The notes beneath the pieces are model-generated. The model saw only the letters and a list, made by a program, of their open reading frames with translations. It was not told the origin of the DNA and did no database searches. The position numbers and the translations under genes are program-made. From contig CADBGE010000001.1 of NCBI GenBank assembly GCA_902794075.1, positions 276,477 to 340,476 of the forward strand: 64,000 bases of DNA. Direction: 5' to 3'. Positions 1 through 64,000 of the stretch are shown piece after piece (position 1 is the first letter of the stretch; every line of letters starts with the position of its first letter). Source of the DNA: an uncultured Erysipelotrichaceae bacterium (GTDB lineage Bacteria; Bacillota_I; Bacilli_A; RF39; UBA660).

Positions 1-429
1 GTCGTTATTTCTAGTATATGTATGATTTACTTCATCATAATTATATGTATTCCAATCAGCACTATGGTCAATATAACCTTCATAAAAGCCATTTCTTTTT
101 CTATAATCAAACTCGCATTCAATATCATATTTAGATAAAATTGAACTCAACTTATCTGCATACTTATGAGAAATTCTGTTTACATCCTCACGAAAGTTTT
201 CATCGTTCCAATTTAGTTCTGATTCCTCACCTGCCAAATAGTCAACAATGTAAGTCCAAAGATAAGAAGCCCTTTCCTCAATACTATTTAGTAGTTCAGG
301 ACCCCACCCAAATTCTCCAAGACCAAAATAAAGTTTAGTTTTTGGAATTTCAGGATTGTCATGTGCAATAACCAATGTATGAACACTGCTACTATTTGTC
401 TCAAAAATACCTTTACGAATTGTTTTCAT
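1..429 (-). CDS. hypothetical protein, C-terminal part cut by window edge
   Basis: Own translation of the minus strand from ATG at 429-427 (MKTIRKGIFETNSSSVHTLVIAHDNPEIPK...) stays open for all 143 codons to position 1. It is missing from the ORF track only because no stop lies in the window. A promoter-motif copy lies directly upstream. Confidence 0.55.
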   Translation of the reverse strand, partial: MKTIRKGIFETNSSSVHTLVIAHDNPEIPKTKLYFGLGEFGWGPELLNSIEERASYLWTYIVDYLAGEESELNWNDENFREDVNRISHKYADKLSSILSKYDIECEFDYRKRNGFYEGYIDHSADWNTYNYDEVNHTYTRNND

Positions 430-454
430 AATCTTAAACTTTAATAATTATTTG

Positions 455-494
455 TTGTAATTATAAAATAAAAATGATACAACAGAAATTCAAA
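455..494 (-). promoter_or_regulatory. promoter-like motif copy (variant), minus strand TTGAAT -35-like plus AT-rich -10
   Basis: gaaattcaaa at 485-494 and ttgtaattataaaataaaaatg at 455-476, just upstream of the ATG at 429. Same layout as the other copies. Confidence 0.45.
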
Positions 495-498
495 TTCA

Positions 499-744
499 TT
501 AATCTATAAATATTATGTCTCTATTTGGTGTATTGTAATTAAATATATAACGATGACCGGGACCTCTGCATAAATCTGGATGACACCACCCATAGTAACC
601 TTCTTTCATTCGGTTAATGATGTCCATATTACATTTGCAAGTTCCCTCCTTTAAGTCATCTGACAACTTTGATTGTGGTTTAGAAAATAAACCGAAGTAT
701 GGTATAACCAATTCTTGACAATGCTTACATTTTTCATCAATCAT
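499..744 (-). CDS. small Cys/His-rich hypothetical protein
   Basis: 81-aa ORF with CKHC...CKCN...WCHPDLC. No family recognised. Confidence 0.5.
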   Translation of the reverse strand: MIDEKCKHCQELVIPYFGLFSKPQSKLSDDLKEGTCKCNMDIINRMKEGYYGWCHPDLCRGPGHRYIFNYNTPNRDIIFID

Positions 745-750
745 ATTAAT

Positions 751-807
751 TAAATTTTATGTGAAGTTAATAGTTCATATTAAATTTTATGTGAAGTTAA
801 TAGTTCA
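751..807. repeat. perfect 27-bp direct repeat at 30-bp period duplicating the 3' end of the DHH gene
   Basis: taaattttatgtgaagttaatagttca occurs at 751-777 and again at 781-807. The second copy encodes the last 8 codons plus stop (ELLTSHKI*) of ORF 780-1793. Confidence 0.9.
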
Positions 808-1793
808 ATAAACTTTTCTTCTGTTATAGTGCATCCTGCTGCACCTTTATGACCACCACCATTATAATGCCTCTTTAAGTATTCTCCACAATTAAAATCA
901 GTGTCATTATTTATATTATATAAAGATAATGTCCATGATGAATCTTTGTTTCTTTTGAATACTGCACCATGTTTAACATCACCATTATTATCCAGTGATT
1001 TAAACATTATACTATTTGAACTTCCTTGCATAAACATTACGCATGTCTTTTCATCATCAACAGTCCAACTGCAGTCTCCATATTGATTAATCAAATTTTC
1101 ATTTTGAGCATCTTGATATTTTATTATATTTTGTCCAGTATCATAAATTAAATTCATCCAGGATTCAGGCATTTCTAATTCATCAGCTTCATATTTATTT
1201 TGGATGTCTTTAATTAATGTTAAAACTTGCTCAACATTTAAATTATAATAAACTGTTATTCCAATGTTAATAGTTCTAACATACTCAAAGTCATAATGCT
1301 CTCTTTCATATGACCAGCTATCCCATGCAGATAAAATTCTATATATTGTTGGAACGCTTCTTGTAGACCATTTTAAATCATAGCAATCATATAGATAACG
1401 CCAGACATTAATGATTGCACTATTGTTAATGTCACGTAATCCATTTACATTAGATAATGTAGACATTCTTTTTATTACAGGAGCATGATGATCACACCAT
1501 ATAAAATTTTGCTCGTATAATTTATATAGCATTTCCATTTTTTCATATTCATTAAAACTTATGTCTAATAATGCTACTTTTTTATATGCAGCTGGCCAAG
1601 CTTTAATTATGTCTAATGATATTTTAGATAAATCATTATAATCAGCACCAAAAAGTGCGATATCATTTTTAGATATTAATTTAGTCCTAATTAAATAATC
1701 ACATAAAATTCCTGCGCTAAATACACCATCATTGTCTTCTTTATGGTATATAATTAAATATTTTTCTGTTTCATTCATAATTTTACGCTTCAA
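780..1793 (-). CDS. DHH/DHHA1-family phosphoesterase
   Basis: 337-aa ORF with ordered DHH-family motifs: HKEDNDGVFSAG (DxD), LLDISFN, CDHHAP (DHH) and the C-terminal DHHA1 signature GGGHKGAAG. Confidence 0.75.
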   Translation of the reverse strand: MKRKIMNETEKYLIIYHKEDNDGVFSAGILCDYLIRTKLISKNDIALFGADYNDLSKISLDIIKAWPAAYKKVALLDISFNEYEKMEMLYKLYEQNFIWCDHHAPVIKRMSTLSNVNGLRDINNSAIINVWRYLYDCYDLKWSTRSVPTIYRILSAWDSWSYEREHYDFEYVRTINIGITVYYNLNVEQVLTLIKDIQNKYEADELEMPESWMNLIYDTGQNIIKYQDAQNENLINQYGDCSWTVDDEKTCVMFMQGSSNSIMFKSLDNNGDVKHGAVFKRNKDSSWTLSLYNINNDTDFNCGEYLKRHYNGGGHKGAAGCTITEEKFIELLTSHKI

Positions 1794-2160
1794 ATTTTTT
1801 CTTTAATCTTTCATATTCATCTCTTTCTTTTTGCAATGCAATCTCCTCGAAACGTTTTCTTGTGTATTCCTTTTGGGCTATTATTTCTTTTGCCCATTCG
1901 TCTACCCATTTATAGGGATCATTAAAGAAACTGTTAATTGGGATATATATCTGTTTTTGTTCTTCATCATAATAATGACCTTGATAACAATATATAATTG
2001 CTATATCGTCATTATCATAATCTCCACCACAAAATTCCGACTTAGTATCAAAGTTAAGAACACTTACATAATTCTCTTTAATGTATGAAAATATATCATC
2101 ACAATATTTAGAAAATTTTTCTGATAATGCTCGATATGTTTGAAATTCTTCTCGTGTCAT
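1783..2160 (-). CDS. hypothetical protein
   Basis: 125-aa ORF that overlaps the downstream gene by 11 nt. No family recognised. Confidence 0.55.
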   Translation of the reverse strand: MTREEFQTYRALSEKFSKYCDDIFSYIKENYVSVLNFDTKSEFCGGDYDNDDIAIIYCYQGHYYDEEQKQIYIPINSFFNDPYKWVDEWAKEIIAQKEYTRKRFEEIALQKERDEYERLKKKFEA

Positions 2161-2166
2161 AATATC

Positions 2167-3093
2167 TTAAAAATTATTTGTTCTAATATTATATAGCATT
2201 TCATCGCATGTTAAATTTTCAATATCATGCATTTCTTTAACAATAGATGATTTAGAATAGGTACCATTTACAAGATCCATATAGAATGTATGTGTACCAT
2301 CATCACCTTGATATAATTCAGAATATTCATCATCTGAAATATTCAACGTATTCTTTACATCAAGTTGTTCAAGCGCAAGGTTATCAAATGAAAGTACATT
2401 AAACTTATGTTTATCTTTATTAGCTTCCTGTAGATATTTCTTATATGAATCAATATTTCCAAGTGGATCTAAATATTCATCATAAGCAATGCCTCGACCT
2501 TTCCTCTTAAATCCCAACATAAGAACTTTATAATTCTTATATTCAAGTTTCTTAAATTCACTAATCGGAGTAACACCTACAATGGTGTGCACAACTAAAT
2601 TAGGAAACCATTTACAGCATTCATAAAAATCATTTGAGAATTTTTTTAATGATACTCCGACACCCTGAATTAACCCAATGTTTGTCCATGTAAAAAGCTT
2701 TGAATAATTATCCTCAAATTGCTTTTGATTTACCGTAATATTAACAAATACACCTTTTGTTTTGAAGAACTTTAAGAAATCAATTAGCTGAGGATGGTCA
2801 AGATCATTGCCATTAATAGCAAGTTCTGTACCTTTATGAACATGATTCATCCATTCATATGCAGGTGTTCCATCTTCTTTAAATAGTGTAGCATGCTTAC
2901 CTTCATTTGAACAACCTTCATAGCAAAATGGACAATTCTGTGAACATTTATCAGTAATCTTCACATCCATATTTTCCGGGAAATCTGCAATGAATTCAGT
3001 AGCATTATCATCAATAGTCTGACGAATTTTTGTACCGTTATCATATAACTTCACAATGTAATTTCCGTTCTTATATATTGCAATTGTTTTCAT
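2167..3093 (-). CDS. radical SAM domain protein
   Basis: 308-aa ORF with CSQNCPFC (CxxxCxxC iron-sulfur cluster motif) near the N-terminus. Substrate unknown. Confidence 0.65.
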   Translation of the reverse strand: MKTIAIYKNGNYIVKLYDNGTKIRQTIDDNATEFIADFPENMDVKITDKCSQNCPFCYEGCSNEGKHATLFKEDGTPAYEWMNHVHKGTELAINGNDLDHPQLIDFLKFFKTKGVFVNITVNQKQFEDNYSKLFTWTNIGLIQGVGVSLKKFSNDFYECCKWFPNLVVHTIVGVTPISEFKKLEYKNYKVLMLGFKRKGRGIAYDEYLDPLGNIDSYKKYLQEANKDKHKFNVLSFDNLALEQLDVKNTLNISDDEYSELYQGDDGTHTFYMDLVNGTYSKSSIVKEMHDIENLTCDEMLYNIRTNNF

Positions 3094-3096
3094 ATT

Positions 3097-3312
3097 TTAA
3101 CTAATCTTTTTAATTAGTTTGTATAGCTCTTTCATTTTTTCAATAATCTCTTCTTTCAATTCATCATCAGGATAATCCATCATTTCGGTCTGAATTGTTG
3201 ATTCAATGATATTAAAATGACTTGACGATGTGATGTCATCACTGTCTTGCCATGTTGCTAAGCATACCTTTAGCGTTTCACATGCGTCAATTTGATTTTC
3301 AGTTGCCTTCAT
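3097..3312 (-). CDS. hypothetical protein
   Basis: 71-aa acidic ORF packed tightly between its neighbours. Confidence 0.5.
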   Translation of the reverse strand: MKATENQIDACETLKVCLATWQDSDDITSSSHFNIIESTIQTEMMDYPDDELKEEIIEKMKELYKLIKKIS

Positions 3313-3314
3313 AC

Positions 3315-4049
3315 TTATGACAATACTTTTAACAGTTCTTCATATTTCTTTTTACTTTTCACAATACCTTTGTTCAAATACATAATATCTTCTATTTTTG
3401 CTGGACGATATACTGTATCATTTACATTCCCCATAGTAGCATTTTCTGGAGCAATATGGAAACCTTCATCATTAAAGTCAAAGTCATCTGGATTCTTTTC
3501 TCTAGCAAAATAATAATGAACACAGCTATCTTCATCAATATTCTTAAACTTAAAAACAAAATGGTCTGTTGCCAAAATGTCTCCGGATCTTGCATCTCTG
3601 ATTGTCCATTTTTTATATTTTTTGTCAATCAAATCATGAGGAATATGATAATCATCACCATCAATATCAAGTAATTCATATGTTGTGTCCAATACTTTAT
3701 TAATAAAATATATTTCACCACACTCATCTATAATGCAATCTCCTTCAGAAAATTTAGCTATTTTCTGACTATTTTTTGTAGGATCAATATATGCAGAATA
3801 GATAATATCTTTAAGCCATACTCTTAAGTATTCCTCATCTATATATGATAATACCTCTTGAAGATTTTGTTCATCATTTGAACTCCATTGAAGTTTTCCT
3901 CCTTGTTTTTCTATCCATGCAATCCATTCATCGTGAACTGCTTTGTTACTGGACGAAACCCCGGAAACTACTTTATGATATTGAATTAAATCATTCTTTA
4001 TTATATCATCTTTAGTTTGCTCCATATTCTCTAAATTTTGTTTTGCCAT
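3315..4049 (-). CDS. modular repeat-family protein (short member)
   Basis: 244 aa. Shares WIAWIEKQGGK (compare WLEKQGEQK) and the WTIRDARSGDIL module with 4945-6321 and 20560-23028. Confidence 0.6.
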   Translation of the reverse strand: MAKQNLENMEQTKDDIIKNDLIQYHKVVSGVSSSNKAVHDEWIAWIEKQGGKLQWSSNDEQNLQEVLSYIDEEYLRVWLKDIIYSAYIDPTKNSQKIAKFSEGDCIIDECGEIYFINKVLDTTYELLDIDGDDYHIPHDLIDKKYKKWTIRDARSGDILATDHFVFKFKNIDEDSCVHYYFAREKNPDDFDFNDEGFHIAPENATMGNVNDTVYRPAKIEDIMYLNKGIVKSKKKYEELLKVLS

Positions 4050-4063
4050 AATTTTATTTTTTT

Positions 4064-4106
4064 TAATTACAAAATTAAAATAGTAATGAGGTCACAAAAA
4101 TTCAAA
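4064..4106 (-). promoter_or_regulatory. promoter-like motif copy (variant)
   Basis: aaattcaaa at 4098-4106 with ttaattacaaaattaaaatag at 4064-4084, upstream of the ATG at 4049. Confidence 0.45.
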
Positions 4107-4123
4107 AATCGATATAGAATTTT

Positions 4124-4333
4124 TTAATCGTTATATGATAAATTATATTTAGATAATTCTTGTTCAAGTCGTTCTTTATATAATAGAATCATGTTCTTTC
4201 CATCATCTAAACATTTTACGAGTTCACGATTATCAGTTTCATTATATAACATATTGAACTTGTCAATAAGTTCTTCAGTCTCTTCTATTTTATAAACTAA
4301 ATTAGCTATATTTGTTGCCTCTTCCCGTGTCAT
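4124..4333 (-). CDS. hypothetical protein
   Basis: 69-aa ORF (MTREEATN...). Confidence 0.5.
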   Translation of the reverse strand: MTREEATNIANLVYKIEETEELIDKFNMLYNETDNRELVKCLDDGKNMILLYKERLEQELSKYNLSYND

Positions 4334-4336
4334 AGT

Positions 4337-4846
4337 TTAATTAAGTTTAAGTTCATCAATTTCGTTTCTTAGTTTTTCAAGTTCTTCCTCTTTTTTCTTT
4401 ATCTGCTTTTCTATTTCATCTTTCTGCTGTTCATGATTAGCAAAATAATTCCCATATTCAATTGCCAAATTTGATATTCTTTTATAATATTCTTCATTAT
4501 TTTCTAATCTATTGCGTTGAACTTCAAAATATGAATATGTATCGTATCGTGGAGACATATCAACAACATCAGTATAACCTTTTTCTTTTAATGATATTAG
4601 ATAATTAATAACTTTATCAATATTATTACCATTATCATACCAAAAATCATCAGGAACTATATCTTTACTATCCATTGTCATTGTTTTATGTGATTCATCC
4701 CTTTTATTAATTGTTTCAATAGTTTTTTGAATAACATAAGATGAATAACCATAATCTTTTAAAGTATGTGTTACAATATCTTCAACTGTTGTATACATAT
4801 CATACTTCTTTTTATTCTGCTTCATTTTTAAGTTCTTTAATTTCAT
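4337..4846 (-). CDS. hypothetical protein, paralog of 30537-30992, coiled-coil C-terminus
   Basis: 169 aa. Blocks are collinear with 30537-30992 (GYS..VI...IET, L..LK..GYT, NEE.(Y/F)KRI, and a K/E-rich C-terminal heptad-like tail). Confidence 0.6.
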   Translation of the reverse strand: MKLKNLKMKQNKKKYDMYTTVEDIVTHTLKDYGYSSYVIQKTIETINKRDESHKTMTMDSKDIVPDDFWYDNGNNIDKVINYLISLKEKGYTDVVDMSPRYDTYSYFEVQRNRLENNEEYYKRISNLAIEYGNYFANHEQQKDEIEKQIKKKEEELEKLRNEIDELKLN

Positions 4847-4869
4847 TATAACTGTTATTGACTTTAAAA

Positions 4870-4910
4870 ATTACGATTATAAAATATAAAAATAGTGCTA
4901 AAAATTAAAA
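4870..4910 (-). promoter_or_regulatory. 41-bp conserved promoter motif, class copy 1
   Basis: attacgattataaaatataaaaatag...aaattaaaa. The distance between the two submotif starts is exactly 32 nt, as in the other five copies. It lies 24 nt upstream of the ATG at 4846. Confidence 0.6.
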
Positions 4911-4944
4911 CAATTTAAAATTTTTAACACTATTTTTTCTAAAT

Positions 4945-6321
4945 CTAATTTATAAATATTTTATGCCACAGTTCTTTCTTTTCACTGTCCCATTTATAAT
5001 CTGAATCATGCAATTTATTAAATAACATATTACGCTGTTCTTCAGTTGCCGGTTGTACACCTATTAACCTGGTCCAATTATTATTATGATTATCATAATT
5101 ATCGCCAATTGATAATTCTCCTCGATAATTTAAACCAAAATATGCACCTAGACTATCACATGTATAATGTCCATTATATACAAATGGTTGTTTATATAAT
5201 GAACTGATAAGAACATCTCCACACCTAGCATCAGAAATATTCCACAATCTTGCAATATTGTCTATATCCCAATCATAGCTATTATGGATGCCATCACCAA
5301 TTGATGTTGTCCTATAATAACCATTTACGACTTCATCAATATGCAAAATCAATCCATTAAAAACAATCCAATCACCAACGTTAAATTTATTCTTAATCAA
5401 TGTCCAATTATCTTCTTCAGAAAATGGAATAGGTCCTATCATAGAATCTGTTGTATATGAATCATTAGTTATGCCAATAATAGTAACTAATTGGGTCTCA
5501 TCACCACAATGAACCTTATCTCCAACTTTAAATTTTGTAATTCTTTTTGGCTCTTTAGTTACCGAATTCCATTCCAATCCCGCTTCTTTCATCTTGTGGA
5601 AAAGCAAGTCACACTGCTCTTTTGTTGCTGGATGAATATTATATACAAACGCATTGTAATACATTCTATTTTGAAGCACTAAAGAACTTTCATTATATAA
5701 AGAACAATAGCTGTGAATATAGTCCTGGTCTTTTTCTACATTCTGATATATACAAATAGTCGGAGTTATATTTGGAAGTTTTTCTATATCACCACCAATT
5801 TCAGCTTTATTTATATTACACACAAGCACATCGCCATCTCTTGCATCAGAGATGGTCCAAAGCCTCATACATATCTCATGATTGTATGGAATAATATATG
5901 GAATAATACCATGAGGCAGTCCATTTATTTCAACATAATATCCTTTTTCATCAATTTTTGTTATACAACGAACAGCTTCATAATTGTCTCCACTATATAA
6001 AATCCAATCACCAACCTTAAACTTCGGTTGGACTTTATCCGCAAACTTCTGCTCGCCTTGCTTTTCAAGCCAAGCAAGCATATCATAACAATCTACATTA
6101 TTATGATCCAGTATGCCTTCTCCAATATTATTAAGTACTAAATCAATAATTGCTTTCCTTATCTTTTTGTCATTATTCTCTTTAGGTTCTTTAAGTTCAG
6201 GAAAGATATATTCACAAGTGGTAGTACCTGCTTCAACATCAATGTCTTTTCCGTTATTTAACGCTCTTGCCCTTTCTAAAGCCTCGTCATATGCTTTTGC
6301 TTTTTCAATTATAGTTTTCAT
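4945..6321 (-). CDS. modular repeat-family protein
   Basis: 458 aa. N-terminal KAKAYDEALERA...FPELKE...WLEKQGEQK module, then two units of KFKVGDWI / W.ISDAR.GDVL beta-rich domain plus (H/Q)PAT(K/E)EQ..(L/M)LF.K(M/L)...(E/K)W(N/D)S..KE helix. Confidence 0.65.
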   Translation of the reverse strand: MKTIIEKAKAYDEALERARALNNGKDIDVEAGTTTCEYIFPELKEPKENNDKKIRKAIIDLVLNNIGEGILDHNNVDCYDMLAWLEKQGEQKFADKVQPKFKVGDWILYSGDNYEAVRCITKIDEKGYYVEINGLPHGIIPYIIPYNHEICMRLWTISDARDGDVLVCNINKAEIGGDIEKLPNITPTICIYQNVEKDQDYIHSYCSLYNESSLVLQNRMYYNAFVYNIHPATKEQCDLLFHKMKEAGLEWNSVTKEPKRITKFKVGDKVHCGDETQLVTIIGITNDSYTTDSMIGPIPFSEEDNWTLIKNKFNVGDWIVFNGLILHIDEVVNGYYRTTSIGDGIHNSYDWDIDNIARLWNISDARCGDVLISSLYKQPFVYNGHYTCDSLGAYFGLNYRGELSIGDNYDNHNNNWTRLIGVQPATEEQRNMLFNKLHDSDYKWDSEKKELWHKIFIN

Positions 6322-6323
6322 AT

Positions 6324-6716
6324 TTATTCTATATTGTTAAATTTATCCTCAAGTGAGTTTAACCATTCAAGGCGTTCGTTTTTTCCTTCTTTACTGATAT
6401 ATGTCATTTGATCTACATCTCTCATTAAAGTAAAAGCCATTACTCTATCATTATCATTCCATATAGGTTGCCTTTTTCCTTGATTTTCAAGCCAAGTAAT
6501 TGCTGCCTTAAATTGGTCTTTGAATTGCTCGTCAGTTCTTCGCAATCCATCATAAAGATACTCAAGTATCCAATTTTTAGATTGCTCATCATCTGACTCT
6601 TTGAGCTCAGGAAAAATTCTTTCTAATGTTGCTTTAAGATGTTTGTCTTCATCTTTATAAGCAATAGATGCTTTCTCAAGTGCTCCCTTATATCTTTTTT
6701 CATAATTTAAACTCAT
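6324..6716 (-). CDS. modular repeat-family protein (N-terminal module only)
   Basis: 130 aa. KRYKGALEKA...IFPELKESDDE...WLENQGKRQ matches the N-terminal module of 4945-6321 and 20560-23028. Confidence 0.6.
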   Translation of the reverse strand: MSLNYEKRYKGALEKASIAYKDEDKHLKATLERIFPELKESDDEQSKNWILEYLYDGLRRTDEQFKDQFKAAITWLENQGKRQPIWNDNDRVMAFTLMRDVDQMTYISKEGKNERLEWLNSLEDKFNNIE

Positions 6717-6751
6717 GAATATCTAACTTTTAATTATTAAATTCTAATTAT

Positions 6752-7426
6752 TTAAATTATCTTAATGCAAAGTGATGTATTATTTTCTAAGTCCATTATG
6801 GCATGTTCATAAAATTCTTTCAACGAAGCAGATTTTGTTTCATTTATTAATTTTTTAAAATCTTCAATTGTTTTACTGACATCATCTTTCTTAACACATT
6901 TTAATGCCTTCCACTTATATCCTCCGTCAAACCAAAAATTATATCTTGATTCATCTTTCCAATTCTCATGATACACTGGCATGTACTTGTGCATGGTTTT
7001 GGGGTTATGGACCTTGTCTGGCATGTACATCACCATGTTTTCTGGAATATTCATACCTTCAATAAAGAAGTGAAGAATCTGAAGAAAATTCTGCAACATC
7101 GGAAGGTAATACTGTTTAAACAAGTCAGTATCCTCAATTGGTGTTTCAAAAATACGGGGATTATAAATTAGGATTCCAAGCATCGAATGAAAATCATGAT
7201 AAATTGTTGACATTGTAGCAAACCACGGAGAATCATAATCTTCATATTCTTTATTGAATCTTAAATAAGAATATAATTCAAACACTTCTTCATACATTGG
7301 GTATATCTCACGTTTGAACATATGAAACTTGAAGCTCATCCAATATGGATGTTCCTTAATTGTATCATGTAGTTCCTTTAATCTATTTAATGCTAAATCT
7401 ATTGTCATACTTTTCAAAATATTCAT
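6752..7426 (-). CDS. hypothetical protein
   Basis: 224-aa ORF. No family recognised. Confidence 0.55.
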   Translation of the reverse strand: MNILKSMTIDLALNRLKELHDTIKEHPYWMSFKFHMFKREIYPMYEEVFELYSYLRFNKEYEDYDSPWFATMSTIYHDFHSMLGILIYNPRIFETPIEDTDLFKQYYLPMLQNFLQILHFFIEGMNIPENMVMYMPDKVHNPKTMHKYMPVYHENWKDESRYNFWFDGGYKWKALKCVKKDDVSKTIEDFKKLINETKSASLKEFYEHAIMDLENNTSLCIKII

Positions 7427-7628
7427 AAAACTCCAGAACAGAATCTATAATGTTATGTTTTGTATTTTCTAAACATGTGTCATTCATAACACTTTCATAC
7501 GCTTCTTTCCAAGTCCAAGTATTTTTTCCTGGTTGAGGTGCAGCAACATAAATACCATCTTCACCACATTCAAGCATAGACTTTTTAATTTCTGTTAATG
7601 CTATTTCTTTTGCTTGTTCTCGTGTCAT
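7383..7628 (-). CDS. hypothetical protein
   Basis: 81-aa ORF (MTREQAKE...) with a 44-nt overlap on the next gene. Confidence 0.5.
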   Translation of the reverse strand: MTREQAKEIALTEIKKSMLECGEDGIYVAAPQPGKNTWTWKEAYESVMNDTCLENTKHNIIDSVLEFYEYFEKYDNRFSIK

Positions 7629-7640
7629 AATCTTTTCTTT

Positions 7641-7802
7641 TTATGTAAAATATTTTACACCATTAGATGTATAAGCAAATCCCCAAGCTGACTTCCTCAT
7701 TTGTTCATCTCTTTTCAGCTCTGCAAAGGTGATTGGAGGTAATCCTAATTTTTTGCACCATTCATTGCCTTCTTCTAAATTTTTAAAATCTTCCTTTGTC
7801 AT
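7641..7802 (-). CDS. small hypothetical protein (below ORF-track cutoff)
   Basis: Own translation: MTKEDFKNLEEGNEWCKKLGLPPITFAELKRDEQMRKSAWGFAYTSNGVKYFT*. It fills an otherwise empty gap on the coding strand. Confidence 0.35.
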   Translation of the reverse strand: MTKEDFKNLEEGNEWCKKLGLPPITFAELKRDEQMRKSAWGFAYTSNGVKYFT

Positions 7803-7932
7803 ACGTTATTAACAATATTATAAATTCGTTCTAATATATCAATTGTGACATATCGTGAGTCAAGTTTATTAACAATCTTCTCAATAAGTCTTTTTCTTTT
7901 TTCTTCTTTTGTCATACAAATTGAATTTTTAA

Positions 7933-7973
7933 ATTACGATTATAAAATAAAAATGTTTTCACAAAAATTCAAA
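7933..7973 (-). promoter_or_regulatory. 41-bp conserved promoter motif, class copy 2
   Basis: attacgattataaaataaaaatg...aaattcaaa with 32-nt internal spacing, upstream of a short ORF starting at 7915. Confidence 0.6.
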
Positions 7974-8023
7974 TTTTAATGAAAACATTTTAGTAAATAT
8001 ATATTAATAATGGTTTATCTTCC

Positions 8024-8629
8024 TTAATCAATAATTTTTACAAGTTCACTGCTAGAACAATTTTTTTGTCCTTTAACTAGCCAATGACAATATTCTGGTG
8101 AAGTTGACTGATAATAGCCATCATCAAAATACTCCCAATATTTTCCATCCACACTTGTCAATACTCTATATTTAAAATCAGGCCCATCGCCTTCAAGAAC
8201 AATATCACCAGCCTTAATAAATTTACTTGATATTTCAAAATCAGAAAAACGTCTACCGTCAAATGTAGTATCATCAACAAGACTTAATAGACGTTCTACA
8301 TCTTTATCAGTATGTCCATCCCAATGTGGAGCCTTATATAATTCATCACAATGGAAATAATCCCAATACTTATTTTCGTAATGATATGTATATGTTCCAT
8401 CCGGCGTATCGATGCCTACGATAAACCAACCACCGTCAAAACATAAGTTTCCGTCTTCATGACGATATGATTTCCAACTAATATCAGGATAAGTTTTTAC
8501 TAAAGCAGCAAATAATACCATTCGTTGAAAATATAATGAATCATATGTATGGAAACCATCAGACAATTCACCAATATCATTAATTTTGTCAATTTGAGAC
8601 AAAATATATTCTTTATCTTTTTCTTTCAT
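8024..8629 (-). CDS. hypothetical protein
   Basis: 201-aa ORF. The N-terminus MKEKDKEYIL only weakly resembles the shared leader described in the findings. Confidence 0.55.
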   Translation of the reverse strand: MKEKDKEYILSQIDKINDIGELSDGFHTYDSLYFQRMVLFAALVKTYPDISWKSYRHEDGNLCFDGGWFIVGIDTPDGTYTYHYENKYWDYFHCDELYKAPHWDGHTDKDVERLLSLVDDTTFDGRRFSDFEISSKFIKAGDIVLEGDGPDFKYRVLTSVDGKYWEYFDDGYYQSTSPEYCHWLVKGQKNCSSSELVKIID

Positions 8630-8642
8630 GATTATAAAATAT

Positions 8643-9032
8643 TTAAATCTTCTTATTTTCTAACAACCAACAAACCATGTCAAATGCAGCATCAATAGGA
8701 TCACAATACCAATCTGTACAATACATTGTTGATCTATAAACTATATGCCACATGTTATTGTCAAAACCCTTACATAGATCTGGTTGGCAACCGCCGTCGT
8801 TAATAAAGTCTTCATCATATAACTTTGGCATCAACTCCATCAATGCGGATAGACTCCATGCTGGTATATAATTTTCAGGTTCACTTACCTCTTCCTTTAC
8901 TCTAAGTACTTGATATTTAGGACCATCTGTATGCAATCTCCCACACATCCAAATCATATCAGCCGTATTGACATCAATCCCTAATTCTACAAGTCTTTGA
9001 GATTGTTCAAGAGATGTACAAATATTAGTCAT
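8643..9032 (-). CDS. hypothetical protein, MTNICTS paralog family member 1
   Basis: 129 aa. MTNICTSLEQSQRLVELGIDVNTADM...AWSLSALMELMP...PIDAAFDMVCWLLENKKI is nearly collinear with 9052-9453. Confidence 0.6.
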   Translation of the reverse strand: MTNICTSLEQSQRLVELGIDVNTADMIWMCGRLHTDGPKYQVLRVKEEVSEPENYIPAWSLSALMELMPKLYDEDFINDGGCQPDLCKGFDNNMWHIVYRSTMYCTDWYCDPIDAAFDMVCWLLENKKI

Positions 9033-9051
9033 AATGTTATTTAATAATTTA

Positions 9052-9453
9052 TTAAATTTTCTTGTTTTCTAATAACCAACAAACCATTTCAAAAGCTGCA
9101 TCAATAGGATTATTTAAATGATATGTTTCATATAATGTAGTACCAATATTAGAAACATATTCAAAACAGTAAGTTTCTCCTTGTGAATTATATCCTTTAT
9201 ATTGTTTAAAGCCGTATCTTTTATTATCTTCTATAATTTGAAATGGCATCAATTCTAACAGTGCAGTAAGGCTCCAGGCAGGATAGCATTTTCTTCCATA
9301 ATCTTTTTCAATTTCAGGATAGTAACCAACACTTAATTTCCATCCTTCATCAATAAGACTCCAATCATCCCACATCATATCAGCAGTATTGACATCAATA
9401 CCCAACTCTATGAGTTTTTTAGACTGTTCTTGCGATGTACAAATATTAGTCAT
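9052..9453 (-). CDS. hypothetical protein, MTNICTS paralog family member 2
   Basis: 133 aa. N- and C-terminal blocks are identical to 8643-9032 while the middle diverges. Confidence 0.6.
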   Translation of the reverse strand: MTNICTSQEQSKKLIELGIDVNTADMMWDDWSLIDEGWKLSVGYYPEIEKDYGRKCYPAWSLTALLELMPFQIIEDNKRYGFKQYKGYNSQGETYCFEYVSNIGTTLYETYHLNNPIDAAFEMVCWLLENKKI

Positions 9454-9459
9454 ATAGCA

Positions 9460-10206
9460 TTATTTTTTAACTGTATCAATCAATATATCTTTATATGCCT
9501 TACAATAATTAATCATATCTTCTTCATCATCAAATTTCTTATATGTTAATTCATAATCATTAAAGAAATTAGTTGGAATAAGTGAAAAAAGAGTAAAGTT
9601 ACAGAAGAAATCATTCTTTGTGTCATTAGAATCATATAGTTCAACCACAGGAACATTTACCTGATTCTTACCCATAAAAGTTTTCTTATTTATAATGTTA
9701 TGACGAGAACCGATAACTCCCCATGCATCATTAACATCATCATAAACAACTATCCGTCCACCATTAAAACCATAACCTTTACTTGCATATTCACATTCTA
9801 CAATATTATTAATAGACATATCAAATCTATATCCAGACTTCTCTATAAAAGTCATAGCATCAATATCATATATTGTACCATTTTCTTTAAATACTGAACT
9901 CATTCTAGAATTTTGATATGAATCTTCTTTATACGACAAAGATTTACCCCACTCTTCATCAGTAAACTTTAAAGGTGACAAAATTCTAAAATTTACAGCA
10001 TTACTAAATATGCGAGCAGCAATAGGTGCAGACATTCCACTATGTCCTTGCGTATCAAACATACTAAGTAAATCTATAATATCTTGTTCTTTACCACCTT
10101 CTCTACGATAATGTTCAATTGCATTACTGTCTTTAGCATACTTGCGGATAATTGGCAAAGCAAAACGATATGTTAACCAATTAATTGTTTTTTTCTTTAT
10201 GTTCAT
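9460..10206 (-). CDS. hypothetical protein
   Basis: 248-aa ORF. No family recognised. Confidence 0.55.
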   Translation of the reverse strand: MNIKKKTINWLTYRFALPIIRKYAKDSNAIEHYRREGGKEQDIIDLLSMFDTQGHSGMSAPIAARIFSNAVNFRILSPLKFTDEEWGKSLSYKEDSYQNSRMSSVFKENGTIYDIDAMTFIEKSGYRFDMSINNIVECEYASKGYGFNGGRIVVYDDVNDAWGVIGSRHNIINKKTFMGKNQVNVPVVELYDSNDTKNDFFCNFTLFSLIPTNFFNDYELTYKKFDDEEDMINYCKAYKDILIDTVKK

Positions 10207-10214
10207 TATATTAC

Positions 10215-10472
10215 TTATTTAATTTTTTTTAATTCTTTTGCCATATTCACAGTTTGTTCATGATCCATAATTAACTCCGTGCTTATTTTTATAACACCTA
10301 GATGTTTGTATGCAGCAACATCATATTCATGATATAGAGGAAGATCTTTAATTTCTTTTGCAACCTCCCCAATATGATATTCATTGAATTCTGTACCCCA
10401 TGGTGTTGTAACTTTTTGTTGGTACAAATTAGCATACCCGGAGAATTTTGTTAAATCAGTTTTCATTATCAA
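10215..10472 (-). CDS. hypothetical protein
   Basis: 85-aa ORF. Confidence 0.5.
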   Translation of the reverse strand: MIMKTDLTKFSGYANLYQQKVTTPWGTEFNEYHIGEVAKEIKDLPLYHEYDVAAYKHLGVIKISTELIMDHEQTVNMAKELKKIK

Positions 10473-10671
10473 AAAATTTAAAAATAGTTTCTATATTGTT
10501 ACTGAATTTCTGTTCTTGCTCTTCTAAACAATCAAGTAATTCTTGTAAAGTCATTTTAGATCCATAATATGGAATAATTTCTTCTTTAATGATATGAATT
10601 TTTCGTCTTGTTTGTTCTAGAAGTGCTTGATTTTCATAAAAATCATATTTAATTTTTGTACTATTTTTCAT
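10456..10671 (-). CDS. hypothetical protein
   Basis: 71-aa ORF with 4-nt and 17-nt overlaps on its neighbours. Confidence 0.5.
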   Translation of the reverse strand: MKNSTKIKYDFYENQALLEQTRRKIHIIKEEIIPYYGSKMTLQELLDCLEEQEQKFSNNIETIFKFFDNEN

Positions 10672-11198
10672 AATTCGGGATTATCATATATGTTTCCAAT
10701 AACTTTTACCCCAATAAGAGAATCTACATCATTTATATTGCACTCATTTGGATCATAATCAAAATATGGATTAGCAATTTCATGCTTTAAATCTTCTTTA
10801 TGAATTTCTCTAAAACCACGTTCACATATTGGTATTATACCATAATCATTTTCTACACCAAACATACCATCAGTAAATGTTACTATACCTGTAACTTTAG
10901 CCAATCGTATTCCATACCCAAGTAAATGAGGTTCGCAATCAGGATTTATGCAATAGGACTGCAATTCATAAAACTCTATAATATCTCCTTCATAGATTTC
11001 TTGACCATTTTTATCATACACATTTGAAAATTCACAAATAGTATCAGGTTTTACATATACAAAATCAATGGTTTTTACAGAACCTTTACCTACTTGAAAA
11101 TATATAACCGGACTGAGTTCATCTGTATAAACTATGTTTCCGTACACCCAATTATTAAAACCTAATTTTTGAGCTCTATATTTATGTATTCTATTCAT
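10668..11198 (-). CDS. yopX: YopX-family phage protein
   Basis: 176 aa. N-terminal HKYRAQ...NWVYGN and C-terminal IGNIYDNPEL match the hallmark ends of the YopX family as I recall them. Confidence 0.65.
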   Translation of the reverse strand: MNRIHKYRAQKLGFNNWVYGNIVYTDELSPVIYFQVGKGSVKTIDFVYVKPDTICEFSNVYDKNGQEIYEGDIIEFYELQSYCINPDCEPHLLGYGIRLAKVTGIVTFTDGMFGVENDYGIIPICERGFREIHKEDLKHEIANPYFDYDPNECNINDVDSLIGVKVIGNIYDNPEL

Positions 11199-11217
11199 AT
11201 TTTTTTAATTTTTGACA

Positions 11218-11253
11218 ATATTAAAATATAAACATACATCAAAAAATTCAAAA
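11218..11253 (-). promoter_or_regulatory. promoter-like motif copy (variant)
   Basis: aaattcaaa at 11245-11253 and attaaaatata at 11221-11231, upstream of the ATG at 11198. Confidence 0.45.
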
Positions 11254-11268
11254 ATAAATTATGAAACA

Positions 11269-11910
11269 CTAAATTAAATTATACTGTTTTAACTTATTAA
11301 CTTCGTCATCTGTAAGTTTTTCATTATGAATATACTTACGATATATATTACTTAATTGCTGTGTATAGTTACGAAATTCATGTAGTAATTTACAGTTATT
11401 ATGATATTGATGTGTGCATTTCCAAAATCCGTGACATGTGTCTGAATCATCAAAATCACCACCACAGTTAGGTGCATTTTTACATGGATTCATTGATGCT
11501 ATTAATTCATCAACAGGTTTCATTAATACTAACTCTTTCATAAGGTTATCATAGCGTTCAATATCTTCTTTAATATAGTCTTCTCTAATATTATCATCAA
11601 GTATAGTTTTAATACTTAAATGATTTAATGTTCTAATATTATAAGTTTTAGAACGATGATCCATTATTTCTAATATTAAATCAAGTAATGAAGGTATATC
11701 AGATAATTCTAAAACACCCTCAGAATTTTCATCATAAGTATCTATATCATCACAAGTATCTATATCATAATCATCAGGATCTTTATAATTAGCTGTTTCA
11801 GCATATACGGAATACATTGTGTCTATACCATATTTGTTAATCTCTACATTAATATTCTTTGGATAACCTGCTGCTATCACGAGAAATTTTATATACTCAC
11901 TTGTTGTCAT
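11269..11910 (-). CDS. hypothetical protein with Cys/His-rich C-terminal region
   Basis: 213 aa with CKNAPNCGGDFDDSDTCHGFWKCTHQYHNNC. Confidence 0.55.
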   Translation of the reverse strand: MTTSEYIKFLVIAAGYPKNINVEINKYGIDTMYSVYAETANYKDPDDYDIDTCDDIDTYDENSEGVLELSDIPSLLDLILEIMDHRSKTYNIRTLNHLSIKTILDDNIREDYIKEDIERYDNLMKELVLMKPVDELIASMNPCKNAPNCGGDFDDSDTCHGFWKCTHQYHNNCKLLHEFRNYTQQLSNIYRKYIHNEKLTDDEVNKLKQYNLI

Positions 11911-12227
11911 AATACTTTTCTTATATATAATTTTGGAAAATCAAAATATTCAGAATATACATTAGTTTTTAAAAAACCATCAGGATTTAAATACTCTACA
12001 TATATGTAATCTTTATATGCACGTGCATAACCATACAAAAGAATCTTTTCTACTTTAGACACATCTTTAGGTGGTTCAACAAACTCATTAGTTATAATAT
12101 TAATATTAAGTGGAGGAATATGTAGAGCTTGAATATATACTGGTATGAAATTTTCAGTTAAATCATTTAACCTAATTAAAACTAAATTGGGTTCTTCTTT
12201 TAATTTAATATATCGTTGTTCATTCAT
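11907..12227 (-). CDS. hypothetical protein
   Basis: 106-aa ORF with 4-nt overlap coupling. Confidence 0.5.
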   Translation of the reverse strand: MNEQRYIKLKEEPNLVLIRLNDLTENFIPVYIQALHIPPLNINIITNEFVEPPKDVSKVEKILLYGYARAYKDYIYVEYLNPDGFLKTNVYSEYFDFPKLYIRKVL

Positions 12228-12564
12228 TTTTCTTAATTCCTAATATTTCATTAAATACTCCAGCGCGAAACATTTTAAAAATATCATGTCCTCTTTTAAT
12301 TTCCTTGCAAGGAGAACCATCAATATGTAACTGCATCCCCGGTTTAACCTTCACATCTTTATTTTTATAGCAAAGATATATGTCATAACCTAAATCTATC
12401 AAATCAAATGACAAATGTGCAAGTGAAGTTGTAATAATATTATCACACCCGTCATCAATCATCTGCTGTGTAAAATCATAATAATATGTTGAATCAGCAA
12501 TGCCATTTGTCAATCTTGATAAAGACCAAAAATCAACACAAAAATATATTTTCCTTTTATTCAT
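12220..12564 (-). CDS. hypothetical protein
   Basis: 114-aa ORF. Confidence 0.5.
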   Translation of the reverse strand: MNKRKIYFCVDFWSLSRLTNGIADSTYYYDFTQQMIDDGCDNIITTSLAHLSFDLIDLGYDIYLCYKNKDVKVKPGMQLHIDGSPCKEIKRGHDIFKMFRAGVFNEILGIKKNE

Positions 12565-12584
12565 AATTCTTAAATGATTTTTTA

Positions 12585-12821
12585 TTAAAAAAACTTTAAA
12601 TCTCCAAAATTATACATTGAATACATTATACTTTCATACGGTGACTTATATTCTAGAATTACAATCTGTTCAGAATTAAATGTCTCTTCTCTATCTTTAT
12701 ACTTTTTAGATATGAAATTCAAAGCTTCATAAAAATCATTAAATTTCTTGTTTGTCAATTTAACAAGCTGACCACTAGTTACACGTGTTACTGTAAAATA
12801 TGGATATTTTTGTTCACTCAT
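12585..12821 (-). CDS. hypothetical protein
   Basis: 78-aa ORF. Confidence 0.5.
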   Translation of the reverse strand: MSEQKYPYFTVTRVTSGQLVKLTNKKFNDFYEALNFISKKYKDREETFNSEQIVILEYKSPYESIMYSMYNFGDLKFF

Positions 12822-12824
12822 AAT

Positions 12825-13598
12825 TTAACTAAATTCAATTAATACTTCATCCTTTTCAAAACTATTAAAAAAATCTCTAATGTTCTTATATAATGTTTCA
12901 GTATATCCTTCTACTAAATTATTGTTTTCATCAAATGTATAAGGCAGTCGTGAACCTTCATCAGTATTCTTATACCATTCAAGAAAATTAATTAGACTTT
13001 CCGCATCAGTCCAACCAAGTGGATTTGTTCCAGTAGGTGAAGTTAAATAAAATTCATCAGGCTGGTCAACAGGATACCCATAAACCCTGAAGAACTTTTT
13101 ATTTTTAAAAGGATTATTTATTTGCCTGCGTTCATCACTATCATCATATTCATGATAATATATATTACCATTATGAATTTTAATAAAGTATTTTAATGAA
13201 TTATTATTACGAATAAAATCATAATTATCAATGATAAGTTTAGAGACTTCATCAATATCATTGGACTTATCGGCAATATTCTTAACATTTGTTATTGTAT
13301 TAAGTTCTTTATTAAGATTTTTCATATACTGTTTATATGATTCCTGATGATAAAAAATACGTTCTTTAGTGTCTTCATCAATATAACTTACATCGTTTTC
13401 GTTATATGGATAATCTCCACGATCTACACCATTCATATAACTTTCATACCAATCAATTGCTGACTTAATATAATCATTATACTGTTTCTCAGTATATGTA
13501 TCAGCAAAATCTTTAATAAAATTATAACTATCATTAATGATACTCTTTAGTACATCAATGTTTTTAACTTTTCTATAAGACCAAGTATGACAACCCAT
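12825..13598 (-). CDS. hypothetical protein
   Basis: 257-aa ORF. Confidence 0.55.
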   Translation of the reverse strand: MGCHTWSYRKVKNIDVLKSIINDSYNFIKDFADTYTEKQYNDYIKSAIDWYESYMNGVDRGDYPYNENDVSYIDEDTKERIFYHQESYKQYMKNLNKELNTITNVKNIADKSNDIDEVSKLIIDNYDFIRNNNSLKYFIKIHNGNIYYHEYDDSDERRQINNPFKNKKFFRVYGYPVDQPDEFYLTSPTGTNPLGWTDAESLINFLEWYKNTDEGSRLPYTFDENNNLVEGYTETLYKNIRDFFNSFEKDEVLIEFS

Positions 13599-13612
13599 AA
13601 TTTTTAAATATT

Positions 13613-13909
13613 TTAAATTTCTGCGTATAAATCTAATTCACTAATGTAATTTTTAATCTCTCTAATTTTATGCAATTCTTTACCTGCCCAACATGCCCAA
13701 TCCTTTCGGTTTAGAAAAAACAATATTGATAATTCTTCTTCTGAAAATGTTTTTGTATTCTTAAACATCAATTCATCATTTTCATTAAGCCAAGGCTTAT
13801 TTAAAAATTGTACATAAAATTCTTTATAGTGATATGAGCCATCGTCTGCCCATTTTGAAAAAGGAACCTCTTCACAAAATTTATCACATTTTGTTATATA
13901 TATTTTCAT
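13613..13909 (-). CDS. hypothetical protein
   Basis: 98-aa ORF. Confidence 0.5.
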   Translation of the reverse strand: MKIYITKCDKFCEEVPFSKWADDGSYHYKEFYVQFLNKPWLNENDELMFKNTKTFSEEELSILFFLNRKDWACWAGKELHKIREIKNYISELDLYAEI

Positions 13910-14094
13910 AATTTAATATTTTTGACTTTTCCGCATTTCTTACATATTAATGTTTCATTTACCCATCTATCTTCTGTATCTGGATCATAATAATGTTGTC
14001 TATAATGTACATCATAATCATGTTTACATATCCACTCTTTAATATGGCTTGCTACATAAATAATAAATATAAGTGAAACAATTATTAAGTCCAT
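13906..14094 (-). CDS. small membrane-anchored CxxC protein, paralog of 15608-15790
   Basis: 62 aa with a hydrophobic N-terminus LIIVSLIFIIYV, then CKHDYD...CKKCGKVK. Confidence 0.5.
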   Translation of the reverse strand: MDLIIVSLIFIIYVASHIKEWICKHDYDVHYRQHYYDPDTEDRWVNETLICKKCGKVKNIKL

Positions 14095-14777
14095 ATCATA
14101 ATTTTTTTAAAAATAGCAATTATTTCATTACAATGTGTAAAACTATTAACTAATGAATAATCAGTTTCATGATCATTCATAAATTTTACAAGTTCATCAA
14201 TATCTGTAAATGTCTTATGAAAATATGTTTTGTTAAATGGATTATCATAATTAATATTTTCATTATGCTTATCGTTAAGTTTATTATGAACAGGTACGCC
14301 ACATTCTTGTAAAACATAGTTATTTTCTGCTAACTGACTAAAAAATTCCATTCTTTCATCTTCAGTAGCAAATCTTGCATTATTATAATTCAATTTATGA
14401 AATCTGCAAGTATGCATTTCTGCCGAATCTTCAAAAATGTAATTAAAGTAATAATAACAATCTTTACCTACATATATTAGATCACCATCACCATCTATAA
14501 TAACAGCACCTGTAAATCGAGGGTATAATATTTCTCGTCCAAATTCCCAATTTAAATTAGTTACATTTGGAAACAGTATGCACTCACATGATGAATTCTC
14601 ACCATAGTGATTACAATTAAATATGTTATCATTATAACTACATACAATGAATTTATCTGTTACTTCAATAACTGTCACATAATCTTTATGTTCTGTTGAC
14701 CATAGATCAAGATTATCATTAGTATTAACATCAAAGTTACGAATAATGTCCGCTATATTTATCTTATTTGTCATCAT
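14085..14777 (-). CDS. hypothetical protein
   Basis: 230-aa ORF, first gene after a promoter-motif copy. Confidence 0.55.
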   Translation of the reverse strand: MMTNKINIADIIRNFDVNTNDNLDLWSTEHKDYVTVIEVTDKFIVCSYNDNIFNCNHYGENSSCECILFPNVTNLNWEFGREILYPRFTGAVIIDGDGDLIYVGKDCYYYFNYIFEDSAEMHTCRFHKLNYNNARFATEDERMEFFSQLAENNYVLQECGVPVHNKLNDKHNENINYDNPFNKTYFHKTFTDIDELVKFMNDHETDYSLVNSFTHCNEIIAIFKKIMIWT

Positions 14778-14796
14778 ATCATTAAATAATTAAATA

Positions 14797-14837
14797 ATTA
14801 CGATTATAATATATAATAAAGAAGATGAAAATTCAAA
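14797..14837 (-). promoter_or_regulatory. 41-bp conserved promoter motif, class copy 3
   Basis: attacgattataatatataataaag...aaattcaaa with 32-nt spacing. The minus strand reads TTGAAT-17nt-TATATT-ATAATCGTAAT. Confidence 0.6.
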
Positions 14838-14840
14838 AAA

Positions 14841-15035
14841 CTAATTAATTTCTTCAAATTCTGCATCTTCTACATAAATATATTTTCCATTATTCATCTT
14901 ATGTAATGATGATTTTTTTCCATTATTCATCTTATGTAATGATGATTTATGATCTTGGTAACCAAGAAAACTATATATAATTTTATAACAAAAATCGTTA
15001 ATGAATTTCACTAATATTTTAATAAGTCTTCTCAT
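14841..15035 (-). CDS. hypothetical protein containing an in-frame tandem duplication
   Basis: 64 aa. SSLHKMNNGK is repeated twice. Confidence 0.45.
   Translation of the reverse strand: MRRLIKILVKFINDFCYKIIYSFLGYQDHKSSLHKMNNGKKSSLHKMNNGKYIYVEDAEFEEIN
14885..14948. repeat. two-copy 33-bp tandem repeat
   Basis: ttccattattcatcttatgtaatgatgattt at 14885-14915 and again at 14918-14948. Confidence 0.85.
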
Positions 15036-15268
15036 AATTTATATTCATGTGGTAAGCATTGTTGTAAGAAAAATGCCTTTGATTCATCAGTCATTGTATT
15101 CAATTGCAGATATTCGCAGGACTTTAAATGAACGGGCTTTCCTTCATGTTGATAATTTGCGATACATTGTGTGAACCTATCTTCACAATCTTCACAAAAT
15201 GCGCATTCGTCACAACGAATAGTGTCTTTACCAATTTTAATAAAATCTTCTTTATTCATATCAATCAA
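15032..15268 (-). CDS. Cys-rich small protein, paralog of 20274-20531
   Basis: 78 aa. DTIRCDECAFCEDCEDRFTQCIANY compares with DTIRCENCAFNENCEDNFDGCVANY. Confidence 0.55.
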   Translation of the reverse strand: MIDMNKEDFIKIGKDTIRCDECAFCEDCEDRFTQCIANYQHEGKPVHLKSCEYLQLNTMTDESKAFFLQQCLPHEYKL

Positions 15269-15271
15269 TTC

Positions 15272-15604
15272 TTAATCTTTAATAATTAATTCATAATCTA
15301 TTCCCAATCTTGCCGCAAGTTCCTGGACTGATTTAATGAACACTTCTCTCTTATCCTCAAAATTGAAATAGTATTCATATTTTCCATCAGGAAGGTTTAT
15401 TGCAGCTTCCCAAAGTTTCGCAAGTCTTTCACGTTCAGCTTTAGACAGTTCATCATAATTACCTAAATTAGAGTGACGCATTTCGTCGGATTGCTCAAAA
15501 CAAAAATCTGAAACCCTTTCAGGTGTTATATTAGCAATACCACAGAACACCCCATCACGATAATTCCATTTATTGTTTTCTATGTATAAATAACGATTTT
15601 CCAT
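15272..15604 (-). CDS. hypothetical protein
   Basis: 110-aa ORF. Confidence 0.5.
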   Translation of the reverse strand: MENRYLYIENNKWNYRDGVFCGIANITPERVSDFCFEQSDEMRHSNLGNYDELSKAERERLAKLWEAAINLPDGKYEYYFNFEDKREVFIKSVQELAARLGIDYELIIKD

Positions 15605-15607
15605 AAT

Positions 15608-15790
15608 CTATTTCCAATCTATAACTTTTTTCTTAAACTTACCGCATTTTCTACATTGATACATCTCAACTGTATGATAATACCAATCATCAAATGTACA
15701 TTTAATTCTCGTATGTTTACCTAAATATTCATAATCATGCTTACACAATAATCTACCGAACAATCGCATAATCTTCTTTGTCGTTTTCAT
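15608..15790 (-). CDS. small CxxC protein, paralog of 13906-14094
   Basis: 60 aa with CKHDYEYLG...CRKCGKFKK. Confidence 0.5.
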   Translation of the reverse strand: MKTTKKIMRLFGRLLCKHDYEYLGKHTRIKCTFDDWYYHTVEMYQCRKCGKFKKKVIDWK

Positions 15791-16001
15791 ATATATAATC
15801 TTCTTTCAATGACATATCTTCTTCTTTCATCATTTCCATACAATGTTGTCTACCAAGTTCGAGACAGTCTTCCATTTCTGGACCATATTGATTGTATTGC
15901 TCAAGTTCTTCCCAATCTTTCTTTAACTGTTCCTCAGAAGTATTTTCAAGATACTCTTCAAGTGCCTGAATAAGTTTTGAGCGTTGTTCTTTTGTAGACA
16001 T
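15753..16001 (-). CDS. hypothetical acidic protein
   Basis: 82-aa ORF. Confidence 0.5.
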   Translation of the reverse strand: MSTKEQRSKLIQALEEYLENTSEEQLKKDWEELEQYNQYGPEMEDCLELGRQHCMEMMKEEDMSLKEDYIYENDKEDYAIVR

Positions 16002-16004
16002 AAC

Positions 16005-16832
16005 CTATTTAACTTTTGATAATAATGTTAATACCGTAATTGATTTTGGCTTGAATGTTGTTTTAATATTATTTAAACATGATGAAACAGTGTTCCCTGA
16101 TGAAACAATATCATCAAGTAATAATACATTCTTATCATTTATCATATCTGAAACATTTTCACCATTGTCATCAATATATTTTATATATTTCAAATATTCT
16201 TTTGGAACGCATTTTGCCTCAAAATATTTGGATTTCATTTTACGAAATCCTTGTTTGATTTTTTCCCATGCTTCATTAAAATTATCACCAAGTTCTTCAC
16301 GTAACATGTTCATATCATCAACCAATGAATCAAAAACATCATCAGCATTCAGTTTCACAAAATAATTTTCAATGTTATTTGGAACGTTAAGAATCTTTGC
16401 AACAGATTTCATAAATCTTTCATTAAGACTTGATGATGACGGAACAATGATAATCGTATCATATTTCTTATCTAATTTTGAACATACATCAATGAATCGT
16501 CTTAGATATTTTCTAATGTCATCATCTGATATATTGAACTTCCATCCGTTTTTATTTTTCAATGCATATATGAAAGGATTGCCATCCCTCTGACGATTTT
16601 CAGTATCATATAGTTTTGTTCTTTTGAAGATAGAAATAATATCAACATCATCAATCTTATCATACACTGGATTATTCAATAATGAAAAATCTACTCCACG
16701 TGAATGATTGTCTGTTAATGATACTGTTCTATTTTCAGTATTTATGTCTATTCCTTCAACAATAAACATATCATCATCATGTATACTTGACAATGTATAT
16801 GATTCTTTTATATATGCGTTAAGAGGTTTCAT
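16005..16832 (-). CDS. phosphoribosyltransferase-like protein (type I PRT, ComF-like) with CTS-like leader
   Basis: 275 aa. The C-terminal VLLLDDIVSSGNT is the PRPP-binding loop of type I phosphoribosyltransferases. The N-terminus is MKPLNAYIKE. Confidence 0.6.
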   Translation of the reverse strand: MKPLNAYIKESYTLSSIHDDDMFIVEGIDINTENRTVSLTDNHSRGVDFSLLNNPVYDKIDDVDIISIFKRTKLYDTENRQRDGNPFIYALKNKNGWKFNISDDDIRKYLRRFIDVCSKLDKKYDTIIIVPSSSSLNERFMKSVAKILNVPNNIENYFVKLNADDVFDSLVDDMNMLREELGDNFNEAWEKIKQGFRKMKSKYFEAKCVPKEYLKYIKYIDDNGENVSDMINDKNVLLLDDIVSSGNTVSSCLNNIKTTFKPKSITVLTLLSKVK

Positions 16833-16894
16833 GCGTTATTTATGAATTATTTTTATGAATTATTCTATAGATTGTTTTTTAATCTTGGATTGAT

Positions 16895-17158
16895 TTAATC
16901 TTGGATTAATTCAAATTCATTTTGAGAGTCATCTTCAAATATACTCATTAAATTATATATACAGCCCAAATATTCTAAATAATAATAACCGTTATTATCA
17001 ATGATTCTATAATATGAAAAACAGTCAGCATCATCACATTCTTCAAGAATTAATTCTGAACCGTTTGTGTAATAATTATGATTATAACAACTTTCATAAT
17101 TACAATCATTAAATTCGATCTTAGAAACGTAATTAAATCCTGTGGTGTTAAAAATCAT
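16895..17158 (-). CDS. hypothetical protein (start trimmed)
   Basis: The ORF-track start at 17248 reads through the promoter motif at 17184-17224. The internal Met (MIFNTTGF...) at 17158 is the plausible start. Confidence 0.45.
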   Translation of the reverse strand: MIFNTTGFNYVSKIEFNDCNYESCYNHNYYTNGSELILEECDDADCFSYYRIIDNNGYYYLEYLGCIYNLMSIFEDDSQNEFELIQD

Positions 17159-17183
17159 AACTAATGTATTTTGTAAATTAATA

Positions 17184-17224
17184 ATTACGATTACAATATA
17201 TAATAAAGATAATGAAAATTCAAA
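17184..17224 (-). promoter_or_regulatory. 41-bp conserved promoter motif, class copy 4
   Basis: attacgattacaatatataataaag...aaattcaaa with 32-nt spacing. It overlaps the stop of 17220-17819. Confidence 0.6.
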
Positions 17225-17819
17225 ATTTTGACGACTGTATTTGCGCATCTATAATATTATTTACATCATTCCATGAAACAGGTGTAAAATTATTATTGTC
17301 AACACCTACATCATATTGTGAAGGAAATAATATATCCAATCTTGAGAAATCTAAACCTTTATCTGTATATGGTGACGTATGAACATGTCCAAATAATTGA
17401 TATGATGAGTCTAAACCTCTCCATGAACCAGAATAGCAAAGAAATGGAAAATGATTCAATATGACATGACGTTTACCAATTTTTAAATTATATTGTTGAT
17501 GAATTTCTTCAAAACGCCATGCTTGCTGCTTAACTATACTTCGCCAATCATGATTACCAACACACAAATAAATTTTTCCATTTAATCTTTCAAGAATATC
17601 ATGCACACGTTTTGTTGGTCCAAGAGCAACATCTCCTAAATGGAAAACAATATCGTCTTTACCAACAGCATTATTCCAATTATTAATTAATGTTTCATCA
17701 TGTTCATCAACATCAGTAAATGGACGATTACAATATTTGATAATGTTTACATGTGAAAAATGAGTATCAGATGTAAAAAATACATTATCTTTATTTATAT
17801 CTATTGTTATTGGTTTCAT
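17220..17819 (-). CDS. calcineurin-like metallophosphoesterase
   Basis: 199 aa with ordered motifs SDTHFSH (DxH), HLGDVA (GD), VGNHD (GNHD), LNHFP and GHVH. Confidence 0.75.
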   Translation of the reverse strand: MKPITIDINKDNVFFTSDTHFSHVNIIKYCNRPFTDVDEHDETLINNWNNAVGKDDIVFHLGDVALGPTKRVHDILERLNGKIYLCVGNHDWRSIVKQQAWRFEEIHQQYNLKIGKRHVILNHFPFLCYSGSWRGLDSSYQLFGHVHTSPYTDKGLDFSRLDILFPSQYDVGVDNNNFTPVSWNDVNNIIDAQIQSSKF

Positions 17820-17821
17820 TG

Positions 17822-18016
17822 TTACATAGGTGATAAATCTTCATAATATTCCCAGATAATATCCTCAAAGCCGTCCATTATATCTTCTTGCTCAACTAAT
17901 GGATGACCTTCATATTTTTCATAAATCTTATCAATTTCTTCTCTAATTCGAGATATAATCTTTTCCGCTTCCATTTTTTTAAAATTATATATTATACATT
18001 CCTTCTGGTGCTTCAA
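17822..18016 (-). CDS. hypothetical protein
   Basis: 64-aa ORF. Confidence 0.45.
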   Translation of the reverse strand: MKHQKECIIYNFKKMEAEKIISRIREEIDKIYEKYEGHPLVEQEDIMDGFEDIIWEYYEDLSPM

Positions 18017-18365
18017 GAGCTAATCCTTTGGTAATTAAACCACTATAGTCAAACATTTTCTTATTGAGCCAATCAAATTTTGCAACCATATTAGTAATGG
18101 AACAGCCTTGTGGCGATAGTGAAAGAAAATCATTCAATTCGTCCTTTGTCATACTTGACATTGCCCGATAGTATGGCTTAAATTCTAAAGCAGTATTGAC
18201 ATTAAAAATACTACCTCTATCATTCTTTACAAGTAACCAAGACTCTGAGATTCCGACAACTGTAAAAATCATGTTCTTTTCTACAACAGGAACATTGATT
18301 TTTACGCCATAATACAATCTAGTGCCAATATCTTTAAGTACTAAATCTTTTTCTTCTTGTGTCAT
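17985..18365 (-). CDS. hypothetical protein
   Basis: 126-aa ORF. Confidence 0.5.
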   Translation of the reverse strand: MTQEEKDLVLKDIGTRLYYGVKINVPVVEKNMIFTVVGISESWLLVKNDRGSIFNVNTALEFKPYYRAMSSMTKDELNDFLSLSPQGCSITNMVAKFDWLNKKMFDYSGLITKGLALEAPEGMYNI

Positions 18366-18374
18366 ATCAGTTTA

Positions 18375-18617
18375 TTAGTTTATTAGTTCAAAATGAGTTT
18401 GATAATTACCACCAAAATTACTACAATCTATATAATCACAAATGTGTGGTTCTCTGTCAAAAAGGTCCTTTCTTTTGCGATAAAAACAACACCTTAGACA
18501 TCTTGATTGAAATTGCTCACTATTACGATACTCATTGTAAAAATACTCCTCGACAGCTTTTACTTCGTGACCAAGAACATTAAGTCTTTTTTCTCCTACT
18601 TTATAATATGTTTTCAT
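18375..18617 (-). CDS. hypothetical Cys-rich protein
   Basis: 80-aa ORF. Confidence 0.5.
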   Translation of the reverse strand: MKTYYKVGEKRLNVLGHEVKAVEEYFYNEYRNSEQFQSRCLRCCFYRKRKDLFDREPHICDYIDCSNFGGNYQTHFELIN

Positions 18618-19243
18618 ATCTTAATAGTTTTAATCTTTTGTGTTTCTGAAATAACAATAATAGCTGTATTCTTGTCGTGTACATAACGCTCAGTATGTGT
18701 TCCACAATTGACAAATATGTCAGTATTATTATTGTCAGACACTCTTAACATAGCATATTCAAGAGTACTATATCTGTCATCTTCAGGATGCAATCCTTTG
18801 CATTCATCATAAATATAAATCTTCTGTGTGCCATCAAAATAGTCAAAACTATGCAGGTAACCTTTCAGCAATCCTCTAATCATTGATTTGTAATGGATAG
18901 GCATTTCTTCTGAACTATTGGCATTCAGTAATTCAACACACCATAATTTTGACCTTCCATTAAGTTCAATAGATACTTTATAGCCTAATGCCATAAGTAC
19001 TTTTTCAACATCACATATAAGTTTATCTATATACCGTGTTGTATTGGTTTGCTCTTTCTCGTTCATATCTTTCTTTATATTATAAATTTTAATATTTTTC
19101 CCACATTCAGGACAAGTAACACAATAATCCCAATCACCTTCCATATCACCTACAAGGTGAATATCTTCAGAACCATATAAAAGTTTTGCGTTGCATTTTG
19201 GGCAACTTATATGTTTTTTCGTATGATTTTTAAGTACTCTCAT
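18614..19243 (-). CDS. hypothetical protein with N-terminal zinc-ribbon
   Basis: 209 aa with CPKCNAKL...CPECGKNIKI. Confidence 0.55.
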   Translation of the reverse strand: MRVLKNHTKKHISCPKCNAKLLYGSEDIHLVGDMEGDWDYCVTCPECGKNIKIYNIKKDMNEKEQTNTTRYIDKLICDVEKVLMALGYKVSIELNGRSKLWCVELLNANSSEEMPIHYKSMIRGLLKGYLHSFDYFDGTQKIYIYDECKGLHPEDDRYSTLEYAMLRVSDNNNTDIFVNCGTHTERYVHDKNTAIIVISETQKIKTIKI

Positions 19244-19250
19244 GTCTTTC

Positions 19251-19454
19251 TTAATCTAACATATCAATATCTTGAGTTGTGTGACCCAATAATTCTTTGT
19301 ATAAATTTAGTTCAGATTCACATACGGAGTGAGTATTATCCATTGTGGATTTAATCCATTTCCACTCATCAAACGTGATAACATTTTTGCTGCCATATCT
19401 TTCAAATGAACTTACTTCATCAAGATATTGTTGATATAATTCTTCCTGTGTCAT
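19251..19454 (-). CDS. hypothetical protein
   Basis: 67-aa ORF. Confidence 0.5.
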   Translation of the reverse strand: MTQEELYQQYLDEVSSFERYGSKNVITFDEWKWIKSTMDNTHSVCESELNLYKELLGHTTQDIDMLD

Positions 19455-19714
19455 AATTCAATTTCTTCTTCTTTTATTATTGGATAATTCTTTTGAACTT
19501 CTATTTTCTTCAGCTCCTCCTGTAATGCATTCTTTAACGCATTAATCGCAACTTCTTTAGAATTATACCATTCATGTAGTATATCATAGCAATGCAAGCT
19601 TCCATCAAATGTAACGCCTTTCCACGGAAGATACCAACGTTTTTTACAAAGTACCTTATAGACAGTATATTCTTTTCCATCATAAAAGGTCTCCGATATT
19701 AATTTATATTTCAT
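19451..19714 (-). CDS. hypothetical protein
   Basis: 87-aa ORF. Confidence 0.5.
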   Translation of the reverse strand: MKYKLISETFYDGKEYTVYKVLCKKRWYLPWKGVTFDGSLHCYDILHEWYNSKEVAINALKNALQEELKKIEVQKNYPIIKEEEIEL

Positions 19715-19731
19715 TGATGTAGTTTTTTGTG

Positions 19732-20166
19732 TTATAGTTCAATTGTCTTTTCAATGCCACAAAGTCGTAATGCATGCTGGAGTTCATGAACTTTTAGAAA
19801 TGAAAATTCGTTTTTATAACTGATTTCATGATCATTAAACTTATCGTAATTTACAATTTCCAATCTCCAATCACCATCGTGACCATCATATAAAGTTATC
19901 TTTATATAACCGTCAGCAGCGCGATTATAATAACGATAACATTCTACATCGTCTTCATCTAATGTTTTTTCAAACATGTTCTTCATAAGAATTTTTGGCG
20001 TGGTGGGAATGGCTTCGATATTCTCAAGTTTTTCTGTTATACCTAATCCATCCAAATTAAGCCACACTATATTCCTGATTGAATCAATTGCATCAATCGT
20101 CAAGATTTCTTTCTGTACATTCTTACGAATGACATAATCTCCAATCATTAACTCGTTTGCTTTCAT
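19732..20166 (-). CDS. hypothetical protein
   Basis: 144-aa ORF. Confidence 0.5.
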   Translation of the reverse strand: MKANELMIGDYVIRKNVQKEILTIDAIDSIRNIVWLNLDGLGITEKLENIEAIPTTPKILMKNMFEKTLDEDDVECYRYYNRAADGYIKITLYDGHDGDWRLEIVNYDKFNDHEISYKNEFSFLKVHELQHALRLCGIEKTIEL

Positions 20167-20182
20167 AATCTTAATTGTTATG

Positions 20183-20225
20183 TAATTACAAATCTAAAAT
20201 AGATATATCTGATTAAAAATTCAAA
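20183..20225 (-). promoter_or_regulatory. promoter-like motif copy (variant)
   Basis: aaattcaaa at 20217-20225 with gtaattacaaatctaaaatag upstream of the ATG at 20166. Confidence 0.45.
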
Positions 20226-20273
20226 GTCAAATTGTTAATTATTTGTTAAATTTTATTCTTGCATCATAGTTGT

Positions 20274-20531
20274 TTATTCAGGTTCTTGTATTGTTTCATT
20301 TATACTTATCTTATATAATATGTCCATAAATTTACTTTTTTCATCTTCCGATAATTCATTCCAATGAACCAGTTCACAATATTTCAAATGACATGCTTCA
20401 GTATATGTTTCATCCTTTGAATAGTTTGCAACGCATCCATCAAAATTGTCTTCACAATTTTCATTAAATGCACAGTTTTCACAACGAATAGTGTCATCTG
20501 CTGCTTCTAATAATTTTTTATCATATTTCAT
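20274..20531 (-). CDS. Cys-rich small protein, paralog of 15032-15268
   Basis: 85 aa with the shared DTIRCxxCAF..xCEDxFxxCxANY block. Confidence 0.55.
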   Translation of the reverse strand: MKYDKKLLEAADDTIRCENCAFNENCEDNFDGCVANYSKDETYTEACHLKYCELVHWNELSEDEKSKFMDILYKISINETIQEPE

Positions 20532-20559
20532 AATTCAATCTACCATCATTTTTTTAATT

Positions 20560-23028
20560 TCACCTTTCATAAATGGTTTTAAATGAATATCTCTCATCAA
20601 TGTCTGAACACAATTCAAGATGAGTTTTATCTTCAGCTATATCATATACTTTATAATACCAATCGCCCAAACATTCAATATTTAATATTTTATACAAAGT
20701 ACCGTAATTGTCTGTAATCAATTGACCAATACAAAACTTTGGTGTGATTTTTAAGGTTTGTTTACTTAGCTCTTTCTTCTCACTGTTCCACTCCCAGCCA
20801 GCTTGAGTCATCTCTTCAAAAAGCAGGTCACGTTGTTCTTTTGTTGCTGGAATTAAATCATTTGAGTTAATTATATTTCCATTTTCAAAATCTGCATAAA
20901 AGAAGCTATCATCATAACGACAATGCAAGAAACAATAAGAATGGTCATTACAACTGCCACCATCAGAATGATGACCTATACTTTGGAATATTCCAATAGT
21001 CCCATCTGATTTGTCAGCAACCACATCTCCATCTCTAGCGTCAGAGATTGTCCATTTGTGCCATTTATGTTCACTATCAAACGAAATGTCATAAAATAAA
21101 CCATTTTCATCAGATACAACATATCCTTTATCAATCATGTTGAACAAAGTAGTGTCATCAGACGAACATCTGATTTCCTCAACACGGCGGACAATTTTCC
21201 CAAACGAATCTTCTGTAACAATCCATTCACCAACATTGAACTTAGGCTCAAATTTATTCAATTCTTTCTTCTCATTGTCCCATTCCCAACCAGCTTCTTT
21301 CATTTTTTGGAATAATAGTTCACGTTGTTCTTTGGTTGCGGGATGCGTTTTTTCATTTTTATGTTTTACTGTGAAATATTGAAAACCTCCGTTATTCACT
21401 AAAGAACAAGAAGACATCCAATCAAAATCATAACATTTGTCGAATATACCGATGTTTCCGTATGCATCTACAAGCGCATCGCCGTGTTTTGCGTCATCGA
21501 TTGACCAAAGATGATAAATATTAACATCATCACTACCAATATAACCACCATTTGTAAGGTCATACCCGTACTCATGATTATTGAGGCTTTCGCTACAATT
21601 TTTAATTTGATAGGCTAACCCCGTAACTTCATTAACAACCCAATCACCATTATGGAACTTTGGTTTGACTTTCTTCAATTCTTTCTTCTTATTGTCATAT
21701 TCATATCCTTTTTCTTTCATCTTTGTAAACAACAGGTGATGCTGTTCTTTGGTGGCGGGATGTAAATTGGCTGTCCATGTTTTAGAATAATACGGTACTT
21801 CTTCCTGAAATGCTAATTTTCCATTTTTAAATGTGTTACCATATCCCTCAACACACGGCATACTATATAATCCTTTTACACCTTTATTATGATATTTCTT
21901 GAAAATTATAATTTTTTCCCAGGAATCATCACCTTCATGCCAATTTATAGAAAGGATATCACCTTCCTTCGCGTCAGCGATTTCCCACAATTTGAAATTA
22001 TCATACAAATCTTTAACGATTGCTATGTGGCACCCATATTCATTTTGTAAGCACCCTTCTTGTGCACAATAATACGCAGTATTCTTATCAAAAGTAACAC
22101 CTTTACCAAAGAAGTCTTTAATACATTGATACCAATTTCCAACATGAAACTTTGACTCAACTTTATCAGAAGACTTCTGCTTCATGTTTATTGGTGGAAA
22201 TTCATAATTATCTTGATCTTTAATGGCAATTAACTCATTAGTGCAATGATAATATTCATTATCAATAGACACAACTACAGGCATACCGTCTGTATAACCA
22301 TTAGCAGCCTCACGCCATGTTCTCATTGTGTCACCTTCATGAAACTTCGGTTCAACTTTGTCAGCAGGCTTTACACAATTCTGATCATCAACCTTTTCTT
22401 CTTTGACTGCTTCAAGTGCTGATTTGCCTTGTGGTTTCTCACTTTGCTTTTCAATATTACCATATTTTTCTTGCAATTTTTTAGCAATACGTTCGGTATC
22501 TGGATTATCAAGATAATTACCAATACCATCTTTTTCAGTGAGAACCATATCAACAATATATTTCCAAATACGTAAGTCTGAAAAATTGGATTTATTTTTA
22601 CTTTGCTTGTCAATCCAGCAGTCATATTCCGCTAGTATCTCGTCAGATGTTTTGCCCTTAACAGGAGTATAAAATCCATTAAATGCAAGAACAACATCAC
22701 CTTGCTTCAGTGCTTGTTTAACAGCATTTTCAATCATTGTACCTGCTACTGGTCTAAAGACATATTCATTGTTTGAATCCTGTTTTTCAAGCCAAGTTAT
22801 CCATTTTAATATTTTTTCAGCTCCTTCTTTTGTTACGCATCTTGTATTTTTGAAATGCGTGATAAGTTCTTTCCTTATCTTCTCATCCTCACTTTTGAGT
22901 TCGGGAAATACATATTCTCCTATTTCTATTGAACTTGTAGTAGCATTATCCATTGTTATAATTTCTTTCATTTTAGAAATTGCCTCATCATAGCGTTTGG
23001 CTTTATCTTTTATTGATAACTCTTTCAT
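20560..23028 (-). CDS. large modular repeat-family protein
   Basis: 822 aa. N-terminal AKRYDEAISKM...FPELKSEDEKIRK...WLEKQ module, then at least four beta-rich units (KFH.GD..., W.I.DA..GD.L) alternating with three near-identical helices (H/I)PATKEQ..LLF..M...G(W/Y)E(W/Y)(D/N)...KEL. Confidence 0.65.
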   Translation of the reverse strand: MKELSIKDKAKRYDEAISKMKEIITMDNATTSSIEIGEYVFPELKSEDEKIRKELITHFKNTRCVTKEGAEKILKWITWLEKQDSNNEYVFRPVAGTMIENAVKQALKQGDVVLAFNGFYTPVKGKTSDEILAEYDCWIDKQSKNKSNFSDLRIWKYIVDMVLTEKDGIGNYLDNPDTERIAKKLQEKYGNIEKQSEKPQGKSALEAVKEEKVDDQNCVKPADKVEPKFHEGDTMRTWREAANGYTDGMPVVVSIDNEYYHCTNELIAIKDQDNYEFPPINMKQKSSDKVESKFHVGNWYQCIKDFFGKGVTFDKNTAYYCAQEGCLQNEYGCHIAIVKDLYDNFKLWEIADAKEGDILSINWHEGDDSWEKIIIFKKYHNKGVKGLYSMPCVEGYGNTFKNGKLAFQEEVPYYSKTWTANLHPATKEQHHLLFTKMKEKGYEYDNKKKELKKVKPKFHNGDWVVNEVTGLAYQIKNCSESLNNHEYGYDLTNGGYIGSDDVNIYHLWSIDDAKHGDALVDAYGNIGIFDKCYDFDWMSSCSLVNNGGFQYFTVKHKNEKTHPATKEQRELLFQKMKEAGWEWDNEKKELNKFEPKFNVGEWIVTEDSFGKIVRRVEEIRCSSDDTTLFNMIDKGYVVSDENGLFYDISFDSEHKWHKWTISDARDGDVVADKSDGTIGIFQSIGHHSDGGSCNDHSYCFLHCRYDDSFFYADFENGNIINSNDLIPATKEQRDLLFEEMTQAGWEWNSEKKELSKQTLKITPKFCIGQLITDNYGTLYKILNIECLGDWYYKVYDIAEDKTHLELCSDIDERYSFKTIYER

Positions 23029-23231
23029 ATTCTGTTTTCTATTATATAATCTTTAATAAGTTTAAGTTGATTGTATGTAAATAAATCCATACGTCTAATC
23101 ATATCAGATATAATATCATATTCTCCCTTTGAATTTATTGGCTGAGTATATGCACAAAGTCTTGAGTGATTCATACCAGCTTCTACAAATTCAAGTAGTT
23201 TATCGGCATCTATAATATGAGACATAATCAC
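23025..23231 (-). CDS. hypothetical protein
   Basis: 68-aa ORF. Confidence 0.5.
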   Translation of the reverse strand: MIMSHIIDADKLLEFVEAGMNHSRLCAYTQPINSKGEYDIISDMIRRMDLFTYNQLKLIKDYIIENRI

Positions 23232-23602
23232 AATAGTTCTTGTTCATTCAACATCAGTATTATCTTAACACAAGCGTCAATGGCATTGTCTTCTGAAAAT
23301 CCTTGTACACATTTAATATCACTAAGAATTGAATTATGGTTTTCTATAACAACATATTCTGAAACTTTCCATCCAACACCAGCTTCATGCTCAAGGTATA
23401 TATCTGGTTTTAGAAAATCAAGCAGAGCACTAAGTGACCAACACGGAATATCGCTCTCTAATGTTGCGACGAAACAATATGGTTGATATTCATGTGTATC
23501 ATTTGAATTATACGCTACAATTCTATAACACATGTCAGCGGTCTTTAGTGGCAGTATCTCTGCCAACTTCTTTGATTGTTCTATATCCGTATATGATTTC
23601 AT
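23228..23602 (-). CDS. hypothetical protein, distant third member of the MTNICTS family
   Basis: 124 aa. SYTDIEQSKKLAEILPLKTADM...PCWSLSALLDFL...AIDACVKIIL parallels 8643-9032 and 9052-9453. Confidence 0.55.
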   Translation of the reverse strand: MKSYTDIEQSKKLAEILPLKTADMCYRIVAYNSNDTHEYQPYCFVATLESDIPCWSLSALLDFLKPDIYLEHEAGVGWKVSEYVVIENHNSILSDIKCVQGFSEDNAIDACVKIILMLNEQELL

Positions 23603-23729
23603 AATCTTCTAATAAATCAATTAAATCACTAAAATATATTCCAACAAAAGGGTCTTCTTCTCTATAATCTGCAATACACTTTTTGTTATAAAGTATATTG
23701 CGTAATTTTTCTTTTTCTTCTTGTGTCAT
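23535..23729 (-). CDS. hypothetical protein
   Basis: 64-aa ORF. The 68-nt overlap with the next gene makes its 3' end uncertain. Confidence 0.4.
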   Translation of the reverse strand: MTQEEKEKLRNILYNKKCIADYREEDPFVGIYFSDLIDLLEDYEIIYGYRTIKEVGRDTATKDR

Positions 23730-23878
23730 ATCTCTTTTATTCTAATGCATAATTGTGCATCAAGAAATAACCAATCAACTTCATAATTATTTTCTTGATT
23801 GTCAGATATATTCAATAAACTATTTTCAGCTGCTTTTTTAAGTAAGTCTAATAACAGTTCTTTATCTTCTTGTGACAT
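23726..23878 (-). CDS. small hypothetical protein (below cutoff)
   Basis: Own translation MSQEDKELLLDLLKKAAENSLLNISDNQENNYEVDWLFLDAQLCIRIKEI*, with an ATGA overlap on the next gene. Confidence 0.35.
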   Translation of the reverse strand: MSQEDKELLLDLLKKAAENSLLNISDNQENNYEVDWLFLDAQLCIRIKEI

Positions 23879-23882
23879 AATT

Positions 23883-24050
23883 TTATGAATTATAAATTCC
23901 TCTATTAATTAAATTGTTCATTTCTCTTTCAAAATATTCACATTGATATGGCAATACATTATCTATCCACTTATCTATAAGATGCCTATATTTGACATGC
24001 CAACTTGTTCGACAACGCCATTGCAAATATGTTCTAAGTTCTTTTGTCAT
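23883..24050 (-). CDS. small hypothetical protein (below cutoff)
   Basis: Own translation MTKELRTYLQWRCRTSWHVKYRHLIDKWIDNVLPYQCEYFEREMNNLINRGIYNS*. Confidence 0.35.
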   Translation of the reverse strand: MTKELRTYLQWRCRTSWHVKYRHLIDKWIDNVLPYQCEYFEREMNNLINRGIYNS

Positions 24051-24054
24051 AATC

Positions 24055-24315
24055 TTATTTTTCTTTTAATTGTTCGACTAATTCTGTCAATTCATTCTTT
24101 CTGCGCTGAGCGCAGAATCTACAATTGCCTTTATGAGCAAGATAACCATATCCTTGATACCCACTAGATTCTCTCCTATTAAGATACTCGCAACTATCTA
24201 TAACAACAATATTGAAACCATTTAAACGTTTTGCTTCTTCTATCTCAGCATCTGTTTTATATTCGCACCCCATCATTATCAAAACAGTTAATACCAATAT
24301 GATAATCTTTTTCAT
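24055..24315 (-). CDS. putative lipoprotein
   Basis: 86 aa. MKKIIILVLTVLIMMGC is a signal peptide followed by a lipobox-like Cys. Confidence 0.6.
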   Translation of the reverse strand: MKKIIILVLTVLIMMGCEYKTDAEIEEAKRLNGFNIVVIDSCEYLNRRESSGYQGYGYLAHKGNCRFCAQRRKNELTELVEQLKEK

Positions 24316-24336
24316 AGTTAAAATTTAATAGTTTCA

Positions 24337-24612
24337 TTAGATACATCCTCCACAGCATCCATACTCAACATTCTCGTTGACAACACGAGCAATCTCATCT
24401 TTGTAAGGTTCCAATTCTGAATGCTCAGATAAGTCTACTTCCCAATCGCCTTGTGTAGCCCACATATTATAATCATCGTCTTTACAGATGTAACCACCGC
24501 TCATCATAGCATGATTAAAACTATACAACTTTCCATTAACTCTGATTTTGAGAGTTCCCATACACAGGCATGGATATTTTCCGTCGTACGATACAAATTC
24601 TATTGTTGTCAT
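24337..24612 (-). CDS. hypothetical Cys-rich protein (start trimmed)
   Basis: The track start at 24684 runs through the promoter motif. MTTIEFVSYDG... at 24612 is the plausible start. Confidence 0.5.
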   Translation of the reverse strand: MTTIEFVSYDGKYPCLCMGTLKIRVNGKLYSFNHAMMSGGYICKDDDYNMWATQGDWEVDLSEHSELEPYKDEIARVVNENVEYGCCGGCI

Positions 24613-24646
24613 GATCTTAAGTTTTAATGTTGTTTTCAATTTAATT

Positions 24647-24685
24647 TGTATAAATAAAATAAAAATGTTTCTTGAAAAATTCAAA
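24647..24685 (-). promoter_or_regulatory. promoter-like motif copy (variant)
   Basis: aaattcaaa at 24677-24685 with tttgtataaataaaataaaaatg. Confidence 0.45.
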
Positions 24686-24722
24686 GAACATTCATATTAT
24701 TTTAGTTATTATTTTTTTAATG

Positions 24723-24905
24723 TTACTTAATATGATGACGCTGATGACGTTGTTGACACAAGCATTTATATGCATTAATGAAATTGTTACCTATGTGTTT
24801 GACTTTATCATTTTCATTCAATGCTCTTTTAATCGCTCCACTAAAATCCTTTTCACCAGGTTTAACACCATATAGTGATGCATAATCTATATACGGATAA
24901 TTCAT
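24723..24905 (-). CDS. hypothetical protein
   Basis: 60-aa ORF on the coding strand with no overlap. Confidence 0.45.
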   Translation of the reverse strand: MNYPYIDYASLYGVKPGEKDFSGAIKRALNENDKVKHIGNNFINAYKCLCQQRHQRHHIK

Positions 24906-24908
24906 TTT

Positions 24909-25151
24909 TTAACTATTATGATTATGATAATTTCTAGAACTTGCCCATGCAAACTCTACGCATGTTTTAATTACATCGTTAATAGATGGTTTTGAGCCTT
25001 CCTCACAAAAATATTTTTTGTTTGTTTTGTATTCATTAATTAAAAATTCTGTAGCATGTTTTATTTCTGTTTCTTCCTTTAAAATTTTTTTAAAATTAAC
25101 TACATACTTTTCTGCATCAGCAAAAATCTGTGAAATATCAGTATTTTCCAT
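24909..25151 (-). CDS. hypothetical protein
   Basis: 80-aa ORF. Confidence 0.5.
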   Translation of the reverse strand: MENTDISQIFADAEKYVVNFKKILKEETEIKHATEFLINEYKTNKKYFCEEGSKPSINDVIKTCVEFAWASSRNYHNHNS

Positions 25152-25167
25152 AAATTTAAATTTTTAA

Positions 25168-25401
25168 TTATTCACATCCAAAATTTTTAATTAAATCATT
25201 TATTAATTCTTCATTTGAATTAGGATAATCATGTTCCAAATCCATATTTGTTTTTAACCATTTAACAATTTCATCACATGCAAATTCCATTCCTGTTCTA
25301 AATAATTCCTCTGATGTGCATTGGCAATAGCCATTATCATCAAGCATTCCTAAATCATCAAGAATGTCTTGTATCTTATGATTACTTATATTCCAATTCA
25401 T
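25168..25401 (-). CDS. hypothetical protein
   Basis: 77-aa ORF. Confidence 0.5.
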   Translation of the reverse strand: MNWNISNHKIQDILDDLGMLDDNGYCQCTSEELFRTGMEFACDEIVKWLKTNMDLEHDYPNSNEELINDLIKNFGCE

Positions 25402-25414
25402 AATCTTATTTGTT

Positions 25415-25687
25415 TCATTTTACTTCAACGATTAATGTACGATATGATATCATATGATCCTTTTTAGGGAAATATGATTTGACAAGCTTCAGCATTTGCT
25501 CACGATTTTCTTTTTCTTGTTCAGTATATATTGAATAGTCACTAAATTTCATTGCATTAAGAACATCAGAAGATGTGAAGATAACGATTTTTCCATGATG
25601 GTCAACATCAATTTTAGTAACATAATCATATGAATCTCCATTATGTTCTTTAATTTTTACCTCTATGACTTTATAACTTTGTTTCAT
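25415..25687 (-). CDS. hypothetical protein
   Basis: 90-aa ORF. Confidence 0.5.
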   Translation of the reverse strand: MKQSYKVIEVKIKEHNGDSYDYVTKIDVDHHGKIVIFTSSDVLNAMKFSDYSIYTEQEKENREQMLKLVKSYFPKKDHMISYRTLIVEVK

Positions 25688-25697
25688 ATTCTTAACT

Positions 25698-26501
25698 TTA
25701 CTTTGTTACTACAAATTCATATTCCTCACCAACGTATCCTCCTGAAACACAAACTTTAGTGCCAATAGGAAGTTTCCACTTTCTGATTTTTCTTTTAAGT
25801 GCTGTTATTGTTTTTACATGTGCAGTATTTGATGTCCATTTTGAAACAACAAATTCATCCATAAAATCCCATGTATCTGTATCATCACTATACCACATAG
25901 AATCATATTTGTCATTTGTATTTTCTACAGTTACCCACCATAATCCCTTTAATGGTCTTTCAAAAGGAATTGTTTTCTTTCCGTTCGGTGACTTAATCAA
26001 TCTGAAATGAGCTCCATACTCAACATCAGTGCGATATGGTGAAACATACAATTCTGCATCAAGGATTTCTTCATAAGATGATTTTTCAAGACCTTTAATT
26101 GTCATTGTGCCGTCCTCATTGAAGATGAAATCCTCAAGTTTGGCCCAAAATGGTGCACCATCTTTATCAGGATCATAATTCTTTACATTTTCATAAAACT
26201 CACGGATTCGTTCCTGTGACCAATATCCATAATTGATCATAAGATCTTTCTGAACACTTTCGATTGGGCAGTTACGGATGATGTACGCATCAACATAATA
26301 CGGTGCAGAATATACTGGGTGAGTTACATTTTCTCCATTTTTGTCAAACCAACTCTCCTTATCCCAATAATCAAAGAAATATTCCATCAATGAAACTTCT
26401 TTTCCATACTTATCGCGCAATTTTGGCTGTGCCTTCAACCAATTACGAAACTGTATATATTCGTCGTATGAATTAACATAAATTTTATCAATAGCTGCCA
26501 T
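25698..26501 (-). CDS. hypothetical protein
   Basis: 267-aa ORF. Confidence 0.55.
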   Translation of the reverse strand: MAAIDKIYVNSYDEYIQFRNWLKAQPKLRDKYGKEVSLMEYFFDYWDKESWFDKNGENVTHPVYSAPYYVDAYIIRNCPIESVQKDLMINYGYWSQERIREFYENVKNYDPDKDGAPFWAKLEDFIFNEDGTMTIKGLEKSSYEEILDAELYVSPYRTDVEYGAHFRLIKSPNGKKTIPFERPLKGLWWVTVENTNDKYDSMWYSDDTDTWDFMDEFVVSKWTSNTAHVKTITALKRKIRKWKLPIGTKVCVSGGYVGEEYEFVVTK

Positions 26502-26506
26502 AATCT

Positions 26507-26779
26507 TTAAATTTTTTCTATTAGTTCAAAAAACATTTTAACGATAACATTATAATTTTTCTGCTCATCATCATTCAATTCCCATGGACGATTACTTACT
26601 GAATTAATATCATAATCATCGCCAGATTTTTCTGCAAATGAAAGAACATAACAATAATCTTTTCCTTGACTATCTTTTCGCCATTTGATAATTTCATACA
26701 TGTCATCCTTATTTTCAAAACCTTTATAAGGACGAACCTCAATGTCATCAATACGAATATTAATATTTTTCATAATCAT
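26507..26779 (-). CDS. hypothetical protein
   Basis: 90-aa ORF, first gene after a promoter-motif copy. Confidence 0.5.
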   Translation of the reverse strand: MIMKNINIRIDDIEVRPYKGFENKDDMYEIIKWRKDSQGKDYCYVLSFAEKSGDDYDINSVSNRPWELNDDEQKNYNVIVKMFFELIEKI

Positions 26780-26788
26780 ATTTTTTAA

Positions 26789-26829
26789 ATTACGATTATA
26801 AAATATATAAATGATTAGGAAAATTCAAA
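26789..26829 (-). promoter_or_regulatory. 41-bp conserved promoter motif, class copy 5
   Basis: attacgattataaaatatataaatg...aaattcaaa with 32-nt spacing. Confidence 0.6.
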
Positions 26830-26832
26830 AAA

Positions 26833-27306
26833 TTATGATTTATCTTTATAATAATTTACCCATTTACGAAATGCTTTATCATGTTTTTCACGGTATTCGT
26901 CATATTTATTCATAAATTCATCAAACGTGATTTCCTCAAATGAATTCACAAATTTCTCAATGAATGTTTCACCAATGTTAGACCATTGATTATCTACATC
27001 AACGGTAAGCCAACACATATCGGAATAGTCTTCTTCAAATTCTCCGTAAAAACCACAAAACTCAAAAACATATTTTTTATCACTTCTATCATACCATAAA
27101 TCATGAACAATACCATACCAATCCTGACTTTGTTCAAACCAATGCTTAAAATGATATGGAGTATTCTTCTTAAGAGCTGATGTAACTTTAGTAACTTTTA
27201 ACTTTGATTCTTTATCACGAAGAATTTGTATTTGATCATAAAGTTCTCCAATCTTATCCTCTAATTCCTGATATTCTTTATTTATCATTGAAATGTTATC
27301 GCTCAT
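26833..27306 (-). CDS. hypothetical protein
   Basis: 157-aa ORF with an N-terminal coiled-coil-like stretch. Confidence 0.55.
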   Translation of the reverse strand: MSDNISMINKEYQELEDKIGELYDQIQILRDKESKLKVTKVTSALKKNTPYHFKHWFEQSQDWYGIVHDLWYDRSDKKYVFEFCGFYGEFEEDYSDMCWLTVDVDNQWSNIGETFIEKFVNSFEEITFDEFMNKYDEYREKHDKAFRKWVNYYKDKS

Positions 27307-27370
27307 AATAATTTAATTTTTAATAATTATGTACTAAAATCTATATAATTTATAAACTATTGTAAAATTT

Positions 27371-27419
27371 ATATTATATAATATAGTATTTTTTCATAAG
27401 AAATTCAAATTTAGACATA
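27371..27419 (-). promoter_or_regulatory. promoter-like motif copy (variant), marks the phage side of the IS junction
   Basis: aaattcaaa at 27411-27419 with tatattatataatatag upstream of the ATG at 27306. Confidence 0.45.
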
Positions 27420-27444
27420 CATTTTTAAACATTTTAACACACAT

Positions 27445-28653
27445 CTAAACTTTTATTCTAATTGGGTTGTACACGAACCTCATATCTGCTGGTACTATAT
27501 TTTGTACATCACAGTTACATTTTTCTATTCCTAAACGCATAATATTGAATGATCCATTTATGTCAGCATTAATGTATAAACCATTTGCAGTTCTAAACAT
27601 TCCTCTATTTATGCGTTTTCCTTTATATGTTTCATGCTTACAAATCTTTTCATTATCAATAAAACTACACTTAGATGTATATGCTTCATTCACTATAATC
27701 ATATGTATTCCTGCTAACTTACACTTGTAATTAAGCATTTGTATTAACATATTGTATGGCACAGAAACAAAGTTTTGATTGTTTGTCTTACCTATGTTGA
27801 TACTGTCTTTCCAACCATTGTTCTTACCTACAAATAATGTATTAAGATTGTTTGTTTTCATATATTCAACTATAGAATAAGATATCTTATGCATATAATC
27901 TTTTATCTTGTTATTTCTACGATTAGTAAGTCTTTGTATTCTTTTGCTTGTATGTTTATGTTTTGTCAACTTAGATTGAAGCTGTCCCTTTCTTTTGTTA
28001 TAGAAATGATTAATTGATTTTAATTTTCTTCCATCATATATCATTGACTGACATACATTTGATGTCAATGTAGCTAAATTGTTTAATCCAAGATCTATAC
28101 TTCCAAATCTATTATTGTTTTCTTTTAACTCATATTCTTTATTATATATTATTTCTATTATGATATGATTTCCTCTTGGTATTATTCTAACTTGCTGTAT
28201 GTTTTCTTTGTCTGTTTTTAGTTCAATCCTATTGTGTTTGTCTATCTTTAATGTCAATATATTGTTCTTTATTTTAAAACATTGGTTAGTGTATGTTACT
28301 ATATTTCTACCTTTTTCTTTGTCTTTATAATGCGGCAATCTAACTTTCTTGCCTTTTATCTTAACTGATTTTATTGCTTTATAAAAAGACTTATATTGTT
28401 TGTCTATCTGCATTAATATCTGTTGTGCGCATTGTGTGTAAGGCAGAGAACGATAATCTATTTGGTTTTCAGATGATAACCGTTTATTCAAATCATAATA
28501 TGAAAGATGTGTTTTTGTTTCTTTGTAATGCTGTCTTATCTGATATAGTGCATAGTTATATAGATTCTTAGACTTTAAGCACAACTGATCTAACATAGAA
28601 AAATATCTATGTCTATTGTTTATAATTACCTGTTGTGTCAATTGAATTTTCAT
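27445..28653 (-). CDS. tnpB: TnpB (OrfB) RNA-guided endonuclease-family protein
   Basis: 402 aa. RuvC-I GSIDLGLNNLATL (D), RuvC-II IIVNEAYTSKCS (E), RuvC-III INADINGSFNI (D). The zinc-finger region has only two Cys (KCSF...ICKHE). Confidence 0.85.
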   Translation of the reverse strand: MKIQLTQQVIINNRHRYFSMLDQLCLKSKNLYNYALYQIRQHYKETKTHLSYYDLNKRLSSENQIDYRSLPYTQCAQQILMQIDKQYKSFYKAIKSVKIKGKKVRLPHYKDKEKGRNIVTYTNQCFKIKNNILTLKIDKHNRIELKTDKENIQQVRIIPRGNHIIIEIIYNKEYELKENNNRFGSIDLGLNNLATLTSNVCQSMIYDGRKLKSINHFYNKRKGQLQSKLTKHKHTSKRIQRLTNRRNNKIKDYMHKISYSIVEYMKTNNLNTLFVGKNNGWKDSINIGKTNNQNFVSVPYNMLIQMLNYKCKLAGIHMIIVNEAYTSKCSFIDNEKICKHETYKGKRINRGMFRTANGLYINADINGSFNIMRLGIEKCNCDVQNIVPADMRFVYNPIRIKV

Positions 28654-29252
28654 ATGTCAACTTCCAAGTTTTCTTCTATCAACTTAAGTTTATTTTTTCT
28701 ACGTTTAGAATACATTTTCATAGCAAAACAATGTATAAGAGATATAATGTCTTCAAATATTTCTTTATCATCATTGTCATTATTTTCTAATATGTCATTC
28801 ATAACTATTATATCACAATTAAATGATTTAAATAACTCTTTCCACATATTGAAACTAACTCTACTAAACCTATCTTTATTTGATATTAACACTGTTTTTA
28901 TTTTATGTTCTATCACATCAAATAACATATCTTTAAAGTTTTGTCTGTCAAAAGACACACCTGATGCAATGTCTTTATATATTTTGTTCACTACAAAACC
29001 ATTGCTATTTGCAAATAATTTTAATGTTTCTATCTGATTTTCTAAATCTTTTTTCTGTTTAGAAGTAGACACTCTTGCATATATGACAATATCACGTATT
29101 GGGCTAATACCAGCTATAGCATAAACATCATCATCGTTATAAATCAAATGTTTATCATTTATTTTTGTTGTTCGTATCTTTCCTTGTTTGGCATATTTAT
29201 ATATAGTATTTCTATGCAAACGTGTTAATTTATGTACATCTTTATATTCCAA
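28650..29252 (-). CDS. tnpA: IS607-type serine recombinase transposase TnpA
   Basis: 200 aa. N-terminal MerR-like HTH (LTRLHRNTIYKYAKQGKI) followed by the resolvase catalytic block VIYARVSTSKQKKDLENQ. Confidence 0.85.
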   Translation of the reverse strand: MEYKDVHKLTRLHRNTIYKYAKQGKIRTTKINDKHLIYNDDDVYAIAGISPIRDIVIYARVSTSKQKKDLENQIETLKLFANSNGFVVNKIYKDIASGVSFDRQNFKDMLFDVIEHKIKTVLISNKDRFSRVSFNMWKELFKSFNCDIIVMNDILENNDNDDKEIFEDIISLIHCFAMKMYSKRRKNKLKLIEENLEVDI

Positions 29253-29280
29253 AATTATATATGTTATATATTTATTTATA

Positions 29281-29320
29281 TATAAAAATAAAAATCTGTA
29301 CTAAATATAATACAGATTTT
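29281..29320 (-). terminator. rho-independent terminator-like hairpin downstream of 29342-29629
   Basis: aaaatctgta (29291-29300) pairs with tacagatttt (29311-29320). On the minus strand the hairpin is followed by TATTTTTATA. Confidence 0.5.
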
Positions 29321-29341
29321 ATAAAAAATTATAAATAATAT

Positions 29342-29629
29342 TTAAATGTTTATTATATTTCTTCTATCAAATTCAGTTATAATATTTTGTGACGGTTTGT
29401 CAACTGATGCCAAATACTTATGATAAAGTTTTTTACAAATAAACGGATTTCCATTACAGCCATTTTCATTCTTATTAGACCAAGGAAGCATACATTCAGG
29501 ATAACCATCATCCCACCACTCACATTTGTTTCCAAATTCAAAAAGCAATTTATTCGCCTTTCTATTAACAGCTATTCTTGGTTTATTTTTAGCCATCTTT
29601 TTTCTTTTGTATACTACATATTTAGCCAC
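29342..29629 (-). CDS. hypothetical basic Cys-rich protein
   Basis: 95-aa ORF. Confidence 0.5.
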   Translation of the reverse strand: MAKYVVYKRKKMAKNKPRIAVNRKANKLLFEFGNKCEWWDDGYPECMLPWSNKNENGCNGNPFICKKLYHKYLASVDKPSQNIITEFDRRNIINI

Positions 29630-30242
29630 CTATACAAACTAATGCATTATTTTCCCAATCAAAAATCTTTAATATATGAATTAAATCAAATATGAGATAT
29701 TCATATGAATTTGCTCCAGAAATAATCCATTTATTATCCATATCTATATTTATATTCAAAAAATGTCTCTTCTCATCGTCAAACCATTCATATTTCCAAC
29801 CATTAGCTTTAATGTTCCATTCTGCTTGATTAGCCTTCATGGCTTCTTCTGCAGTCCACCCTTCTTTTTTATGTAGATACATTGGCGGGTTTAACCACAT
29901 ATCACCCAATTTGTTTTTACTATCAACACGTCTTCCATTAAACCATTTTAAAATATGATTAGTCCGCACTTCTTCTATAATGTTCAAAAATTGTTCTTTG
30001 GATATTGTACCAAAATACATATCATCCTCAATGGACAATTCATTCTTAAATAAACAGGTTGAAAACTTATCTTCACATCCACTCATAATAACATCAGTCA
30101 ATGTGTCATACTTGACGCGTTCTTTTTGGAGTTCATTGAACATTATACCATCTTTATCTGCGCGATAATCATCTTCTGTAAAATTTTCATACTTATGGAC
30201 GATTTCTTTTGGTACGCAATATAAACTAATTCTAAAACCCAT
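29622..30242 (-). CDS. hypothetical protein
   Basis: 206-aa ORF. Confidence 0.55.
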   Translation of the reverse strand: MGFRISLYCVPKEIVHKYENFTEDDYRADKDGIMFNELQKERVKYDTLTDVIMSGCEDKFSTCLFKNELSIEDDMYFGTISKEQFLNIIEEVRTNHILKWFNGRRVDSKNKLGDMWLNPPMYLHKKEGWTAEEAMKANQAEWNIKANGWKYEWFDDEKRHFLNINIDMDNKWIISGANSYEYLIFDLIHILKIFDWENNALVCIGG

Positions 30243-30256
30243 GTTATTAATTATTA

Positions 30257-30517
30257 TTAATTTTCTTGGTAACTATTCAGAATATTTAAGAGTTTTGTCA
30301 TAACCTCAATGTCGTAGTGATATTCTGGATTCATGACCTCTATGAGGTTGTTCACTTTATAGGCGCACGAACCGATAATTGCCTCATATGAGCAAAGTTC
30401 GTCTGTTCGCAAGTCTTCGATAACTTCTTCGATTGTGTCTATTGTTATCTGATGCGGTTTGACATAAGAACTGATACTTAGTTCTTCTACCTGTTCAATA
30501 ATTTTTCTAAATTTCAT
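30257..30517 (-). CDS. hypothetical protein
   Basis: 86-aa ORF. Confidence 0.5.
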   Translation of the reverse strand: MKFRKIIEQVEELSISSYVKPHQITIDTIEEVIEDLRTDELCSYEAIIGSCAYKVNNLIEVMNPEYHYDIEVMTKLLNILNSYQEN

Positions 30518-30536
30518 AGTTTTATACGTATTTATG

Positions 30537-30992
30537 TCACAATTTCTTTTTCAATTCTTCTATTTCTTTTTGTTTTTTCTTAATTTCCGCTTGTATTTTC
30601 TTCTTTTCTGTTTCCTGCCTAGAATATGTCTCTGCTAAAGTATGAGCTTCTTTGCAAATCCTTTTAAAGAATTCTTCATTAGTCTCAAGTTCATTCTTCC
30701 ATGCAACGATGTAATTATCTTCATATCCGGACCATCGTTCTTCAAGATTTGTATAACCTTGTGATTTTAGAGTCTGAAGATATACAATTACATCATCAAT
30801 ATTATTAAATAATCTTTCTTTTTCAACATCTTTTGTATGATCAGTATTCTTTCTTTTGTCTGCCTCATTCTTTTTTAAAGTCTCAATGACTCTTTCGATA
30901 ACATTTTCTGAATATCCACAGTACTCAAATTCATATTTTACTATATCATCGATAGTATAAAGTTCGTCCCAAATCCATTCTGTTTTTGACAT
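30537..30992 (-). CDS. hypothetical protein, paralog of 4337-4846
   Basis: 151 aa with shared blocks and a K/E-rich coiled-coil tail. Confidence 0.6.
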   Translation of the reverse strand: MSKTEWIWDELYTIDDIVKYEFEYCGYSENVIERVIETLKKNEADKRKNTDHTKDVEKERLFNNIDDVIVYLQTLKSQGYTNLEERWSGYEDNYIVAWKNELETNEEFFKRICKEAHTLAETYSRQETEKKKIQAEIKKKQKEIEELKKKL

Positions 30993-30998
30993 AATACT

Positions 30999-31232
30999 TT
31001 ATAATGTTATATTAAACTCTTCGATTATATCTTCTTTATATGTACAGCAGAATACTGTTTCACCAAATATATCTCTATAACGAGGTCTCTCACAATCATC
31101 AATATAAATGCCACATGGAATAGTATCATCGATCATACCATACTCACCATGATACCAAATATTAATATATGAACCTTTCCAAAACCCCATGTCAAACATT
31201 AATTCTGGAGTAAGTTTTGTTTTGTTTTCCAT
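30999..31232 (-). CDS. hypothetical protein
   Basis: 77-aa ORF, first gene after a promoter-motif copy. Confidence 0.5.
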   Translation of the reverse strand: MENKTKLTPELMFDMGFWKGSYINIWYHGEYGMIDDTIPCGIYIDDCERPRYRDIFGETVFCCTYKEDIIEEFNITL

Positions 31233-31247
31233 ATTTTGGCAATTTTA

Positions 31248-31288
31248 ATTACGATTATAATATATAAATGATTGTGCAAAAATTCAAA
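31248..31288 (-). promoter_or_regulatory. 41-bp conserved promoter motif, class copy 6
   Basis: attacgattataatatataaatg...aaattcaaa with 32-nt spacing. Confidence 0.6.
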
Positions 31289-31295
31289 AATTAAG

Positions 31296-31490
31296 TTAAC
31301 ATTCTTTTATAATATATAATTCGTTACATATTGGACAATGAACACCAACACATCGTTTAGACATTGGCAATATTCCAAGAAACGCATGAGGATCCCAATA
31401 ATAGTCAGTTCTTATATCTTTTCTATCAAATTCAAAAACACAACCACAGTTTTCACATTTAACAGGATTTGGACTTTTAATAATTTTCAT
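31296..31490 (-). CDS. zinc-ribbon small protein
   Basis: 64 aa with CENCGC...CPICNELY. Confidence 0.5.
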   Translation of the reverse strand: MKIIKSPNPVKCENCGCVFEFDRKDIRTDYYWDPHAFLGILPMSKRCVGVHCPICNELYIIKEC

Positions 31491-31804
31491 TTTAAATCAA
31501 ACAATTGTTCTCGTGTATAATTCCATCCGCTATCTGTATCTCTGCAAATTATATTAAATAAATCTTCTGGCGCAGTTTCTTTTATCTTATCTAACAATTT
31601 ATTCTTCAATTGTTCTAATCGTTCATGTGTGAAGTATTGTCTTTCTACCTCACGTTCATCTGCATACAAATCATATGGATCACAATATTTTTCAGATACG
31701 TCATAATCTACGGGTACATTTATGTAATCCATTTCTAACGTTATGAACGGCTCAAAAGTATATACTCTGTTATCTACATATTCTTCATTCATTTGTTCAT
31801 TCAT
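31487..31804 (-). CDS. hypothetical acidic protein
   Basis: 105-aa ORF. Confidence 0.5.
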   Translation of the reverse strand: MNEQMNEEYVDNRVYTFEPFITLEMDYINVPVDYDVSEKYCDPYDLYADEREVERQYFTHERLEQLKNKLLDKIKETAPEDLFNIICRDTDSGWNYTREQLFDLK

Positions 31805-31931
31805 TTTCTTTATTCATTAATTTGTTAATGTCATTTCTCAATTTATTAATGTTCTTAAGAACCTCACCTATACCTAATGAGATTAAAATAACATAAGCAG
31901 ACATTGCAACAAATAGTATAAAAACTTCCAT
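31797..31931 (-). CDS. small single-pass membrane protein (below cutoff)
   Basis: Own translation MEVFILFVAMSAYVILISLGIGEVLKNINKLRNDINKLMNKENE*. Confidence 0.3.
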   Translation of the reverse strand: MEVFILFVAMSAYVILISLGIGEVLKNINKLRNDINKLMNKENE

Positions 31932-31939
31932 ATAAAAAT

Positions 31940-32101
31940 TCATTCGTCAGTATTTTCACTATATGTATAAATTGCGGCACATACACCACTTATTATAGCA
32001 TATAATATTCTATAAGTTGGATTAGAAAAAGTTTGAGTAGCTATCGCACTATATATTGCAACAAGCAACAATATATTTCTAATATAAGGACTTAGCTTCA
32101 T
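31940..32101 (-). CDS. small two-helix membrane protein (below cutoff)
   Basis: Own translation MKLSPYIRNILLLVAIYSAIATQTFSNPTYRILYAIISGVCAAIYTYSENTDE*. Confidence 0.3.
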   Translation of the reverse strand: MKLSPYIRNILLLVAIYSAIATQTFSNPTYRILYAIISGVCAAIYTYSENTDE

Positions 32102-32106
32102 AATTT

Positions 32107-32283
32107 TTAATTTTCTTCAATTAAAACAAACGGGCAACCATCAATATCGGAATCTTCATGAGCATTAAAATCTTTTGTAGTTACCCATCCACCCATATTG
32201 TCAGACATTCCGATCTCAACATCAACATTGCCGATATTAGTTCGGATTTCTTCCAATTTCTTTATTAATTCGTCTACTGTCAT
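32107..32283 (-). CDS. small hypothetical protein (below cutoff)
   Basis: Own translation MTVDELIKKLEEIRTNIGNVDVEIGMSDNMGGWVTTKDFNAHEDSDIDGCPFVLIEEN*. Confidence 0.35.
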   Translation of the reverse strand: MTVDELIKKLEEIRTNIGNVDVEIGMSDNMGGWVTTKDFNAHEDSDIDGCPFVLIEEN

Positions 32284-32291
32284 TTTTTCTA

Positions 32292-32645
32292 TTATTTAAT
32301 GTTTGACAAAGTTAACACATCACCTACTTTATACTTTTCAGGTTCATCCCAGAAAATGTATTTATCATAAATAAACTTTTTATCTTTTTTAAAAAAGAAA
32401 TGATTTTCTATAGTATATTTCCATAATTTTTTTGATATACAAGATTCATCATATTGAGTTTCAGATTCCTCAATCTTCGTTACATAAAAATGTATTGGAA
32501 CTATCTCGCTTTTTGAACCTGCTTTAAATCTGTTTGTGTTAAAATACGTTTGTTTACTTTGTATTATGTTTATTACTATAAGTAACATAAATACCGTTGA
32601 CAAAACTGTAGTAACAATAAATAAACTATTTGTTCCCATAATCAT
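32292..32645 (-). CDS. membrane protein (start trimmed)
   Basis: The track start at 32738 runs through the promoter motif at 32657-32699. The start at MIMGTNSLFIVTTVLSTVFMLLIVINII gives a one-TM protein. Confidence 0.5.
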   Translation of the reverse strand: MIMGTNSLFIVTTVLSTVFMLLIVINIIQSKQTYFNTNRFKAGSKSEIVPIHFYVTKIEESETQYDESCISKKLWKYTIENHFFFKKDKKFIYDKYIFWDEPEKYKVGDVLTLSNIK

Positions 32646-32656
32646 ATATAAAATTT

Positions 32657-32699
32657 TAATTACATATATAAAATATAAAAATAGCATTAAAAATTCAAA
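32657..32699 (-). promoter_or_regulatory. promoter-like motif copy (variant)
   Basis: aaattcaaa at 32691-32699 with taattacatatataaaatataaaaatag. Confidence 0.45.
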
Positions 32700-32724
32700 T
32701 GATTTAAAATTTTTAACACTATAC

Positions 32725-32913
32725 TTATTTATCATCAACCAAATCCCAAAAATTTCTATTTACTAAATCAGCAAATTCCTCAGGAATGTCTTTTTGGTTT
32801 TCTACAATATCATCAAGAATCTCAATAACTTCTCCAAGTGACTTGTCTTCATAATGTTTCTTAAACCATTCAGATTCACCCAAATGTTCATATCGTTCTT
32901 TATTATTGTTCAT
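32725..32913 (-). CDS. hypothetical protein
   Basis: 62-aa ORF. Confidence 0.5.
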   Translation of the reverse strand: MNNNKERYEHLGESEWFKKHYEDKSLGEVIEILDDIVENQKDIPEEFADLVNRNFWDLVDDK

Positions 32914-33317
32914 ATGTCTAAGTTATCAGGAATTAAATCATCTGTGTAACACCAATAGTCAAAAATTTCACGTTCTAAACCCCATATATTTCCGTTACTG
33001 TCTGTGAATGTACCATCTTCATTTATTGTGCACAATTCTTCATTCCAGCCATCATACCAGAATATGCATAACGCATAATACACATAATTGGAATTAATTT
33101 GACGTGTTGGCTTTTCATTACCTGGATGCCATAGATCTTTTAATTCATTAATCGGCTGTCTATATTGAGCAAGCATATTTTGCATTTCTTTAAGCTGCTT
33201 CTCATTCATTTTAGTTAATTCTTTATATGCGTTATTTTCTTCTCGAAGATGCTCAATAGTTTTCACCATCACTTTTATTTCTTCATCTGTATATGGAATA
33301 TGTTCTTGTTCAATCAT
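32910..33317 (-). CDS. hypothetical protein (start trimmed)
   Basis: The track start at 33377 lies inside the promoter motif. MIEQEHIPYTDEE at 33317 is the plausible start. Confidence 0.5.
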   Translation of the reverse strand: MIEQEHIPYTDEEIKVMVKTIEHLREENNAYKELTKMNEKQLKEMQNMLAQYRQPINELKDLWHPGNEKPTRQINSNYVYYALCIFWYDGWNEELCTINEDGTFTDSNGNIWGLEREIFDYWCYTDDLIPDNLDI

Positions 33318-33332
33318 AATGTTAAAGTCATT

Positions 33333-33378
33333 TATAATTATAATTATAATATAAAAAAGGATGACTGAAAAATTCAAT
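33333..33378 (-). promoter_or_regulatory. promoter-like motif copy (variant, aaattcaat)
   Basis: aaattcaat at 33370-33378 with tttataattataattataatataaaaaag. Confidence 0.4.
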
Positions 33379-33423
33379 CACCCAAAATAAAGATATAAAA
33401 CACAATATGAAACTTCTAAATGC

Positions 33424-33771
33424 TTAATTCTTATCACAAATCTTATATCGTTCAAACAACCTATAAAATTTTGTATAGATGTCCTTTAATTCATAGATAT
33501 CGTCAATGTTTGCTTTCTTTACATCTACAAGAGAATCATGTGATTCATTATCAAGTTCATACTCATCATATGACATATTGAAAAATACTGGGAACGCATC
33601 AAGAATCTCGTCATATTCATCAGAATTAATGTACAATACACATGAAATAACATCGGATGAATCTTGTTCATTTGAATATAATTCGCATGTTGTAGTTGTA
33701 GTCTTTAGAACATCGATAACAAATTCACAATCTTGAACGCCGTTTAAATCAATAACAAATTCCTTTACCAT
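33424..33771 (-). CDS. hypothetical acidic protein
   Basis: 115-aa ORF. Confidence 0.5.
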   Translation of the reverse strand: MVKEFVIDLNGVQDCEFVIDVLKTTTTTCELYSNEQDSSDVISCVLYINSDEYDEILDAFPVFFNMSYDEYELDNESHDSLVDVKKANIDDIYELKDIYTKFYRLFERYKICDKN

Positions 33772-33789
33772 ATTAATTTACATTATATA

Positions 33790-34002
33790 TTAATTATTAT
33801 TATTATTTCTAAAGAAACTACCAATAATACCTAACAAAATAACAATCCCAAATGATTGCCAAAATGTTAAAATAGGTGCACCGCTCCAGAATATAGGTGC
33901 AAGCCAATTCCATAACAGCATGAATACATAAGGAGTAAATGCCATACACAATATAACTATCACAAGTGCAGTAATGCAATTAGTTGTATCATTATTCTTC
34001 AT
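33790..34002 (-). CDS. small two-TM membrane protein
   Basis: 70 aa. ITALVIVILCMAFTPYVFMLLW and FGIVILLGIIGSFF are hydrophobic spans. Confidence 0.55.
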   Translation of the reverse strand: MKNNDTTNCITALVIVILCMAFTPYVFMLLWNWLAPIFWSGAPILTFWQSFGIVILLGIIGSFFRNNNNN

Positions 34003-34139
34003 AATTACTAAGCTTTATATAATCTGATGGTTTATATTTACAATTCGGGCCATAAATAGTATTCATCATCTTTGCCCAATTAACAGATGATCCTGTATAA
34101 ATACGTTTACGTTTCTTGTTCATAATATCTATTTATAAT

Positions 34140-34715
34140 TTATGAGAAATTTTCGTGAATTGTCCAACGAAGTCCATCGTTAAAGAAATCTGTTTGATAC
34201 CCAGTAGAGAATGTATATCCAAGTTCTTTATATTTTTCTTGGTCCTTAGAAAAATCATATAACTTCGTTTCGTTATTATAAGAACAACTATCATAACCAT
34301 CAGGATACCATGAAAACGCCATCTCCAAGAATTCAGCCTTGTCCTGCACTTCATAGTATTCATCAATAACAACAATGTCATCTTGCATAATAAAATCAGT
34401 CAATCCCTGCTTTGTCAGCGGATAACGATATTCATATTCATACTTGGGAATATATTCTCCGTTCTCCATGTATGACATATTGTGCTTGATGATATTCGGA
34501 CACCATTGAAATTTCCATCCGTTACTACGTTTGCCGATATGAAGCTTACCCCACTCATTCGTTTGGTCATATTCATCAGGCTCACCATAGATCTTGTTGA
34601 CCATGTCAATGACCTCCTTAAAGTGTTCTCCATTCTTCGTTGAACGAATAAGATCTGTCAACTCATTGATCTGTCCAAAGGTTGGTTTATGACGAAGATA
34701 GTAATTTGTACTCAT
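34140..34715 (-). CDS. hypothetical protein
   Basis: 191-aa ORF. The nested same-strand ORFs 34133-34381 and 34415-34633 are in other frames. Confidence 0.55.
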   Translation of the reverse strand: MSTNYYLRHKPTFGQINELTDLIRSTKNGEHFKEVIDMVNKIYGEPDEYDQTNEWGKLHIGKRSNGWKFQWCPNIIKHNMSYMENGEYIPKYEYEYRYPLTKQGLTDFIMQDDIVVIDEYYEVQDKAEFLEMAFSWYPDGYDSCSYNNETKLYDFSKDQEKYKELGYTFSTGYQTDFFNDGLRWTIHENFS

Positions 34716-34745
34716 AATTGTTATGTTTATGAAATATTACAATTA

Positions 34746-34786
34746 TAATATAATTATCTTTAATGAAAAATTCAATTCATTCTATT
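34746..34786 (-). promoter_or_regulatory. promoter-like motif copy (variant)
   Basis: aaaattcaat at 34777-34786 with attacaattataatataatta. Confidence 0.4.
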
Positions 34787-35164
34787 TAAAATATGTTCAA
34801 ATCCGCATTCATAAAGTTTAAATTTATTATTTTCGCCTGGAACGGTTGGCTGAACATATTCATATCCTGTCTCAATGTTCTGAACAACAAAATAAAATCC
34901 CTTCAATTTATCATCCCATAATACTGCCACATTCCAGTTGGAATCTTTCATAAATATAAAATCGTATGTCTCATCAAGTGTTGGCGCATATATAATATTG
35001 ATATTACTAGTCATTTCAATATATGCACATTCTTCAAATGAAATATGGCATTCTTTATATTCACAAGCATTATTCTTTACATATTGTTTTGGAGAATATT
35101 TGTTATACCCATGCTCATTAAGTTTGAGAGCCAACGAAAGAGATACATAATCTTGTGTAGTCAT
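34772..35164 (-). CDS. hypothetical protein
   Basis: 130-aa ORF. Confidence 0.5.
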   Translation of the reverse strand: MTTQDYVSLSLALKLNEHGYNKYSPKQYVKNNACEYKECHISFEECAYIEMTSNINIIYAPTLDETYDFIFMKDSNWNVAVLWDDKLKGFYFVVQNIETGYEYVQPTVPGENNKFKLYECGFEHILNRMN

Positions 35165-35180
35165 AATCTTACTTTTTTAA

Positions 35181-35837
35181 TTAAAAACAACAATTACATT
35201 CATCATCCTCGCAATTAAGTAAATAATCTTCTCCAGTACATGTTCCGTCTATATAATCCTTATATGTATAGTCATATGTTTCTTCATCAGTTCCATAATA
35301 TACGGAATCATTAATCTTAAAGTCAGGTCCCCACTTCTCAAGAACAGTCTTAGGATTGCTTGTAGGACACTTGAAGATTGCACCGCGGATAGCATGTTCA
35401 TCCATATTAGTGCGATAGAATCCCATGAAATCCTCCATCAGCTTGTAGACCTTCTCAGCATTTTCCTTACCAATAAGTTCATCAAGCTTTTCGGTCTCTT
35501 CTCCAGTACGAACAAGTTCACCAGTTCCGAAGATGTCCTTATGTACAGTACGATGACCGCCTTCCTTGAAGTTCTGCATCAGAAACTCACAAGCCGTTTT
35601 AAACATATCGTTCGCTCCATAAGCCTCAAGATAATCTTCAACAATCTGTCGTTGTACCTGCTCAGGTAGATAATGCCATTCATAACATCTATCTTTATTT
35701 ATATCAAGAATGTGCTTCTTATAGCATTCCTCATATAACATAATATCAACAGAGGGCTGTGCACGTCGATACATTTCCTTAATCATATTGGTACAAGCCT
35801 CTGCAATGACTTTATCTCTTGTAATATAGTTATTCAT
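35181..35837 (-). CDS. hypothetical protein
   Basis: 218-aa ORF. Confidence 0.55.
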   Translation of the reverse strand: MNNYITRDKVIAEACTNMIKEMYRRAQPSVDIMLYEECYKKHILDINKDRCYEWHYLPEQVQRQIVEDYLEAYGANDMFKTACEFLMQNFKEGGHRTVHKDIFGTGELVRTGEETEKLDELIGKENAEKVYKLMEDFMGFYRTNMDEHAIRGAIFKCPTSNPKTVLEKWGPDFKINDSVYYGTDEETYDYTYKDYIDGTCTGEDYLLNCEDDECNCCF

Positions 35838-35859
35838 AATTTTATATATATTTAAATGT

Positions 35860-36150
35860 TTAATATGCTAACTTATATCCTGCCTCAAGAAACAATTCAC
35901 AGATTGCGTCAATCTCCTCCCAGGTGCCTTCAACACCAAGTCCTTCTGTGATTGCATCAGTCATTGTTGGATAAAGTTTTACACGGTCGCCCCACTTACG
36001 AGCAAGATATCCTCCAGAACAGATTCCACCTATCTCATACATATGTGCCTCGCCAAGTGATCCGATCTCCTTTCCATTGTCATCAAACAATGTCCAATAA
36101 ACATTGTTGATACTAGGTCCTGATGTCACTAGATGCTTCTTTACAGTCAT
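35860..36150 (-). CDS. hypothetical protein
   Basis: 96-aa ORF. Confidence 0.5.
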   Translation of the reverse strand: MTVKKHLVTSGPSINNVYWTLFDDNGKEIGSLGEAHMYEIGGICSGGYLARKWGDRVKLYPTMTDAITEGLGVEGTWEEIDAICELFLEAGYKLAY

Positions 36151-36246
36151 AATCTTAATAAGTATTTTAGAATAATAACAACAATAAAATATATATAAAT
36201 AATGAAAAATTCAATAAGATGACAAATATTTTTTAATAATACTTAA

Positions 36247-36666
36247 CTATGATATCATTTTATGAATATCTTCATCACTAAAAACATAACAACTAAGTGC
36301 ATGAATATGATTATTCTTATTGTTGATTGGATATAACAAATAACTATCATCGTACCAATCTAAATGAACGTCTGAACTTAATTCATTTTTTCTATATGGT
36401 CGTTCTCCAACAATGCATTTTATTAGAACATTGTCATATCTATCATACATCCAAACTTCTTCTTTCTTTTCAAACACATGATCGTTTCGTCCTCTAAATA
36501 TTGTAGGTTTCTCACTATTTAATTCATTATAATTTACTATAAAATGATGTGTTTGGCATTCACATATTACATTGCCTTTAGCATCATATGAAATTTCAGT
36601 TAAATTATCTTCTGACTGTCCGCCATGAACTGGATTAAGTATGTATGTTTTTAATATAAAAAGCAA
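36247..36666 (-). CDS. hypothetical protein
   Basis: 139-aa ORF. The start is uncertain. Confidence 0.45.
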   Translation of the reverse strand: MLFILKTYILNPVHGGQSEDNLTEISYDAKGNVICECQTHHFIVNYNELNSEKPTIFRGRNDHVFEKKEEVWMYDRYDNVLIKCIVGERPYRKNELSSDVHLDWYDDSYLLYPINNKNNHIHALSCYVFSDEDIHKMIS

Positions 36667-36981
36667 TTGTTATCATGATTATGCTTTACTATAAATCGTT
36701 GGGCATGGATTCTACTATCAAAGAAGCCAAATGGAGTTCGGGAACATTCTATTATGTTCTTATCTGAATCGTCAGCATATTCATTGGCTATAATTTTTGT
36801 CAATCTATATATTAACTTATTTAACATTTTATTGTTTGTTGTTTGTTGTTACATTATTTTTGAATTTATCACAATTAAAATATAAAAATATTCTTAAAAA
36901 AATTCAATGAATTCCAATGATATTTTTAAATATTTTTATATATACTAAGTATAACTTAATGATTAAATTTATAGATTAGAT

Positions 36982-38607
36982 ATGAAGAACATTGATGAAT
37001 ATATAATAGAACAAGAATTTAATGACAACTTTTTAATAGAAGAAGGTTTTCTTTCATGGATAGCCAAACTTGGAAAAAAATTCTGGAATTGGTTAACAAG
37101 TAAAAATTATAAGTCAGATGATTTGGATTGGTCTCTTTATAATGACAAAGGAAAACGTCTAAAAATGAAGTGGTATGATATAAGCAATGATCATTTGACA
37201 TCAATGTTCAACGGAAAGAATGGATTAGAAGAACAGTTCATTAATATTATAAAAACATTAAAAAAATACAACAAGTTCAGTAAACATATACAAGGACGAA
37301 ACGCGATAAACATAAATAAGATTCCTCCTATAGTAATATTATATACAACTAATAAAAAATTCATATATTCATTACTTAAAGGTTCATATAAAAATGTATA
37401 TAACAAATATGAGAACAAGATTCATAACATTCAAAATCCTGTAATGATATTGTCAATAGAAATAGCAAGAGATAATGACAATAGTATAGAAAGAATTTGG
37501 GATGATTATATATATTCAGAAATAACAGATGCATTCTTGGATTCATATGATATTGTTTTCTTTGATGTAAACAACATAAATAAACTAAAAAAATATTTAA
37601 AGGATGAATGGGGAATTTCTAATTCGTTTCCTATTGCTGATGGAATAGAAGAATGGGAAGACATTAGTGATGAGATCGAAGATGAAGAAGATGACTCAAC
37701 TGAAGAAGATGATTCAGCAAAAGAAGATGATTCAACAAAAGAAGATGATTCAAACAATGGTTCAGAAAAAGCTCCAGACCCAGATGATGGTTCAGTAAAA
37801 ATTCATTCAGAAGATGATAAAAATATTAATCACACAATAGTTTTCTTTGATGAGAAAAAAGAAAAGGTAGCAGAATCAAACATTATAATATATAATAAAA
37901 AAACAAAGGATATATTTGAAGATATACTTGAAGGCATGCCTATAGATAACAAAGGATACTATAATCTATTGATGACTGATTTAGAAATTTCTGATAAATA
38001 TAGTGAATCAGACTATAGAAATGTAATATCTGATTTTATAATACCAGTAATATTTGAAAAGTGCACACATATTATAAAAGAAATAAATGAAAAAGAATCA
38101 ACAGCAAAGCAAATAAAAGTATATATAAAATTAGATGATGAAAAATATGAAAAGCACATAAAGGCATTAAGTGCACTTTCAAAGTCAAAGAAGATAAAAG
38201 AATCTATAAAAAAGATATTTATAATAATAGGCTCAACTACAGAAAATTTAATGGCCGGAGAAAAGAAAGCCGAAAAGACAGAAATAAAAGAATCACTTGA
38301 CATTGACAATTTATTTTGGATGCTTGACACATGGTTCACAAATAATGAACAGGAACGTTCAACATTTATGAGCATTATTGACAATTGTATAATAAAAAGA
38401 ACATATACTAAGAATGATCTTGCTAAAATATGTGATAATATAAACTTTGAAATAAGACCGTTTATCAATTTTCTATGTAAAGACGCTGTTGTATCAGACA
38501 ATAATTCTGAAGACTATAGCATTGATTATTATTATGAACTAAAAAAAGTAATTGATGCACTAATATCTAATAAAGCAACAAATAATAAATATGTTCGTTT
38601 TTCATAA
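36982..38607 (+). CDS. hypothetical protein with acidic low-complexity repeat and CTS-like leader
   Basis: 541 aa, the only plus-strand gene in this stretch. The N-terminus is MKNIDEYIIE. The central repeat is EEDDSTEEDDSAKEDDSTKEDDS. Confidence 0.6.
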   Translation: MKNIDEYIIEQEFNDNFLIEEGFLSWIAKLGKKFWNWLTSKNYKSDDLDWSLYNDKGKRLKMKWYDISNDHLTSMFNGKNGLEEQFINIIKTLKKYNKFSKHIQGRNAININKIPPIVILYTTNKKFIYSLLKGSYKNVYNKYENKIHNIQNPVMILSIEIARDNDNSIERIWDDYIYSEITDAFLDSYDIVFFDVNNINKLKKYLKDEWGISNSFPIADGIEEWEDISDEIEDEEDDSTEEDDSAKEDDSTKEDDSNNGSEKAPDPDDGSVKIHSEDDKNINHTIVFFDEKKEKVAESNIIIYNKKTKDIFEDILEGMPIDNKGYYNLLMTDLEISDKYSESDYRNVISDFIIPVIFEKCTHIIKEINEKESTAKQIKVYIKLDDEKYEKHIKALSALSKSKKIKESIKKIFIIIGSTTENLMAGEKKAEKTEIKESLDIDNLFWMLDTWFTNNEQERSTFMSIIDNCIIKRTYTKNDLAKICDNINFEIRPFINFLCKDAVVSDNNSEDYSIDYYYELKKVIDALISNKATNNKYVRFS

Positions 38608-38720
38608 ACGAACAACTTGCGGCAAAGCAATATGTAAGATTTAGTTAAGAATTTTTTAAACAATTTTTAACATATTTTTAAACATATGATATGGTGTCTA
38701 GAACATCTTAGATACTATCT

Positions 38721-38799
38721 AGATCATCCTCTATTGACATTTTATATTCGTTTTAATAATTTTATCATTACGATTTTTTATGTCAATAGAGGATGATCT
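38721..38799. repeat. perfect 20-bp inverted repeat with 39-bp AT-rich spacer between convergent genes
   Basis: agatcatcctctattgacat (38721-38740) is the exact reverse complement of atgtcaatagaggatgatct (38780-38799). Confidence 0.9.
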
Positions 38800-38824
38800 A
38801 TGAACTTTTTATATATGAAATGAA

Positions 38825-40129
38825 TTATGCTATTCTTTTCTGTTTTATATTGTCAATCATGCAAAAATTGTTCTTTTCAGGAAATAATGTATTGTCATCC
38901 TTTGCATTCCAGTTTAACAGAATTCTTACCGCCTCGGACACCATATATTCAGCAGTCTTCACAGGAACATTTTGACCAAGCTGATATGAAATTTTTCCAG
39001 CATGAATATCATCAACAGCAAGTTCAAAATCATGAGGCATCCCCATTAGTTCCATATTCTCTCTAAGATTTATTAATCTATTTTCGTATGGATGAATAGT
39101 ATTTTCAATGTTACGGAACATTACAGCAGGACATGTATCAATTGACATCTTAGGTGTGAACATAAAGAATCCAAGTCCATGCTTATATTTATATTCAACG
39201 TCATTAATCTTTCTATGCCAAGATTCCTTTTGTTTATCTGTTATGTCATAATCATCAGTAAACTTTCTAAATCTATCAAACATATCCTGAGCACATAGTT
39301 CTGACACAAGATCTTTCTTATGCATCTTTTCTCGCCAATTTTCACCATATTCGGCTAGGAAGAAATCCATTAATATCTTAGCATAATACCTCCATGGAGA
39401 AATTTCATACTTAAGCCCCTTAGGAATTGCTTTGAAGTAGTCAGTCGCAGAAATATGCTCATTCACAAAGTTTATGATACGAGGTTCATCATTTCCTTCA
39501 GTTATCTTAAAGAAGAACACAAATGTACGAGGCCGCCTTTGACAGTTCTTATGAAGCTGAGTATCTGTTTTAAAATATGTAACCGTATAACCATACTTTT
39601 TGGCAAGTTCGTTAAACCAATTACGAAGTTGTTCTCCCTTTATTGTAAATAACGCAGGAGCATTCTCAAATATATATACACGTGGCTTAAGTTCAGATAG
39701 TGTATATTCTGCGATGAACTTCATATTACAGTTCTTAATATTCTTCGTTTCCTCGCCAAATGTCGACACAGTGCTAAGTCCTGAACAGATAGGCACAGCA
39801 ACAACTAGGTCAAGGTCTTTATTATATATATTAACTGAATTTCCTGATTCATCTACAATTTCTTGTTTCATATTGTCATCACCATCAAACATCTGCCTTG
39901 TGGCAAACTGATAATATGCAGGCATACGATTATGTTTCTTTAGATAATTTGTAAGATGACGTTCATTGCCACATCCAGTTATCTCATTATTCTTATTCTT
40001 CTTTATGTCATTGAGCCCCTTGAAGCTCAATATGAATTCTGCAGGATGTCCTATTGCATTCTCTGCACCTAAGTACATTCCACCAGTAAGTGGCTGTATT
40101 GCTGCCCATCTAATTTCTTCTTTAGTCAT
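38825..40129 (-). CDS. DNA (cytosine-5)-methyltransferase
   Basis: 434 aa with ordered C5-MTase motifs: PICSGLS (motif IV PC), FENAPAL (motif VI ENV-like), QRRPRTFVFF (motif VIII QxRxR), GQNVPV (motif X GNxVP). Confidence 0.8.
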   Translation of the reverse strand: MTKEEIRWAAIQPLTGGMYLGAENAIGHPAEFILSFKGLNDIKKNKNNEITGCGNERHLTNYLKKHNRMPAYYQFATRQMFDGDDNMKQEIVDESGNSVNIYNKDLDLVVAVPICSGLSTVSTFGEETKNIKNCNMKFIAEYTLSELKPRVYIFENAPALFTIKGEQLRNWFNELAKKYGYTVTYFKTDTQLHKNCQRRPRTFVFFFKITEGNDEPRIINFVNEHISATDYFKAIPKGLKYEISPWRYYAKILMDFFLAEYGENWREKMHKKDLVSELCAQDMFDRFRKFTDDYDITDKQKESWHRKINDVEYKYKHGLGFFMFTPKMSIDTCPAVMFRNIENTIHPYENRLINLRENMELMGMPHDFELAVDDIHAGKISYQLGQNVPVKTAEYMVSEAVRILLNWNAKDDNTLFPEKNNFCMIDNIKQKRIA

Positions 40130-40164
40130 ATATCTTTTATTTATATATAATTATAGTATTTTTA

Positions 40165-40887
40165 TCATTTTATGTAATTATAATGTCTATCATAAACATG
40201 CAAAGAACCGCAGTTATATTCAATGTATGGTTTATGTTCACTCATTGGAATACCGTTTGTAATTAAATCATCATATAACTTATCATATACATATTTATGC
40301 CAATGTAAATCATTGTTAAAACCAAACACCGCATCGCATGATCTTTGATATACTATATATTTCAATTCATATACTTCTATATTGTTATCAGGATGCTGTA
40401 TTTCATTTAAGAAACAATGAACATAATGCGTACACATAAAATCCATCATTCCATTTTTATTCCAATCAGTCTGCATCTGAGGTCTTGTGTATATCATAAC
40501 GGCCTGTCTTGTTAAATTATTTCTTAATAATGACTTAAGACAATATCCATACTGATTTCCGTTTTCTTCAGAAAAAATACACCATCCATAATTAGAATTA
40601 ATATACCCGTTAGGTGTACTTACAAGTTTCCATATCTTTGGTGTCTTTCCAGGAATGTCATTTACATTCAAAGATTCTGATTCATACCATTCTATTTCTT
40701 TATTTGCATAATCATAATTTGGTTCACGAATTATATAATCCTTGTCACAGATAAAATGAATGTTCTGCAGTTCAACTGTGTTTCCTCTAAATTCATTATT
40801 CTTATATTTGTTTTTAAATAATTTTAAAATGTCTTCCGTATTATAAGTATCATTGTTCATAATCATAAAGTTAAAAAATAAAGTCAT
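40165..40887 (-). CDS. deoxycytidylate (dCMP) hydroxymethylase, T4 gp42-like (thymidylate synthase superfamily)
   Basis: 240 aa. The blocks EIEWYESESLNVNDIPGKTPKIW, INSNYGW, AVMIYTRPQMQ, MDFMCTHYV (catalytic Cys), QRSCDAVFGFNND and GSLHVYDRHY match my recollection of T4 gp42 block by block. An Asp (NND) sits where thymidylate synthases carry the uracil-specifying Asn. The true start may be an internal Met at about 40866. Confidence 0.75.
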   Translation of the reverse strand: MTLFFNFMIMNNDTYNTEDILKLFKNKYKNNEFRGNTVELQNIHFICDKDYIIREPNYDYANKEIEWYESESLNVNDIPGKTPKIWKLVSTPNGYINSNYGWCIFSEENGNQYGYCLKSLLRNNLTRQAVMIYTRPQMQTDWNKNGMMDFMCTHYVHCFLNEIQHPDNNIEVYELKYIVYQRSCDAVFGFNNDLHWHKYVYDKLYDDLITNGIPMSEHKPYIEYNCGSLHVYDRHYNYIK

Positions 40888-40959
40888 TTATAATTATAAT
40901 ATATAAATAATGTTAAAATATTTTTAATTATACACGAGAATATATTATCAAAAACAATA

Positions 40960-41181
40960 ATGGCAAAAGTAGTAAAACTAAAGGACAGACAATCAAACCC
41001 TATTTTACCACTAACACGTTCTACTTTAGTAGAAATGAACAGTGGAGAATCTGCTCAAGAAAAAATTGATTCATTAGAAGATTCATTATTGGACATTGAA
41101 TATAATTTAGCAAACACGGCATTAGTTATTGATTCATCAACAAATACTTCTGAAATAGAATCACAACTTGCACAAATATAA
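40960..41181 (+). CDS. tail-fibre-associated protein, N-terminal anchor module only
   Basis: 73 aa. MAKVVKLKDRQSNPILPLTRSTLVEMNSGESAQEKIDSLEDSLLDIEYNLANTALV is a paralog of the first 55 aa of 41739-42221. Confidence 0.55.
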   Translation: MAKVVKLKDRQSNPILPLTRSTLVEMNSGESAQEKIDSLEDSLLDIEYNLANTALVIDSSTNTSEIESQLAQI

Positions 41182-41193
41182 AGAAATTGAATC

Positions 41194-41685
41194 ATGAGTA
41201 TACAAAGTCAAATAAATAGATTACAAAATGCAAAGACGGCTTTAAAAACTGCTATAGAAGGTAAAGGTGTAACTGTTCCTAGTAGTACAAAGTTAGATGG
41301 TTATGCTGATTTGGTTGACAGTATTAGTGGAGGAAGTAGTTCATCTGACGGTTGGGCATACTTTTATTATAATGGATGTTATGCTGATGATTTCTCTAGA
41401 GTATATAATTACATTACACAGAGCAATGTTACTCTTGAAATAAATTATTGGTTGGATGCATCTTATACTGGATGGATGCCTAAACAACTTCCAGTAAAAG
41501 CCACTACTAATACTAATTATATCCCAGTATACTTTAGAGCTAAAGCGAATAGTTCAGCTGGAGGTTATTTTCAGTTTGGAACGAACGGGCATATGTGTAA
41601 AGTAACGGTCATGAAATTTGAAGATGTTGATACTTCAATAAATTATATTGGTAAGATAGAAGCTATAAATGGAGGAGCAAGTTAA
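41194..41685 (+). CDS. tail-fibre-like protein
   Basis: 163 aa. The N-terminal IQSQINRLQNAKTALKTAIEGKGVTVPSSTKLDGYADLVDSI is a motif I associate with phage tail-fibre proteins. It lies in the structural cassette. Confidence 0.5.
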   Translation: MSIQSQINRLQNAKTALKTAIEGKGVTVPSSTKLDGYADLVDSISGGSSSSDGWAYFYYNGCYADDFSRVYNYITQSNVTLEINYWLDASYTGWMPKQLPVKATTNTNYIPVYFRAKANSSAGGYFQFGTNGHMCKVTVMKFEDVDTSINYIGKIEAINGGAS

Positions 41686-41738
41686 TAACTAACAACATAA
41701 AAGAACTATCGTAAGTAATTAAAATGTAACATATAACA

Positions 41739-42221
41739 ATGGCAAAATCTGTTAAATTAAAAGATAGAAATAATAATCAAATATTACCTATCACTCGTGC
41801 AACTACTGTTGAAATGAATGATGGAACTAATATGCAAGAGAAGCTAGATTCAATTGAAGATAATATATTAGAAGTTAATTATGATTCAACAAACACTGCA
41901 TTGGTATTTAGGAGCGGTATTGTGAAAACTTATACAATAACTTTGAAAGATGAAAATAAAGTTGTATCGGATATTACTTTAAATGGAACATTATATCAAA
42001 CTAAAGATTTTCCAATGGAAATTAACGAGGGAGATTCGTTGAATGTTTCTATTTTTTGTTATGATACATGTAATTATTCAACAAAAATGTGTGATACTAT
42101 TGTTTCAACATCAGAATCTTTTAGTATACAGAGTGTAAGTGGAAATATAGTAATAACAGTTAAAACAATTTCGCCATCCGGAGGAGATGATCCTGTTAAT
42201 CCTGTTATTCCAAGATCATAA
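41739..42221 (+). CDS. tail-fibre-associated protein (anchor module plus C-terminal domain)
   Basis: 160 aa that shares its N-terminal 55 aa with 40960-41181. Confidence 0.55.
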   Translation: MAKSVKLKDRNNNQILPITRATTVEMNDGTNMQEKLDSIEDNILEVNYDSTNTALVFRSGIVKTYTITLKDENKVVSDITLNGTLYQTKDFPMEINEGDSLNVSIFCYDTCNYSTKMCDTIVSTSESFSIQSVSGNIVITVKTISPSGGDDPVNPVIPRS

Positions 42222-42298
42222 TTAATTATATTACCGTATAAATTTTAAATATAAAATTGAAAATAACGAAGTAAAATAATATAGCATATTCAAAAAAT

Positions 42299-44095
42299 AT
42301 GGCAAATATAGATAAAATAACATTAAGAGGTGTAAATTATTCCATCATTGATTCATCAGTTCCAAGTTATGTAAAAGGTATAACACAAACTGATATAACA
42401 AATTGGAATAATAAGTTAGATTCATTTACTGAAACTGACCCAAGTATTTCATCATACTTAAGAGCTATCACTGAACAAGATATAAGTAATTGGAATAATA
42501 AGTTAGATTCATTTACAGAAACAGATCCAACTGTTCCAAGTCACGTTAAATCTATAACACAACAAAATATTTCAAATTGGAACAGTAAAGTTTCTTATGA
42601 TTCACGTTGGACTGATGCAGCCGTTATTTCCTCACAAGCTATAAATTTAGTAAGTTCAAAAGCAGCCCCGGATTTTGATGAAGGCATTATTTTCAATGAC
42701 ATTAATAAGATATTCACCGGAACCAATTTAAAAAGCACTGTTTCTGGAAATAATACTGATTATAAATTCACACGTGAAGTAAATGGTGATGTTGCTGTGT
42801 TGTCGGATATTCCAGATATTTCAAGTTATGTTTCAAAATCTGAACTTAATTCTGCTGGGTATCTAACTTCATTCACTGAAACAGATCCTACAGTTCCAAG
42901 TCATGTTAAATCTATAACTGAACAAAATATTACTAATTGGAACACAGCTCATACAAATAGTCATACACATAGTAATAAGACAGTTATTGACGGAATTACC
43001 TCAACTGATATTTCAAATTGGAATAGTAAAACAGATAATGTTGGTACAATAACAGGTATCACAATGAATGGCGCAAGCAAAGGTACATCAGGTGTTGTTG
43101 ACTTAGGTACTGTATTGACTGAACATCAATCTCTTTCATCATACGCAACATCTGCAAATTATGATTCATCTACTAAGAAGATATATTTGAAACACGGAAC
43201 AACAACTTTATCTGAGATTGATGCAACAGACTTCATTAAGGATGGTATGGTTGATACAGCATATGTTCAAGGTGCAAACCTGGTAATATCATTTAATACT
43301 GATGCTGGTAAAGAAGCAGTTAATGTTCCTATTTCAGACATATTTAATGCTAATAATTATTATACAAAATCGGAGATTGATAATGCAAGTTATCTACAGT
43401 GGGATGAAAAATCATCAGTGGAACAAAACACTGATACATTAAGTATGAATAGATTATATATAGAAACTTCATCAGATACAGACATTCCGTTAAATGGTCA
43501 CATTGCATTTACTGATAATAATAGATGTTTTAATGGATTTTCAATATGCGATTACCAAGCAGATTATGGAGATAGTGTACGATATTCATTTACTCGAGAT
43601 GTAAAAGGCGATGTTGCTATAACAAATGATATAACTAAGGCTATCAATAGTTATGTTATTTCTGCATCATATCTTCAATCATTTACTGAAACAGATCCTA
43701 CCGTTCCCACACATGTTAAATCTATAACACAACAGAACATAAATGATTGGAATAATAAGTTAAGTGCAGAAACACAACTCAGTAAGGGTACAACTACTGG
43801 TTCAGGCAATGCTGTAACAGATATATCAGTTTCTAATCATCAGATAACATTAACGAAGGGTTCAACATTTCTTACTGCTCATCAAGATATAAAGACTATA
43901 AATAATCAGACAATAACTGGCACTGGCAATGTTACGATTAATGAACTTCCAACTGTGTCATCATCCGATAATGGAAAAGTTCTTCAGGTTGTAAATGGCA
44001 TATGGACCCTTGTGACTCCATTACATCTATATAGTGGAACAGGAACACCTGATAATTCACAAGGAAATAATGGTGACCTTTATATGCAAATTTAA
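42299..44095 (+). CDS. tail fibre protein with FTETDP(T/S)(V/I)(P/S)(S/T)(H/Y)(V/L)(K/R)(S/A)IT..(N/D)I..WN repeats
   Basis: 598 aa with four full copies of the roughly 28-aa repeat (aa about 42, 71, 199, 467) and one degenerate copy (GITSTDISNWNSK). Confidence 0.65.
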   Translation: MANIDKITLRGVNYSIIDSSVPSYVKGITQTDITNWNNKLDSFTETDPSISSYLRAITEQDISNWNNKLDSFTETDPTVPSHVKSITQQNISNWNSKVSYDSRWTDAAVISSQAINLVSSKAAPDFDEGIIFNDINKIFTGTNLKSTVSGNNTDYKFTREVNGDVAVLSDIPDISSYVSKSELNSAGYLTSFTETDPTVPSHVKSITEQNITNWNTAHTNSHTHSNKTVIDGITSTDISNWNSKTDNVGTITGITMNGASKGTSGVVDLGTVLTEHQSLSSYATSANYDSSTKKIYLKHGTTTLSEIDATDFIKDGMVDTAYVQGANLVISFNTDAGKEAVNVPISDIFNANNYYTKSEIDNASYLQWDEKSSVEQNTDTLSMNRLYIETSSDTDIPLNGHIAFTDNNRCFNGFSICDYQADYGDSVRYSFTRDVKGDVAITNDITKAINSYVISASYLQSFTETDPTVPTHVKSITQQNINDWNNKLSAETQLSKGTTTGSGNAVTDISVSNHQITLTKGSTFLTAHQDIKTINNQTITGTGNVTINELPTVSSSDNGKVLQVVNGIWTLVTPLHLYSGTGTPDNSQGNNGDLYMQI

Positions 44096-44153
44096 TGGAT
44101 TTCGTTAATGTACAAAAACTATAATATAATTTAATTATAATGTAATTTAGCTA

Positions 44154-46043
44154 ATGAGTAGATTTATAATAGATAGTACACAAACATCAACATTTGTTCC
44201 ATCGGCATATGACAGAGATAATAGTGTTGTTCATTCAGTTGGTAATGCAAATAATGGATTAAAAGGCGTTGATAGCTCAAACACTTCTGCTTCATTATAT
44301 TTACCGACTGGAGCGAGTGCCGAAATGTGGGCATATTATAATTTTGATTGTTCAACTATACCGCAAGATGCAGTTATAAATAATGTGACTTGTAGATTCC
44401 ATGGTTATCCTGGTGCTTCAAGCAGCGCTTATCAATCTAATAACTATTATCAAGTTTCAATAGGGACCAATAAATTAACTCCAACTACTGGATTTTCAAG
44501 CTCAAGCACTATATATACTAATACACCGAATCATGAATTTACGAGATCTGAACTTGATAATATAAAAATATGTATTCATTCTCAGAGAAATAGTTCAACA
44601 TACACTACATCAACATCTGTTCGTGTTGTATTTTACGGTGCAGAACTAAATGTAAATTATAGTCTCGGTCATTATGAATATGATGTTAATGTTGTTTCAA
44701 ACACTGATTTTGCAACAGTATCACAATCAGAAAATGTTGTTGATGAAGGAAATTCAATAACCATTCCAATCACAATAAGAAACATCAATAATATTATAAT
44801 AGAAGATAATAATATTGACATAAAATCACAACTTGTTCATCAATCAGGTAATATATATAATTACACAATATCAAATGTTAATTATGACCATGATATTGTA
44901 ATTAATAGAACAACTATTGATATAGAACCTGAAGATCCAGAATATAATTATTACACATTATCGTTATCATGTATAAATGGTGAAACAACACCAGATGGTG
45001 GAGCATATCGTTATGTTGAAGGAAGTAATCAGACAATTGAGATAGTGCCGAATGACACTATAATTACAATAGCACGAGATAATGGTGTTGATATTTCTTC
45101 ACAATTACAGCAAGGACGACAAATATATTCATGTGAATATACATCTGCTACTGTATCAGGTGCAACATATTCATTTACTCAAAATTCTGATGGATGGTTC
45201 ACTAATCAGAATACTTCGTCATCTCAAAGAAATACATATGCAATGATTAGGATTAATCTTAATCTTGAGGTTGAGTGTTTAGTAACCATAAAATATTATG
45301 GCAATTTACAAGGTGCGACAGATACGTTTAGTATTGGCAATATTGATGAAAATGTTGCTGTTAATAATTCAACAAATGGTTCTAAGATGTACACGACTTC
45401 ACCAAGAAATACAATTGACAACCCAAATACAACAAGTTTTGCAGATATACAGGGCGAACATTTTATCATATTAAAATTAAGACGTCCAAATAACTCAAGC
45501 TCAACATCAGTTACACATACCATAAATTTTAAAATAGAAATTACCCCATTAGTTCCAACTCATACTTGGATATATAATTTATCTAATATTCAAGATAATC
45601 ATTCGTTAATGTTTGTTTTTGGTGATGTAGAATATTATACCATTAACACAACAACTGATGTTACTAATGCTAAATTTTTACCATACGGAAATTGGGTATC
45701 TCTCCCGAATGAAACATATAAGTTGGTCATAATTCCTGATAACATTACACAAAAATTTCAAATAACGGATAATGATGTTGATGTTACGAATTATATGGAA
45801 TATCATGAATTTACTGATGAGAACAATCAGTTATCAGTAAATTATGTATATAAAATATTTAATGTCAATTCAAATCATAATCTTGTCATATCTAATCAAA
45901 CAAATCAATCTTCAAAATATATCAAAATGAATGGATCTTGGAACCTCATTAAGAATATATATGTAAAACAAAATGGAGAATGGATATTGAACAATGATTA
46001 TGATATAACATCAATTAATAAGATATCTTTTCTTAATTCTTAA
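44154..46043 (+). CDS. tail fibre / receptor-binding candidate
   Basis: 629-aa Ser/Thr/Asn-rich ORF, last gene of the fibre cassette. No specific family recognised. Confidence 0.5.
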   Translation: MSRFIIDSTQTSTFVPSAYDRDNSVVHSVGNANNGLKGVDSSNTSASLYLPTGASAEMWAYYNFDCSTIPQDAVINNVTCRFHGYPGASSSAYQSNNYYQVSIGTNKLTPTTGFSSSSTIYTNTPNHEFTRSELDNIKICIHSQRNSSTYTTSTSVRVVFYGAELNVNYSLGHYEYDVNVVSNTDFATVSQSENVVDEGNSITIPITIRNINNIIIEDNNIDIKSQLVHQSGNIYNYTISNVNYDHDIVINRTTIDIEPEDPEYNYYTLSLSCINGETTPDGGAYRYVEGSNQTIEIVPNDTIITIARDNGVDISSQLQQGRQIYSCEYTSATVSGATYSFTQNSDGWFTNQNTSSSQRNTYAMIRINLNLEVECLVTIKYYGNLQGATDTFSIGNIDENVAVNNSTNGSKMYTTSPRNTIDNPNTTSFADIQGEHFIILKLRRPNNSSSTSVTHTINFKIEITPLVPTHTWIYNLSNIQDNHSLMFVFGDVEYYTINTTTDVTNAKFLPYGNWVSLPNETYKLVIIPDNITQKFQITDNDVDVTNYMEYHEFTDENNQLSVNYVYKIFNVNSNHNLVISNQTNQSSKYIKMNGSWNLIKNIYVKQNGEWILNNDYDITSINKISFLNS

Positions 46044-46048
46044 TTTTG

Positions 46049-46120
46049 CGGAAATGCAGGGTTCCGACCCCTATCCACAAAAGTGAACGATCTGCTTAGC
46101 AGACCGCCATATTACTTTCC
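46049..46120 (-). tRNA. atypical tRNA-like gene, anticodon TAA (Leu-like); possibly a pseudogene
   Basis: Manual fold on the minus strand. Acceptor GGAAAGT/CATTTCC has only 5 clean pairs. Anticodon arm GGTCT-GCTAAGC-AGATC has C at position 33. T arm is TAGGG-GTCGGAA-CCCTG. Only 8 nt separate the acceptor and anticodon arm (no D arm), with a 15-nt region after it. Confidence 0.3.
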
Positions 46121-46140
46121 TACCTGCTGCTCATTAAGTG

Positions 46141-46217
46141 TACCGATGGACAGGATTGAACTGTCATGTAACCAATTACTCTTTCAACGCCTTATGAGAG
46201 CGAGGAGATACATCGGT
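46141..46217 (-). tRNA. atypical tRNA-like gene, anticodon CAT (Met or Ile2-like), no canonical D arm
   Basis: Minus strand: acceptor ACCGATG/CATCGGT, anticodon arm TCGCT-CTCATAA-GGCGT, canonical T arm GACAG-TTCAATC-CTGTC. Only 7 nt precede the anticodon arm and 21 nt (TGAAAGAGTAATTGGTTACAT) follow it. Confidence 0.5.
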
Positions 46218-46219
46218 AT

Positions 46220-46889
46220 TTGCGGAAATTATGATAAAAACTCTTTTATTTGTTGAATAATTTCTTTTGAATTATTGCAACAATATTCCCAATCTATTCT
46301 TAATTCTTTCCAGCCGTTCTTTTTTAATAAATTATCCTTTCTTTTATCACAATCTTGTTGATATTTTGAAATTTTATGAAATCTCCCATCCATTTCTATA
46401 ACTTTTTTATCATCAACCCAAGCAAAATCTAAAGAAAATGAATAAAACGGATATTCATGAATATAATTTGTATTAAGATTTTCATTTTTAATAACATTCA
46501 TTAACCATTGTTCTGGATATGATATATTATTTTTTCCTCTTAAATGTGCCCATGTTGGTGCAAGTCCTAATTTATGTTTTTCTTTCATTATTTGTGAAAG
46601 ATTATTTTTTTCTGCATCAGATAATTTGTGACCTTTAAAAATTTTTCTATTGGGATTACATTTACAAAATGTTTCATGTCTTTTATAACATTGATATGAC
46701 ATTAACATTTCTCGTCCGCAATATTGACAAACAAAATTATTTTTTATTTTATTATCTAATCGTTCGGATCTATTAGGATTAAGCTTACAATATTTTTCAT
46801 GTAATCTGCATCCATTTAATTTTTTATATGTTTTATTACAAAACTTACAATTAAACATTTTTATTTTATTTTTTATTTATTGCGGAAAT
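46220..46889 (-). mobile_element. free-standing homing-endonuclease cassette bounded by 10-bp direct repeats
   Basis: ttgcggaaat occurs at 46220-46229 and 46880-46889, flanking ORF 46229-46858. The right copy is the 3' end of the Ser-like tRNA. The left copy is an orphan abutting the 5' end of the CAT tRNA-like gene. A third copy at 46046-46055 ends the TAA tRNA-like gene. Confidence 0.55.
46229..46858 (-). CDS. homing endonuclease-like protein (zinc knuckles plus DUF559/Vsr-like PD-(D/E)xK domain)
   Basis: 209 aa. Two CxxC...H...C knuckles (CKFCNKTYKKLNGCRLHEKYC and CQYCGREMLMSYQCYKRHETFC). The C-terminal FSLDFAWVDDKKVIEMDGRFH...W.ELRI is typical of DUF559-type endonuclease domains. Confidence 0.65.
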   Translation of the reverse strand: MFNCKFCNKTYKKLNGCRLHEKYCKLNPNRSERLDNKIKNNFVCQYCGREMLMSYQCYKRHETFCKCNPNRKIFKGHKLSDAEKNNLSQIMKEKHKLGLAPTWAHLRGKNNISYPEQWLMNVIKNENLNTNYIHEYPFYSFSLDFAWVDDKKVIEMDGRFHKISKYQQDCDKRKDNLLKKNGWKELRIDWEYCCNNSKEIIQQIKEFLS

Positions 46890-46968
46890 GGGCGGTCACG
46901 ATCCGCATGCGACTTAACGCACCAACAGGTTAGCAATCTGTGTCCTCTCCTTGAGAATTCCTATTTCC
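46883..46968 (-). tRNA. type II tRNA-Ser(GCT)-like gene with non-canonical T loop
   Basis: Minus strand: acceptor GGAAATA/CATTTCC, G73, anticodon arm ACAGA-TTGCTAA-CCTGT, long variable hairpin GTGCG-TTAAGT-CGCAT, T arm (T)GCGG-ATCGTGA-CCGC(C). Confidence 0.45.
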
Positions 46969-46974
46969 AAATAG

Positions 46975-47047
46975 TGGGTCAAGTACGTTCCGCCCGTACT
47001 CCTCGAGTGCTTCAAACTCGCGCTTCTACTAAGTTAGCTTTTGACCC
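46975..47047 (-). tRNA. tRNA-Phe(GAA)-like gene with non-canonical T loop
   Basis: Cloverleaf spacing is correct (7-2-17-1-17-4-17-7). Acceptor GGGTCAA/TTGACCC, anticodon arm CGAGT-TTGAAGC-ACTCG, T arm GTACG-GGCGGAA-CGTAC. Positions 8-9 are AA and the D loop lacks GG. Confidence 0.5.
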
Positions 47048-47073
47048 AAATTAGCTTCTTCTCTATTTTATTG

Positions 47074-47150
47074 TTGGAAGGATGAGAATCGAACTCACAT
47101 GTAACCAATTATCCTTTCAACGGTGTATCAGACCGAGGGAATACCTTCCA
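47074..47150 (-). tRNA. atypical tRNA-like gene, anticodon GAT (Ile-like), no canonical D arm
   Basis: Minus strand: acceptor TGGAAGG/CCTTCCA, anticodon arm TCGGT-CTGATAC-ACCGT, canonical T arm GTGAG-TTCGATT-CTCAT. Architecture matches 46141-46217, including the identical TGAAAG and TAATTGGTTACAT segments. Confidence 0.5.
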
Positions 47151-47159
47151 TTATATTTG

Positions 47160-47231
47160 CAGGTCGTGAAGGAATCAAACCTCCATCTTCGGGTTTGGAG
47201 TCCGACATAATAATCATTATACCAACGACCT
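47160..47231 (-). tRNA. tRNA-Trp(CCA)
   Basis: Manual cloverleaf: acceptor AGGTCGT/ACGACCT, anticodon arm TCGGA-CTCCAAA-CCCGA (A31-C39 mismatch), T arm GGAGG-TTTGATT-CCTTC, G73. Confidence 0.7.
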
Positions 47232-47239
47232 ATTTTTTG

Positions 47240-47315
47240 AGTCCCAGACAGGATTCGAACCTGTGATGAATACGATTTTGCAGATCGTCGCCTTCGTCCT
47301 CTCAGCCACTGAGAC
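47240..47315 (-). tRNA. tRNA-Cys(GCA)
   Basis: Acceptor GTCTCAG/CTGGGAC, anticodon arm ACGAT-CTGCAAA-ATCGT, T arm ACAGG-TTCGAAT-CCTGT, and the U73 discriminator expected for Cys. Confidence 0.75.
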
Positions 47316-47331
47316 TTTTTATAAAATCTTG

Positions 47332-47404
47332 GGAGTTATACGGGAATCGCACCCGTGACAACAGAACCACAATCTGTTATGTTAACTACTACACTAATAA
47401 CTCC
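47332..47404 (-). tRNA. tRNA-His(GTG)
   Basis: Acceptor GAGTTAT/ATAACTC, an encoded G-1 opposite C73 (His identity feature), anticodon arm ACAGA-TTGTGGT-TCTGT, T arm ACGGG-TGCGATT-CCCGT. Confidence 0.75.
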
Positions 47405-47413
47405 ATATATTTG

Positions 47414-47486
47414 TCTTTCTACAAGGATTCGAACCCTGACCATGAAATTCGTAGTTTCGTATGCTAATCCATTACACCATAGAAAG
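47414..47486 (-). tRNA. tRNA-Arg(ACG)
   Basis: Acceptor CTTTCTA/TAGAAAG, anticodon loop CTACGAA, T arm CAGGG-TTCGAAT-CCTTG, A73. Confidence 0.75.
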
Positions 47487-47688
47487 TATTAATTATATAA
47501 TAAAAAAGAAACCCACATTTTCATGCAGGTTTCTGAAGTATAAATGCAAATATTGTGTAATAAAATATTCTATGATAAAATTATACTTCCATATCACCTG
47601 CGTTAATGCCTTTAAAGCACCAACTACAAAAACTAATATGTCGCATAATTTTGTTCATTTTTCTATTATTTATTAGTATAATATATTA

Positions 47689-47719
47689 ATAATATATTTT
47701 TTCTTAGAAAAAAATTCAA
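47689..47719 (-). promoter_or_regulatory. promoter-like motif copy upstream of the tRNA array
   Basis: aaattcaaa at 47711-47719. The minus strand reads TTGAAT followed about 17-18 nt later by an AT-rich -10-like hexamer. The next minus-strand feature is tRNA-Arg. Confidence 0.4.
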
Positions 47720-47747
47720 AAATACATAAAAAATAATTAATTTAATT

Positions 47748-48263
47748 TTAGAACATGAATGATTGTGCCTTAGGATTTGTTCTAATGAAAGCATCACATA
47801 AAAACTTTACAAATTCATTTACATTGTTCAATTTAATGTAATGCCGTTGTGATGATTTGTTGCTAACCAATGTGCCAACATTTTCAGGCAGTCTATCTAT
47901 GAAAAACTTATAAAATCTATCATTGTCTTTCTTATAAGCAAAATCATATAATACTTCAATCACATCATCGGAATCATTTTCATCATACATAAATTTAGGA
48001 TATCTAATCTGTATTGATGATGTAATCCAATTTGAATTTTGTGGTCCAGCCTTTTCAAAATCTTTAGAATTTATATATAATATATCAAAATGCACACTGT
48101 CAATTTGAGGTAGTAATACAGACATATTTGAAATATTTTTTTCTTTTATGTAATCATTAATCATTGAAGCAATCTTAAAGAAATCTTGCTTAGTTTTCAA
48201 CATTGTAGTTCCTTCATTAAACATTTTTTCAGAACCGTTTAAATATTCTTGTAAACTTTTCAT
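47748..48263 (-). CDS. hypothetical protein with CTS-like leader
   Basis: 171 aa with N-terminus MKSLQEYLNG. Confidence 0.55.
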   Translation of the reverse strand: MKSLQEYLNGSEKMFNEGTTMLKTKQDFFKIASMINDYIKEKNISNMSVLLPQIDSVHFDILYINSKDFEKAGPQNSNWITSSIQIRYPKFMYDENDSDDVIEVLYDFAYKKDNDRFYKFFIDRLPENVGTLVSNKSSQRHYIKLNNVNEFVKFLCDAFIRTNPKAQSFMF

Positions 48264-48310
48264 AAAACCGTTTTTTTTTTGTCTTATATATTAAAAATAA
48301 TCAACAATTC

Positions 48311-49057
48311 TTAACTAAAGTTTTCATTCATCATTGCATATTCACCAAGTCTTCTCTTATAATGTCCAGGTTTTGTGCATCGTGTTTTCTTTACAACCGC
48401 AAGTGTGTATGCAATATCTGATGCATTGATTTCTCTATTATGAAATCTGCAGTTCTTAAGTCTTTTATAAAATTCAGTTGTTCTAACGCCACGTTCTCCA
48501 CAGTTATATACAAGACTTCCTAATCCATCAACAATTCCTTGAGGCCATTTATATGATGCATTCACCTCATTCAGCATATCTGTGACTGCCTTGTCAACCC
48601 ATGCAATGTCTTTGGCAAACAGTTCATCAGCGCGTTTCTGAGTAATCTTCTTAATTCCTTGCTCATGTTTTTCTTGAAGATAGTGACCCCAGCCGATTGT
48701 GTTATGTTTTTCTCCTGGAATATGATATGCAGTTAACTTACATTTCTCATACGACTTGATGAATTCATGCCCACGTTTTGACATTCTATAAACTCGAGGA
48801 GCATGAACAGCAACAGCAACATCCTTAATCTTTTCAATCTTATCAGATTCAGAACGATTCTTCAGAACATATATTGTATCATACTTTACTATATATTCAT
48901 CTTCATCAGGAACCTCGATATATGTAATGTTCTGCATGTCATAGTATTCAATAGTCTTATTAATGTTACTTACAATATACGGTGACATTACTACAAATGG
49001 TAAAGCAGCAGGAATAATTGCTTTTACAAATTGCGACTTAAAAAATGTACTGTTCAT
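48311..49057 (-). CDS. GH24 phage lysozyme with N-terminal hydrophobic anchor
   Basis: 248 aa. GHEFIKSYEKCKLTAYHIPGEKHNTIGWGH fits the GH24 E-x8-(D)-x5-T catalytic region, with His in place of the usual Asp. N-terminal FVKAIIPAALPFVVMSPYIV is a membrane or signal-anchor segment. Confidence 0.7.
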   Translation of the reverse strand: MNSTFFKSQFVKAIIPAALPFVVMSPYIVSNINKTIEYYDMQNITYIEVPDEDEYIVKYDTIYVLKNRSESDKIEKIKDVAVAVHAPRVYRMSKRGHEFIKSYEKCKLTAYHIPGEKHNTIGWGHYLQEKHEQGIKKITQKRADELFAKDIAWVDKAVTDMLNEVNASYKWPQGIVDGLGSLVYNCGERGVRTTEFYKRLKNCRFHNREINASDIAYTLAVVKKTRCTKPGHYKRRLGEYAMMNENFS

Positions 49058-49152
49058 ATTTTTGATTTTTGTATCTACAAAATATTAATTTTTTTGTATC
49101 TACAAAATATAAACAGTACATTAAAAATTAAATGCATATGTTATAAATAATG

Positions 49153-50184
49153 TTAAATGTCACCACTTAACTTTTTTACAGTGTATTCGATTGTTCTTTT
49201 TAGTCCTTCATTAATGTCAACTTCAGGTGTCCAATTCAAAAGTTCATTGGCTCTAGTATTGTCACATTGTGAATACTTATTTACCTCATGATCAAGAATA
49301 TTTCTAGATATCTTATATTCTCCTTCATATAGTTCAGGATATTTATCCCAATACTTTGAACTATCATTATATACCGCATCAATATTCGTATTCATAATAT
49401 TTTTTGCAATGTCATATAATTCTCTTACGCTGTATGAAGTATTTGAACTACAGTTTATTACATTAAATCCACTCAATGTTCGTGCACGATAAACAAGTTC
49501 AAGAAGATCATCTATATAAATATAATCACGGGCCTGTTTACCGTCACTGAAGAAGTTTGGAGTTCTGTCATAATATAGTTCACGAATCATATATCCAACA
49601 AACGGAGGCTGCTTTCTAAGACAATCAATATGAGGTCCATATACATTTGCAAATCTTATGCATGTTACATTCATTCCGTAAGTATCGCAAAATGACTGCG
49701 CAAATCGTTCAGCACAATACTTCGTATTTGGATATATTAGTGTAGGTAGATTATATTCATTGATGTCATCTTCTTTAGTTGGGAAGTCAACGACATTTTC
49801 ATACATTGCATTTGTTGATGCTTGTACAACACTATAAACATTATGACGTCTGCACAACTCAAGAACTTTCACAAGTCCATTTACATTTACATCAACTGCT
49901 TCTGCTGGATTACATTGACAATCAGGAAGCGGAGCAATTCCAGCAATATTGAACACACATTCTATTCTATTGTCTTCAAATAATTGTTCAAACTCTTTAC
50001 TGCGAATATCCATTACATATAGAATCTCATTTAAGTCAACGTCATCAAAAATTAGATTATCTTCATGACCATAACTCATATTGTCAACAAGAATAAGATC
50101 ATATCCAAGCTTATATAACTTATATGCAAGTTGTCCACCAATAAAACCTGCAGCTCCAGTAATTAAAATTATTTCTCTGTCCAT
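49153..50184 (-). CDS. NAD-dependent nucleotide-sugar epimerase/dehydratase (extended SDR)
   Basis: 343 aa with Rossmann ILITGAAGFIGGQL (TGxxGxxG) and catalytic YPNTKYCAE (YxxxK). Confidence 0.75.
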   Translation of the reverse strand: MDREIILITGAAGFIGGQLAYKLYKLGYDLILVDNMSYGHEDNLIFDDVDLNEILYVMDIRSKEFEQLFEDNRIECVFNIAGIAPLPDCQCNPAEAVDVNVNGLVKVLELCRRHNVYSVVQASTNAMYENVVDFPTKEDDINEYNLPTLIYPNTKYCAERFAQSFCDTYGMNVTCIRFANVYGPHIDCLRKQPPFVGYMIRELYYDRTPNFFSDGKQARDYIYIDDLLELVYRARTLSGFNVINCSSNTSYSVRELYDIAKNIMNTNIDAVYNDSSKYWDKYPELYEGEYKISRNILDHEVNKYSQCDNTRANELLNWTPEVDINEGLKRTIEYTVKKLSGDI

Positions 50185-50211
50185 TTTTTATAATATATAT
50201 TAAAGATTATT

Positions 50212-50892
50212 TCATTCACTAAATTTCAGTACTTGTTCTGTTCTATACATTTCGCCATTTCTTAGTATATCATAATATATGACATTTGAAATATATAGCT
50301 TATCATATTCTTTTACGCATTCACAAAGGTCAATGAACTTATTTATGTCATTAAAATAATATCCGCCTGCACAAAATTCAGAACTAATCACACGTTTCTC
50401 AATTATGTTTAACACAACATCATCAGATGTAGTTGATACATAACTTTTATTAGAAGGATTTATTTCAATTACATCTTCAAGTTTATATGTATATACTGTA
50501 TTTTCATTATTTAGCTCGGCAATATTAAAACTTGCATCGGCATCTTTGATGAACAATCCATATCTACTGTATGGTATCTGATTTACTGTCTGAAGAATAG
50601 TATCAACAACATTTCTTGTTTCATTAACAACAATGACATGCGTCTTATCAACAAAACTTTCATTATTAAGTTGAATTTCAAGCATATTCTTAATATGATA
50701 TATGTCATCAATCTTCTTATTTACTACAATATATATCTTATTGAAATCATCCAATGGAAGATCTAACATATTGTTTATGATATTCATCCGTCCAAAATCA
50801 TTTAATTTAAAAATCTCTGGAATGAATTGTTCATATATTTCATTATATGCAGCAGCAGGAATTACAAGTATTTTATTATTGTTCATAGTCAA
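50212..50892 (-). CDS. nucleotide-diphospho-sugar transferase-fold protein lacking the NTP-binding glycine loop
   Basis: 226 aa, collinear with the N-terminal domain of 51792-53177 (VVDTI vs AIETI, KDADAS vs LDCDLV, AGGYYF vs AGVYGF, YISNVIY vs YVSYIYN). It has LVIPAAAYNE instead of GGLGTR. Confidence 0.45.
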   Translation of the reverse strand: MTMNNNKILVIPAAAYNEIYEQFIPEIFKLNDFGRMNIINNMLDLPLDDFNKIYIVVNKKIDDIYHIKNMLEIQLNNESFVDKTHVIVVNETRNVVDTILQTVNQIPYSRYGLFIKDADASFNIAELNNENTVYTYKLEDVIEINPSNKSYVSTTSDDVVLNIIEKRVISSEFCAGGYYFNDINKFIDLCECVKEYDKLYISNVIYYDILRNGEMYRTEQVLKFSE

Positions 50893-50897
50893 AAAGA

Positions 50898-51788
50898 TTA
50901 AAATTTTTCATTAAGAATGTTATTAATTGTGTCAATTAAGTATATAGTAACAGAATCCTTTTTAGCATATTGTACTATTCGTAAGAAGTTCATAAGTTGG
51001 AATATTGCATATGAATCTTTGTAAAATGAATACTTACTAAAGTTTATGTCAAGTTGTTCATCAATGTATTTGCAAATCATATCATAACGAGTCTTATCAT
51101 ATTCCTTGCTATTATACATTAATGTACTCCACTTATATTTAGTATCCTGTCTAAGTTTCACAATGTCGATAATCGGAGATTCAATGAAAGAATCTAAAAA
51201 ATCAATCAAAGCAAATTCATTATCCCTAAATATGATGTTTGAGAATGTCAGATCGCCATGACACTTCCCAACATAAAAGTTTTCAAACTTCATAACAGGC
51301 TTAAATATTTCATCACATCGTTCAATGATTTTCATTATTGATGAATAATACGGAGAATCATTTTTATATATATTCATCATATTCTTTTTAACTGACATCC
51401 ATTTCTTATAAAGTTCATCAGTTTCATATTCAGCAACGCATATACTTGATTCAATTTCATTACGAACATATTCGCAGATAGTTGATATAAATTTATCAAT
51501 AATCATCTTATCTGCATACTCAAAGAATGAAACAAAATTTTTTCCATATACATATTCCATTATGCCATGATATTCGCCAGGCCATGTTTCATCAGAATTT
51601 ATAATCTTTGGCACAACAATATTCTTTGTTATGTTTGTTTTTGCCGCAGATAACTGTTTATCAAACTGCGCCTTAAGTCTTGGAATATATTTTTCATTCT
51701 TTGTGTACTTATCAATAACAAGAATGTCTTTATTCTTTTTAATGTCTATGTAACATCCTGAATGTCCTTCTACTTCAATTTTTTTCAT
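50898..51788 (-). CDS. APH/choline-kinase-family small-molecule kinase
   Basis: 296 aa. GKCHGDLTFSNIIF...ALIDFLD is Brenner's HGDxxxxN catalytic loop plus the D-F-x-D metal-binding motif of the aminoglycoside / choline / anomeric sugar kinase family. Confidence 0.7.
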   Translation of the reverse strand: MKKIEVEGHSGCYIDIKKNKDILVIDKYTKNEKYIPRLKAQFDKQLSAAKTNITKNIVVPKIINSDETWPGEYHGIMEYVYGKNFVSFFEYADKMIIDKFISTICEYVRNEIESSICVAEYETDELYKKWMSVKKNMMNIYKNDSPYYSSIMKIIERCDEIFKPVMKFENFYVGKCHGDLTFSNIIFRDNEFALIDFLDSFIESPIIDIVKLRQDTKYKWSTLMYNSKEYDKTRYDMICKYIDEQLDINFSKYSFYKDSYAIFQLMNFLRIVQYAKKDSVTIYLIDTINNILNEKF

Positions 51789-51791
51789 AAT

Positions 51792-53177
51792 TTATTCTAA
51801 TGATATTTGGTTGTTCTTTATAATTTTTTGAAATTCGTCCTTATCTATAAACTTTGAAAGTCCATTTATACTGTTTACATTTATAATGTTCTTTACTTCA
51901 GCTTTATATGCTGCAAGGAATCCTACATCACTATCTTCATATACATATATATTGTTTGATGATATGAAAGGATATTGCATTATTATTTTTTGATATACCT
52001 CAGAATTTGGTTTTCCATTTTTAACATTATCACCAGTTATAATATAATCAAATAAATCATCAATTTCAAAATATTTTAATACATTATCAACATTTTTCTT
52101 TGATGCAGTTGTCGCAAGACATACAATATTTCCATTTTGTTTTGCATGATATAGATATGAATATAGATTTTTATTAATAGATATTTTGTCAAAGTATTTC
52201 TTATATACACGAGATTTTATTTTCTTTACTTCATTTAGTTTAGATTCATCAAGCTTGAGTGCATTAAGAAGTTCATTGATTCGTAATCCAAAATTACTAT
52301 AATAATTATCTTCAGTTAATTCGTAATCATATATCTTTTTAAATGTTTCCTTATATGCTAAATAATTTGCGTTTTTAGTATCAATAAGTGTTCCATCAAG
52401 ATCAGATATATATAATTTCTTAAACTTATTATTAGACGATATGAAATTCATAATCTCGTCACTAGTTCCAATTGAAGTATATTCATCAAGATGTGACAAT
52501 ATAATTTTCGCACCATCATTAATCATTAGATTATATATATAAGATACATAATATTCGTTTGCTTCAAAGTCAGAAACGTTTTTGTCAAGAATCATCTTTG
52601 CATATTTCTTAAACGACTTTCCATTAGAAAATCCATACACACCAGCCAACGCATGATTAGAAATTGGACATTTTTCTGCAGTACGTTTGACTAAATTATT
52701 TTCATTTATTTCAGCATAACTATACTTGTGAAGATTAGAATCAAATGACAATAGAAATCCATCAATGGCTTCATCAGCATCAATTCGTTCAATTATATCA
52801 TATAGATCATTACTTTTAAATACAAGATCACAATCAAGAACTACACATATATCATCATCATCAATAAATGATTCAGCACACATTATAGTCTCAATTGCGC
52901 CTTTAGTTAAATAATCTATTTGAACTAAATTAAATTCATCAGCAAAATTCCAACCAATCTGATTTACTTTTTTTATATAAAAATCGTTCATAATCTCATT
53001 ACGAACAATCATTGTTAACTTTGTTCTATAACTATTCTTAATTTCATTAAATCCACTAAGAGCATATTCAAATAAATATTTCTCAAACAAATTAATAAAA
53101 GGTTTAGGAGAATTATACATATCGGATGTTCGCGTTCCTAAACCGCCCATTGGCATTATAATATGTAAATTTTTCAT
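51792..53177 (-). CDS. bifunctional sugar-phosphate nucleotidyltransferase / HAD-superfamily hydrolase or mutase
   Basis: 461 aa. N-terminal IIMPMGGLGTR (GxGTR nucleotidyltransferase loop). C-terminal half carries ISDLDGTLIDT (HAD motif I DxDxT) and YEDSDVGFLAA (HAD motif IV). Confidence 0.7.
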   Translation of the reverse strand: MKNLHIIMPMGGLGTRTSDMYNSPKPFINLFEKYLFEYALSGFNEIKNSYRTKLTMIVRNEIMNDFYIKKVNQIGWNFADEFNLVQIDYLTKGAIETIMCAESFIDDDDICVVLDCDLVFKSNDLYDIIERIDADEAIDGFLLSFDSNLHKYSYAEINENNLVKRTAEKCPISNHALAGVYGFSNGKSFKKYAKMILDKNVSDFEANEYYVSYIYNLMINDGAKIILSHLDEYTSIGTSDEIMNFISSNNKFKKLYISDLDGTLIDTKNANYLAYKETFKKIYDYELTEDNYYSNFGLRINELLNALKLDESKLNEVKKIKSRVYKKYFDKISINKNLYSYLYHAKQNGNIVCLATTASKKNVDNVLKYFEIDDLFDYIITGDNVKNGKPNSEVYQKIIMQYPFISSNNIYVYEDSDVGFLAAYKAEVKNIINVNSINGLSKFIDKDEFQKIIKNNQISLE

Positions 53178-53282
53178 ATATTTAAATTGATCATCTTTAT
53201 ATTTTTAATATATAAAAAGTCCTTACCAAAATTTAAATTTTGATAAGTTTATCATAGCATAAATAAAATTATAATAAAAGAT

Positions 53283-54893
53283 ATGAGAACATTTGATGAG
53301 TTCTTAAAAAATCATTATAAATCTAAAAATGTAAGCATTCTTAGTGAGGATGATTCACAAAAAAATAGTGATAATATAAATATAGATAATAATGTATCTG
53401 AAGAAATTGTTGTAGCAAATGATGTAAAGGATACTGAAAATATAGTTGATAAAATGGATAAAAAATCTGGATATTTTTTCAACAATATTATATTTTTCAC
53501 AAATAGTAGAGATCCCTCAAAAAATAAGACGTTAAAAAATCTTGAAGATGCTGTAAAAGGAACTGATATTACTATATATACGTTTGTTGCTGAAGAAGTT
53601 GATTATAAGGCAACAGAAAAAAGTATTAGTATAAAAGACAGTAAAACAAAGTTAAAGATCGATAAACAGTCAAACATTGATACTATTGTTATTGTTCGTC
53701 TTGGAGCACAAGATTCAGAACTTTGTGTTGAATGCATAAAAGAATTACAACAGTGGGGATTATTTGTTCTTAATCCAATTCAGAATGCAAAGAAAGCTTC
53801 TAATAAATATTCATCAGCTGTTCTTATGGAAAGATATGGAATTCCACAGCCAAAGTTTACATTGCTTACGAAGAATGACATTGAAAAAGGTGATGAAAGT
53901 CTTTCAAAAAAATTAAAGAATATTTATTCGGACATTGGAGATGATGAGAAAGCCGATAAGAAAAAGGAATATGTTGTAAAATTGTTAAATGGTCATGGTG
54001 GTACAGGTGTATTTATGTGCAACGGAAAGACAATATTAAGTATCCTTCAAGCTATGTTTGCTGTTGATGAAGAACTTGAACTTCTCTGTCAGAAGAAAGA
54101 AGAAGCTGACGGAGGAGACATACGGGTTCATGTTCTTACAATGAGAACAAAGCAGATGATACTTGCTCAGATGAAGCGAGTTAAGATATCTGGAGATTTC
54201 CGTTCAAATGTTTCTTTAGGTGCAACCGCAGAAAAAGTTGAATTAACTAAAGAACAAGAAGATATTGCATTGAAGGTTGCAAAGATTTCTGGTATGCCGT
54301 GGTGTGCAGTTGACATAATGCCATTGGTTAAAGATTCTAATCCAGAAATTGGCGATAATGTTGTACTTGAATATAATTCATCCCCAGGTACAGAAGGAAT
54401 ATCTGATGTAATTGATGAAAACTTTGTTAAGATTCTTCTTGATAATATAAATGACATTAATGAACTTGTTCTTTATCCAAAATCTATTGGATACATAGAG
54501 AATATTACATTTAAGTTCAATGATGATGATGCACCGGTTACAATGGAAGCAAAACTTGATACAGGTAACGGTGCATATGCTTCAACAATAGGTTGTGAAA
54601 AGGTTGAAGTTAAAGATGATGAGGTTGTTGCCACACTTAATGACAAGGAATATCATTTTAAGAAACATGGATCATCAAATCCTCGAGTAGGTCAGGTAAC
54701 AGAATCAAGAACTACAGTTATTGTTCCTGAGATTCAGATTGGAACTCGTAAATTGCTTGATGTTGAATTTGCTCTTGTTGACAATAGAAAGAAGTCAACA
54801 AAGATACTACTTAATAGAGATATATTATCTAAGATGGCTTACATGATTAACCCAGCTCAGAAAAAAACATTAGATGAAAATAAAAAAATATGA
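53283..54893 (+). CDS. RimK-type ATP-grasp ligase fused to a C-terminal retropepsin-like (Zn_protease/DUF785-like) domain, with CTS-like leader
   Basis: 536 aa. LNGHGGTGVF, GGDIRVHVL, SGDFRSNVSLGATAE and CAVDIM...LEYNSSPG parallel E. coli RimK blocks as I recall them. C-terminal MEAKLDTGNGAYASTIG resembles the AKxDTGA signature of the RimK-associated protease-like domain. The N-terminus is MRTFDEFLKN. Confidence 0.7.
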   Translation: MRTFDEFLKNHYKSKNVSILSEDDSQKNSDNINIDNNVSEEIVVANDVKDTENIVDKMDKKSGYFFNNIIFFTNSRDPSKNKTLKNLEDAVKGTDITIYTFVAEEVDYKATEKSISIKDSKTKLKIDKQSNIDTIVIVRLGAQDSELCVECIKELQQWGLFVLNPIQNAKKASNKYSSAVLMERYGIPQPKFTLLTKNDIEKGDESLSKKLKNIYSDIGDDEKADKKKEYVVKLLNGHGGTGVFMCNGKTILSILQAMFAVDEELELLCQKKEEADGGDIRVHVLTMRTKQMILAQMKRVKISGDFRSNVSLGATAEKVELTKEQEDIALKVAKISGMPWCAVDIMPLVKDSNPEIGDNVVLEYNSSPGTEGISDVIDENFVKILLDNINDINELVLYPKSIGYIENITFKFNDDDAPVTMEAKLDTGNGAYASTIGCEKVEVKDDEVVATLNDKEYHFKKHGSSNPRVGQVTESRTTVIVPEIQIGTRKLLDVEFALVDNRKKSTKILLNRDILSKMAYMINPAQKKTLDENKKI

Positions 54894-55690
54894 AGTCGTT
54901 AAAACATTACATAAAATCTGATAAATCATATTTAATTTCATTATCTGAAAAACTGTTAATCAATAAGAACTATGACATTTATAATTATCGTCCAACAACG
55001 AGAGAAGAACTAAAGGCTTCAATACAAGAACACTATAATAATGATATATATGATTTAAATGATATAGATGTATCTAATATAACTGACTTTAGTTCACTTT
55101 TTTACAGAGATAAAAATACAGGAAACAAAGATTTTAACATTAGTGATTGGAATGTAAGCAATGGTATGAATTTTTCTTTGATGTTTTATGAATGTAAAGA
55201 ATTTAATTTTGATATAAGTAAATGGAATGTTAGTAATGGCATTGATTTTTCACATATGTTTTCTGAATGTCACAAATTTAATTGTAACTTGAGTGATTGG
55301 GACGTAAGTAATGGCAAGAATTTTTCATATATGTTTAATGAGTGTGAAAACTTTAATCAAAACTTAAAATATTGGAATGTAAGTAAATGTAAAGATTTTT
55401 CTGGTATGTTCAAAAAGTGCTATAAATTTAATTCAAATTTAAGTAAGTGGAATGTAAGTAATGGAGAAGATTTTTCTTCAATGTTTTATAATTGTCAAGA
55501 ATTTAATTCTAACTTAAGTAAATGGGATGTGAGTAGTGGAGAAGATTTTGCATGGATGTTTGGATATTGTAAAAAATTTAATTCAGACATTAGTAAATGG
55601 AATATATCTGATAAATCAATTTTATATATTAATCAGATGTTTTATGGCTGTCCTATAGATGATAAATATAAGCCAAAGGGAGTACAATGA
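54890..55690 (+). CDS. DUF285 / BspA-type repeat protein with CTS-like leader
   Basis: 266 aa with seven tandem units of about 25 aa of F..MF..C..FN..(I/L)S.W(N/D)VS.G..; 4-nt overlap with the upstream gene. The N-terminus is MKSLKHYIKS. Confidence 0.7.
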   Translation: MKSLKHYIKSDKSYLISLSEKLLINKNYDIYNYRPTTREELKASIQEHYNNDIYDLNDIDVSNITDFSSLFYRDKNTGNKDFNISDWNVSNGMNFSLMFYECKEFNFDISKWNVSNGIDFSHMFSECHKFNCNLSDWDVSNGKNFSYMFNECENFNQNLKYWNVSKCKDFSGMFKKCYKFNSNLSKWNVSNGEDFSSMFYNCQEFNSNLSKWDVSSGEDFAWMFGYCKKFNSDISKWNISDKSILYINQMFYGCPIDDKYKPKGVQ

Positions 55691-55765
55691 AGTCATTAAG
55701 AAACTATAATACAGTGATATGAACTAATTAATGATTATCTTATAATTTAAATTTTATTTATGTTG

Positions 55766-55791
55766 TAGCAGGATGACATCCTGCTATTTTT
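55766..55791 (+). terminator. rho-independent terminator
   Basis: tagcagga-tgaca-tcctgcta hairpin (55766-55786) followed by ttttt. Confidence 0.7.
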
Positions 55792-55871
55792 ATATATTTG
55801 TATGAACTATCCTCTTGTTAATAATTTCAAAATATTTTTAATATATAATAAATTTTAATAGAAATCAACAC

Positions 55872-56747
55872 ATGCCTACTAAAAAAATTAAAAATTATGA
55901 CATATACTTTGGCGGATATGTTCAACGAAGTAAAAGCATTAAGAAAATTTCATTTGATAATTCATCTTTAATATTATATAAAGGCGACGAATACGATTTA
56001 AATTTTACTGTATATCCTAATGATGCTTTTTATAGTGAAATTGAATGGGCATCAAGCGATGAAAAAGTCGTTAGTATTGATGAAGACGGACATATTGTTG
56101 CCTTAAAAGGTGGTAAAGCTACTATATCTATTACAATAAACAATATTGTAGCAAGATGCTTTATTACAGTTCGTGAAGTAATTCATTTTGAAGATCCATT
56201 AGTAAAAAGTATTCTTGTTCGCAATTATGATTTTGATGGTGATGGAGAGATTTCATATATAGAGGCTGCACGTGTAACATCTATACCATTTCCAATGTTT
56301 ACAGGCATGCCAATACAATCATTTGATGAACTTTCATATTTTAAAAATGTTAAAACAATTGCACCACATGCTTTTGATTCTTGTGATAAGTTAACAAGCA
56401 TATCATTTCCTGCAGGATTAGAAAAAATAAATAAAAATGCATTTTCATATTGTAATTCATTAACTGAAATTATGATTACACCAAATGTGAAAAGTATTGG
56501 TACAAACGCTTTTTCTGATTGTGCAAATTTAAAGGTTGCTTATATAAATAGTAATATTCCCCCAAAGAATGGTAACAAAATTCTTGACAGATGTCCAAAT
56601 TTAGATAGAATAATTGTTCCAGGCGAATATGTTGATGATTACCTTAATGCTATAAATTGGGGTATGCTTAATGATGAAGAATATTTATACTATTCATATA
56701 TAATTATACAATGTTTTGATTATACGTTTGACTTCTTTTTATCATGA
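55872..56747 (+). CDS. Big_2 Ig-like domain plus BspA-type LRR_5 protein
   Basis: 291 aa. N-terminal SLILYKGDEYDLNFTVYPNDA...WASSDEKVVSIDEDGHIVALKGGKATISI is Big_2-like. The C-terminal half has AFDSCDKLTSISFPAGLEKINKNAFSYCNSLTEIMITPNVKSIGTNAFSDC repeats. Confidence 0.65.
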   Translation: MPTKKIKNYDIYFGGYVQRSKSIKKISFDNSSLILYKGDEYDLNFTVYPNDAFYSEIEWASSDEKVVSIDEDGHIVALKGGKATISITINNIVARCFITVREVIHFEDPLVKSILVRNYDFDGDGEISYIEAARVTSIPFPMFTGMPIQSFDELSYFKNVKTIAPHAFDSCDKLTSISFPAGLEKINKNAFSYCNSLTEIMITPNVKSIGTNAFSDCANLKVAYINSNIPPKNGNKILDRCPNLDRIIVPGEYVDDYLNAINWGMLNDEEYLYYSYIIIQCFDYTFDFFLS

Positions 56748-58720
56748 TTAGAGAACTTATAAACATAAGAAATCTTCCGTATGTTGTAGAACTATACGAT
56801 GCATATGATGACAATATTGTTCATTATGAACAGTTTGTTATGTTTCGTAACTATGACATATATAATGATGTATTTGCTGATAAAGAATTATATTTTGTTG
56901 ATAAAAATGTATGGGATTCAAATGGACCAAATGGAAATATAATTTGGCCAATATGCGAAGAACTTGGGTCTGGATTTGGAACAGAATATAAATATTTTAA
57001 TGGATTTTTTTCTGAATATGGACTTACAAATGGATATGATGTAAATATACTATATAATAAATTTAAAAATGTTGCTAATGTAAGATGCAACAAAATAAGA
57101 ATATATAGACCAACGGTTAAGGACACAAATGATATGATTATTCATGTCGACAATTTTATAAATAATATTCATATTCATTATTTATGTACTACATATAATT
57201 CATGCCCAATCAATTCAAACAATGAATTTAAATTAAACAATGTTACTTATTCAGAATACATTGAATTTTATGTTCCTAATGTATATGATTTATTTGATAA
57301 TGATAAACTAAATAATCATATTGGATGTTATTTTAAAGAAAATCTTAATGTTGTTGAGTTCTGTTCAAATGTTAAGGAGGATATGCTGTTTATTGATGAA
57401 GATGAAAAACATGTATTTTTTCCATTAGACATATTTTCATTACCATACGAATTAAAAGAAAAAGAGTATAATGGCGAAGTATATACAGTAAAGCATTATA
57501 AATCAGTTGCTAAATCAATTGAAAATAACTACATATCATATCCTGTAAACATAACATTATGGTCATATGATGAGATACTAAATAACAAATTTATAAAGGA
57601 TGATTTTTGGGGTGAAGCATCTGCAACATTTATAAAAGATCTTAAATTTACATTATCAGCAAATCTTGGTTTTGTAAATAATCATGTGTCCGTTATTGCA
57701 AAGTTTAATTTTCCAAATCGTGATGAATTTGAGAATGCCTATAAAGATGATGTAGACATTACACCAGTCTGTCATGCATATATGAAGTATAATAATGTTG
57801 TAGAAAATTATTATGATAATGTTGAATATGAAATGATTGAAAAATATAGAGAAGAACTTAATGTAACTCCTCTTAATGACGAAGATAAAATAATCGTTAC
57901 TGACTATTTTATAAAACGTGGACAAACAGTAAATGTGGATAATGATAAGGAATTACGAGAAAAATATATAGAAATGAAAATTCAGTCTCTATATGATGAA
58001 CTTAATGAAGATTCAGACACTAAACTAAAATTCATCGGATTTAGAGTTATAATAGGTTCAGATCCAAATTTTAAACATATCATATATGACAACAATGTTA
58101 AGATAAAATTTACGGAACTTGATGATTTTTCATTCAACATAAATGATATGTTCGAAAGTTGGAATAATGTATATGACGGTTATTATGCAGTTAAAGTAAT
58201 ATTTGTTGATAGATTATTAGGAACTGAAATAATGTCTAATTCCGTTATTTTATCTCCTGAATGGATTAAGTATATGATTAATTCAACAAACGAACGCATC
58301 ATTAATTTTGATAACATTAATAAAGATAATGAAATTGATAATGATATGGAATATAATTTTATAGAAAATATTCGTTGCATAGTAAATAAGAAACGGGATG
58401 ATAAAAATAAAATTATTCGCGGAAATAATTCTCCAAAAATATTATATAAACCAATATTTTATCGTGTCTCAAATTTACAAAATGTAAGAATAAGAAGAAA
58501 TGTAAAGCAGAAGATTGGAATTAATCTTGCTGAATATATGACAAAGGTTGAGACATTTAAACTTCTTCTTAATGGCAATGAATATATTGAATATGGACGT
58601 GCTGATGCATTTGTAATATTTGAAATATCAGGAAATAACTTTTCATCATCAAATGGAGCATATGACATACTAAACCAAGATGATGAATATATTTCAAGTG
58701 GCGCATATTCATTAATGTAA
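56744..58720 (+). CDS. large virion structural protein (baseplate/tail candidate)
   Basis: 658-aa ORF immediately upstream of the gp25-like and J-like genes. No family recognised. Confidence 0.5.
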   Translation: MIRELINIRNLPYVVELYDAYDDNIVHYEQFVMFRNYDIYNDVFADKELYFVDKNVWDSNGPNGNIIWPICEELGSGFGTEYKYFNGFFSEYGLTNGYDVNILYNKFKNVANVRCNKIRIYRPTVKDTNDMIIHVDNFINNIHIHYLCTTYNSCPINSNNEFKLNNVTYSEYIEFYVPNVYDLFDNDKLNNHIGCYFKENLNVVEFCSNVKEDMLFIDEDEKHVFFPLDIFSLPYELKEKEYNGEVYTVKHYKSVAKSIENNYISYPVNITLWSYDEILNNKFIKDDFWGEASATFIKDLKFTLSANLGFVNNHVSVIAKFNFPNRDEFENAYKDDVDITPVCHAYMKYNNVVENYYDNVEYEMIEKYREELNVTPLNDEDKIIVTDYFIKRGQTVNVDNDKELREKYIEMKIQSLYDELNEDSDTKLKFIGFRVIIGSDPNFKHIIYDNNVKIKFTELDDFSFNINDMFESWNNVYDGYYAVKVIFVDRLLGTEIMSNSVILSPEWIKYMINSTNERIINFDNINKDNEIDNDMEYNFIENIRCIVNKKRDDKNKIIRGNNSPKILYKPIFYRVSNLQNVRIRRNVKQKIGINLAEYMTKVETFKLLLNGNEYIEYGRADAFVIFEISGNNFSSSNGAYDILNQDDEYISSGAYSLM

Positions 58721-58744
58721 AGTAAAATATATATAAAAACAATT

Positions 58745-59098
58745 ATGACAGATTTTGCTCTTGATGATTCTGTGTTTATACAATCAAATATTTCTGCAGC
58801 ATTACAAGAATTAGACATTCTTTTTAATACTGAAAATACTGAATTAATAGGATATCCTACTTATGGAGTAAATTTTGAACAATTTTTATGGCAATTAAGT
58901 CCATCTCCAAATGCTCTTAAGACTTATATAGAAGAACATATTCAGAAATATACTTTTTTCTGTAAAGATTTTGATGTAGTCGTTAATGTTAATGTTATAG
59001 ATGGTGAATATAGAAATATATATAATGTTATGATAATATTACGTACTGATCCAAAATCTAAACAAGCTGCGGGATTTAGAATCTATCAACTACGTTGA
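58745..59098 (+). CDS. baseplate wedge protein, gp25/GpW-like
   Basis: 117 aa. ALQELDILFNTENTELIGYPTYGVNFEQFLWQ fits the gp25/W pattern (I..IL.T..GE....P.FG..L..L.F). The size is typical. Confidence 0.55.
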   Translation: MTDFALDDSVFIQSNISAALQELDILFNTENTELIGYPTYGVNFEQFLWQLSPSPNALKTYIEEHIQKYTFFCKDFDVVVNVNVIDGEYRNIYNVMIILRTDPKSKQAAGFRIYQLR

Positions 59099-59130
59099 TG
59101 CTTATGAAATAATATTAACTTAGATAATAT

Positions 59131-60825
59131 ATGAAACTATTTAATGTAATAGAAACATCTTTTGATAGATATGATGAAACTATAAAAAAATATTTATCAA
59201 ATGTATTTGGAAGCCTTGGAATGCAATATTCTCACTCCCAAATATTTGGTGCTGTGTATGATGGCATAAGAGGCATTTTACAGAATGCAATGTTCTATAT
59301 AGAAGATGCTTTAACAGAACAAAACATATTTACAGCAACTCGACAAAAATCAGTATATTCATTAGCAAAAATATCCGGTTATGAACCTTATTATGGTTGT
59401 GCAGCCACAGGAACAATCATTGCACAAATAAATGCTAATGTTGAACTTGAAAATAAAACTACAAAAATATTTATACAGAACTATTCAAGAATTGTCAATC
59501 AAAGAACCGGCGTAACTTATTTAATAGTATTGCCTACAGAATATTATGTAATAGATCTTTCAAAACCAATTGTTAAGCATGAGTTCAAAGTTGTTCAGGG
59601 ACGACTGGAAAATGACCAATATGTTGCATCTGGAAGACCATGGGAAACTGTAAGTATAGATACAAATGAGTTATGGGATAAAGAATATATGACAGTTAAA
59701 GTTAATGGCAAGGAATATACTCAATGTGTAAGTGTCTATGATATGACTCCGGGAGGTGAAGAATATGTTGCAAGAACTGGCTTTGACGGAAAAATAGAAA
59801 TAATGTTTGGTAATGGAACATTTGGTAATATAGTGCCAGGTGGTTCAACAATAGACATTCAAATGGTTAAACATATTGGTGCATCAGGAAATGTCATTAA
59901 TAATGAGGCTGGAATATTTGCCATGCAGTCATCAGGATATGACACAATAGGAAATGGTGTAAATGTAAATGCTTATATGACGTTTAAACTTCAAAATCCA
60001 ATATGTGGTGGTACTAATTCTGATTCCGCTAATTTTATAAAAACAATAATTGGATATAATTCACGTTCATTAGTACTTGCTTCTGAGGACAACTTCAAAT
60101 TATTCTTTAAAAGATTTTCATTTATTGGATATGTGAATTGTTGGTCAGAAAAAAATTCAATGTGTATAACAGCAACATGTCTAAGTAATAAAGCACAACA
60201 AGTAAAAGGCGTTGATGAATATTATGATCTTAATCCTGATGATCTATTACTTAATGATGAACAAAAGATTATGATTCAGGAAACATTAAGTAATTCAAAA
60301 AGAACATTTGCTGGTGTTACATTAAAATTTCAAGATCCTATCATTAGACGATATGCAATAATATGTTATGTCAAAATAAGCAATATATATGACAAGGAAA
60401 CTGTTACGATAGGAATTAAATCAACACTTGCTAATTATTTCATGAAGTTGTTCAACAATGTTCATTTTATTCCAAAGTCAGATTTAATTAAACAAATATT
60501 GGATAACAATAGTTCAATTAAGTCTATAGATATAGACATCATTTCTGAATTAGCAGAACAGACATATTATAATGGTTATTATAATAAATATGAACTACGA
60601 CTTGTAAATGGTGAATATAAATATGTTCCTATAAAAGTGATGTATGAACCTGGAACATTCCCGGGGCTTGATGATTTTGGAAATATAGTTCTTAGTTCAA
60701 AACTTGAAATTCCAGTATTACATGGTGGATTTAATTATTATATGAATAAGACAAATGATAAAAAGGTTGGATTAAGTCAAAATAATTGTATGAGGATTCA
60801 AACTGTACAGGTTTATTTCATATAA
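59131..60825 (+). CDS. baseplate J/gp6-like protein (tentative)
   Basis: 564-aa ORF directly after the gp25-like gene, matching the conserved gp25-J synteny. No motif was verified. Confidence 0.4.
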   Translation: MKLFNVIETSFDRYDETIKKYLSNVFGSLGMQYSHSQIFGAVYDGIRGILQNAMFYIEDALTEQNIFTATRQKSVYSLAKISGYEPYYGCAATGTIIAQINANVELENKTTKIFIQNYSRIVNQRTGVTYLIVLPTEYYVIDLSKPIVKHEFKVVQGRLENDQYVASGRPWETVSIDTNELWDKEYMTVKVNGKEYTQCVSVYDMTPGGEEYVARTGFDGKIEIMFGNGTFGNIVPGGSTIDIQMVKHIGASGNVINNEAGIFAMQSSGYDTIGNGVNVNAYMTFKLQNPICGGTNSDSANFIKTIIGYNSRSLVLASEDNFKLFFKRFSFIGYVNCWSEKNSMCITATCLSNKAQQVKGVDEYYDLNPDDLLLNDEQKIMIQETLSNSKRTFAGVTLKFQDPIIRRYAIICYVKISNIYDKETVTIGIKSTLANYFMKLFNNVHFIPKSDLIKQILDNNSSIKSIDIDIISELAEQTYYNGYYNKYELRLVNGEYKYVPIKVMYEPGTFPGLDDFGNIVLSSKLEIPVLHGGFNYYMNKTNDKKVGLSQNNCMRIQTVQVYFI

Positions 60826-60851
60826 ACATATATTATTATATTATTTAATTA

Positions 60852-60879
60852 AAAGGAGAGTACTTAAGTACTCTCCTTT
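60852..60879. terminator. bidirectional rho-independent terminator between convergent genes
   Basis: Perfect 28-bp palindrome aaaggagagtactt/aagtactctccttt, flanked by an A run on the left and T-rich sequence on the right. Confidence 0.7.
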
Positions 60880-60908
60880 GTTGTCATTGAACTTTAAAAA
60901 TTCAATTT

Positions 60909-62504
60909 TTAATATTTTGCATTTCTATTTGCACGTCTTGCCTGATTCCTCATTTGGTCAGATATCATCTTTCTTACATCCTCCTCTGTAAAGTCAGGAT
61001 CATCCGCACAAGTTTCAAAAATCTTTGCACAAATTGCAAACGTACGAATAGAAATTTCCATGTCTTCACCATTTTGAGACATTTCCTTAAGGTAATCATA
61101 TGCCTTAATCTTTGAACGACTTGACAAATGCTCGGGATCAATGGCAGGCATAATTCGTTTTACAATATACAACAAATCCTCATTTGTAAAATTAATGTCC
61201 ATCACAAAAGAACGACCTCTAAGAGCAGTGTCCAATGCCCCAACATTATAATTTGTGATAATAATTATTGAACCATTATAGAACATCTTTTTAGGAATTG
61301 GGTCTCCATCATCATCAAGCAACCTTCCTGCAACGCCGTACATAACGAGACGTCCCTCATCATCAGTTGTTGAATCCAATGCACCTTTAAGAATGTTGAT
61401 ACAATCCTCTGGTGCGCGAGGTCCAACGAGAGAATCAGCGTCATCAATAACAACAATGTCACCCTTTGCACGATATTGATAAAGTGCCATATAAAGTTGT
61501 CGTGGAGAACAACGACCTTTGATTGTGTACAAATTTGTTCCTTCTTTATATCCTGATGCTTTAAGTTGTTGCATTACGTTATATGTTTTACCTACACCAG
61601 GAGCACCACAAAGAATAACAGATGGATTAATTCCTCTTGCGACCATACTTACATATTTACGCATTTTCTTAAAAACAAATTCAGGGTCCTCTCGTTCAGC
61701 ATCAAGTTCATCTTGTTGCTTTTTCATTATCTCATCAATTTCTGCAATAACCTGAACATTTTTCTTTATTGCGGCCTTTAACTCAGGAAGTGTATTTGCA
61801 CCGCCCTTTACAGCATTCCAAACTTCTTTAACTTCATCAAGTAATCTTTTATATGTTTCCTTTGCCTTAGCTGAATCATTTTTGTTTAATCTTGCATTAT
61901 CTTTTTCACTTGACTTCATTTTTGCAAAATCTCTTGCACTTGAAATGTTTTTGGATTCGATCATAAATGATTTTTTAATTAACGATTCAGATAAATTATT
62001 TGTTATATAATATGGTAACGCACCAACAAAAAATTCAAATGATTTGCATTCTTTAACAAATATTTCCTTGCCTAATTTTTTGATTTCATTTGTAGTTATG
62101 TCAATGCTATCTGAATTAATAATTGTCCATATAACAGGAAGAAAATATACTATGCTAGACCCAAGTGTGTATATAGAAAGATCAGTCTTAACAGGTTTAT
62201 CTGAAAACAATATATTGTAGTTACTAAAAAAGTCTATAGAATATACTTCATTTGATTCTGATGATCTTAAGAAATTCAAACTAAACATTTTTATATTTGT
62301 ATTATTGACAAGAAAATACTTTGTGATCATATATTCATTATCGACTTTCGTTTTTTCTGTGCCAACAATATGTGTTATGTGCTTTTTAGTATGCTTATTT
62401 AAACTATTGCATATTAACGAAAAAACTTTATCCATATCATCATTCTTAAAGCCTTCTCTAATGATAGTTTTTCGTTTTTCTATAAATTCCTTATATGATA
62501 TCAT
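60909..62504 (-). CDS. AAA+ ATPase with large unknown N-terminal domain and CTS-like leader
   Basis: 531 aa with Walker A LCGAPGVGKTY, Walker B DIVVIDDADSL and N-terminus MISYKEFIEK. Confidence 0.7.
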   Translation of the reverse strand: MISYKEFIEKRKTIIREGFKNDDMDKVFSLICNSLNKHTKKHITHIVGTEKTKVDNEYMITKYFLVNNTNIKMFSLNFLRSSESNEVYSIDFFSNYNILFSDKPVKTDLSIYTLGSSIVYFLPVIWTIINSDSIDITTNEIKKLGKEIFVKECKSFEFFVGALPYYITNNLSESLIKKSFMIESKNISSARDFAKMKSSEKDNARLNKNDSAKAKETYKRLLDEVKEVWNAVKGGANTLPELKAAIKKNVQVIAEIDEIMKKQQDELDAEREDPEFVFKKMRKYVSMVARGINPSVILCGAPGVGKTYNVMQQLKASGYKEGTNLYTIKGRCSPRQLYMALYQYRAKGDIVVIDDADSLVGPRAPEDCINILKGALDSTTDDEGRLVMYGVAGRLLDDDGDPIPKKMFYNGSIIIITNYNVGALDTALRGRSFVMDINFTNEDLLYIVKRIMPAIDPEHLSSRSKIKAYDYLKEMSQNGEDMEISIRTFAICAKIFETCADDPDFTEEDVRKMISDQMRNQARRANRNAKY

Positions 62505-62627
62505 AAAGTAAAATATTATGTATAATTAAAAATATTCATATATATTTGATGATATAAAAATGTGGCATAAAAAATGGGAACATATGTTCCCACTTAATAA
62601 TATGATTATAGAATTATTTTAATTGGA

Positions 62628-64000
62628 TTATCCACATCTTGACCAACCACAGTCAATGCAATGTATGCAACCATTCTCACGAATAAGCTTACCACCACAG
62701 TCTGGACATTTTTCTCCTTCAAGAACTTCATCCTTTTCATACTTACGAAGTATACGAACCATTGCTGATGTAAAGCTTGTGATATTGTCATCAACTTTCT
62801 GAGCAGTCTTAATAATATATTTTAGATTTGCTCCAGTACGCATTAGCATTGATGAATATAATGCTGTCGCAAGTTCCTCGGTTGTAAGCTTAGAACTGAT
62901 GTTCTCAATAACTATATTTTCAGATTCAAACTTATATACTGACTTCTTTATCTTAGTAATAGTTCCTTTATGCTGAGGTATTATTTTATTATTTTCAGAT
63001 CTATATACAAATATTTCATACGGCTTATTCTTATATAATCCAACCATTACATAGAATACTTCACCCTTAACCTTTGTTGAATAAAAATCTGCAGGAAGTG
63101 TCTTAGGACGTTTAGGAGCGTTCACATAACTTTCAAATTTGTCATCTTCCTTTTTCTGTTCTTTCTTTATCATAATACCTTCACGAGAACCGTCACGATA
63201 TACTGTGATGCCCTTTAGTCCGTTTCTCCAAGCTTCCATGTAAATGTTACTTACTTCTTCCTCAGTCACATCATTTGGAAGATTGACAGTAGAACTGATT
63301 GAATGTGTAATAAGATACTTCTGAACAATTCCTTGAACTTCAACACGTTTTTGCCAATCAATGTCCTGAGCACATGAACCATACCATGGTGACTGCTTAT
63401 AGATCTCTTCCCATTCCTTTTCTGTGAGTTCATCAAACTTTGAGAGCAGTTCAGGCATATTTGCTTCAGCCCATTTCTTTAGCTGTGGATGAACAACGAC
63501 AAATTCTGTAAAGTTAATGCCAAGCTTGTCAGTGTAGTCAATCCTATCTTCTGATGTAACGCATTTGCGACGACGAACATAATATGGCATAAATACTGGC
63601 TCAATTCCTGATGAAGTCTGAGTTAACATTGAGATTGTTCCTGTAGGTCCTGCTGTTGTGAATGAAATATTACGACGACCATTGTTCTTCATCTGCTCGT
63701 ATCGTCCAGGATATTCACTGTATATGAATCTAAACCATTCATTGAGATATGGCGTACCCCATTCATCTTTTATATTATTGTTTGTTTCAAGTTCTTTATC
63801 ATAATCTGGAAAAGTTCCACGTTCAAGAGCCATGTCAGTCTGACAGTCAAGAACAGCACTCATCATAAGCTTACAAACCTTCTCAATGAATTCATTTGAT
63901 TCTTTAGTACAAAACTTATATCCCATTGCTGCACACATATCTGACATTGCAGTAAATTCTAATCCGCAACGACGACCATTTTTGCCTTTTTCTAAAATTC
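62628..64000 (-). CDS. nrdJ: ribonucleotide reductase large subunit, class II (NrdJ-like), N-terminus outside the window
   Basis: TTAGPTGTISMLTQTSSGIEPVF is the conserved RNR active-site finger region. The C-terminal CPDCGGKL...CIHCIDCGWSRCG zinc-ribbon/redox tail is typical of NrdJ. The frame stays open upstream of the track Met at 63947 to the window edge (...GRRCGLEFTAMSDM). Confidence 0.7.
   Translation of the reverse strand, partial: ILEKGKNGRRCGLEFTAMSDMCAAMGYKFCTKESNEFIEKVCKLMMSAVLDCQTDMALERGTFPDYDKELETNNNIKDEWGTPYLNEWFRFIYSEYPGRYEQMKNNGRRNISFTTAGPTGTISMLTQTSSGIEPVFMPYYVRRRKCVTSEDRIDYTDKLGINFTEFVVVHPQLKKWAEANMPELLSKFDELTEKEWEEIYKQSPWYGSCAQDIDWQKRVEVQGIVQKYLITHSISSTVNLPNDVTEEEVSNIYMEAWRNGLKGITVYRDGSREGIMIKKEQKKEDDKFESYVNAPKRPKTLPADFYSTKVKGEVFYVMVGLYKNKPYEIFVYRSENNKIIPQHKGTITKIKKSVYKFESENIVIENISSKLTTEELATALYSSMLMRTGANLKYIIKTAQKVDDNITSFTSAMVRILRKYEKDEVLEGEKCPDCGGKLIRENGCIHCIDCGWSRCG

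Follow-up and report, generated by a model that had tools for sequence, protein, structure and literature searches.

Does one polypeptide of a large phage combine a ligase that would write glutamate tails with a peptidase that would erase them, and would such an enzyme travel with the phage DNA into the host cell? This question is raised by an open reading frame of 536 aa at 53283..54893 (+ strand, ATG start, TGA stop) in the 64-kb stretch of DNA that was analysed as a whole and is called the window here. A sequence-only reading of the frame had proposed a RimK-type ligase fused to a RimB-like protease domain behind a CTS-like leader. Every motif it had quoted was located in the frame, namely SGDFRSN at residues 303–309 (nt 54189–54209), the VDI/E.N..PG type site as AVDIM at residues 342–346 and LEYNSSPG at residues 362–369, and the DTG-bearing stretch, AKLDTGNGAYAS, at residues 423–434 (nt 54549–54584). 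The fusion of both domains in a single protein was borne out as well (RimK, residues 64–391; RimB-type, residues 399–527), and the whole gene, stop codon included, was designated as a RimK-RimB ('RimKB') fusion. Database searches yielded a 99% identical protein (P0001) and more than 2,000 homologues, the best 120 of which are all full-length and at least 66% identical to the window protein; in this family, conservation of the C-terminal domain equals that of the ligase part. The Pfam RimK score, the number of homologues and the conserved C-terminal domain place the RimKB signal far above chance.

Residues 64–391 (53472..54455, + strand) form a complete RimK-type ATP-grasp ligase of the alpha-L-glutamate ligase kind, composed of an N-domain (residues ~64–190) and an ATP-grasp domain (residues 193–387), with every ATP/Mg2+ ligand intact. 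Pfam RimK (PF08443) matched residues 193–387 with an E-value of 8.9e-24 and 84.6 bits against a gathering cut-off of 21, and the same profile matched 50/50 diverse clade members. The best NCBIfam match was rimK_fam (TIGR00768, E 4.5e-32), which at 111.5 bits stays below its curated cut-off of 143.4, and the S6--L-glutamate ligase equivalog NF007764 scored 61.8 bits, far below its cut-off of 331. Because these scores lie under the NCBIfam cut-offs, the window protein is a diverged relative and not a RimK/S6-ligase orthologue. The closest PDB chains by sequence (phmmer) were Pseudomonas and E. coli RimK, and hhalign against E. coli RimK gave 98.7% and E 3e-16. With the full-length AF2 model as query, the best 22 PDB matches in Foldseek were all RimK (TM 0.80–0.84, target-normalised, ~330 aligned columns), with an E-value of 1e-17 for RimK versus 4e-13 for the next family. 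The RimK identity proposed for the central part is thus backed by a significant profile match with which both hhalign and Foldseek agree.

One element of the earlier description had to be corrected, as the supposedly unrelated N-terminal stretch is only ~63 aa long, not ~140 aa, and residues 64–190 are the RimK pre-ATP-grasp domain. Family conservation begins at residue 64, the profile alignments start at residue 81 for MptN and at residue 104 for rimK_fam, the Foldseek alignment spans whole RimK chains, and the AF2 model shows all three domains of the RimK fold, the N-terminal pre-ATP-grasp domain among them. Relative to RimK, the window protein carries an insertion of ~30 residues at positions 196–228.

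None of the ATP-grasp catalytic residues was missing in the alignment, and all are invariant in the family. The hhalign residue map placed E. coli K100, K141, R189, R211 and N213 opposite K175, K233, R281, R307 and N309, and D248, E260, N262 and R64 opposite D344, E363, N365 and R139. These nine ligase residues are invariant in the family and mostly invariant in the 50 diverse clade members, and they include the catalytic set of two ATP-binding lysines, the Mg2+ ligands Asp, Glu and Asn, and the Arg and Asn of the FRSN loop. RimK contacts the poly-Glu chain through S7, R8, S14, R64, S68, R189 and N262 (PMC10092738). Of these, R64, R189 and N262 correspond to R139, R281 and N365, and the N-terminal contacts fall beyond the hhalign range; MAFFT placed an S-R-D motif (S75, R76) and T83 opposite them, in an uncertain register. 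The active-site-closing residues H215/R216 of E. coli RimK are replaced by S311/L312.

Some enzymes of the RimK family serve small molecules, and the window protein could extend a pterin- or F420-type cofactor by alpha-glutamate, like MptN and CofF, or produce free poly-alpha-glutamate only, with its C-terminal domain sizing the polymer. In line with such a role, the MptN profile scores nearly as high as rimK_fam (104.5 versus 111.5 bits) and CofF matches too, a CofE-like F420_ligase gene lies ~9 kb from the RimKB homologue in a related 397-kb contig, and RimK together with RimB forms free poly-alpha-Glu in vitro (PMC11957791). A nearby protein substrate was not found either: ORFs with an acidic C-terminus or poly-Glu were absent from the window, no conserved one occurred near the gene in 20 related loci, and the small conserved proteins encoded directly behind it in some relatives end in basic rather than acidic tails. 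We nevertheless regard a small-molecule ligase as improbable, given that all equivalog cut-offs are missed widely (MptN 104.5 versus 350 bits, CofF 40 versus 300 bits), that RimK clearly outranks the other families in both sequence and structure comparisons, and that RimB, the characterised relative of the fused partner, cuts poly-Glu on proteins. MptN and CofF are not known to be accompanied by a RimB-type partner.

The RimB-like character claimed for the C-terminal ~130 aa found a more divided answer. PF05618 did not match the C-terminal 142 aa of the window protein even at E<=10, and neither Pfam nor PHROGs returned anything useful when this piece and the N-terminal 192 aa were scanned directly. 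As the direct scans came up empty, the peptidase domain was identified via bridging homologues, profiles and the fold. The AF2 model of the C-terminal domain, built from the window's own family alone, reached a pLDDT of 78.9. Foldseek searches of the PDB with this model listed 9g59, 2pma and 9g58 first, the top six matches all being PF05618 structures (E 5e-6 to 1e-4, TM to 0.69) and HIV-1 and HIV-2 proteases ranking next. In BFVD, the top matches were phage proteins annotated as 'ATP-dependant zinc protease' (TM 0.7). A profile with bridging sequences matched 2pma with an E-value of 8.3e-7 and 9g58/9g59 with ~3e-4; with a family-only control profile 2pma was again the top match and the alignment was unchanged, at E 0.066. 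The homologues YerA41_066 and Mosig_05, which align with the window protein without a break (E 5e-32 and 9e-43), score 29.0 and 28.0 bits with PF05618 against the gathering cut-off of 27, and 31/50 distant clade members of the same architecture matched PF05618 directly (E<=0.01). The proposal therefore stands by fold search, bridging profile, the YerA41/Mosig alignment and the PF05618 matches of the clade, and fails on the direct Pfam match to the window protein. These sequence comparisons and models support the assignment of residues 399–527 (54477..54863, + strand) as a predicted RimB/PF05618-type retropepsin-like aspartic peptidase domain that adopts the half-barrel fold of retropepsins in its model and retains the catalytic Asp-Thr-Gly.

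The predicted catalytic motif D426-T-G-N429 (54558..54569, + strand) aligns with the DTGA motif of 2pma, 9g58 and 9g59. G-R-D/N is a further retropepsin signature, and its counterpart in the window protein is N511-R-D513 (54813..54821, + strand), which aligns with LLGRD in 2pma. Both DTGN and NRD are invariant in the window protein's family. D426 corresponds to D31 of RimB, the catalytic Asp of that enzyme (PMC11957791). In peptidases of this type the Asp stands in a hydrophobic-hydrophobic-D-T/S-G-A motif, which here reads K-L-D426-T-G-N, and homodimers build the active site with its two Asp residues. All through the phage clade the residue after DTG is Asn and not the usual Ala; N429 is invariant in the 50 diverse clade members.

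These departures bring up the possibility that the retropepsin-like domain has lost its peptidase activity and is kept as an activator or oligomerisation module of the ligase. Such a module would follow the non-proteolytic role of RimB, which boosts the ATPase activity and the poly-Glu synthesis of RimK independently of cleavage (PMC11957791). Besides the clade-wide Asn in place of the canonical Ala, the second signature reads NLD in YerA41 and DRA in Mosig instead of NRD. We think it quite unlikely that the domain is inactive, since Asp, Thr and Gly are each at least 90% conserved among the 50 members at a mean column identity of only 19%. This conservation amid divergence is the pattern of a catalytic site rather than that of a scaffold. 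Moreover, the RimB domain of the bacterial RimBK protein is proteolytically active (PMC11957791).

A fusion of RimK and RimB is not unprecedented, because a hybrid of reverse order was published in 2025. In this RimBK protein of Desulfotalea psychrophila (DP2392, Q6AKK4) a RimK-type ligase and a RimB-type peptidase likewise share a single polypeptide, and its RimB part cleaves polyglutamylated RpsF (Little et al., J Biol Chem 2025, PMC11957791). RimBK carries its RimB part at the N-terminus, RimKB at the C-terminus; furthermore, RimKB is phage-encoded, reads DTGN instead of DTGA, has an additional leader and disordered linker, and contains a peptidase too diverged for Pfam. Among the 150 best representatives, the order K-to-B was counted 67 times and B-to-K 0 times, and the DTGN subclade comprises at least 60 clusters at 50% identity, including those of the cultured YerA41- and Mosig-type phages. 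The DTGN subclade of large phages, a distinct group, was thereby shown to have RimK-to-RimB as its standard order. New in this work are the domain order, the spread in large phages and the leader tag; the RimK/RimB enzyme pair was already known from bacteria. Neither RimK nor retropepsin appears in a jumbo-phage survey of 2021, PADLOC gave no match for the window protein or an Acb1-fused relative, and a megablast search of 50,697 phage records with 24 kb of the window found no match.

The Pseudomonas RimABK system offers the closest comparison for the ligase, as its RimK (PDB 7QYS, 7QYR) is the best fold match (TM 0.84). The ATP/Mg residues and the three mapped Glu-contact residues of RimK and the DTG of RimB (D31) correspond to those of RimKB, the two proteins being encoded by two genes there and by one gene here. 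The shared logic is likely that a partner peptidase sets the tail length made by the ligase. Neither RimA nor a cyclic-di-GMP module was seen near RimKB. Structurally, the C-terminal domain comes closest to Lpg0085 of Legionella (2PMA) and RloA/RloA2 of Pseudomonas (9G58/9G59). The AKLDTG motif of 2PMA is identical and LL(G/N)RD is common to 2PMA and RimKB; Lpg0085, RloA and RloA2, in contrast, are stand-alone proteins with DTGA instead of DTGN and show 16–22% identity to the RimKB domain. The Rlo enzymes are secreted or periplasmic (PMC12239564).

Two cultured relatives connect the window protein to phages that can be handled. YerA41 gp066 (QSM00767) and Mosig gp05 (QOI68969) have the same RimK-to-DTGN-domain architecture with 28–31% identity over ~400 residues, and both exceed the Pfam RimK and the PF05618 cut-offs. 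Their phages, unrelated and ~140 kb in size, infect Proteobacteria, namely Yersinia (YerA41) and Pelagibacter (Mosig). Their annotations are confined to 'structural protein', 'putative ribosomal protein modification protein' or 'putative glutathione synthetase'. That both proteins end in a peptidase domain had gone unremarked. Both proteins start with short N-terminal extensions that hold a PHI-x-E↓A site, NKFE↓AAD in YerA41 and YLEE↓ATG in Mosig, and these leaders are much shorter than that of the window protein. LC-MS/MS of purified YerA41 particles detected the homologue, which is the only experimental pointer towards packaging; its gene is transcribed as a 'middle' gene, not as a late one. 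Contamination of the YerA41 particles is possible, because their proteome also lists polymerases and ribonucleotide reductase. A LysW-like protein of the same phage, YerA41_074, was considered as a substrate, LysW being the substrate of the RimK-family enzyme LysX; it was dropped as its C-terminus (…QEYVVL) is not acidic.

Taken as a whole, we hold with moderate confidence that RimKB is a bifunctional poly-alpha-L-glutamate 'writer-eraser' of a jumbo phage that is packaged and ejected with the DNA, host ribosomal protein S6 as the target being the most speculative part of this proposal. By analogy with Pseudomonas RimK/RimB, the ligase would add alpha-linked glutamates in an ATP-dependent manner to an acidic protein C-terminus, or build free poly-alpha-Glu. 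The peptidase domain would probably dimerise across the subunits of a RimK oligomer and trim the poly-Glu tails, and it may also stimulate the ligase. As one polypeptide would add, trim and possibly stimulate, it would by itself set the tail length. RimKB would probably be loaded into the prohead, trimmed there, and ejected with the DNA to act at the start of infection, like T4 Alt.

Packaging is considered probable because the leader shares the pattern of the T4 CTS and because the family leaders are enriched in [ILV]-x-E↓A. The leader consists of residues 1–22 (MRTFDEFLKNHYKSKNVSILSE; 53283..53348, + strand) with a helix predicted at residues 4–11 and a candidate prohead-protease site I-L-S-E22↓D. 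It is followed by a linker rich in Asp, Glu, Asn and Ser at residues 23–63 (53349..53471, + strand). In the AF2 model residues 11–59 are disordered with pLDDT <50, and the linker lacks conservation, its length and sequence being hypervariable in the family (leader plus linker, 31–93 aa). The T4 CTS, MKTYQEFIAE, packages any protein fused to it (PMC8442874), and propeptides of giant phages are cut at x-E sites (PMC5694885). The clade signature has the form M-K-x-PHI-x-x-[FY]-[IL]-x-E seen in the T4 CTS proteins IPI, IPII, IPIII and Alt, whose signature spans ~10–20 aa; as in T4, it is common to otherwise unrelated proteins of one phage and precedes a putative Glu-type cleavage motif. Compared with the T4 CTS, the RimKB leader is longer and has no Glu at position 10, and the window phage is not T4-like beyond a distant baseplate similarity.

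The CTS-like leader had been part of the sequence-only reading, and it was upheld as a statistically strong N-terminal signature common to several proteins. Five of the 99 window ORFs carry the strict leader motif versus 0.06 expected, and the clade-wide signature MK-x-[LI]-x-x-[YF]-I-x-E occurs in 39/362 ORFs versus 3.8 expected (P 7e-27). Glu at position 10 is found in 27/39 signature ORFs versus 24/323 others, and [ILV]xEA in 94/120 family leaders versus 9.6±3.1 in shuffles, a nearly ten-fold enrichment. The window protein itself fits signature positions 1–8 but has Asn rather than Glu at position 10, and its candidate site ILSE↓DD falls short of the family consensus; in the leader motif survey of the family, a clear cleavage site was absent from the closest relatives, P0002–P0007. 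Among the leader-bearing ORFs of the window are early-looking minus-strand proteins and an AAA ATPase. A head module was not found in the 64-kb window. By analogy with the T4 CTS, we infer that the leader is a targeting or cleavage signal.

The same enzyme may, of course, never enter the capsid. It would then be an auxiliary enzyme made during infection and acting in the cytoplasm, where it would glutamylate and trim some protein of the host or the phage, and the signature would reflect translation initiation, assembly, localisation or common 5' descent. The 'middle' class of the YerA41 homologue and its position among nucleotide-metabolism genes would suit this explanation, as would the many enzymes, perhaps contaminants, in the YerA41 particle proteome. 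The absence of leader Glu-10 in the window protein, the closest relatives without a clear cleavage motif and the early-looking proteins and AAA ATPase among the leader ORFs point in the same direction. We judge an unpackaged enzyme to be somewhat unlikely: the signature matches an experimentally defined CTS and includes Glu-10 in the majority of its carriers, [ILV]xE↓A is enriched in leaders that are otherwise hypervariable, the YerA41 homologue is present in particles, and T4 Alt, a packaged host-modifying enzyme, together with the T4 internal proteins provides packaged precedents.

The proposal of a packaged writer-eraser can be extended further. Gut and rumen jumbo phages might load a whole suite of unrelated proteins by means of a T4-like signature, including a polyglutamylation 'editor' that is ejected with the DNA and rewrites an acidic tail of the host, on S6 or another protein, within seconds, thereby reprogramming translation before phage gene expression. 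This extension we regard as doubtful. Bacteria can retune their proteome through RimK/RimB control over the glutamate tail of ribosomal protein S6, a route characterised only recently, and a reverse-order fusion that is standard in a DTGN subclade of large phages suggests that phages took over this polyglutamylation switch. If true, RimKB would be the first injected phage enzyme working through protein polyglutamylation, and CTS-type targeting would extend well beyond T4-like phages. The leader signature may in addition give a sequence rule for predicting the capsid-carried proteins of uncultured jumbo phages. Both YerA41 and Mosig are culturable, which opens the idea to direct testing. In practical terms, such proteins may serve as compact single-chain enzymes to make and size poly-alpha-glutamate tails.

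Upstream of RimKB, an AT-rich intergenic region of 105 bp (53178..53282) separates the plus-strand gene from a minus-strand sugar-nucleotide block. These opposite-strand neighbours comprise a nucleotidyltransferase-HAD gene, an APH/EcKL-like kinase gene and genes for further enzymes. Their position might hint at a role in DNA or glycan hypermodification, in which RimKB would attach an amino acid to, for example, a modified base or sugar in connection with the divergent block. The adjacency is kept in one relative, and YerA41, which has a homologue, carries a thymidine hypermodification of ~1 kDa (PMC9023294). The YerA41 adduct, however, looks oligosaccharide-like and the paper does not implicate the gene (PMC9023294), and in YerA41 and Mosig the gene is not beside sugar genes. 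The RimK-specific poly-Glu contact residues and the peptidase partner favour a peptide substrate, and a hypermodification enzyme is in our view highly improbable.

No Shine-Dalgarno motif was found in 53178..53282, and SD-like motifs precede only 2/64 window ORFs. The near-absence of Shine-Dalgarno motifs from the window points towards a host in Bacteroidota. The hosts suggested by MAG labels (Clostridia, Firmicutes, Erysipelotrichales) were rejected as probably wrong, given this near-absence and one contig that is identical to an IMG/VR viral genome. A promoter scan in this DNA of 28% GC was uninformative (68 sites versus 72 expected). An ATAAATA element upstream of RimKB resembles a T4 late promoter and was not counted as evidence.

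Downstream, a gene for a DUF285-repeat protein of 266 aa (54890..55690, + strand; Pfam DUF285, E 8e-78) overlaps the RimKB stop codon with its start (ATGA), and its product also bears the leader motif (MKSLKHYI...). Both genes are probably co-transcribed. A terminator-like hairpin followed by a T-run, 75 nt past the DUF285 gene (55765..55787, + strand), is possibly the end of this two-gene unit; such a hairpin is weak evidence alone, because 2 sites of this kind occur in 8 kb versus 1.7 expected. The relatives of the window phage are approachable only via the baseplate protein. RimKB itself heads a conserved rightward block that continues into Big_2/LRR and baseplate genes.

The open reading frame at positions 53283–54893 (+ strand) begins with ATG and encodes a protein of 536 amino acids, RimKB, in which all motifs quoted in the sequence-only reading were found, namely SGDFRSN (residues 303–309), AVDIM...LEYNSSPG (342–369) and AKLDTGNGAYAS (423–434). 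Our results support its description as a fusion of a RimK-type ligase with a RimB-like retropepsin domain, preceded by a leader resembling the T4 capsid-targeting sequence. The ligase half was confirmed by profile, catalytic residues and fold. The Pfam RimK profile matched residues 193–387 significantly (E 8.9e-24; 84.6 bits, cut-off 21); the top NCBIfam models, rimK_fam (4.5e-32, residues 104–389) and MptN (residues 81–389), both scored under their curated cut-offs. The closest PDB chains by sequence were Pseudomonas and E. coli RimK, the latter matching the family profile with 98.7% probability. In the family profile alignment no ATP-grasp catalytic residue was missing: E. coli K100, K141, R189, R211 and N213 correspond to K175, K233, R281, R307 and N309 of RimKB, and D248, E260, N262 and R64 to D344, E363, N365 and R139. 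All nine are invariant in the family, most of them also across 50 far more distant relatives, and R64, R189 and N262 touch the bound poly-glutamate chain in the crystal structure of Pseudomonas RimK (PMC10092738). A PDB search with the full-length AF2 model (pLDDT 72.5) returned RimK chains as the top 22 matches (E ~1e-17, TM 0.80–0.84, ~330 columns), well ahead of PsnB, ArgX/LysX, Ddl and MdnC. The AF2 model comprises a helix at residues 4–11, disorder at 11–59 and a fold from ~64, which is also where family conservation sets in. Because both begin there, most of the N-terminal region of ~140 residues formerly regarded as unrelated belongs to the RimK N-domain, and only ~63 residues are extra.

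The last 142 residues of RimKB had no match in Pfam or PHROGs, and four independent lines identified them as a RimB-like domain: phage homologues, profile, fold and distant relatives. The proposed Zn_protease/DUF785 (PF05618) profile was blind to the protein itself but recognised many of its relatives. In tblastn searches, Yersinia phages YerA41 and GN1 and Pelagibacter phage Mosig yielded proteins whose alignment to RimKB runs unbroken between residues ~125 and ~527, and the C-termini of the YerA41 and Mosig homologues, the two scanned against Pfam, exceeded the PF05618 gathering score. A profile of the C-terminal domain including these two matched PDB 2PMA (DUF785) over the whole domain at E 8.3e-7, followed by 9G58/9G59 at ~3e-4; a control profile built from the window's own family alone gave the same top match and alignment, but at E 0.066. 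When an AF2 model from the family-only alignment (pLDDT 78.9) was compared with the PDB, the first six matches were all PF05618 structures (9G59, 2PMA, 9G58; E 5e-6 to 1e-4, TM up to 0.69), with dozens of HIV proteases next, and in a viral structure library the domain best matched stand-alone phage proteins, one of them labelled 'ATP-dependant zinc protease'. Among 50 diverse proteins of the same architecture, all matched Pfam RimK and 31 matched PF05618 on their own.

Fusions of this kind are known from bacteria. In Pseudomonas, RimB is an aspartic endopeptidase of the retropepsin type, whose catalytic D31 lies in a DTG motif; it strips glutamates off polyglutamylated RpsF and boosts poly-alpha-glutamate synthesis by RimK. 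A RimBK hybrid, proteolytically active, is present in 12% of the genomes that contain rim genes, chiefly those of Flavobacteriales and Rhodobacterales; that study mentions neither phage-encoded rim genes nor a C-terminal RimB (PMC11957791). A broad jumbo-phage survey likewise mentions neither RimK nor retropepsins, and homologues in phage records are labelled only 'structural protein', 'putative ribosomal protein modification protein' or 'putative glutathione synthetase'. As RimKB differs from the published hybrid in its reverse domain order, its DTGN motif and its phage origin, it is a new form of an already described fusion rather than an unprecedented one. When 1.84 billion cluster representatives were searched exhaustively by profile, this type of domain turned up in 174 proteins. 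Of the best 150, 67 place the domain after a RimK-like region and none places it before one; the others are short or fragmentary. Nearly all of the 150 contain D-[TS]-G-N, the canonical DTGA being confined to the weakest matches. Both distant members that were checked lie in phage-like contexts. Pattern scans, which detect close relatives only, found 13 IMG/VR viral contigs, mostly of 157–435 kb, and three 'bacterial' MAG contigs, one of them (410,106 bp) being identical to the contig of an IMG/VR virus. One of the two distant members checked, a protein of 631 aa (P0189; locus L009, 6475–8370), has an additional N-terminal 2H-phosphoesterase/Acb1-like (anti-CBASS) region before the RimK-DTGN unit; Pfam Acb1 was detected in 2 of 50 clade members and a cytidylyltransferase/FAD_syn-like domain in three others. 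Such additions may point to a part in taking over the host or countering its defences.

The domain identities, the intact predicted active sites, the architecture and its distribution are observed; the scenario of glutamylation, trimming and delivery is a plausible hypothesis. As suggested by RimK and RimB, the ligase would use ATP to add alpha-linked glutamates to an acidic C-terminus, or would make free poly-Glu, and the fused peptidase would trim this product and possibly activate the ligase. Ribosomal protein S6 as the target is speculative. No gene for an acidic-tailed substrate was present in the window, nor was a conserved one found near the gene in 20 related loci. That the ligase acts instead on a small molecule, or makes free polymer only, is regarded as unlikely. 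We consider it similarly improbable that the peptidase domain is inactive and regulatory. Its predicted catalytic signature K-L-D426-T-G is conserved; N511-R-D513, which corresponds to LLGRD of 2PMA, is conserved too.

The leader would direct the enzyme into the capsid, where proteolytic maturation would precede ejection into the host. The idea of a CTS-like leader is supported by its recurrence: a start of the form M-[KRQHNI]-x-[FLIY]-x-[EH]-[FY]-[ILM] occurs in 5 of 99 window ORFs (0.06 expected from the motif's internal frequency), and M-x-x-PHI-x-x-[FY]-[ILMF] in 39 of the 362 distinct ORF products of the window and 16 related loci (3.8 expected from N-terminal composition, P ~7e-27). Position 10 is Glu in 27 of these 39 products and in 24 of the 323 others, and position 2 is Lys or Arg in 35 of the 39. 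The clade consensus MK-x-[LI]-x-x-[YF]-I-x-E, found on otherwise unrelated proteins (window; L010–L024), follows the same pattern as the T4 sequence MKTYQEFIAE, which is cut off by the prohead protease and is enough to package foreign proteins (PMC8442874; PMC3012670); giant phages have longer propeptides cleaved at x-E motifs (PMC5694885). By this analogy the signature may mark a set of capsid-loaded or ejected proteins in these jumbo phages. Besides RimKB, its bearers in the window are unknown proteins of 275 aa (16005–16832, −), 541 aa (36982–38607, +) and 171 aa (47748–48263, −), a DUF285 protein (54890–55690, +) and an AAA ATPase (60909–62504, −).

Leader and linker of the RimKB family are hypervariable (31–93 aa). 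A candidate cleavage motif, [ILV]-x-E-A, is present in 94 of 120 family leaders against 9.6±3.1 in composition-preserving shuffles, a count that overstates independence because the sequences are related; flanking sequence is not conserved, however. Similar candidate sites are Mosig MQVQPFKNYLEE|ATG and YerA41 …LLNKFE|AADE. The window protein is a weaker case: position 10 is Asn, the candidate site reads ILSE22|DD, and no clean site is present in the closest relatives. The one experimental pointer to packaging is the YerA41 homologue (473 aa): LC-MS/MS identified it in purified particles, but polymerases and ribonucleotide reductase were found there too, and its gene belongs to the middle expression class. 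An unpackaged cytoplasmic enzyme is a less probable alternative. In several relatives a small conserved, leader-bearing protein of 57–79 aa is encoded just 3' of the RimKB gene (L013 7583–7783; L014 6515–6715; L017 9548–9787; L022 6866–7039; L024 6512–6700); it carries the motif ...F[AT]TP..T.GMGN..., and its C-terminal tail is strongly basic (KRKKKFKRYKII). It recalls small basic internal proteins; the window has no copy.

Genes for a tail-fibre protein, a baseplate wedge protein, ribonucleotide reductase and a DNA methyltransferase, together with four tRNA genes, show the window (GC 26–34%) to be part of a large tailed phage. No close DNA relative was found among 50,697 phage records; its baseplate protein has distant kin (20–28% identity) in Prevotella Lak megaphages, Tenacibaculum PTm1/pT24, Sphingomonas PAU and uncultured phages of 460–735 kb. 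Near-identical and related copies of the RimKB gene lie on metagenomic contigs reaching about 400 kb. Both in the window and in a close relative, the 397-kb contig ena:ERZ27280333:k141_837951 (L003), RimKB is the first gene of a rightward block in which Big_2/LRR genes and genes for the baseplate wedge follow. The stop of the window copy and the start of the leader-bearing DUF285 gene overlap in an ATGA. This DUF285-repeat protein (E 8e-78) and a Big_2/BspA-type leucine-rich-repeat protein (together 54890–56747, +) precede the baseplate genes; with cell-surface-type repeats within a structural block, they may be adhesins or receptor-binding accessories. Terminator-like hairpins lie just 3' of the DUF285 gene (55765–55787, +) and the baseplate wedge gene (60852–60879, +); their count is not above chance, yet their placement suggests transcription unit ends.

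Divergent from RimKB lies a sugar-nucleotide-type block (49153–53177, −) encoding four proteins: one of 461 aa with a HAD phosphatase domain at its C-terminus, an APH/EcKL-like kinase of 296 aa, one of 226 aa, and one of 343 aa whose N-terminal GAAGFIG motif presumably marks an NAD-dependent epimerase. HAD and kinase genes also adjoin RimKB in the 397-kb relative. Modification of DNA or glycans is a possible function of the block; that RimKB itself acts in such hypermodification seems very unlikely. L003 also encodes, adjoining ThyX and ~9 kb from RimKB, a CofE-like F420_ligase (PF01996, gamma-glutamyl ligase family; 229–1347), a second glutamate-ligating enzyme within that phage; no counterpart was seen at the corresponding place in the window.

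Shine-Dalgarno-like motifs precede only 2 of 64 window ORFs of at least 100 aa, under the 6% random background. Near-absence of such motifs is typical of Bacteroidota and their phages, and fits a Bacteroidota host better than the Bacillota implied by MAG labels of related contigs (Clostridia, Firmicutes, Erysipelotrichales), with which it conflicts.

A 439-aa ORF near the window end (62628–63947, −) aligns with just the C-terminal portion of the large subunit of ribonucleotide reductase (PHROG positions 570–973 of 975; Pfam barrel domain 292–523 of 523), while the gene in L003 encodes 859 aa; a split in the window gene, or its interruption by an intron, intein or homing element, is possible. 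Two ORFs, of 458 and 822 aa (4945–6321 and 20560–23028, both −), resemble each other in their N-terminal region, …KAK.YDEA…E[YI][IV]FPELK…, and are probably paralogues within the early-looking leftward gene block. The four tRNA genes (Trp-CCA, Cys-GCA, His-GTG, Arg-ACG) are packed into 330 bp (47159–47486, −).
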